Part shown: one piece after another, positions 1 through 64,000 of the stretch
Layout of the letters: each line of letters opens with the position of its first letter
How positions within the stretch are numbered: the first letter of the stretch is position 1
Source: Octopus vulgaris
Lineage: Eukaryota
DNA: 64,000 nucleotides
Assembly (NCBI GenBank): GCA_951406725.2
Contig: OX597840.1
Location: 33,542,001 to 33,606,000 of the forward strand
Direction: 5' to 3'
Notes under the pieces: generated by a model
What the model saw: only the letters and a program-made list of their open reading frames with translations
What the model was told of the DNA's origin: nothing
The model's database searches: none
Position numbers and translations under genes: made by a program

Positions 1-15635: not shown

Positions 15636-15723
15636 GCTCCTTCTATAAAATAAATTAATTTACTCTGCTATGTATTGAGTACCTTATTTACTGTGGTTAA
15701 CCCCGACTCAACGCGGGACCTAC

Positions 15724-15771
<48 letters not shown>

Positions 15772-16412
15772 CCCCTCCTCTCCTCTTCCCCCTTCTCCTC
15801 CCCCTCTTCTTCCCCTCGCCTTCTCTCCCCCTCTTCTCCCCCTCCCCCTCTTCTCCTCACTACACCACATGACTTTACACATCACATCACATATGATGTG
15901 CCATACTAATACACACACCAACTAATACATACTAATACCTACTAATACATACCAGTACATACTAATACTTACACCAACCCTATACATACACACGTCCAGA
16001 CCCCGCATACGCACTTATACTCTCTCACACACACACACACACACACCTATACATACCAATACGTACTAATACATACTAATACATACTAATACATACACCA
16101 ACCCCATACATACGCACGTCCAGACCAATCTTACGCACTAATACTCTCTCATACACACACACACACACACACACCCTTATACATACTAATACATACACCA
16201 ACCCTATACATACACACATCCAGACCCCTCCCACGCACTTTTAGCTGGTCCCTCAACCCTTTTATCAACCCTATTATCTCCCCTTATTTCGCTCTCGCGT
16301 CTCATGTTTGATCTTTGACCTCTGGCCGAAATCAGATCGCCATGTTGATTCGTTAGCTACTGCACGCATTTTTTTTTCTCTCCTTCTTTCTGTGTTTTTC
16401 TCTCTCTGTGTA

Positions 16413-16450
16413 TCTTTCTGTTGAAGAGCGTAGGCTCGAAACGTTAAAGA
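16413..16450 (+). ncRNA. Minimal hammerhead-like motif, A6U variant
   Basis: TCTTT-CTGTTGA-A-GAGCgtagGCTC-GAAA-CG-TT-AAAGA. Relatives lie at 21718-21753 (-) and 63917-63950 (+, GUG site). Confidence 0.5.
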
Positions 16451-16547
16451 CTTGTTTTATTTATATTTCCTGAGCGCCATACTAATACAATTGTTCGTTT
16501 GTTTTCCACCTGCCTTCGTCTTTTGTTTATTTTCATAAAGCTTCCCG

Positions 16548-16598
<51 letters not shown>

Positions 16599-17418
16599 GA
16601 TGTGTGTGTGTGTGTGTGTGTATGTTTGTGTGTCTGTGTTTACGTCCCCGTAACTTAGTGGTTCGGCAAAAGAGACTGATAGAATAAGTACTAGGCTTGC
16701 AAAGAATAAGTCCCAGGGTCGAGTTGTTCGATTAAAGGCGGTGCTCCAGCATGGGCGCAGTCAAATGACTGAAACAAGTAAAAGAGTAAACGAGAGTAAA
16801 ACAAAGTCCTTTTATATATCTACACTGGAATGGTGTATGGGTTGCTCGGATTTTATGTGATCTGAAGGGTATTTGGTTGTTATGTTTAGCAGGGTGAATG
16901 TCCGCGTAGAGGCGTAGAGGTTTCTGTGAGCTGGGTGGAGACGGGGTATGTTTATGTCCTGCTCCAGCATGGCCGCAGTGAAATGACTGAAACAAGTAAA
17001 GAGTAAAAGACTACTTCCACGGGACATATTCACTGCCCTTCACATGATTACGTGTTAGCTTGTTGACCCCTACGCCAAAACCCACGGGAAACCGTGTGAT
17101 CTGGTTTTCTTATTGCTCACACACAACCGGGGTCGGCAAAATCTTTGGAGGTGGGTAAGGTTGGAAATGGCTTTATATTTTGTGAGCTATTTACCATACA
17201 GCGGTCCTAGAGACGTGATCTTGTGTAGAGCTGACCAGATCGGCTAGGGCACTCCAACCCTGGGGAAATCCCTTAAACACGGGCAAGAACTGTGCCCGTT
17301 GTAATATAAATAAATTACCAGTTTCGTTCAAAATACTGGCGTTTAATTCGATAGTACAGGAGAGTATTTCATTTCAAGAAGAGATTGAAAAAAGCAAAAC
17401 AAATAATAATTAAAAAAC

Positions 17419-17490
17419 TGCGTCAGCCGGGAGTCGAACCCGGATCGACTGCTTGGAAGGCAACCATGCTAACCGTTACACCACTGACGC
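17419..17490 (-). tRNA. tRNA-Gly (anticodon TCC)
   Basis: GCGTCAGTGGTGTAACGGTTAGCATGGTTGCCTTCCAAGCAGTCGATCCGGGTTCGACTCCCGGCTGACGCA. It folds as a cloverleaf with a perfect 7-bp acceptor stem, has A/B boxes, and is followed by a T6 Pol III terminator. Confidence 0.95.
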
Positions 17491-17563
17491 CCGACAAGGG
17501 CTTGAATCTAAATTTAGTATATATTTTATGAAAATAACATAGCTCTAGGATATACACAAACAT

Positions 17564-17594
<31 letters not shown>

Positions 17595-17609
17595 GTTATA
17601 TATATATAC

Positions 17610-17682
<73 letters not shown>

Positions 17683-17743
17683 TATATACATATATATACA
17701 TATATACATATATATACATATATACATATATACATATATATAC

Positions 17744-17789
<46 letters not shown>

Positions 17790-18050
17790 GTATGTATGTT
17801 TGTATGTATGCATGCATGCATATATGCATACAAACATACATACAAACATACATACATACACACACACGTACATACTGAGAGAGGAGAATAACGCGATAGT
17901 AAAGGAATGATGACGGCGGCGATGTGAAGTGGTGGTGGTGGGTGTCATGACTAGTTTTCAAGTCTAAGAATTCTGTCCCGACCGAGAAAATTATTTTGAT
18001 GACGTGGAAGGCATCTGTAATCTATTCTTACCATATTTTATACACTTCCT

Positions 18051-18086
<36 letters not shown>

Positions 18087-21055
18087 TCTCCCTCTTTCTT
18101 CTTTGTCTCCTCTGCCTCTCATTCTCATACCCTGTTAGTGATGTCTGTCATACATATACACATAGATTTAATTATATATATATATATATAGACACAAGCG
18201 CAGGAGTTGGTGGGTGCTGAGAACCTTGCTTCCCAAGTATACGGTTCCGGGTTCAGTCCAACTGCGTGACACTTTGGGCAAATGTTTTCTACTATGGCCT
18301 CGGGCCCACCAAAGCCTTGTAAGTGGACTTGGTAGGTGGAAACTGAAAGAAGCCCGTCGTATATATATATATTGAGTGCATTGCTTTGCACAAATATTTC
18401 AAGGATTGTTATGAAAAACGTAACAACCGGAAAACTTGACAAAAACGACATTGTTTTGTTTTGCCAAATTTTCCGCGTTTTTGTTAAATTTTGTGGGGCC
18501 TCAAACAGGTTCCTCCGAACTGCCCGTAATGTTATTCGACAGGATACGTACGTCTGCAGTCAGGGAATTTCTTCTCCAAGTCGTGAATGCAGCGCAAATG
18601 CAAGTAGCTGAAATGGGAAACCTCTGAACGGCCTACGGAGTAATGTTATTCGACAGGGGCCGTAGCGCAGGTGTCAAGTCAAGTCCCCACGTGAAAACAA
18701 GAGATCAAAATCGGGATTGCCTGAACGGACTCTGGATTAAGGTTACTCGGTTTGTGTATCTCTCATAAGGGACCGAAGTGTGGATCCTTAGAACGGCCGC
18801 GAAAGTAATATTACTCGACAGGGAGCGTAGCCCAATGGTCAGTGATTTTCTCCAGGTCGAACTGTTTCGTCTGACCTTCGAAATGCTTGAACAACCCGTC
18901 TGAACCTGTCGAGATTCACAGTTCAGTTTGTACTATTCATCCTTTTGGTCGTTGAATACGAAACGTAGCTCGCCACCTTAGTAAGGATGGTTTTTGTTTA
19001 GTCAATATCTTACCCTTGTACACTAAACCGTCGCAAGATTGCACATTGAAACCGACGTAGACCGGACCCACGTGAAATGAAGTGTTTTGCTCAATAAAAA
19101 AAAAACGGACAGCCGGTCTGGGATTCGAAACAACGTTCTGGCGATCGCGAGTGCAACACCACGCGTCTAGTGGTTAGGGTCATATCACGTTGAATGCGTG
19201 GAATCTCGAGCCACTACTCCTCACTGAGAGGCCACACTTCCAGTATTAAGGGCATGTTATTAGAATGTTGCAGGTAAGAATCGGTTCTTGGAGCTGAGCC
19301 AAACGTCAGGAGACATAGGGAGACTTAGGGGACCGTCAAACTGATTGTCAGAAAATGTCCAAAATCTCAGGAAATCCGTCAGAATGTCTAAGGACGATTG
19401 CTTCTGGTCGAACCTTATTGGGGCAGTGTTTGAGGACTCCACTCCAAGGACCCTCCCTCGAATAACGGGCGAAAAGACGGAGAGATTAATGGATGGACTA
19501 AACTAGAATTATTTGCTTTTATAAACTTTATTTAAGTCGAAATAAAATCACAAACATTGCAAAAGCTACGAAAAGAAGTTTTGAAATTGAAGAATTTCAT
19601 TGTCTACAAAATATCAATAAACTAAGTTCTGAAGCAGAGAAAGTTTTTCAGGAACAGAAACTCTATACGTTGTTTCAGTATTTCATTGCTTCGTTCTGTG
19701 TTTTTCATTTTTTCATTTTTTTTTTCATTTTCTTTTGCCATTTTTCAAGAAGACGGTTTGTGAAGTTTGTTATTCTATGTCACGTGTAAGCGCCATGTGT
19801 GTCAAGCGACATCATTCAGATTTGGCCTTCTATTTTCAGGTCTCAAGTCTCAAATATCAGTTAACAATTTATGCTACGAAGGGCGCATGAAAAACGGTGA
19901 ATTACCAGCGAAATATCGTGAGTGTCGACCAGATATCAATAGGTTATTGTCGTGTTGTTTTTAGGTTAAAATGGTACCAGGAAAGACTTTGCATCCCGTT
20001 GCCGAATCACAAGACATTCACTCGTAGATCAGGCTTTGAAAAAAACGTAGCAAAATGTTTTTGACATGGCGCCGATTTAAATTGCTTCAACATTTCTTCG
20101 TAGAATTTGCATATTGCTTTCGCCTAGAATTTTGCATATTGCTTTCGCGTAGAATAAGTGTCGATAATACAGAAAATGGTTCAAAGGCATAAACCGAAAA
20201 TATCTTGTGCAAATATCCTGATTATCGTTCTCTTTGAGTGTGTGCATTGACCAAGGATCGATACATGGATGCGTGAAGGTGTTTCGCTTCTTTGTGCAGG
20301 TGTGAGTGATTTGATTGCAAAGGCACTCAATTCCAGGGAACTTCCTAAGCTCCCCCCGCTGCCTCTCCCGCTGCCTCTCCCGCTCTCTTTCTCTCACTCC
20401 TGTCCTCCTGCAACTTGACCCTCCGCATTATAACAATGGTGGCAAGCCCCACATGCAGCAGCACCAACGTCATTATCATAGCCAATTCGATGTAATTCAT
20501 CTCGGCAGTGTTTCCGAATAGACCTGAAAAAAAAAAGGAAGAAAGACAGAAAGTGAGAGAGAAAGACGGGAAGATGTGATTTCAATATGAATCGATTTAC
20601 ATAGATATCAATACATCTGTCTCTCTAGATCTCCGTAACCATCTATCTACACTCACATACACCCACAAGTCTTCGAAACGTCAAAAGCTCTCTTTTTACC
20701 GAGCGTGAAACTAATACGAAGGTGAGTCAAAAAGTAATACCATTTTGTCGTTGATTGTTCTTTGAGCCACTTCTTCACTACAGTTTTCACTTCCTCGTCA
20801 CTGGAATAATCTAGCGCCTTCAGACTATCATCTCTTCGGCCCCATGAAAGAGGATTTGAGAGGCAAACATTATTCCATTGACGAGGAGAAGACGGGAAGA
20901 TGTGTTTTCAATATGAATCGATTTACATAGATATCAATAAATCTACCTCTCTATATCTCCGTACATATCTATCTACACTCACATACACCCATAACTCTTC
21001 GAAACGTCAAACGCTCTCTCTTTTCACGCGAATTTAATTAAATTCTATGTCTTTG

Positions 21056-21142
21056 TGCAGCTCAAGATTGCTCTGCATTTTAAATCGATGTAATGTTTGC
21101 ATTGTTCAATTAAATGGAGTTGCATGAAACGATCGTACTGCA
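21056..21142 (+). ncRNA. Degenerate hammerhead (G5C), relative of 42489-42577
   Basis: TGCAG-CTCAAGA-...TTGTTCAATTAAATGGAGTTGCAT-GAAA-CGATCG-TA-CTGCA. Confidence 0.5.
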
Positions 21143-21174
21143 TTACCTATGGGTATCCTTTTTGCTAATTTTGA

Positions 21175-21242
<68 letters not shown>

Positions 21243-21563
21243 ATAAAATCGATGTTTAAATACAGATCGTAACAGGTGGCCGGCATGGGAATAAAAACCT
21301 TTTCAAAGAAAATAATTATTTAAAATTATAATTTAGTAGCGTGGTGGTATCTCTTAGGTAGCCTAAATTATGATTTGGCCTAGTGGTTAGGGCAGCGGAC
21401 TCGCGGTCGTAGGATCGCGGTTTCGATTCCCAGACCGGACGTTGTGAGTGTTTATTGAGCGAAAACACCTAAAAGCTCCACGAGGCTCCGGCAGGGGATG
21501 GTGGCGACCCCTGCTCTATTCTTTCACCACTCTTTCTCCTGATGGACTGGTCGGTCACGTGAT

Positions 21564-21625
<62 letters not shown>

Positions 21626-21947
21626 AGACTTCACGAAAAAGAAACAACAAAAGATGAAGACAGGTGGTGTAGAAAATAAACAGATGTATTAGTATAACGC
21701 TCGGGAATTGAAAGGGTCTTTAACGTTTCGAGCCTACGCTCTTCCACAGAAAGGAACAGAGAAAGAAACAAGGAGAAAAAAAAATGCATGTAGTGGCTAC
21801 CGATCTATCATGGCGACTCACTTGATCATGTCTCTTCTCATCACCCACGAACTTCTCCACTGAACTTTCTACCTTTCTACCCTTTACGGATTCTCTTTTG
21901 GACATTTTACCATCCGGTTGCACCTCTCCTACCTATGGACTACTCTG

Positions 21948-22011
<64 letters not shown>

Positions 22012-22457
22012 TCTATGTGTGTGTGTGTGTGTATGTGCATACATACATACCTATTAGTCCAAAAGAAACTAGTGGTAAGAACATTTTTCCGATTCAACTA
22101 TTTGCTTCTTTTCCTATTCTTTTTTCCCCCTTTTTTTCTTCTTCGTTTTTTTTTTTACCGTTGTTGTTGTCGTTGTTGTTGCTCTCACCGAGTTAAGCCT
22201 TTTTTGTTCGTTTGTTCTTTTTTCATTCCAATACTCTGGTATTCCTGCTCTGTATACACGACTTCGGTGTACACCGTCTTCAGTTTGTCGCCAGAATAAA
22301 CCGAAATCTACGAAGATTTTTTCCTATTGGTTTATGTATGTATGTATGTATGTATGTATGTATGTATGTATGTATGTATGTATGTATGTATGTATGTATG
22401 TGTGTGTGTATGTATGTATGTATGTATATATGTGTATATATAAATATATATATATAC

Positions 22458-22489
<32 letters not shown>

Positions 22490-22984
22490 GCCTTTCTCAA
22501 TAAATTTCCTCCACTCTCTCTCTATTCTATCTATCTTCTCTCCCCTCTCTCTGTTTTTTCTGCCTTGTTTTTCTCTGTCCGTCTTTCTCTTTCTGTCCTT
22601 CTTTTCTCTCTTGTGACGAAACAATTCTTCATTTGTCAAGTCGAAACAGCGTCGGACAAAATATTCGTCCTGATGTAATAATGCATTCTAATTTTGCCAC
22701 AAGGATAGCAATTTATTGTTGTTTATTTACGACATGAAAGACTAAATTTGCATCACACCTGTCCCTGCATTGTTTTCACCTTTCTAATGCAATGGCTGTA
22801 CCTTGTGATGGGATATCAGCTTCTCGATATTTGGCTGAAAGGTACTAAGTTAGTCTTAGCTCACCGCGTTCAATAATTTTCAGTCTGTTTCTTTGCTCAG
22901 AACGAATCTGGGCAGCTACAGTGGTCACGTGGGCATTATTGTGGGAAGATGCCTTGAGTCAGTTATTGCTAACTTATCAGCCTC

Positions 22985-23610
22985 CCAGTACTCCCCTTAC
23001 CACAAGCCTAACCAATATCTTAAATACCTTAACATCCACTCCAATCACCCCAAATCCATTTGCGATAACATAATCAAGTGCATCTCCACCCGCATATCCG
23101 ATCTCTCTTCCACGGAGGAAATTTTCAATAATCACGCACCATATTATAATCAAGCACTTGCTGCTAGTGGCTTTTCCCAACAAATAGAATACAACCATAA
23201 TACCAGGCTCAAACAAATACATATCTCAAATCACATCTCAAACACGCACCAACCATCACAATCGCAACCAACAACATACACTCGTCGAAGGAACCTTGGA
23301 AGGTCTTACACCTAGGTCTTTTATTTCTTATTAATCTTCAAGAAGGTATTCTGTAAATCTTACTGAGAGCGATATAATCAGTTATAGAGAATGGAACTCT
23401 CAGCGCAAGGAAGCGGAAGATCCTATGGTTCGCCCAATCTTCTCCCTCCAAGTTAAATCTTTCCTTTAGAATCCTAATCTCTAACTCCCCATCACAGCAT
23501 AAATGCTACCCTATATTTAATAAATCATCGGTTAAACTGTCCTACTCTACCACAGCTAATGTGGGATCCATAACCGCCTCCACTACCAGACGTAAACTTC
23601 AACGCCACTC
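22985..23610 (+). mobile_element. Penelope-like element (PLE) reverse transcriptase C-terminal fragment, degraded
   Basis: PYHKPNQYLKYLNIHSNHPKSI...ISTRISDLSSTEEIFNNHAPYYNQALAASGF and IFNKSSVKLSYSTTANVGSI are typical of the PLE RT thumb/linker region. Confidence 0.8.
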
Positions 23611-24205
23611 CTTGGAACCTGCTCTATGTCACACTGCATACTAAATTAACCCACCTAGTGGAAATAATACATCTCGCAGAAGGCGGGGAACTAGCAGAAG
23701 CGTTAGCTTGCCGGGCGAAATGATTAGCAGTTTTTCGTCTGTCTTTACGTTCTGAGTTCAAATTCCGCCGAGGTCGACTTTGCCTTTCATCATTTCGGGG
23801 TCGATAAATTAAGTACCGGTTTCGTACTGGAGTGGATCTAATCGGCTGGCCTCCTCCCAGAAAATTTCGGGCCTTGTGCCTAGAGTAGAAAGGGAATAAT
23901 CCAACTCGCAGTAACCCTCCTTGACTAAACAATTACTGACTCAAGGCATCTTCCCACAATATTGTCCATGTGACCACTGCAGTTGCTCAGATTCGTTCTA
24001 AGCAAAGAAACAGACTGAAAATTATTGAACACGGGGAGCTAAGACTACCTTAGTACCTTTCAGCCAAATGTCGAGAATCTGATATCCCATCACAAGGTAC
24101 AGCCATTGCATTTGAAAGGTGAAAGCAATGCAGTTAGTCTTTCGTGTCGTAGAAAACAACAACAACAAAAACAGGCCTAATTCGGTTGAGTTTTATTCGA
24201 GAAAA

Positions 24206-24690
24206 GTGGAGGCGCGTGGCTTAGTGGTTAGGGTGTCAGCACCATGATCGTAAGATTGTGGTTTCGATTTCTGGACCGGGCAACGCATTGTGTTCTTGAG
24301 CAAAACACTTCATTTCACGTTGCTCCAGTCCACTCAGCTGGCAAAAATGAGTAACGCTGCGATGGACTGGCGTCCCGTCCAGCTGGGGAACACATACGCC
24401 ATTGAAACTGGGAAACCGGGCCCATGAGCCTGGCTAGGCTTTAAAAGGGCGCATTTATTTTTAGTGGAGGCACGTGGCTTAGTGGTTAGGGTGTCAGCAT
24501 CATGATCGTAAGATTGTGGTTTCGATTCCTGGACCGGACAACGCGTCGTGTTCTTGAGCAAAACACTTCATTTCACTTTGCTCCAGTGCTGTGATGGACT
24601 GGCGTCTCGTCCAGCTGGGGAACACATACGCCATAGAAACCGGGAAACCGGGCCCTTGATCCTGGCTAGGCTTTAAAAGGGTGCATTTAT
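24206..24690 (+). mobile_element. Two tandem tRNA-derived SINEs (family C)
   Basis: The unit tggaggcgcgtggcttagtggttagggtg...ggctaggctttaaaagggcgcattta is repeated. An inverted copy lies at 12110-12363. Confidence 0.75.
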
Positions 24691-25355
24691 TTATTATTTA
24701 TTTTATTCGATAAATACAGCTGTTTTGAATTTGCAGTAGGAGGAGGAGGTCGATGTATGCGATGGTGAAGGTGTGTGTGGGGATGGGCCGCTCGGGATGC
24801 CAAGGGGCCGGCAGTCAGAAAGACTTTGGGATCCACTGATCTAAAGTGACAACTGGTCGGTTGAGACTTCAATAGAGTTTTTAGTCCGGAGTGGGCTTGA
24901 AGCGTAAATCATGTCGACCTCAGGGTCTGATTGATATCTATGCAATCGATATTAAATGTTGGGAATAGGCAAAGCTAACCTAGGTCTGGCTTGAACTCAG
25001 ATTATTACATCCGGCCGATAAGGCGGCGAGCTGGCAGGATTGTTAGGACATGGGCGAAAAGCTCATCGATATTTCGCCTGCCGCTACATTCTGAGTTCAA
25101 TTTTCGCCAAGGTCGACTTTGCCGTTCATCCTTTCGGAGTGGATAAATTAAGTACCAGTTGAACACTGGGGTCGATATGATCGACTATCCTCTTCCCCAA
25201 AAATTTCTATCCTTGTGGCAAAATTTGAAAGAATTATCACATCAGGCCGAATATTTGGTCCGATGCTGTTTCGACTTGACAAGTGAAGTGTTGTTTCGTC
25301 ACAAGAGAGAAAAGAAGGACAGAAAGAGAGAGAGAGGGAAGAAGATAAAAGATAT

Positions 25356-25394
<39 letters not shown>

Positions 25395-25414
25395 AGAAAT
25401 TTATAGAGAAAAGC

Positions 25415-25446
<32 letters not shown>

Positions 25447-25528
25447 GTATGTATGTACGTATGTATGTACGTATGTATGTATGTATATATGTATATATAT
25501 GTATACACACATATATATATATATATGT

Positions 25529-25567
<39 letters not shown>

Positions 25568-25629
25568 AGTGAGAGAGAGTGTGAGAAAATTATAGAGAAA
25601 GGTATATACACATATATAGAGAGAAAGGC

Positions 25630-25670
<41 letters not shown>

Positions 25671-25674
25671 CACA

Positions 25675-25732
<58 letters not shown>

Positions 25733-26954
25733 AAGATAGATAAATAGATAGATAGATAGATAGATAGATATAGATATAGATATATATACATATACATATA
25801 TATATACATACATACATACACCAATAGAAAAAAAACTAGCGTTCTTCGTAGATTTCGGTTTATTCTGGCGACAAACTGAAGACGGTGTACACCGAAGTCG
25901 TGTATACAGAGCAGGAATACCAGAGTATTGAAATAAAAAAAGAACAAACGAACAAAAAAGGCTTAACTCGGTGGGAACAACAACAACGACAACAACAACG
26001 GTAAAAAAAAACGAAGAAGAAAAAAGGGGGAAAAAAAGAATAGGAAAAGAAGCAAATAGTTGAATCGGAAAAATGTTCTTACCACTAGTTTCTTTTGGAC
26101 TAACAGGTATGTACGTATGCACACACACACACACACACGACTTTGTGTGTGTTTTTATATATTTTATATATATATATATATATATACATGCATGGTCGGG
26201 TCGTCGGCGACTAAACCGGCAACCCCACCAAGCTTGCTTGGTGAGGAGGGTGTTTATTGGACACCCTGCGGGATGAAAAACGAAACCTGTCAAAGGGTGG
26301 AGGAACTCTTGAGAGTCAACAGCCATCCAATAAATGCCTTAAGGATGTATCATGCGCGGGGACATAGAAATAATCGGACTGAATATCCGATCGCGCGATT
26401 AAACCATTAGGAGTAAAGAACTCCTAGTCTTTGTTAGGGTATCCTTCTAGGAGAAGGTAACTCAGGTAACTGGGATAACTCCGACATAAAACCTGCGGCT
26501 TAGTGGTTACTGGTGATGTTGACTTGTTCTTCTTTTCGGATTATGGCTGCTGTTGCTTAGTGAGTGGGATTGACTCAGTGCACAGCCTTTCCTCACTTTA
26601 AAAACAATCTTCTTGCACAGGCATTGCACGATAACAACATTGATTAAGCTTCGTGCAATGGCCATACTCGATAACGAGGGGGCAGCCACCATATATATAT
26701 ACATACACATACATACCTATATATATATACATATATATATATTTGCCATCTCAATATGGCTAACCACTAAGGGTGGATGTTACTGTATCTTGTAGCCCCA
26801 GGAGAACATCGTCTCCAGCTGGCTCTAGGCACACTTTCTGTGCCCTTATGGTATTTGCAAAGGGAGGTCATCCTTCCCTCGTCAACCTAAGTGATACGCA
26901 CGGACTGTAGATATTTATTATTGCTTATGTATATATATATATATACATATGTAT

Positions 26955-27460
26955 GTATCATACATCAAAATGAAGCTGGTCCTCTGTGGATCGCATCCCT
27001 ACTTCTCAACATAGTCACCGTTTCTCTCAATAGCAATGTTCCACCTTTGAATGAGAGCGTGTATCCCTGACCCGTAAAATTCTGTTGACTGTTCTTTGAG
27101 CCACTTCTTCACTACAGTTTTCACTTCCTCGTCACTGGAATAATGTTTGCCTCTCAAATCCTCTTTCATGGGGCCCAAGAGATGATAGTCTGAAGGCGCT
27201 AGATTATTCCAGTGACGAGGAAGTGAAAACTGTAGTGAAGAAGTGGCTCAAAGAACAGTCAACAGAATTTTACGGGTCAGGGATACATGCTCTCATTCGA
27301 AGGTGGAACATTGCTATTGAGAGAAACGGTGACTATGTTGAGAAGTAGGGATGTGATCCACAGAGGACCAGCTTCATTTTGATGTATGATACATGTTTTT
27401 GTGTTGGTAATTATACCTGTCCTAGACAAAATGGTATTACTTTTTGACTCACCTTCGTAT
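26955..27460. mobile_element. mariner 3' end arranged as an ~190-bp hairpin, with a TIR
   Basis: YSSDEEVKTVVKKWLKEQSTEFYGSGIHALIRRWNIAIERNGDYVEK is encoded on both strands. The TIR-like end is tactttttgactcaccttcgTA. Confidence 0.8.
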
Positions 27461-29289
27461 TAGTTTCACGCTCGGTAAAAAGAGAGCTTTTGACGTTTCG
27501 AAGACTTGTGGGTGTATGTGAGTGTAGATAGATGGTTACGGAGATCTAGAGAGACAGATGTATTGATATCTATGTAAATCGATTCATATTGAAATCACAT
27601 CTTCCCGTCTTTCTCTCTCACTTTCTGTCTTTTTTCCTTTTTTTTTTCAGGTCTATTCGGAAACACAGCCGAGATGAATTACATCGAATTGGCTATGATA
27701 ATGACGTTGGTGCTGCTGCATGTGGGGCTTGCCACCATTGTTATAATGCGGAGGGTCAAGTTGCAGGAGGACAGGAGTGAGAGAAAGAGAGCGGGAGAGG
27801 CAGCGGGAGAGGCAGCGGGGGGAGCTTAGGAAGTTCCCTGGAATTGAGTGCCTTTGCAATCAAATCACTCACACCTGCACAAAGAATCGAAACACCTTCA
27901 CGCATCCATGTATCGATCCTTGGTCGATGCACACACTCAAAGAGAACGATAATCAGGATATTTGCACAAGATATTTTCGGTTTATGCCTTTGAACCATTT
28001 TCTGTATTATCGACACTTATTCTACGCGAAAGCAATATGCAAATTCTAGGCGAAAGCAATATGCAAATTCTACGAAGAAATGTTGAAGCAATTTAAATCG
28101 GCGCCATGTCAAAAACATTTTGCTACGTTTTTTTCAAAGCCTGATCTACGAGTGAATGTCTTGTGATTCGGCAACGGGATGCAAAGTCTTTCCTGGTACC
28201 ATTTTAACCTAAAAACAACACGACAATAACCTATTGATATCTGGTCGACACTCACGATATTTCGCTGGTAATTCACCGTTTTTCATGCGCCCTTCGTAGC
28301 ATAAATTGTTAACTGATATTTGAGACTTGAGACCTGAAAATAGAAGGCCAAATCTGAATGATGTCGCTTGACACACATGGCGCTTACACGTGACATAGAA
28401 TAACAAACTTCACAAACCGTCTTCTTGAAAAATGGCAAAAGAAAATGAAAAAAAAATGAAAAAATGAAAAACACAGAACGAAGCAATGAAATACTGAAAC
28501 AACGTATAGAGTTTCAGTTCCTGAAAAACTTTCTCTGCTTCAGAACTTAGTTTATTAATATTTTGTAGACAATGAAATTCTACAATTTCATAACTTCTTT
28601 TCGTAGCTTTTGCAATGTTTGTGATTTTATTTCTATATAAATAAAGTTTATAAAAGCAGATAATTCTAGTTTAGTCCATCCATTAATCTCTCCGTCTTTT
28701 CGCCCGTTATTTGAGGGAGGATCGTTGGAGTGGAGTCCTAAAACACTGCCCCAATAAGGTTCGACCAGAAGCAATCGTCCTTAGACATTCTGACGGATTC
28801 CCGAGCGTGGCCAACTGAGATTTTGGATATTTTCTGACTATCAGTTTGACGGTCCCCTAAGTCTCCCTAAATCTCCTGAGGTTTGGCTCAGCTCCAAGAA
28901 CCGATTCTTTCCTGCAACATTCTAAAAACATGCCCTTAGTACTGGAAGTGTGGCCTCTCAGTGAGGAGTAGTGGCTCGAGATTCGATACATTCAACGTGA
29001 TATGACCCTAACCACTAGACGCGTGGTGCTGCACTCGCGATCGCGAGAACCTTGTTTCGAATCCCAGACCGGCTGTCAGTTTTGTTCTTGAGCAAAACAC
29101 TTCATTTCACGTGGGTCCGGTCCACTTCGGTTTCAATGTGCAATCTTGCGACGGTTTAGTGTACAAGGGTGAGAAATTGACTAAACAAAAACCACCCTTA
29201 CTAAGGTCTGGCGAGCTACGTTTCGTATTGAACGACCAAAAGGATGAATAGTACAAATTGAACTGTGAATCCCGACAGGTTCGGACGGA

Positions 29290-30115
29290 TGTCAGTGATT
29301 TTGTCCAAGGCGAGCCGTTTAATCTGATCTTCGATGTGGTTGAACAACCCGAGTTACGCACCCTGTCGAGAAGCGTTCCTCCAGAGGAACCCCTTTCCGG
29401 CCCCCTGTATTTGCACAGCAGCTCGAGCTTGAGGAATTAACAAACCGTTCAGCTAAGCACACCCTCGAGTAACATTAAAACAGAGGCCGTTTGGAGTATC
29501 CCCATTTTGGCCCCTTGTATACGCACAACGGTTCGGCCTGGAGAAATTCACAGACCGTTGAGCTACAGACTCTTTTGAATAACATTACTACAGTGATCGT
29601 TACTACAGTGAATAACACTACTCCAAAGGTTGTTCGGAGGCTCCCCATGTGGTCGCGACGATGTTCTATGTGGAGATGTACACTGACTGCCGAACTACGA
29701 ACCATGTCGGGTAACATTACTCCAGAGGCCGCTTGGAACATTTCTATTTCGGTCAGGAAAAAAATCACTGACGGTTAGCTAGGAAAAAAAAACATTGGCC
29801 TCTGAGCTACGTACCCGATCGAGCAACATTACTCCAGAAGCCGTTCGGAGGATTCCCATTTTGCCCACAGGTATTCACGTGGCGTCTCGACCAGAAAAAA
29901 AACATTGACCTCTGAGCTACATATCCGGTCGAGTAACACTACTCCAGAAGCCGTTCGGAGGATTCCCATTTTGCCCACAGGTATTCACGTGGCGGCTCGA
30001 CCAGGAAAAAATCATTGACCTCTGAGCTACGTACCCGGTCGAGTAACAATACTCCAGAAACCGTTCGGTGGATTCCCATTTTGCCCACAGGTATTCACGT
30101 GGCGGCCCGACAGAA
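29290..30115 (+). repeat. ~110-bp minisatellite
   Basis: tctgagctac occurs at 29801, 29911 and 30021, with more degenerate units upstream. Confidence 0.8.
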
Positions 30116-30217
30116 ACATCGATTACAGTTCAAAGTCAACAAGACTTGAGAGAGGTGAGAGCGTTCCTTGTTTCAGAGGAAAGTTACAAAAATTTAACTA
30201 ATTAAATTAAAAAGAAA

Positions 30218-30289
30218 TGCGTCAGCCGGGAGTCGAACCCGGATCGACTGCTTGGAAGGCAACCATGCTAACCGTTACACCACTGACGC
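30218..30289 (-). tRNA. tRNA-Gly (TCC)
   Basis: Identical 72-nt sequence to 17419-17490, with a downstream oligo-T. Confidence 0.95.
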
Positions 30290-30526
30290 TCGTTAGCTAC
30301 ACAAAACTAATTTTAGTTTATATTTTCTTAGAAAATAAAGAAAAATGTTTGTGAATATATATGTACACGCCCACGCCCGCGCTCATAAACACATGTATAC
30401 ACTCGCACGCATATACACACTCGCGCGCGCACGCACGTCCATATGGAAGAGGTTGAGTTTCGAAAGAGTGCATGTATGTATGTATGTATGTATGTATGTA
30501 TGTATGTATGTATGTATGTATGTGTG

Positions 30527-30557
<31 letters not shown>

Positions 30558-30797
30558 GTATGTATGTATGTATGTATGTATGTATGTATGTATGTGTGTG
30601 TGTATGTATGTATGTATGTATGTATGTATGTATGTGTGTGTGTATGTATGTATGTATGTATGTATGTATGTATGTATGTATGTATGTATATATGTATGTA
30701 TGTATGTATGTATTATGTATGTATGTATGTATGTATGTATGTATGTATATGTGTATGTATGTATGTAAGTATGTATGTATGTATGTATGTATGTATG

Positions 30798-30831
<34 letters not shown>

Positions 30832-30869
30832 TATATGTATGTATGTATGCATATATGTATGTATGTATG

Positions 30870-30903
<34 letters not shown>

Positions 30904-31252
30904 TGTATGCATATATGTATGTATGTATGTATGTATGCATGTATGTTTGTATGTATGTATGTGTGTGTGTATGTATGTATGGCACAGATGTGGAGACGGG
31001 TGCATAGATTGGAATGTAGTTTGTATTTTTTTCCTAACCCCCATACTTACCGAGAAAATCGATTAAAACTTTTCTAATGGAATTTCCCTATTCTTTCTGT
31101 CATTAAAACAATCAGTTGCTTAGAAGCTATTTTCTGACGGGGTGGAGGTCAGGAAATTCGCATATAGCTGGAAGCTCCAATTGAAACAGGGAACCCGAAA
31201 TGATAAGGTTGACAAACGCTGTTATAGATTATGCCAAACCGAAAATGATTAT

Positions 31253-31660
31253 AGGCGCAGGAGTGGCTGTGTGGTAAGTAGCTTGTTTACCAGCCACACG
31301 GTCCCGGGTTCAGTCCCACTGCGTGGAACCTTGGGCAAGTGTCTTCTACTATAGTCTCGTGCCGACCAAAGCCTTGTGAGTGGATTTGGTAGACGGAAAC
31401 TGAAAGAAGCCCGTCGTATATATGTATATATATATATATGCGTGTGTGTGTTTGTGTGTCTGTGTTTGTCCCCCTAGCATTGCTTGACAACCGATGCTGG
31501 TGTGTTTATGTCTCCGTTACTTAGCGGTTCGGCAAAAGAGACCGATAGAATAAGTACTGGGCTTACAAGAGAATAAGTCCCGGGATCGAGTTGCTCGATT
31601 AAAGGTGGTGCTCCAGCATGGCCGCAGTCAGATGACTGAAACAAGTAAAAGAGTAAAGAG
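31253..31660 (+). mobile_element. tRNA-derived SINE (family A, dominant in the window), full length
   Basis: Head ggcgcaggagtggctgtgtggtaag...ggttcagtccc, internal microsatellite, tail ctccagcatggccgcagtcagatgactgaaacaagtaaaagag. Other copies are near 1-210, 2605-3183, 10880-12003, 37195-37610, 40685-41020, 45348-45770, 49780-50150, 58635-59005, 59183-59583 and 59760-60200. Confidence 0.85.
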
Positions 31661-31759
31661 TATAGACACATCATCCAAACAGACCGGGTGAAACCGGGCT
31701 TAGCTGCTAGTAACATAGACATTAATGGTTCACTCATTATTTTACAGCTTTGATAATGG

Positions 31760-32460
31760 GTGCTGCAAAAAATCGCAATTAGAGCCATTTTACGCTACCC
31801 CTGGACAAAAAGATTGAGTTCATGGGCAGTGGCAAAAGGAATTAATGATGAAGATGACCAGGGAACTGTCAAAGAATATCTCACAGAAAAATTGGTTCCG
31901 ACATTTCAAGGAAGATAACTCCAGCTTCCATAACAAACCAAGGTCAGAGAGAGACTTTCTGTTGCGCATGATGAGGCCTTACTTGAAATGGCTGAACAAT
32001 AGCCAAGCGCAAGCACTCGTACATTGCTGGCGGAGCTTGGCCCTTCACGAAGCACCATCAAATGACATCTTTATAAGCTCAGCCTTGGGAACAAACGCTG
32101 TCGAGAAGCCCTTCATGAACTGACCAATGACCAGCTTCAAAGATGTTCGAACGTTTGTAAACATCTCTGGCCAAATCGTCCAGATGTCAGTTTTGGGTGT
32201 CGAACTGTAACTGCAGATGAAAAATGGATCTACTTTCGTAATCCCAATAAGAGAAATCAGGGGTCTCATTCCGGCCAGGCTTCAGAATCTGGTGTCAAAC
32301 AAGGGCAGTTTGAAGAGAAGGTCATGTTTGTGTGTTTGGTGGAATTTCAAGTTGGTTTAGCACTTTGAGCTTCTCCTAGATGGCCATGCTGGGAACGCTA
32401 AACTTTATGCTCAACAACAGCAGCGAGTATATGATGCTTTGAAAACCCGCTACTCAGCAT
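31760..32460 (+). pseudogene. mariner transposase fragment (5' half), degraded
   Basis: NWFRHFKEDN...KPRS, TVTADEKWIYFRNP and KVMFVC motifs. Shorter copies lie at 33898-34320 and 35515-35935. Confidence 0.8.
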
Positions 32461-32709
32461 GGTAGAGAAACTGTACTGAAGCCCGACATATGCGTGTGTG
32501 CATCTTTATATTTGCGTTTGCTATCCTCCACCGTTTGACAATCGGTGTAGGTTTGTTTACAACTTGGTAATTCAGCGCTTTGGAAAAAAGAATTCCATAG
32601 AAACGACCGAAATAAGTGAAAGATGAAGGATATTTCATTGAAATTGTGTACAGAATTACTGATTTCAGAGGAAAGTTACAAAAAATTAACTAATTAAATT
32701 AAAAAGGAA

Positions 32710-32781
32710 TGCGTCAGCCGGGAGTCGAACCCGGATCGACTGCTTGGAAGGCAACCATGCTAACCGTTACACCACTGACGC
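32710..32781 (-). tRNA. tRNA-Gly (TCC)
   Basis: Identical copy with a downstream T5. Confidence 0.95.
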
Positions 32782-34389
32782 TCGGTCGTTCCTTTCCATC
32801 AATTTTATTATATATTTTCTTAAATAATAAAGAAAAATGCTTGTGAATTTATATGTATACGCCCACGCCCACACCCGCTCATAGACACATGTATACACTC
32901 GCACGCATATACACACACTCGCGCGCGCTCGCACGTCCATAGGGAAGTGGATGAGTTTCAAAAGAGTGTATGTATGTATGTATGTATGTGTGTATGTATG
33001 TATGTATGTATGTATGTATGTATGTGTGTATGTATGTATGTGTGTATGTATGTATGTATGTATGTATGTATGTGTGTATGAATGTATGTGTGTATGTATG
33101 TATGTGTGTATGTATGTATGTTTGTATGTATGTATGTATGTATGTATGTATGTGTGTATGTATGTATGTGTGTATGAATGTATGTATGTATGTATGTATG
33201 TATGTATGTATGTATGTATGTATGTGTGTATGTATGTATGTGTGTGTGTATGTATGTATGTATGTATGTATGTATGTATGTATGTATGTATGTATGTATG
33301 TATGTTTGTATGTATGTGTGTATGTATGTATGTATGTATGTGTATGTATGTATGCATGTATGTATGTATGTGTGCTCCGTATATGTATTCGTATGCGTGT
33401 GGTGTCGGAGCAGGCGAGAGATTTCTTTGGGAAGCTTTCAAGAATTATGTCCTTCCATGGAAAGGAACTTTGATGACGTGCAATTCTTGTGACCTACTTT
33501 TACCATTCTTACAACACAGCTCCTTCTCCCCTCACTTTCTCTCTTTTCTTTTCTTTGTCAATCTGTCGATCTGTCTGTCTGTCTGTCTCTCTTTACGCGC
33601 GCGCTCACGCACACAGACACAGACATAGACGCACACTCACACACACACACAAAATAATACGATCTTACTTATTTTACTGATTCCACGATTAAAAAATCAT
33701 TCCGGAAATTTCCACTTAGACAAACGGTTTCTGGCGAGGAAAAGTGTCCACTTATATGCATTCTTCTAAGTCCATATCTGCCAAAGTTTTGATTGAGGAT
33801 ATGTCTATTCATGATGATGATGGCTGCCGCCTTTGTGAGCAAGGAAGACCATCGCTGACCATTAAGCACATTGTGCACTCAGCCATAATTATACTGAAGC
33901 CCTTCACGAAGCACCATCGAATGACATCTTTATAAATCAGCTTTGTGGACAGACGCTGTCGAGAAGCCCTTAATGAACTGACCAATGACCAGCTTCAAAG
34001 ACGTTTGGACGTTTGTTAACAACTCTGGCCAAATCGTCCAGATGTCAGTTTTGGGCGTCGAACTGTAACTGGAGATGAAAAATGGATCTATTTTCGTAAT
34101 CCTAATAAGAGAAATGAGGGGTCTCATTCCGGCCAGGTTTCAGAATCTGTTGTCAAACAAGGGCAGTTTGAACAGAAGGTTATGTTTGTGTGTCTGTTGG
34201 AATTTCAAGTTGGTGTAGCACTTTGAGCTTCTCCTAGATGGCCATGCTGGGAACGCTAAACTTTGTGCAAAACAACAGCAGCGAGTATATGATGCTTTGA
34301 AAACCCGCTACTCAGCATTTGTAGGGAAACTATACTGAAGCCCGTCATATGTGTGTGTGTGTGTGTGCGTGTATGTGTGTGTGCGTGTG

Positions 34390-34424
<35 letters not shown>

Positions 34425-34425
34425 T

Positions 34426-34464
<39 letters not shown>

Positions 34465-34672
34465 ATCTTTATATTTGCGTTTGCTATCCTCCACCGTTTG
34501 ACAATCGGTGTAGGTTTGTTTACGACCTCGCAATTCAGCGCTTCGAAAAATAGAATTCCATAGAAATGACTGAAATAAGTGTAAGATGGAGGATATTTCA
34601 TTGAAATTGTGTACAGAATTACTGATTTCAGTGGAAAGTTACAAAAAATTAACTAATTAAATTAAAAAGAAA

Positions 34673-34744
34673 TGCGTCAGCCGGGAGTCGAACCCGGATC
34701 GACTGCTTGGAAGGCAACCATGCTAACCGTTACACCACTGACGC
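34673..34744 (-). tRNA. tRNA-Gly (TCC)
   Basis: Identical copy with a downstream T5. Confidence 0.95.
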
Positions 34745-35961
34745 TCGACGGTTCCTTCCAACCAATTTTGGTATATATTTTCTTAAATAATAAAGAAAAA
34801 TGCTTGTGAATATATACGTATACGCCCACGCCCGAGCTCATAGACACATGTATACACACGCACGTCCATAGGGAAGAGGTTGAGTTTCGAAAGAATGTAC
34901 GTATGTATGTATGTATGAATGTATGTATGTATGTGCATGTGCGTTGAGGTCTGTAAGTGTGGTCTATATATGTATTCGTCTGCGTGTGGTGTCGGAGCAG
35001 GCGAGAGATTTCTTTGGGAAACTTTCAAGAATTATGTCAATGCCACGGAAAAGAACCTTGATGACGTGCAATTCTTGTGACCTACTTTTACCATTCTTAC
35101 GACACAGCTCACTCTCAACTCACTTTCTCTCACTTTCTTTTCTCTGTCAATCTGTCTGTCTCTCTGTCTCTCCCTCCCTCTCTCACTCTCTCTCTATCTC
35201 TCTCTCTCTCTCTACGCGCGCAGACACGCACACAGACACAGACATAGACACACACACACACACACAAAATAATATGATCTTACTTATTTTACTGATTCCA
35301 CGATTCAAAATTTTTTCCGGAAATTTCAACTTATACAAACGGTTTCTGGTGAGGAAAAGTGTCCACTTATATGCATTCTTCTAAGTCCATATCTGCCAAA
35401 GTTTTGATTGAGGACATGTATATTCATAATGATGATGGCTGCCCCCTTTGTGAGCGAGGAAGACCATCGCTGACACATTAAGCACATAGTGCACTCAGAC
35501 ATAATTATACTGAAGCCCTTCATGAAGAACCATCAAATGACATCTTTATAAGCTCAGCCTTGGGAACAGACGCTGTCGAGAAGCCCTTCATGAACTGACC
35601 AATGACCAGCTTCAAAGACGTTTAGACGTTTGTTAACAACTCTGGCCAAATCGTCCAGATGTCAGTTTTGGGCGTCGAACTGTAACTGCAGATGAAAAAT
35701 GGATCTATTTTCGTAATCCTAATAAGAGAAATCAGTGGTTCCATTCCGGCCAGGCTTCAGTATCTGTTGTCAAACAAGGGCAGTTTGAAGAGAAGGTCAT
35801 GTTTGTGTGTTTGGTGGAATTTCAAACTGGTGTAGCACTTTGAGCTTCTCCGAGATGGCCATGTTGGGAACGCTAAACTTTATGCAAAACAACAGCAGCG
35901 AGTATATGATGCTTTGAAAATCCGCTACTCATCATTGGTTGAGAAACTGTACTGAAGCCCG

Positions 35962-35994
<33 letters not shown>

Positions 35995-36203
35995 TCTTTA
36001 TATTTGCGTTTGCTATCCTCCACCGTTTGACAATCGGTGTAAGTTTGTTTACGACCTCGCAATTCAGCGCTTCGAAAAATAGAATTCCATAGAAATGACT
36101 GAAATAAGTGTAAGATGGAGGATATTTCATTGAAATTGTGTACAGAATTACTGATTTCAGAGGAAAGTTACAAAAAATTAACTAATTAAATTAAAAAAAG
36201 AAA

Positions 36204-36275
36204 TGCGTCAGCCGGGAGTCGAACCCGGATCGACTGCTTGGAAGGCAACCATGCTAACCGTTACACCACTGACGC
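36204..36275 (-). tRNA. tRNA-Gly (TCC)
   Basis: Identical copy with a downstream T7. Confidence 0.95.
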
Positions 36276-37604
36276 TCGACGGTTCCTTCCAACCAATTTT
36301 GTTATATATTTTCTTAAATAATAAAGAAAAATGCTTGTGAATATATACGTATACGCCCACGCCCGAGCTCATAGACACATGTATACACTCGCACGCATAC
36401 ACCCACGCCCGAGCTCATAGACACATGTATACACTCGCACGCATACACCCACACTCGTGCGCACGCACGTACATAGGGAAGAGGTTGAGTTTCGAAAGAG
36501 TGTATGTATGTATGTATGTTTGCATGTATGTATGTGCATGTGCGTTGAGGTCTGTAAGTGTGGTCCGTATATGTATTCGTATGCGTGTGGTGTCGGAGCA
36601 GGCGAGAGATTTCTTTGGGAAGCTTTCAAGAATTATGTCAATGCCACGGAAAAGAACCTTGATGACGTGCAATTCCTGTGACCTACTTTTACCATTCTTA
36701 CAACACAGCTCACTCTCCCCTCACTTTCTCTCTTTTCTTTTCTTTGTCAATCTGTCGATCTGTCTGTCTGTCTCTCTCTCTCTCTTTACGCGCGCGCACA
36801 CGCACACAGACACAGACATAGACGCACACTCACACACACACACAAAATAATATGATCTTACTTATTTTACTGATTCCACGATTAAAAAATCATTCCGGAA
36901 ATTTCAACTTATACAAACGGTTTCTGGTGAGGAAAAGTGTCCACTTATATGCATTCTTCTAAGTCCATATCTGCCAAAGTTTTGATTGAGGATATGTCTA
37001 TTCATGATGATGATGGCTGTCCCCTTTGTGAGCGAGGAAGACCATCGCAGACCATTAAGCACATTGTGCACTCAGACATGAGTATACTTTACACTTGTGA
37101 ACTTACTGGTGACTGATGAGCCCACCCTTGAGAAACACACACGTCCGCGTCTATAGCTGACCAAACTGTTCACATTCACGCCTACTAAATCAGTAGGCAC
37201 AGGAGTGGCTGTGTGGTAAGTAGCTTGTTTACCAGCCACATGGTTCCGGGTTCAGTCCCACTGCGTGGTACCTTGGGCAAGTGTCTTCTACTATAGCCTC
37301 GGGCCGACCAAAGCCTTGTGAGTGGATTTTGTAGACGGAAACTGAAAGAAGCCCGTCGTATATATGTATATACATATATATATATGCGTGTGTGTGTTTG
37401 TGTGTCAGTGTTTGTCTCCCTAGCATTGCTTGACAACCGATGCTGGTGTGTTTATGTCCCCGTTACTTAGTGGTTCGGCAAAAGAGGCCGATAGAATAAG
37501 TACTGGGCTTACAAAAGAATAAGTCCCGGGGTCGAGTTGCTCGATTAAAGGCGGTGCTCCAGTATGGCCGCAGTCAAATGACTGAAACAAGTAAAAGAGT
37601 AAAA

Positions 37605-39570
<1,966 letters not shown>

Positions 39571-40129
39571 CAGTCCAGAGGAATATAATTTGCAGTATGC
39601 AGTCCTGCAAATTATATTCCTTTGGACGGTCGTACCGATGATCTACGGATATTTATGTAAGTAAATTTACGTAATTTGTTAATAGTGAAACATGAATGCG
39701 AATAATCCATATTTTTATTGCTTTTTCTTTTGTCTTGCTCGATTACGTTTTGGTTGTTTTGCTGAATTTTTCTTGAGAACATTTCTTAGTGGTGAGACCA
39801 TAGCGGATCTATTTCTAGCATAAGGGGGTGTCCACATAGTGGTTTCCCCCTAATATATATGTATATATGTATATATATATATTTATATATATATATAAGC
39901 ACTCTGATATGATCAATGGAACAGCTTGCTCGTGAAATTAACATGCATGTGGCTGAGCACTCCGCAGACACGTGTACCCTTAACGTAGTTCTCAGGGACA
40001 TTTAGCGTGACACAGAGTGTGACAAGGCTGGCCTTTTGAAATACAGGTACAACTAAATTTTGCCAGCCGAGTGGACTGGAGTAACATGAAGTAAAGTGTC
40101 TTGTTTTTTCGTTCCTCTATCTTTTACAC

Positions 40130-40331
40130 CAGTGCTTTTCAAACTTTTTTGCTGGAGCAGAACCCCAAGGAAACATTCCACTGGCCCGAGGAACCCCTGT
40201 GCAATAATTTAATAGTTTTATGCACACATATCTGCACAGGAGACTTAAAAATTACTGCCGATTTTAGCAGTTTTGTAATTTCTTGCGGAACCCCTGGACT
40301 GTACTGGCGGAACCCTGGTTGAAAACCACTG
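40130..40331. mobile_element. hAT-type MITE
   Basis: TIRs cagtgcttttcaa / ttgaaaaccactg with a perfect 8-bp TSD TTTTACAC on both sides. Confidence 0.85.
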
Positions 40332-40544
40332 TTTTACACTATAATACCTTTCTCTCTCTATCCCCTACTTTCAAATTATCTCCACTGACCACTGACCAGC
40401 CTATATCTTAATTTTTCTTTTTTTTCCCTTTTCCCTTTATTCATATTTTCAGGGATTTTATTCTTTATTGCATTTGTTGTTATTTTTACTAATCTTCTTT
40501 CTTCTTTCTCTTTCATTCTTTCTTTCTCTCCTCCTTTCTCTCCA

Positions 40545-40575
<31 letters not shown>

Positions 40576-41162
40576 TCCTTCCTCTCTTCTTGTTTTCAAT
40601 TTAACCATATTAATAAACTCCCTATTTCTAGGTCAGCAATACTCGACAACCCACGTAGGCAAAGAGAAAAAAAAAATAACGAATTCCGGGTTCAGTCCTA
40701 CTGCGTGGCACCTTGGGCAAGTGTCTTCTACTATAGCCTCAGGCCGACCAAAGCCTTGTGAGTGGATTTGGTAGACGGAAACTGAAAGAAGCCCGTCGTA
40801 TATATGTATGTATATGTGTATATGTTTGTCCCCCCAACATCGCTTGACAACCGATGCTGTTGTGTTTACGTCCCCGTAACTTAGCAGTTCGGCAAAAGAA
40901 ACCGATAGAATAAGTACTAGGCTTACAAAGAATAAGGCCTGCGGTCGATTTGCTCGACTGAAGGCGGTGCTTCAACATGGCCGCAGTCAAATGACTGAAA
41001 CACGTAAAAGAGTAAAAGAGTATATATTTATATATATATATATACAGATAGATATATATATATATATACATACATACACACACGCACGCGCGCGCGCGCG
41101 CACTCACGTATAATACATATCTTTTCAGATATCATCAGAAAAAGGTAATAAAAATCATTACA

Positions 41163-42250
41163 ATGACAGATCTATCGGACTTTCAAAGAGGTCAAATTGT
41201 TGGTGCTCGTATGACAGGCGTTAGCGTAACGAAAACAGCCGAAATGTTTGGTGTATCAAGAAGTACTGTATCGAAAGTAATGAAAGCCTTTGAGAAAGAG
41301 GGAAAAACCTCCTCGTCGAAACAAAACTCAGGAAGAAAACCAATACTTTCAGATAGGGACCGTCGGACTCTAACGCGAATTGTTAGAAAGGATTACAAAA
41401 GTACAGCTCCCAAAATTACTGCAGAGCTTAATGACCACCTAGGGAACCCAGATTGCCCCCCCCCCCCCAAAAAAGGGAGTCGTACAAAGCTGGATTTTAC
41501 GGGAGGGCTGCCATCAGAAAACCGCTACTTTCAAAAACAAATGTTGCAAAGCGTTTAGAGTGGAGTAAAAACCTACAGAATTAGTCCCTAGAGCAGTGGA
41601 AGAATGTTATTTTCTCAGACGAATCATCCTTTACCTTATTTCCGACCACCGGCCGAATATAGGTGTAGAGATAGCCAAAAGAAGCATTTGACCCAGACTG
41701 CCTTCTTCCAACTGTTAAACATGGAGAAGGATCTGTGATGATCTGGGAGGGCTATATCTTGGAAATCCACCGGCCCAATGGTTTCCCTTCATTGCAGAAT
41801 TAATAGACAAGACCATTTAAGCATTTTATCTGATCAAATTTATCCTATGGTTGCGGAACTGTTTCTGGAGGGAAACGCAATCTTTCAGGATGATAATGCA
41901 CCAATTCACACAGCTAAAGTTGTTACTGAATGATACGAGGAGCATTCTAGTGAAGTTGAACATTTTATCTGGCCTCCACAGACCCCAGCTCTCAATATTA
42001 TTGAACATTTATGGTGCATTTTAGAAAAACAAGTAAGGAGTCGATATCCTCCACCATCATCACTACAAGAACTGGAAATTGTTTTAGCTGAAGAATGGAC
42101 AAAAATTCCTTTGGAAACAATTCAAACTTTGTACGAGTCCATACCTTATAGACTTCAAGCTGTAATTACTGCCAAAGGTAGTCCTACCCTATTTTAAAAT
42201 AAATTTGTTTGAAATTTTAATCTATTTCCATTATTTTATCCAAACCCTCT
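41163..42250 (+). pseudogene. Tc1-family transposase pseudogene
   Basis: HTH region MTDLSDFQRGQIVGARMTG...SGRKP, then VIFSDES, IFQDDNAPIHTAK and WPPQTPALNIIEHLW, with frameshifts and stops. Confidence 0.9.
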
Positions 42251-42488
42251 ATGTATATATTTGTGAATATTTATATATACGTATATTAGTATATGTACAT
42301 ATTCTCACATATACATAGATATGTTTATGTATATCTGCTTTATATATATATATATATAAATATACATCAGAAATAATTGAGATTCAGTTGAATTAGATAC
42401 TTAAGTTGAAATACCAAGTCAGTGTTATCCGCACAGCTCGAAGTAAGGTGAATAAAATCAAAATAAGCAACAGGATATCGGGTAATGA

Positions 42489-42577
42489 TGCAGTACGACC
42501 GTTTCAAGCGACTCCATTTAATTGAACAATGCAATCATTACAACGTCAATTTAAATGAAGTGCCATCTTCAGCTGCA
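42489..42577 (-). ncRNA. Type I hammerhead ribozyme, canonical core, long stem II
   Basis: TGCAG-CTGAAGA-TGGCACTTCATTTAAATTGA...TCAATTAAATGGAGTCGCTT-GAAA-CGGTCG-TA-CTGCA. Confidence 0.8.
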
Positions 42578-42773
42578 CAAATAAATAAATAGAATTTTAA
42601 CCAGTTGGACACATTAATATAATTTTTCTCAAATAGTTTAACAGAGCAAGGAGATGGAAGAAATTCATGTTGTTGCTATTGTACCCCCTTCCTCCCCGAT
42701 ACACTTCCCCTTCGCCCTCACACCAACCCTTCCGTTACTCCAACTCCTCACTCATTCCTCCTCTCTCTCCTCT

Positions 42774-42825
<52 letters not shown>

Positions 42826-43246
42826 GACAAATATATATGGCCCAGTGGTTAGGGCAGCGGACTCGCGGTCGGAGGATCGCGGTTTCGATTCCCAGACCGG
42901 GCGTTGTGAGTGCGAAAACACCTAAAAGCTCCACGAGTCTCCGGCAGGGGGTGGTGGCAGTCCCTACTGTACTCTTTCGCCACAACTTTCTCTCACTCTT
43001 TCTTCTGTTGGCCTGCTCGCTTAGCCAGCTGGGTGGCGTCATTTGAAGGTTAAAACAATGCGACCGCATTGTGACCAGCGATGTGTAACTACATCTGATG
43101 GACTGGTCGGTCACGTGATCACGTGATATATATATGTATATATACATAATCTTGGGTAATAAAACGAATGGTTTACACCTGGTAGCTTATTGTATATTTT
43201 CATTTTCTATACATACATACATATAAACATACATACATACATACAT

Positions 43247-43283
<37 letters not shown>

Positions 43284-43551
43284 CATACATATATACCTAG
43301 TGGTTGTCTAGTCTTTATGCAGAGTTTCACCACCTCCCTGTACCTACACCTTCAAACTATCATGGCGTCTGATGTGGCTTTTTAAACCAGACAATGTTCT
43401 GAAAAGACACCCACATAGATTGCATATCCGGTTTCGACCACCAAGAGGCTGCAGTTAAGTTCTGATCTTTGTGGATCTTGAAATGTCTTTTGAGGATTCC
43501 GTTAGGTTCGCAGACCTTATGATGTCTGAGTGTGTGAGAGTGTGTGTGCGC

Positions 43552-43592
<41 letters not shown>

Positions 43593-44034
43593 CATACCTA
43601 TGAGTCCTACTGAAACTAGTGGTAGCAGCATTTTTAGAATTCAACAATTTGCTTCTTTTTTTCACTTTTTCTCTTCTTTGCTTACTATTTTTGCTGTTGT
43701 TGTTGTCGTTGTTGTTGTTGGTCTTACCAATTTAAGCCTCTTTGCTTCGTTTGCCCCTTTTTTTTATTCCAATACTCTGGTATTCCTGCTCTGTATACAC
43801 GACTTTGGTGTACACCGTCTTCAGTTGGTCGCCAGAATAAACGAAATGTGTGAAAAGCGCTAGTTTTTTTTTCTATTGGTGTATGTATGTATGTATGTAT
43901 GTATGTATGTATGTATGCATGTATGTATGTATGTATGTGTGTATGTATGTATGTATGCATGTATGCATGTATGTGTGTATGCTTGTATGCGTTTTTGTGT
44001 CTGTATGTGTTTGTGTACGTCTGTTTGTATGCAA

Positions 44035-44065
<31 letters not shown>

Positions 44066-44252
44066 TGTTTGTATGTTTGTTTGTATGTATGTGTGTATGT
44101 ATGTAATATGTGTATATGTTTGTGTGTATGTGTTTCACTGTATTTCAGTATATATATTTATGCCGTTTTCTTTAAATCTCTCCCGTCTCTCACTTCTCAC
44201 TCTCTCTCTCTTTCTCTCTCCCTCTTTCTCTCACTTTATCTCCCTCTTTCTA

Positions 44253-44319
<67 letters not shown>

Positions 44320-44529
44320 ACCTTTCTTCGTTTCTTCCTCTGTTTTTCTCTTTCATTGTGACGTGGCTTTTTTATTTTGTGACGAAACAACTCTTAGTAA
44401 ACTCGAAAGAGCGTCGGACAAAATATTCTCCTTGGTGTAATAATCTAAATTCCTGAATGAAATCTTTATTAAGATCACTACGGATACAAACATAGAAAGG
44501 GGATGAATGATAATAATAAAAATTTACTT

Positions 44530-44795
44530 ATATAAAAATTTTTTAAATAATTAATTTTAAAACTTTTCACAAGAACTTTTTTTTCCAAAACAAAACCCAT
44601 AAACAGAAAAATAAAGAATATGAAACAGAAAAACGTGACCCCGGCAGCCTATAAGGCCCAGCAGCTCCCTTTTCCTTTCTTATCACATCCTTCCATCTTT
44701 TCTCGTATTCACTCGGCGGCAGGGTCCTCTTTTTCAACCCCATCTTGCTCTTCAGATGGTATTTGAAGTAAGATAGTAAGAACACGCTGTGGCCA
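44530..44795 (-). mobile_element. Tx1/L1-like 3' fragment
   Basis: LSYFKYHLKSKM...EYEKRWKDV followed by a T-rich UTR. The family assignment is from memory. Confidence 0.45.
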
Positions 44796-44879
44796 TGATG
44801 GGGCACCGCTTTTAGCATGGCCACAGTCAAATGACTGAAACAAGTAAAAGAGAGTAAAAAGAGATACGTATTCTTTTAT

Positions 44880-45012
44880 CACCATCAAGAGTGATACCGG
44901 AATGGACATGGCCAATCTGAAAGAAGCGGCCCAGGATAGAACTGACTGGAGGACACTGATCCAACGAGTGACCGAGAGTTGACTTCGACTGAGCGGAAAG
45001 ATAGATAGATAG
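44880..45012 (+). mobile_element. RTE LINE 3' end
   Basis: TIKSDTGMDMANLKEAAQDRTDWRTLIQRVT followed by a (GATA)n tail. Confidence 0.65.
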
Positions 45013-45459
45013 CAAACCGGGGCCGGGGACGAAGGACCCTGTCACAGAACCTTCCACTCTTGTTCTCCGTTCAGACCAGACCTAGATTAGCTTTTCCTTT
45101 TGCCAACTTTTAATATCGATTGCATAAACATCAATCAGACCCTGAGGTCGATATGATTTACACTTGAAGCCCACTCCGGACTAAAAACTCTATTGAAGTC
45201 TCATCCGACCAGTTGTCACTTTAGATCAGTGGATCCCAAAGTCTTTCTGACTGCCGGCCCTTTGGCATCCCGAGCGTCCCCTCTCCACACACCCTCACCA
45301 TTCAAATTCAAAACAGCTGTATTTCTCGAATAAAACTTAACCTAATTAGGAGTGGCTGCGTGGCACCTTGGGCAAGTGTCTTCTACTATAGCATTGGGCC
45401 GACCAAAGCCTTGTGAGTGGATTTAGTAGACGGAAACTGAAAGAAGCCTGTCGTATATA

Positions 45460-45572
<113 letters not shown>

Positions 45573-46120
45573 TTGTGTGTCTGTGTTTGTCTCCCCAACA
45601 TCGCTTGACAACCGATGCTGGTGTGTTTACGTCGCCGTAACTTAGCGGTTAGGCAAAAGAGAGCGATAGGACAAGTACTAGGCTTACAAAGAATAAGTCC
45701 AGGAGTCGATTTGCTCGACTAAAGGTGGTGCTCCAGCATGGCCACAGTCAAATGACTGAAACAAGTAAAACACATACGCCACAGAAACCGGGAAATCGGG
45801 CCCATGAGCTTGGCTAGGCTTGAAAAGGGCGCAATGGCCCAGTGGCTAGGGCAGCGGACTCGCCGTCACAGGATTTAGGTTTCGATTCCCTGACCGGGTG
45901 TTATGTGTATTTATTGAGCAAAAACGCCTAAAAATTCCGGGGGGCGGGAGACCCTGTTGTACTCTTTCGCCACAACTTTCTCTCACTCTCTCTTCATGTT
46001 TCTTGGGTAACGCTGCGATGGAACACATACGCCACGGAAACCGGGAAACCGGGCCCATGAGCCTGGCATGGCATGAAAAGGGCAAAAGAAAGATTCCCAG
46101 AATATCTTCTTGAAGATTAA

Positions 46121-46815
46121 TCTTTATATATAAAAGTCAAGTTGTGTGTCTGTCTCCTACGATTTAGATTCCTAACTACTCCCACATTTTGCGGTACAGT
46201 TTAACCAAAAGCGGGTACCTTATAGTCGGGATTCATATCGAGCCCTTCTGGGTACTAGCGCGCGTCTACGATGAGTCTACGATTTTAAAAATAATTTACC
46301 ATAATTTTTTTCCATTTTGATGCATTTTTTCGCTATTATATAAGGGAAGTAACTCTTTAAAAATGTCTACGATGAGTCAACGATTAAAAAAAAAAATTAC
46401 CATCATTTTTTTCCATTTTAATGCATTTTTTCGCTATTATATAAGGGAAGTAACTCTTTAAAAATGTCTACGATGAGTCAACGATTTAAAAAAAATTTAC
46501 CATCATTTTTTCCATTTTAATGCATTTTTTCGCTATTATATAAGGGAAGTAACTCTCTAAAAATGTCTACGATGTGTCAACGATTTAAAAAAAATTACCA
46601 TCATTTTTTTCCCATTTTAATGCATTTTTTCGCTATTATATAAGGGAAGTAACTCTCTAAAATGTCTACGATGAGTCAACGATTTTTAAAAAAATTTACC
46701 ATAATTTTTTTCCATTTTTAATGCATTTTTTGCTAGTTTTTGGCTATAACTCTCTAAAAATGCTTATATAGTTATTTCCCTTACAAACCCGAGCAACGCC
46801 GGGCGATACTGCTAG
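46121..46815 (+). mobile_element. Non-autonomous Helitron with an internal ~100-bp tandem array
   Basis: TC...cccgagcaacgccggg...CTAG ends, with about 5 units starting gtctacgatg at 46365, 46466, 46565 and 46664. Confidence 0.85.
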
Positions 46816-46867
46816 TAAGAAATAAGAGAAAAAACAAAGAGAGACGAAGGATGTCGCCGACCTTTTT

Positions 46868-46898
<31 letters not shown>

Positions 46899-46907
46899 CT
46901 GGTTCCG

Positions 46908-47163
46908 TTAGGTTGTTGGAATATTCCTTTCGGTTATCTCCCGCTTGTCCACATTCTCTTTTCCGAGGAATTTCAACAATTCGAAATAGGAAAACACGAA
47001 AGCCCGGGTGATCGTCTGACCCTGCATCAACCCGATTGATTCGGCGTGAAGGGTCTGGGTAAAACGCAACCTCTCTTCCAGTTCTGCCAGGCGGCGGGCT
47101 TTGTCGTGGGCCAATTGCATCGCTTCCTGCATTATTTCTTTGGCTTCTTGCTCCATTCGTAAT
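46908..47163 (-). CDS. Terminal coding exon of a coiled-coil protein, probable KIAA2012 homolog
   Basis: Acceptor tttcag at 47164+, phase 2 matching the upstream exon. Encodes [16 protein letters not shown]...[19 protein letters not shown]...stop. The [10 protein letters not shown] motif resembles the KIAA2012 C-terminus (from memory). Confidence 0.8.
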
Positions 47164-47251
47164 CTGAAAGGAAATTATGTATGTATATATATATATACGT
47201 TTAAATATTTGTTGTGCAAGATTTTTTATGTGAAATCGTGTGTTGAAATAT

Positions 47252-47399
<148 letters not shown>

Positions 47400-47478
47400 T
47401 ATATATGTATGTATTGGCTTATGTTTTTCACTGTTTGATTTGCCTAATAGTGGTTTTATCTCTAATTTAATATAATAT

Positions 47479-47547
<69 letters not shown>

Positions 47548-47771
47548 GTATATATAATCGGCTTTCCCCGATTTCAGTTCTTCGTGTTTTTTTCTGTAGC
47601 GAGTAAATAATATGTGGAAATTGACGATTTAATAGTCTGTTATCAGCATATTGGCATTGAAATAATTTTCTTTTGCCCTTATTTATAAGTTGTTTATAAT
47701 TTTAACCGTAAAGGTATTTCAATATGCTGCCACATTTTTTGATGGAATTTTTTCTGTAAAAAAACTTCATC

Positions 47772-47829
<58 letters not shown>

Positions 47830-47919
47830 TGTATAATTTTTTACCGAATATGGTCCTTTTCCATACTGAAATACAACTAGGTGAAATTTGTTGATTTTCT
47901 TAAATTAATTATCTTTCAC

Positions 47920-48030
<111 letters not shown>

Positions 48031-48325
48031 GTGTGTGTGTATGTATGTATATATACATACATACATATATATAGAGAGAGAGATCAAAGAGGTAAAATGA
48101 TCCCATCAACTTTAAACGGAGTCTGGATTGATTCCTTCAAGGAATACCAGATAAGCCACCCATAATTGGATACAACTCACCCAACAAAAACTCACTACTT
48201 GAATGGTCCATAAACAAAACTTGACTTAAACAGGATTTAGATAATCCTTTCAGGTGGTGCTATTAAGTTAGACATGGCCTGGACCAATCTTTGGTCGAAA
48301 CATATCTAAGTTTTATCTAAGTTTT

Positions 48326-48358
<33 letters not shown>

Positions 48359-48408
48359 AAATGAAGAAAATGCTATATTATAATTAAGTAATTTAATTAG
48401 GTGAAAGC

Positions 48409-48474
<66 letters not shown>

Positions 48475-48684
48475 TCAATATAGGGTGGCAAAAATTTTAT
48501 TTGCCACCAGCGGCCTAGTGGGAAAAAATTAAATAGTCATAGACCATTTATAAGTTCAACATCACAATCAAGGAATGGCCATAATAGGCCATTCACCCAC
48601 TAGAAATAACAGCCAAAGCTTCAACCGCAAAATAACATCAATTCCGCAAACCAGGAGAAAATTAAAAAAACATTTACCCTGTAA

Positions 48685-48790
48685 TTTCTTATACGATGCA
48701 CCGTTTCATCTATTGTTTCAATGGTAAACTAACCTGATTAAATTAAATCAAGCCAATCTTCCATAGGCCGATAGATTCGTCAGTAAGAAA
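48685..48790 (-). ncRNA. Type I hammerhead ribozyme, canonical core, extended stem II
   Basis: TTTCTTA-CTGACGA-ATCTAT[long hairpin]ATAGAT-GAAA-CGGTGCATCG-TA-TAAGAAA. Stem I is 7 bp and the cleavage triplet is GUA. Confidence 0.85.
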
Positions 48791-49009
48791 CAGCCAAGAT
48801 CCGAGCAGATATTATCACGAGGCATCTCTATCCCTGCCTCGGCAATATCTGACCTAAAATTTTCAAATCATCGCACTCGCGCCAAATTTATCGGCAGCAA
48901 ATATAAGCCGCCGATTCCATTACGGAATTAACCAGAAAATTCATAATTAATCAATATAGGGTGGCAAAAAATTTCGTAGAATTTATTTGCCACATATATA
49001 TATATATAC

Positions 49010-49104
<95 letters not shown>

Positions 49105-49146
49105 CATATATATCTATATATGTGTTTGTGTGTGTGTGTGTTTTAC

Positions 49147-49297
49147 CTTTTCGCTTCCTCTTCAAGAATTCGTCGCTCTTCCTCTTCTGCCTTCTTCCGT
49201 TCGTACTCTTGACGTTCCTGAACCGCCATCGCTGCCAATCTCTCTTGCTCAGCTTTGCGAAATTCTTCCTCCTCCTGTCGCTGCTGTATCAGCATCT
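49147..49297 (-). CDS. Internal exon of the KIAA2012-like gene (E/R-rich coiled coil)
   Basis: cctaaacag acceptor and GTAAAA donor, 151 nt, phase 1 to 2. Encodes [43 protein letters not shown]. Confidence 0.85.
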
Positions 49298-49319
49298 CTG
49301 TTTAGGAAAAATAACCTCA

Positions 49320-49680
49320 GTTAGTTAGTTAGTTAATTTTTGCTCAAAAGCAAAAAGCAAGGCCATGTAGGGGGACATGGAATTAAGTACAGGGTGGTGT
49401 TCATGTAAAGAGTTCAGGCCACTTGATGTCAAGGGAGACTTTGAACAAAGCGGTCGTCGGCATCTTCACCATCTCGTCTGGCAGCTTGTTCCACGGATCC
49501 GCAACCCGGACGGAGAAAGCTCCTCTCCTTCGAAATCGTCGCAGGTAGAGCTTTTCGGAATGACCCCGCAGCCGACGCTCTGGAGCAGGAGTGAAGAACA
49601 GCTCTTTCGAGAGGTTGCACTTTCTGCTTATGATGTGAGCGAGAATGAGATCACCACGGCGGCGGCGTTTTTCTAGAGTA
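49320..49680 (-). mobile_element. CR1-like LINE 3' end
   Basis: LEKRRRRGDLI...LRGHSEKL...FSVRVADPWNKLP...FKVSLD, followed by a 3' UTR and an (AACT)n tail. Confidence 0.8.
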
Positions 49681-50339
49681 AATGACCGTACGTGTGCATA
49701 CAACACAGATACGTTGCTATGCACGCGCACACATACATACATGTATACAGACAGACAGACATGCGTATTCTTTTGTCGTCTGCTTGTTTCAGTCTTTTTA
49801 CTGCGGCCATGCTGGAGCACCGTATTGAAGAAATTGTAGGCGAATTAATCGACCCTAGTACTTTAGTTTTTCACTCGATCTCAGTTCGCCGAACCGCTAA
49901 GTTACGGGGACATAAACACACGAGCACTGGTTATCAAGCGGTAGTGTGGAACAAACGCAGACATACACAAAAAAAATACACACACGCACACATATATATG
50001 TATATATATACGTCGGGATTCTTTCAGTTTCTGTTTACAAAATCCACTCACAAGGCTTTGGTCAACACTTGTCCAAGGTGCCATGCAGTGATCTGAACTT
50101 CGAACCATGTGGTTAGGAAGCAAGCTTCTTACCACCCAGCCCCACCTGCACCTAAGTATATATTCACTATTACCTATATTTATTAATTTATTATTAAATC
50201 CATTTATACCTATCAGAGAATAGTTTTTCATTCTCACTAATATTTTCTCCTGCATACAAGTTACTACAGCCAAATACCAGACTGTATTCGAATCGAATTA
50301 AGCGAATCGGATATTTAAGAATGAGGTACTTTTTGACAA

Positions 50340-50442
50340 ATTACCTGAAGAAGCACATCTACACCGAATGCAGTACAACTATTCGTACAGAATCTCACCT
50401 GCGAGGTACGAATGCAAGATGGGTCGAAACGATCGTAGTGAT
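50340..50442 (+). ncRNA. Type I hammerhead-like motif with a large stem II insertion
   Basis: ATTAC-CTGAAGA-[~74 nt including CATCT/AGATG and ATTCGTAC/GTACGAAT]-GAAA-CGATCG-TA-GTGAT. Confidence 0.65.
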
Positions 50443-50465
50443 TAATAGAGAAACTCTTGAGTTCC

Positions 50466-50558
<93 letters not shown>

Positions 50559-50987
50559 TGTTTCTTTGTTAGCTACACAGGGCTGCACACAGACGGGACA
50601 AATTACAAGGTAGAGCTTTTCTGTTGGGGATAAAAAAAAATGGGGTTTGGTTTTCGATCAAAAGGGATCGTAAAAAGAAAGGAGTAAATAAAAAAAGGGG
50701 GGAAGGGAAATAAAATAAAAGGAAAAAGAAAAAATCGATCAATAGGGATCGTTATCAAAGAAATGTCAATATAAAGGGTAAAGGGGAGGACAGGTGAGGT
50801 TTACCCGTGGAAAGAAAAGCCTACGGAAAAGACCACGGTAACCTCGGTCAATGAAGTCACGTTATATTTTTTACAAAAGATAGATAGATAGGCTGATGGA
50901 TAGATAGAGACACACCGACATGTGTCCGTCTGTCTTGCTAGATAATCAACGTACAGGTAGGTACCCAAGTAAATAGTTGCAACGTAC

Positions 50988-51160
50988 CCTGGCGGCGGCG
51001 TTCTTCGTCCATTTGCTTCATTTTCAACTGAAGAATCTTCCTTGCATGTTCTTCCTTTCTCTTCTTCTCTGCCTCCGCCTCTTGAACCCTCCGCCGCTCC
51101 AATTCCTCCTCTTCTGCTTCCTTCCGTCGTCGTTCCTCTTCCATCTGTTGTCTATGTAAC
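50988..51160 (-). CDS. Internal exon of the KIAA2012-like gene
   Basis: ttctaag acceptor and GTACGT donor, 173 nt, phase 2 to 1. Encodes LHRQQMEEERRRKEAEEEELERRR...DEERRRQ. Confidence 0.85.
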
Positions 51161-51377
51161 CTTAGAACATCAACGACGGTTAAGAATGAAATGGTTATCA
51201 TATCGGATGTATTCTTATCATGTTATTGTCTTGTGTGCTCAACTTCTAATGGGGTAGTAGGGGCGCCGATTGACGTCGCGTACGGCATGTCTTAAAAGCT
51301 TTTTGAAATCTGTCGAAGACCATCTCGCTCTGCATATAGCTTCAGCAGAGTTCTTTGAGGAATAAGTGCTGTGTATA

Positions 51378-51417
<40 letters not shown>

Positions 51418-51418
51418 T

Positions 51419-51419
<1 letters not shown>

Positions 51420-51456
<37 letters not shown>

Positions 51457-51830
51457 CACAAACAGAGATAGACAGACAGGGACAGACAGAGACAGACAGA
51501 CAGACAGACAGACAGAGACAGAGACAGACAGACAGAGATAGGTAGACAGAGACAGACAGACAGACAGAGACAGACAGACAGAGATAGGCAGACAGGGACA
51601 GACAGAGACAGATAGACAGACAGAGATAGGTAGACAGAGATAGACAGACAGACAGAGACAGACAGACAGAGACACACAGACAGACAGACACACAGACAGA
51701 GACAGACAGACAGACAGACAGACAGAGATAGACAGACAGACAGACAGAAAGAGATAGACAGAGACAGACAGACAGACAGACAGAGACAGACAGACAGACA
51801 GAGATAGACAGACAGACAGACAGAGATAGA
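51420..51830. repeat. (GACA/GAGACA)n microsatellite, intronic
   Basis: Seen directly. Confidence 0.9.
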
Positions 51831-51870
51831 CTTTCAGAAGCTAAAAATCCTTCAAGATCTTCGTCCTTAC

Positions 51871-52085
51871 CTCGCTTCTTCCTCTTGTAATAAACGCTGG
51901 ACTTCCATTTCTTGGTGAATCCTCTCCTGGCGTTCGGCCGCTTCCTTTTCGCGCCGAATTTGCTCTTCTCTTTCGCGACGCTTCTTTTCCACCATCTCCC
52001 GACGTTTCAGCGCTCGAGCCCTCCTTTCGGCGGCCCGGGCCTCTTTCAGGGAAATTGTATTCGGCGGAACCTTATTATCGGTTGG
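51871..52085 (-). CDS. Internal exon of the KIAA2012-like gene
   Basis: atcgcag acceptor and GTAAGG donor, 215 nt, phase 0 to 2. Encodes [42 protein letters not shown]. Confidence 0.8.
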
Positions 52086-52339
52086 CTGCGATTGGTTTAG
52101 TTAAGTAGATAAGAGCGGTGGTGTGAGGTAGTGAGGGAGAAAAAGATAAGGTAATTGTAAATTCGGCTACATTTGTGTTTAAGACAAGAGGAGGAGGAAA
52201 AGGGAAAAGGGCAACGACGAGAAAAAGAAGAAGAGAGAAGCAGAAATAAAAGGAGCGGAAGAGAGAAAAGGAACGAAGATGAAAAAGGATGAAAAGGTAA
52301 AAAAAGTGAAAGAAGTAAATGAAAGAGGAAGAGGACGAG

Positions 52340-52456
52340 GCGGAAGAGGAGGAAGAAGGAGAAGGAGGAGAAGAAGAAGAAGAAGAAGAAGAAGAAGAAG
52401 AAGAAGAAGAAGAAGAAGAAGAAAGATAGGAGGAGGCGGAGAAGAAGAAGAAGGAG

Positions 52457-52488
<32 letters not shown>

Positions 52489-52620
52489 GAAAAGAGGAGG
52501 AGGAGGAGGAGGAGGAGAAGAAGGAGAAGAAGAAGAAAAAGAAGAAGAAGGAGAAGAAGAAGAAGAAGAAGAAGAAGAAGAAGAAGAAGAAGAAGAAGAA
52601 GAAGAAGAAGAAGAAGAAGA
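52340..52620. repeat. (GAA)n microsatellite, intronic
   Basis: Seen directly. Confidence 0.9.
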
Positions 52621-52761
52621 AATGAATCTGAAAATTAACTGCGATTCCTTCGATCCACATAATTCTGTTCGATCAAAGTTGACTTGAGTATTAAACAACA
52701 GCAACAACAACACAGCAAGCATTGTAAAATTAAAAGATAAAAAAAAACATACAAATCTCAC

Positions 52762-53103
52762 CTCTGTACAATCACGTGACATGTCGGCTGCAGCCATTTT
52801 CCCTGCTTGCGAGGTCAAAATTCGCTTCAGTTCATTTTTTATCTGCACCTCATCCTGAAGATCTAACGACGAGGATTTAGATTTTGAAGAAATTTCCACC
52901 GTCCCATTAACCTCTTGCTGTTGTTGCAGAAACTGTTGGTGTTGGTGTTTGTGATGCTCTCCCTTTCCCCCTCTTCCATTTTCTCCTCCCTCTATTAATA
53001 TGTCGTCGTCTGCCTTTCGATATCCACCATCTTCTTCATCCGTATCGTATGTAGTTTCTTCACCTCCTTGTTTTCCTTCGTCGTATTCCATTGTTTGTTC
53101 TCC
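52762..53103 (-). CDS. Internal exon of the KIAA2012-like gene (acidic/low complexity)
   Basis: ttttcag acceptor and GTGAGA donor, 342 nt, phase 0 to 0. Encodes GEQTMEYDEGKQ...MSRDCTE. Confidence 0.8.
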
Positions 53104-53366
53104 CTGAAAATATTCAATGAAAATAGTTCATTTTATGCGTATAAAAAAAACAACAAAATACTTGCGCAGACGACCGTTGAGTATTTTTTCCAACATACAC
53201 ACGCAAACATACGTATATACATACACACATACATACACACTCACATGTATACAAAGCACATAGACACACATACAAACGTATAAAGCACATGCACATATAT
53301 ACATGTGTACATGCGTACAAACATATATACATACATGCACACATATATACATGCGTACATACATAC

Positions 53367-53405
<39 letters not shown>

Positions 53406-53744
53406 CAAACATACATACATACATGCAATCATCTCACTAGAGTACATGCGTACATATATACATATATATACATATATTCATAGTTACAAAGTACATACTT
53501 ACATATTTACATACACACATAATACACATATACATACTTGCATGCATGCACATACATACACTTACAGACAGACAGACGTGGATGTGTGGTAAGAAGCTTG
53601 GTTCCCAATCACATGGTTCCGGGTTCAGTCCTACTGCGTGTCACCTTGGGCAAGTATCTTCTAGTGTAACCTGAGCCGACCAAAGCCTTGTGAGCGGATT
53701 TGGTAGACGGAAACTGAAAGAAGTCCGTCGTATATATGTATATA

Positions 53745-53816
<72 letters not shown>

Positions 53817-54121
53817 TAATTTAGGGTATCTGAGAGATACCACCACGCTGAACATATAGCAGTCAAAACCTGGACACTAAAGCCACATTAAATGTTCATA
53901 CAGCACAAGGGGAGAAGACAAAAGGACAAAATAAACTAGCAAAAATTACTGGATAATTCTGGCTTTAGAGTCAGGTTTTGACTGCTATTTCAGCGTGGTG
54001 GTATCTCTCAGTTATCCTAAATTTTAATTTTGGATAATTATTACCATTGAAAGGTTTTTATTCCTATGCTGGCCACTTGATAAGATCGATATTGAAATAT
54101 CGATCTTATCCTTATTTATAA

Positions 54122-54174
<53 letters not shown>

Positions 54175-54177
<3 letters not shown>

Positions 54178-54803
54178 CAGTATCGCCCGGCGTTGCTCAG
54201 GTTTGTAAGGGAAATAACTATAAAGCATTTTTAGAGAGTTATAGCCAAAAAATAGCAAAAAAATGGAAAAAAAATGATGGTAAATTTTTTTTGAGAGTTA
54301 AAAAAGGTGGAGTTGCGTCCCCTAGACGGTCTGTGGTTTTGGGTTTCTGATTCTCGACCCCATGTCGAATTTAGCGATTTTTTTCAGAACTGGGGGAACT
54401 TTTCAAAATTTTCGCTGCGTTAGTTTTGAATTATGACATTGGGCTATGTGTGTGTCAAGTTTCATCAGAATCGGTTGAAAGCCGTGGTCAGGGTGAGGGT
54501 ACAAGCAAACGGACACACAGACACACACACAGACAAACTGCCGTTTATATATAGAGAGATTTCAGAACTGGGGGAACTTTTCAAAATTTTCGCTGCGTTA
54601 GTTTTGAATTATGACATTGGGCTATGTGTGTGTCAAGTTTCATCAGAATCGGTTGAAAGCCGTGGTCAGGGTGAGGGTACAAGCAAACAGATGCGTGTGT
54701 CAAGTTTCATCAGAATCGGTTGAAAGCCGTGGTCAGGGTGAGGGTACGAGAAAACAGACACACAGAAAACGCACAGACAAACTGCCGTTTATATAGAGAG
54801 AGA
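54175..54803 (-). mobile_element. Non-autonomous Helitron with internal duplications
   Basis: The 3' end tagcagtatcgcccggcgttgctc is the reverse complement of the Helitron end above. The block 54383-54560 is repeated downstream. Confidence 0.7.
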
Positions 54804-55170
54804 TATATATATAATATAATTCGAGACAAAACCACCATTTTAAAAAGAAAACAAGGAAAGACTTAATCAATACATAAAATTTTAATATAAATTAAATAAA
54901 CCGCCACTACAAATGTTTCATGTCTGTTTTTTGCTTGTTGTTTTTTGGTTTTTGTACATTTTTAAATATGAGAACTTTTATAATAGGTTTTTATATTCAA
55001 TTGTTTATAGGGTTTATTTTAGATTATTTTAGATTATATATTGATTATATATAGATTATATATAGATTATATTTTTAATTTTATATTCTTTCATTGATAA
55101 TTTTATTATTTTATTATTTTAAATTATTTTAAATTATCTTTTAAAATATTGATATTTTTAGATCGAAAAT

Positions 55171-55214
55171 CCACCCGAAGATTGTCGGTAGCAGACATGA
55201 AACATTTGTAGTGG
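55171..55214 (+). ncRNA. Type I hammerhead-like motif, U4C core variant
   Basis: CCAC-CCGAAGA-TTGTCggtagcaGACAT-GAAA-CATTTG-TA-GTGG. Confidence 0.65.
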
Positions 55215-55541
55215 CGGTTTATTTAATTTATATTAAAATTTTATGTATTGATTAAGTCTTTCCTTGTTTGGTTTTAAAATGGTGGTTTTGTCTCGAATTA
55301 TATTATATAATAATAGAAATATTAAAATTACTAAGTCTCTCTAAAAGAGAACAGCGGCAGCGTTCCCGGAAAATAATAGTTATCGCCATACTAATATGGC
55401 ATTCCTATAAAAATAAGAATAAAGCCGTCCGCTTATTAGCTCCATGAGGCCATCGCCTTAAGTTAGCTATTTGATACACAAACTGTATCCATATAACCTT
55501 CGAACAAGGGAGGTCAGTCGCTCCACACTACTTGACCGGCA

Positions 55542-55583
55542 GCTACAGACGCGTTTCGGGGTATTGCCCCTTTTCAATGCAGC
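55542..55583 (-). ncRNA. Minimal type I hammerhead ribozyme, U3:A8 variant (inverted twin)
   Basis: Exact reverse complement of 55835-55876. Confidence 0.75.
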
Positions 55584-55834
55584 GTAGCCAGCCAGTAGGT
55601 GTCGCTTCCGACAATCTCTGTTCGATGGTTTTATTTACCTAGTTTCGGTGGAATACATCCACTTGTTTTCAATAATAGAAATATTAAAATTACTAAGTCT
55701 CTCTAAAAGAGAACAGCGGCAGCGTTCCCGGAAAATATTCTATTATTGAAAACAAGTGGATGTATTCCACCGAAACTAGGTAAATAAAACCATCGAACAG
55801 AGATTGTCGGAAGCGACACCTACTGGCTGGCTAC

Positions 55835-55876
55835 GCTGCATTGAAAAGGGGCAATACCCCGAAACGCGTCTGTAGC
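55835..55876 (+). ncRNA. Minimal type I hammerhead ribozyme, U3:A8 core variant
   Basis: GCTGCA-TTGAAAA-GGGGcaataCCCC-GAAA-CGCG-TC-TGTAGC, with a palindromic stem III and a GUC site. Confidence 0.75.
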
Positions 55877-56194
55877 TGCCGGTCAAGTAGTGTGGAGCGA
55901 CTGACCTCCCTTGTTCGAAGGTTATATGGATACAGTTTGTGTATCAAATAGCTAACTTAAGGCGATGGCCTCATGGAGCTAGTAAGTGGACAGCTTTATT
56001 CTTATTTTTATAAGAATGCCATATTAGTATGGCGATAACTATTATATTATATAATATTTTACTATAAAATTGGATTTAACCCTAAATCTGATTTTTCCCT
56101 GTAATTTTGGATTCATTCCCTAATATTTATTATTATATATATATATATACTCATACATACAGCCATACATATACATACTTACATACATACATAC

Positions 56195-56307
<113 letters not shown>

Positions 56308-56396
56308 TGTGTACGTGTGTATGTATGTGTATATGTGTATTATACCTGCACAAACTGTTTACTAAGTTGATAAAAAGAATAAACTATTCTACTTAC

Positions 56397-56686
56397 CACT
56401 TCCTCGTTTTGTTTAAAATCTAGTTCTGTAGATCCAATTCCATCAACGTCAGATTCAATTAAGGTTTCAATTTCGTTATCTGAAATTCTGCTAAGCAAAC
56501 TTTTTTCTTTTCCTACGTTTATTGACGATTGCAAATGACTTGTAACCATCTCCACCATGTTAACGCTGGATTCTCTACGTGATTCATCATGGCGACTGAA
56601 TTGTGTTTCAGCAGACGATATATTTCTAATTCGCTTGTTCTTTGATTTCTTCTTCGATTTGTGGTGTTTCTTCGATTTTGCTTTGT
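56397..56686 (-). CDS. Internal exon of the KIAA2012-like gene
   Basis: cattttcag acceptor and GTAAGT donor, 290 nt, phase 1 to 0. Open frame KAKSKKHHKSKKKSKNKR...DFKQNEEV. Confidence 0.75.
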
Positions 56687-56824
56687 CTGAAAATGGATGG
56701 GATTATTTCGTAATTCTTCTGGCCGTCTGAATGTTTTCAAATTTTCTGAGCTGATGTAGTCTTGTGAAGCTATTGATGAAAATCGCATTCATTTTCTCTT
56801 GAAATTAATCATTCTTACTGACAA

Positions 56825-57350
56825 GCAATCCAGAGAAGATTCACAAAGAAGATTGTCTCTTTGCAACAGCTCAGCTACTGGGATAAGTTGAAACAGCTAA
56901 GATTCTACTCCCTGGAGAGAAGACGGGTGAGGTATGCAGTAATATATGTCTGGAAGATCCTGGAAGGAATTGTGCCAAATTTTGGCATTGGAAGCTACAC
57001 CAATGCTAGAACGGGACGACACTGCATAGTGCCAAAGACCCCAGCAATGCCATCACGCTTCAGGACCAGCTTCTGCAACAGCCTGGGTTTCAAGGGCCCA
57101 CAGCTTTTTAATATTCTCCCAAAGAGTCTGAGGAACTTGCACAAAGTAGATGTAGCGGTTTTTAAATCAAAGCTGGACATCTTCCTGTCAAGAGAACCTA
57201 CCTCATGGCAAAGGTGCAAATGAGGGTAGCTATATGAAACTCCATGCTTCACCAAGTGCCACATATTAGAGGAGGCTCATAGTAATAACAGTGTAGCAAA
57301 ACGGCAGAGCCCCAGCATGGCTACAGCTCTGAGCTGAAACTAGAGAAAAA
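56825..57350 (+). mobile_element. CR1-group LINE 3' end
   Basis: AIQRRFTK...LSYWDKLKQLRFYSLERRRVRY...GPQLFNILPKSLRN...FKSKLDIFL. Confidence 0.8.
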
Positions 57351-57554
57351 AAATAGGCAGACGCTCTAAAACTTTGGGATGATGGGTAAGTCGATTACAT
57401 TGACGCCAGTACTCAACTGGTACTTTATTTATCGACCACGAAAGGATGAAAGTCAAAGCCGACTTTCTGCGGAATTCAGAACGTAAAGAAAAGTTGCCGC
57501 CAAATATTTTTCTGGCGTGCTAACGATTCCGACGGTTCGCAGCCTTTCTGGAAA

Positions 57555-57950
57555 TCTCTCTATATAAAACTGAAGTTGTCTGTGTATGGCAGGTTTGGTA
57601 GCCTTCAACTAACACTATCTCCTCCGAGACCCTGTGGCGCAAGTTGACCAAAATTGAGAGTATGATAGAAGAAGGCTTGCTCTTCATTCCGTAGAAGATA
57701 AAATTCAAATCGAACCATGTTAACACCGAGAATTATTTACATCAAAAAGGTGCTTTTTTTCTATGAAAATCCCTATTTTTTGCGATTTTTTAACTGCTGT
57801 GTCGCCATTTTTCGGTGTATTTCAACCAGAAAAATGTTCACTTAAAGAGAATAACAAGCTACATAATGCAAAATTTTTACTTTTCAAAAATTCCAATTCT
57901 AAAGGGTCGGAAAGAAAAGAACCCCGAACAACGCTGGGCTATACTGCTAG
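57555..57950 (+). mobile_element. Non-autonomous Helitron (copy of 8553-8939)
   Basis: Sequence alignable by eye along its length, ending in CTAG. Confidence 0.8.
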
Positions 57951-58078
57951 TTAATAATAAAGTTACAAGCCTTTAAAGTTATAACATTTTAGACAATCCG
58001 AAACAGCGTTAAGTTTTTCAACTCACAAGACGAGGCCCACTTTTATTAAGAGAAAAGCACTTGGGAAACCAAACTTAC

Positions 58079-58198
58079 GTTTAGAACTAATTGATGGCTT
58101 TCTTCGTTTCTCTGTCTTTCTCTTTGGCCCTTTCTGGTTCTGGTTGATGTCGGTATTGCTGTACAACTGCTTCAGCTCGCCAGAATAATCTACTCGAC
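58079..58198 (-). CDS. Internal 120-nt symmetric exon of the KIAA2012-like gene
   Basis: gcagcag acceptor and GTAAGT donor, phase 1 to 1. Encodes GRVDYSGELKQLYSNTDINQNQKGPKRKTEKRRKPSISSK. Confidence 0.7.
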
Positions 58199-58473
58199 CT
58201 GCTGCAACGATGATGATGGCGGTAATTGTTGGTGGTGGTCGTATTGGTGGCACAAGAGAGAGAGAGAGAGAAACAGAGAAAGAGAGAAGTATAGCTGTTT
58301 TATGAAACAGTACTGGTTATGGATGATCTGTGGTGGTGGTCATGGTAATGGCGAAGCGGTAGTTGTGGAGAAAATAGTGCCGCTAGTTGCTAAAGATAGT
58401 CACCCTCAACCTGGTCTGCTACACACGAACACTCGTCAATCCAACATACTCCACTTGGACACTCAACACTGCA

Positions 58474-58580
<107 letters not shown>

Positions 58581-59965
58581 CATATATACATATATATATA
58601 TATACATACATACACACATACATACATACATATATAGGTGCGCCCGTGTGGTAAGAAACTTCCTTCCTAACCACATAGTTCCGAGTTCAGTCCCACTGCG
58701 TGGCACCTTGGGCAAGTGTCTTCTACTATAGCCTCGGGCCGACCAAAGCCTTGTGAGTGAATTTTGTAGACGGAAACTAAAAGAAGCCTGTCGTATATGT
58801 GTATATATATATGTGTGTACCTATGTTTGTTCCCCACCGTCGCATGACAACCGGTGTTGGTGTGTTTACGTTGCCGTGACTTATATCTTCGGCAAAGAGG
58901 TCGATAGAATAAGGACTGGGGTCGATTGGTTATGCCAAAAATTCTTCAAGGCGGAGCCCCAGCATGGCCGCAGTGTAATGACTGAAAGACGCAAAGGAAA
59001 GGGGTAAAAGGATATAACATGCAGAGATACGGGACATTGAAATTGGGTATGTTTATGTTTATTGCAAAATTTTAGACAACCGGAAATCGCGTTGAGATTT
59101 TCACCTCACAGGATGGGGCCCGCATCCGCTGAGTGGAAAAGCCCTTGGGAACCTAAACATACTTACGCTTAGAACTGATTGAGGAGTGGCTGTGTGGTAA
59201 GTAGCTTGTTTACGAACCACATGGTTCCGGGTTCAGTCCCACTGCGTGGCACCTTGGGCAAGTGTCTTCTGCTATATCCTCGGGCCAACCAAAGACTTGT
59301 GAGTGGATTTGGTAGACGGAAACTGAAAGAAGCCCGTCGTATATATGTATATATATGTGTGTGTGTGTGTGTGTGTTTGTCCCCCTAGTATTGCTTGACA
59401 ACCGATGCTGTTGTGTTTATGTCCCCGTCACATAGCGGTTCGGCAAAAAGAGCCCGATAGAATAAGTACTGGGCTTATAAAAGAATAAGTCCCGGGGTCG
59501 ATTTGCTCGACTGAAAGGCGGTGCTCCAGCATGGCCACAGTCACATGACTGAAACAAGTAAAAGAGTAAAGAGAGTAAAGAGTATGACTTTCTTCGTTTC
59601 TCTGTCGTTCTCTTTGGCCTTTTCCGGTTCCGGTTCCGGTTCTGGTTGGTGTTGTTGTTGTTGTAACGGATGCATTGATTAGATAACACGTGACAGACTT
59701 CAACATGGATGAAAAATTTTAACTTAACCGTTCTAAACCCAGCCAAACAATTTCTTTTTCTTTTTTACTTGTTTCAGTCATTTGACTGCGGCCATGCCGG
59801 AGCACCGCCTTTTAGTCGAGCAAATCGACCCCCAGGTCTTATTCTTTGTAAGCCTAGTACTTATTCTGTCGGTCTCTTTGCCGAACCGCTAAGTAACGGG
59901 GACGTAAACATACCAGCATCGGTTGTCAAGCAATGCTAGGGGAACAAACACAGACACACATAAAT

Positions 59966-60030
<65 letters not shown>

Positions 60031-60221
60031 CATATATACGACAGGCTTCTTTCAGTTTCCTTCTACCAAATCCACTCACATGGCCTTGATCGGCCGGAGG
60101 CTATAGTAGAAGACACTTTCCCAAGGTGCCACGCAGTGGGACTGAACCCGGAACCGTGTGGTTGGTAAGTAGGCTACTTACCACACAGCCACTCCGTGCC
60201 TATCAATAAATATTTACTTAC

Positions 60222-60501
60222 CAATTTTAAATCCAGCTTTCTGTTCTGTCTTTGCTTTCTTATTTTTCCTTCCTGGTTTCGACACGACTTTGCGACTGGA
60301 CATCTTCGAGGGTTTTCCATCGGTTCTTTTAACAAACGGAGATAACTTATTTTTTATGGGTTGTTGTGTCTGACGCATCTTGACAATGGACGCCCATCGT
60401 GTTTTGCGTTGGTTCTTTACCGTAGATTCTTGTATCGTAGAATCAGATTCCTCCGATATTGTCACTTCGGTGACCTGTGAGGTAGAATTATAGCGGAGAT
60501 C
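60222..60501 (-). CDS. Internal exon of the KIAA2012-like gene
   Basis: caacgtag acceptor (5' boundary uncertain) and GTAAGT donor in phase 1. Encodes DLRYNSTSQVTEVTISEESDS...KAGFKI. Confidence 0.65.
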
Positions 60502-61449
60502 CTACGTTGAAGAAATATCAATGGACAATGATTTCAGGGACACAAACAGACCCGCCCTACTATATGATCACAAGGACAATTGCACAGGGACCTCCGTAGT
60601 CCAGGGGCCCAATTCTAATTTATTCATGCTCTGGTTTGCCGTCAATAACAAATACTACATGGCCCAGAGCATCGACTGGAGTCCTATAATGCTTGTAAGA
60701 CGGCTCTGGAGACAGGTTCGAAACCGTTCCAGCAGCGGCCAGCGAGATCGACAGATATATTTTTTGGCCCTTTTCGACGTTTTCAATGGTGTGAGGTCGC
60801 AGCCGGCTACATCCGCGGACGATATTTCTTCACCTCTGATACAGGGGACAGCGACTAAGACATACACTGATATTGCGAATAGCTGCCCGGCTGAATAAAA
60901 ATTCAGTATAAGCAATTGAGGCAGTATTAAATTAAATTGGCTACCTACGTATCATACTTATTGTATATACACACCGTTGATTGGGCAGTTACTGCAGTAT
61001 TTAGTCCTGACATAATAACATCTGTCACGGACGTGCTGTGTCAAAAGCACAATAAATATCAACTTTGTATTTCGTCATTTTTAAGGAGAGGGAGAGAAGT
61101 GAGTACCGGTAATATCATCGGGTTAATATTTCCGTTTAAACGTCTCCTTAAACTTCAGCTAAAGATAAGATTTCAACTCAATTTATTATCGATCACAGTT
61201 CGATGCAAATGATAGTTAGAATCTACAGCATGTTATTGCTAACACTCGTGTCACAGGTTCGCTTCCGACACGCGTGGAATCGCTTCGTAGACACCCGTTG
61301 GGTTCTGAGAAAGATTTCCATGCAACCTCTTCTTATAAGAGAGTTATTCATACGCAGTTACCTAAAACTAAAATATATACATACATTCATAAATATATAT
61401 CAACACACACATGCGCACACACATGCGCACAAACACAAACTCACAAGCA

Positions 61450-61459
61450 TGTATGCATG

Positions 61460-61493
<34 letters not shown>

Positions 61494-61759
61494 TGTATGT
61501 ATGTATGTATGTATGTATGTATGTATGTGTGTATGCATGTATGTATGTATGTATGTATGTATGTATGTATGTATGTATGTATGTATGTATGTATGTATGT
61601 ATGTGTGTGTGTATGTATGTATGTATGTATGTGTGTATGTATGTATGTATGTATGTATGTATGTATGTATGTATGTATGTATGTATGTATGTATGTATGT
61701 GTGTATGTATGTATGTATGCATGTATGTATGTATGTATGTATGCATGTATGTATGCATG

Positions 61760-61793
<34 letters not shown>

Positions 61794-61827
61794 TGTATGT
61801 ATGTATGTATGTGTGTGTGTATGTATG

Positions 61828-61861
<34 letters not shown>

Positions 61862-61951
61862 TGTATGTATGTATGTATGTATGTATGTATGTATGTATGT
61901 ATGTATGTATGTATGTATGTATGTATGTATGTATGTATGTATGTATATATG

Positions 61952-61985
<34 letters not shown>

Positions 61986-61991
61986 TGTATG

Positions 61992-62023
<32 letters not shown>

Positions 62024-62061
62024 TGTATGTATGTATGTATGTATGTATGTATGTATGTATG

Positions 62062-62095
<34 letters not shown>

Positions 62096-62320
62096 TGTAT
62101 GTATGTATGTATGTATGTATGTATGTATGTATGTATGTATGTATGTATGTATGTATGTATGTATGTATGTATGTATGTATGTATGTATGTATGTATGTAT
62201 GCAGGTATGTATGTGTGTATGTATGCATGTATGTAAGTATGCATGTATATATGAATGTATGTATGTGTGTATGTGTGTATGTATGTTTGTATGTATGTAT
62301 GTATGTATGTATGTATGTAT
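61450..62320. repeat. (GTAT)n microsatellite, intronic
   Basis: Seen directly. Confidence 0.95.
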
Positions 62321-62530
62321 GCAAGACAACTTCGCCATTTCGCCACCCCTTTTTAAGGTGATAGAAAAAAATAAAAGACAAAAGTAAAAATACCAGACGT
62401 GGTGAGTGGGTGGGCGGGTGGGGAACATAACTGACTGCACCCCTCTATCACAACCATCAGATTGAGCCCCCATCCCAGAACTTAAATCTGTCCAAAGAAT
62501 TAAACACGAACCCAAAAGACAACACCTTAC

Positions 62531-63281
62531 CTGATAGGATAATCGTCAGTAGCAGTTTGAACCGCTATCGTCTCTGTTGCTCCCGTTGGCACTGGCTCAG
62601 TTTGAACTTGCGTCGACTGGTCAGTGGTCTCACCAGGATCTTCTTGGACAGTGCCATTTATCGGATTGAAGACCAATGGAATATCTTCTGAAATTTCTCT
62701 GAGAATCGCAACGTTTTCCGAAACGTCTCTCTCTTCCTCCGCGCTAGCATCATCACCGCCAACATCATCAGCAGCAGCAGCAACATGAACAACAGTTGTC
62801 GCATCATTACATATTTCTTTTTCTTTTTCCTTTTCTTCTTCCATTTCTTTTTCTTTTTCTTCTGCTCTATCTCCTCCACCCTCCTCTCCTCCTCCTTCCC
62901 GTTCTTTTTCTTCACTTCCTCTTTTTCCTTTCCTCCCTCCTTCTTCCATCACCTCAACCTCCGCCCCCACTTCTCCGTATCCATCCACGCTTGGATATTT
63001 CGTTCCTTCATCATTTATTTCCTTCTCATTGTCCACCTCCAGGCCGCCACCACCGCCACCGCCGCCACCACCACCACCACCACCACCACCACCACCATCA
63101 TAAACAGCAGCAGTGGCAGAAACGGCAGCGGTGGCATCGTCTTGGTGGAGAATCCCGTGCTGGTGTTGATGTTGTTGTTGCTGGTGTTGGTGGTGGTGGT
63201 GGTGATGATGATGGTGTTCTTGTTTCTGGTGGTGTGTGGTGTCGGGTATTTCTTGAGTGGGACGTGTACAAGCAGGCATAT
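62531..63281 (-). CDS. Large low-complexity exon (poly-H/Q/G, acidic), probably the same gene; the gene continues beyond the window
   Basis: gtttcag acceptor and GTAAGG donor, open frame DMPACTRPTQE...DDYPI. It ends in phase 2 while the 60501 exon needs phase 0, so an intervening exon is unidentified. Confidence 0.6.
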
Positions 63282-63538
63282 CTGAAACAGACAGAGAGGT
63301 ACTTATATATATACTGAGGTACTTATATATACCGAGGTACTTATATATACAAACACAAGTCAAATGTGTAAAAGCTTACGGTCGTTTCCTTCTCAGAAGG
63401 GTACCAATCCAAGGTACTTTCCCTTCCACTACCCTCAATGAATGTGCACCCCAAGAGCTATCCTAGTCTCCACTAAATTCTTCAATCTTTCTTCCACTAC
63501 AAGAATATATTTTTCGCAATAATTCCTATATACGAGAG

Positions 63539-63569
<31 letters not shown>

Positions 63570-63601
63570 TTTATTTAAAATCAGCAGAAATATAACAAAA
63601 G

Positions 63602-63639
63602 CTGTTACTCAGAGTTTCACGTTCCCGTTCGTCGGACAG
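63602..63639 (-). ncRNA. Inverted twin hammerhead-like motif, U4C variant
   Basis: CTGT-CCGACGA-ACGggaaCGT-GAAA-CTCTGAG-TA-ACAG. Confidence 0.7.
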
Positions 63640-63695
63640 TTTTGTTAAAAATGAAAAAAAGAAATGTTGTTATTCAGGCACTCGACTATGAATCT

Positions 63696-63736
63696 ACTGT
63701 CCGACGAACGGGAACCGTGAAACTCTGAGTAACAGT
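63696..63736 (+). ncRNA. Type I hammerhead-like motif, U4C variant
   Basis: ACTGT-CCGACGA-ACGGgaaCCGT-GAAA-CTCTGAG-TA-ACAGT. Confidence 0.7.
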
Positions 63737-63837
63737 TTTTGTTATATTTCTGCTGCTTTTAAATAAAGCATATTACTCTAACTCTGGTATTTGAGTACTC
63801 TTTTTTCTACCTTGTTTCACATTTATGTGCATACTCC

Positions 63838-63878
<41 letters not shown>

Positions 63879-64000
63879 GTTTTTTTCATCTCTGTGTGCT
63901 TATTTTCTCTTATTCGTTTCTGTTGAAGAGCGTAGGCTCGAAACGTGGAAGACTTTTTCATTTTCCCGAGCATCAAACTAAGACCCTCGTTGTTCATAAA

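Follow-up and report, generated by a model that had tools for sequence, protein, structure and literature searches.

The closest described relatives of the sequence studied here are hammerhead ribozymes of Penelope-like elements and of retrozymes. Natural covariation of positions 3 and 8 (U3/A8) was first reported, with several examples, by Perreault et al. 2011 (PMC3088659), where hammerheads with U3:A8 are said to be active in vitro on the strength of earlier work. Cervera and de la Pena 2014 (PMC4209133) described the U3-A8 core in the Cercyon Penelope-like elements of Schistosoma mansoni, with about 1,300 hits, as well as opposite-strand hammerhead pairs 100-700 bp apart in the same genome. 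According to that paper, metazoan Penelope ribozymes are usually minimal and many of them cleave poorly in vitro, and the canonical metazoan hammerhead has helices of 6/4/1-2 bp and a palindromic loop and is active as a dimer. Natural U3:A8 cores and opposite-strand hammerhead pairs are thus already known, and the novelty given to the core in a preliminary description of the locus falls to these two publications. Non-LTR retrozymes were defined, with Penelope-like elements proposed as their mobilisers, by Cervera and de la Pena 2020 (PMC7229834), who report mussel retrozymes of 350-390 bp; Li, Clavereau and Pollet 2026 (bioRxiv 10.64898/2026.07.22.740005) argue that retrozymes descend from pseudo-LTRs. 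Inverted 5'-truncated copies are typical of endonuclease-bearing Penelope-like elements, whose cycle is called undefined (Craig et al. 2021), and Octopus vulgaris has 30 recently active Penelope families (PMC13282606). At AT-rich DNA, the purified Penelope-like protein of anole cleaves both strands and extends them; it initiates within the RNA and is a predicted dimer (Frangieh 2024). In L1 twin priming, as a review passage has it, the second end of the target pairs internally with the same RNA, inverting the 5' part. The comparison literature also included PMC6155905, PMC2920678, PMC2837043 and PMC9148063.

We compared these systems with a locus in a window of 64 kb, the whole stretch of O. 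vulgaris DNA that was analysed (Table 1). The locus probably represents one insertion of a non-LTR retrozyme of octopus, non-autonomous, high-copy and 362 bp long, that would have been moved by Penelope enzymes. The observations behind this reading are the unit length, the lack of a long ORF, the abundance, the U3:A8 consensus and the conserved fold, together with the target duplication, the head-to-head inversion and the microhomologies at the ends.

Table 1. Features of the inserted element and its borders, in window positions.
Feature	Position	Strand	Details
Type I hammerhead, right arm	55835-55876	+	U3 55841, A8 55846; predicted cut after C17 55870
Stems of right-arm hammerhead		+	stem II 55848-55860; stem III palindrome 55864-55869
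Right-arm ribozyme with extended stem I	55820-55890	+	6 bp, internal loop UAC/U, 7 bp, bulge, 5 bp
Left-arm hammerhead	55542-55583	-	identical to right-arm hammerhead; U3 55577, A8 55572; predicted cut after 55548
Left-arm hammerhead with extended stem I	55528-55598	-	
Degenerate hammerhead-like motif	55746-55782	+	UUGAAAA core, 5-bp hairpin, GAAA, GUA
Mirror copy of degenerate motif	55636-55672	-	
Left arm	55309-55737	-	1.18 copies of the 362-bp unit: positions 0-361, then 0-66
Right arm	55738-56045	+	inverted partial unit: positions 57-361 and 0-2
Terminal redundancy, copy 1	55309-55375	-	67 bp, unit positions 0-66
Terminal redundancy, copy 2	55671-55737	-	67 bp, 362 bp from copy 1
Left copy of target-site duplication	55297-55312	.	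16 bp, AT-only
Right copy of target-site duplication	56041-56056	.	16 bp
Host repeat, left part	55192-55308	.	also one arm of an inverted repeat with 54808-54926
Host repeat, right part	56057-56100	.	goes on past 56100; from contig depth and loose ends

A UUGAAAA core, read in the sequence and recovered by the scan, begins at 55841 on the + strand and at 55577 on the - strand. All required positions of the type I hammerhead core are present if the 3:8 swap is accepted as a natural variant, and sequence and scan both support the proposal that U3:A8 replaces the C3:G8 pair in a real hammerhead fold. On the 3' side of the core follow stem II (GGGG / loop CAAUA / CCCC), GAA, the palindrome ACGCGU, C17 of the GUC site and stem I. 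The elements that had been described as intact (GGGG/CCCC stem II, ACGCGU stem III, GUC site and 6-bp stem I) are therefore all in place. Stem I indeed has 6 bp, one of them G.U, but 12 further base pairs beyond an internal loop (UAC versus U) had been missed. Helices I (open), II and III measure 6, 4 and 2 bp around the core, stem III having a palindromic 2-base loop, and the duplex of the ACGCGU palindrome was computed at −7.5 kcal/mol. The internal loop past the 6 bp and the CAAUA of loop II are in place for a predicted loop 1–loop 2 contact, an arrangement that we take to resemble the Schistosoma loop-loop contact. An extra register is possible for the 3' strand of stem I. The two ribozymes are identical, as had been stated, although the arms that carry them are only 98% alike, and they do not face each other but point outward, with their 5' ends at the centre.

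Scanned on both strands with a relaxed hammerhead descriptor, the window returned only two matches, both in the foldback. The strict descriptor matched none of 4,000 dinucleotide shuffles of the unit, and shuffling the window gave one match per 20 shuffles versus the two real ones. The expectation that the variant would escape a standard search was borne out: at gathering score, Rfam reports no hammerhead family in the whole window, only five tRNAs; at E ≤ 10, none of its 21 matches in 55200-56200 is a hammerhead, and the 91-base stretch likewise gives none. The microRNA-precursor matches among those at E ≤ 10 were rejected, as they reflect the long hairpin. The five tRNA genes lie on the - strand at 17419-36275, 1.5-13 kb apart, have the anticodon loop UCC (Gly) and share one score and one sequence in the Rfam alignments; they are probably a tandem segmental array.

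The degenerate motif has an extra C after position 9 and is U-rich upstream and A-rich downstream like the minimal Penelope ribozymes. Stem I is shifted out of register by one base, the motif lacks G10.1, and its A15.1 is variable (8-52% of depth). A loose descriptor for the motif, fitted after the fact, was matched by 2 of 4,000 shuffles. The motif is a probable relic, possibly of the parent element; it has some of the features of the Penelope minimal hammerhead, and the main octopus motif has none of them.

The unit itself is 362 bp long and non-coding, with GC under 50% and one type I hammerhead. No ORF reaching 120 aa overlaps the insert, neither an ORF start nor an ORF remnant was found in or beside it, and Pfam gave 0 families for four nearby frames. 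Two fragments at 56822-57223 (+) and 49401-49844 (-), also with 0 Pfam families, are unrelated to the insert and presumably represent the C-terminal end of LINE reverse transcriptases, as which they read. Contigs fitting the unit, counted as assembled contigs in sequencing runs and not as genome copies, numbered 3,183, 2,522, 1,833 and 15 in four runs of four organism labels, and 79-87% of sampled words were present in 20 of the 24 listed runs (12 studies, six organism labels). A 392-base contig of run X19 (record 3) goes once round the unit with 362 + 30 bases, showing 0 differences over 55540-55737, core included, and 2 over 55849-56042. An end overlap of 30 bases marks a cyclic path in a k=31 (31-mer) assembly, and the main assembly path closes at 362 bp without an ORF. 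This cyclic contig is compatible with tandem arrays, with circles or with dispersed 1.2-mers like the studied copy; head-to-tail repetition is seen in the 1.18-mer at the locus and in the cyclic contig, and no dimer occurs among the contigs of the four runs.

In a circular fold the unit has an energy of −121 kcal/mol versus −85.6 ± 5.3 for 60 shuffles (z −6.7; 0 of 60 shuffles), and the ribozyme remains free to fold, with pair probabilities of 0.94-1.0 for stems I and II. For the linear 429-mer, z is −7.3. The unit is real, well formed and apparently structurally constrained. The exact ribozyme pattern had 0 matches in metagenome contigs. One degenerate-pattern match there was rejected, having no stem II pairing, and the loci in viral contigs, at least 120, were taken as chance, with 1 of 120 among the matches listed pairing stem II, without the rest.

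These data also bear on the alternative that an autonomous Penelope-like element left the arms as truncated pieces of its pseudo-LTRs, with the 362-bp period coming from one internally deleted source. The locus does show a partial tandem and an inverted 5'-truncated copy at an AT-rich target, as autonomous Penelope-like elements do. Opposite-strand pairs at 100-700 bp (PMC4209133), the argued origin of retrozymes from pseudo-LTRs and the 30 recently active Penelope families of O. vulgaris point the same way, and rare branches into an ORF could hide behind the low-depth cyclic contig. However, the unit has high depth throughout, its dominant path closes after 362 bp (X19 record 3), no trace of an ORF was seen in or beside the insert, and the ribozyme is canonical with a long stem I, versus the usually minimal ribozymes of metazoan Penelope elements. 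We regard this origin as improbable. There is no ORF for a reverse transcriptase with GIY-YIG flanked by pseudo-LTRs, as the insert holds no ORF and the unit closes on itself, and judged by its sequence the octopus unit is not an autonomous Penelope element. Of the inverted pLTR layout that had been called typical of Penelope, the inversion stands and the pLTR is not supported, the unit closing at 362 bp without an ORF.

Variation within the family was read from contig depth in four runs, which stood in for a copy-by-copy genome tally of bases 3 and 8; 40 of 54 variant rows are listed, 39 of them within the element, on 34 unit positions. Among these 40 of 54 rows there is no variant at U3 or A8, and none in 55839-55876, a stretch that holds 3 CpG sites (P about 0.02 if variants are uniform, for listed rows only and with the stretch chosen after the fact). 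A C3:G8 copy would require a T>C change on either arm. When the change-type counts of each run are set against the listed rows, no T>C change is unaccounted for in X4 and X19, and the C3:G8 version therefore makes up less than 2% of depth in these two runs. X2 and X3 each leave one A>G and one T>C without a matching row, for which mirror rows of the listed variants would account. Some divergent relatives, at less than 2% of depth, cross the core (for example X3 record 22, with 17 differences in 97) and could carry C3:G8. A single loose end in X4 (n=1) has N7 changed or a base added, with U3 and A8 kept. As far as these contigs tell, U3:A8 is the consensus of a high-copy family and covaries only in relation to other families. 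Neither the label of a rare variant nor that of a naturally covarying pair can accordingly be retained for the family, the latter by contig depth in the four runs.

Several variants preserve pairing. Position 55838 changes from G.U to A-U in 35%, 10% and 2% of depth in X3, X2 and X4, respectively, and stem I pairing is also kept by G.U to G-C at 55535 and by G-C to G.U at 55879. Double changes, each on a single X19 contig, convert T-A to G-C at unit positions 318/335 and T-A to C-G at 250/262, and those at 145/202 and 149/198 are complementary and not on one contig. Several other listed variants break predicted pairs if taken singly.

The tolerance of 3:8 exchanges is reportedly context-dependent, going by the title of a 2007 study of Przybilski and Hammann, and this would suit a ribozyme that is weak or dead, in a family that spreads from uncut transcripts with U3:A8 as a tolerated, inherited state. 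Both arms were copied across the uncut site, the 3' strand of stem I has its alternative register, 3:8 covariation is absent within the family, and many metazoan Penelope hammerheads cleave poorly in vitro (PMC4209133). On the other side, the core is complete apart from the paired swap, the stem I variants keep pairing, the variant-free stretch 55839-55876 (among 40 of 54 rows listed) compares with 34 variant positions elsewhere in the unit, and U3:A8 ribozymes have been reported active in vitro (PMC3088659). A weak or dead ribozyme is, in our view, unlikely, and self-cleavage by the ribozyme of the family is likely on the evidence of its sequence.

Aligned as an inverted repeat, the arms match over 311 bp (55370-55680 and 55738-56048) at 98% identity, with four internal differences and one at the edge. 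The direct repeat of about 65 bp that had been placed at 55310 and 55670 was found as one of 67 bp (55309-55375 = 55671-55737), with a spacing of 362. The last 4 bases of the left arm and the last 5 of the right arm are common to the target duplication, which shrinks to a minimum of 7 bp if these overlaps are assigned to the element (range 7-16 bp). Between the 16-bp duplications the insert measures 728 bp, that is, two 362-bp units + 4. Contig depth is high on both flanks, and the insert sits within another repeat. Six contigs in run X4 represent an empty target, passing from 55312 directly to the letters at 56057, and similar joints run from 55299 to 56044 (X2) and from 55300 to 56040 (X3); these contigs may be paralogous copies of the host repeat and not an empty allele.

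For a frame 300 bp to the right of the insert, 80% of the query aligns at 100% with a predicted Octopus sinensis protein. Exons of this protein flank the element on the - strand, at 56397-56804 (past the exon edge) and 52762-53100, and the insert therefore lies in an intron of a predicted Octopus gene. A predicted Octopus protein of 753 aa, of low complexity and labelled trichohyalin in its source, has at least 8 exons at 46911-60480 (-). Directly to the left of the insert, a 119-bp, 97% inverted repeat (54808-54926 / 55192-55309) forms a second foldback in the same intron, and its right arm is the repeat hit by the insertion.

A foldback could also arise from a DNA-level event after insertion, such as a template switch or an inverted duplication, or from an assembly artefact. 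No listed contig spans the whole stretch, and palindromes are error-prone in assemblies. Such an origin is nevertheless very improbable here, given that the distinct flanks rejoin to the observed empty site with the 16-bp duplication intact, that the arms differ at 4 positions and that many other head-to-head junctions occur in independent runs.

The geometry of the arms suggests how the copy was inserted. In unit coordinates, with the duplications excluded, the arms span 57-359 (right) and 0-424 (left). The outer arm ends each lie within one of only two CUAUUAUU motifs of the unit, and the CTATTATT motifs at these ends share 4 and 5 bases with the target. On the inner side, the left arm ends at unit position 0, adjoining the right-arm priming site (360-2) to within 3 bases, and the right arm ends at 57, at the left-arm priming motif (59-66) to within 10 bases. 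If ends were uniform, both end-to-end fits together would have a chance near 1 in 1,000, by a rough count made after the fact; the tiling was likewise noticed after the fact, at one locus. Both arms cross the intact cleavage site, and therefore the template was a circle or an uncut multimer and not a cut linear monomer.

In the proposed mechanism, a Penelope-type enzyme would cut both strands of the AT-rich target, 16 bp apart. Both target 3' ends would then anneal to the RNA at the two CUAUUAUU motifs through 4 and 5 bases of homology and be extended by twin priming, and the two cDNAs would be joined head to head. End-to-end continuity between the arms is a mark of twin priming, which Ostertag and Kazazian reportedly described for L1 in 2001. 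We infer the Penelope enzyme and the single template from this one locus; judged by titles and the starts of abstracts, a link between twin priming and Penelope was not found in print. In other copies, 14 of the 15 joints listed (47 in all) are head-to-head, antisense to sense, with varied breakpoints, and none of the 15 listed of 47 is tail-to-tail. A small palindromic hairpin at unit 21-39 (window 55336-55354) lies at one end of 7 of 16 head-to-head joints. It may be a stall or start site, or merely the place where a divergent subfamily stops aligning, and for the latter reason the cluster of breakpoints was not relied on.

The four arm differences, at 55405, 55426, 55982 and 55987, include two private to each arm relative to the family; three are A>G on the sense strand and one is a CpG decay. 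The A>G changes (n = 3) could reflect A-to-I editing of the template RNA. Private differences would also be expected had two separate RNAs been copied, such as a pair of monomer circles each used by one subunit of a dimeric enzyme, with the apparent fit produced by AT-rich microhomology joining. The anole protein is predicted to be a dimer (Frangieh 2024), both junction points are AT-rich, and breakpoints are scattered in other copies. The positions of the inner ends, within 3 and 10 bases of the opposite priming sites, speak against two RNAs with the chance estimated above, and we consider a two-RNA origin rather doubtful.

For the favoured reading, an insertion of a non-autonomous retrozyme, the life cycle can be drawn by analogy with known retrozymes. 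Tandem source copies would be transcribed, two hammerheads would pair their ACGCGU palindromes, cut at GUC and release monomers, and the monomers would be ligated to circles. The U3:A8 exchange would keep the 3:8 pair, and the extended stem I would offer a contact to loop II. At the locus itself, a read-through transcript in either direction is predicted to form a long hairpin in which the pair probability of stems I and II is 0. Each strand carries one ribozyme only, and stem III cannot close alone, with 2 bp around a 2-base loop. One ribozyme per strand and its masking by the modelled foldback suggest that this copy is probably dead or inert and could not release a monomer; cutting of the host pre-mRNA by it is unlikely on the same model. 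The earlier description of a functional ribozyme is thus not upheld for the locus, where the two motifs lie on opposite strands and are masked in the read-through fold. Function, if any, would reside in the tandem source copies.

A fuller history can be sketched, which we consider doubtful when taken as a whole: an abundant octopus retrozyme, overlooked by CUGANGA descriptors, with an active, tertiary-stabilised hammerhead fixed for U3:A8, would derive from a U3:A8 Penelope-like element, of which the minimal ribozyme would be the relic, and its insertions would record twin priming on circular or dimeric RNA, the A-to-I edits of which were carried into the genome. A retrozyme with a twin-priming footprint would, if true, give direct genomic evidence for the integration of animal retrozyme circles, so far only proposed. 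If end-to-end junctions hold across loci, the way in which Penelope enzymes integrate circular retrozyme RNA and produce inverted copies becomes testable by genome analysis alone. The family, with its thousands of copies, is also a natural test bed for the 3:8 exchange in a full-length hammerhead. Retrozyme surveys limited to CUGANGA would miss it, and the patchy distribution of retrozymes may partly reflect the search. Cephalopods show extensive RNA editing, and the 311-bp intronic foldback is a candidate substrate for it.

Finally, we compared the octopus unit with the published systems. Octopus has no mention in the main texts of PMC7229834 and bioRxiv 10.64898/2026.07.22.740005, and the main text of the O. 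vulgaris repeat paper (PMC13282606) mentions neither hammerhead, ribozyme nor retrozyme. An octopus retrozyme, a U3:A8 core in canonical retrozyme architecture and junctions that tile one RNA end to end were not found in the literature searched, which was mostly without subscription papers. The insert has in common with Penelope-like and L1 insertions an inverted 5'-truncated copy joined at its 5' end, an AT-rich target, the extension of both strands and an internal start on the RNA. It differs in that both primers have 4-5 bases of homology to one RNA motif; the start site of the anole protein, unlike the microhomology at the octopus insert, is not homologous to the cut DNA (Frangieh 2024). 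The arms moreover make up two full unit lengths together, which a linear monomer cannot give. With Cercyon (PMC4209133) the octopus family shares the covariation of the core, the high copy number, the link to Penelope and the opposite-strand pairs. However, the Cercyon motifs are minimal (long helix II, short helix I, extra base after position 9) and belong to the pseudo-LTRs of coding elements, whereas the octopus unit is non-coding, with helices of 6/4/2 bp and an extended stem I. The U3/A8 cases of Perreault et al. 2011, compared through passages that name neither host nor architecture, may overlap the octopus type. The closest likeness in architecture is to the metazoan non-LTR retrozymes, which are non-coding, 150-450 bp long and under 50% GC, with one canonical type I hammerhead, a short palindromic helix III, a self-paired circle, a long target duplication and many copies. 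The octopus family matches the many copies and a target duplication of more than 4 bp with 1,833-3,183 contigs in three runs and 7-16 bp, and the strongly self-paired circle with its z of −6.7 and compensatory changes. It departs from these retrozymes in the U3:A8 core, in its octopus host and in the arrangement at the locus, a 1.18-mer with an inverted partial copy in place of a tandem array.
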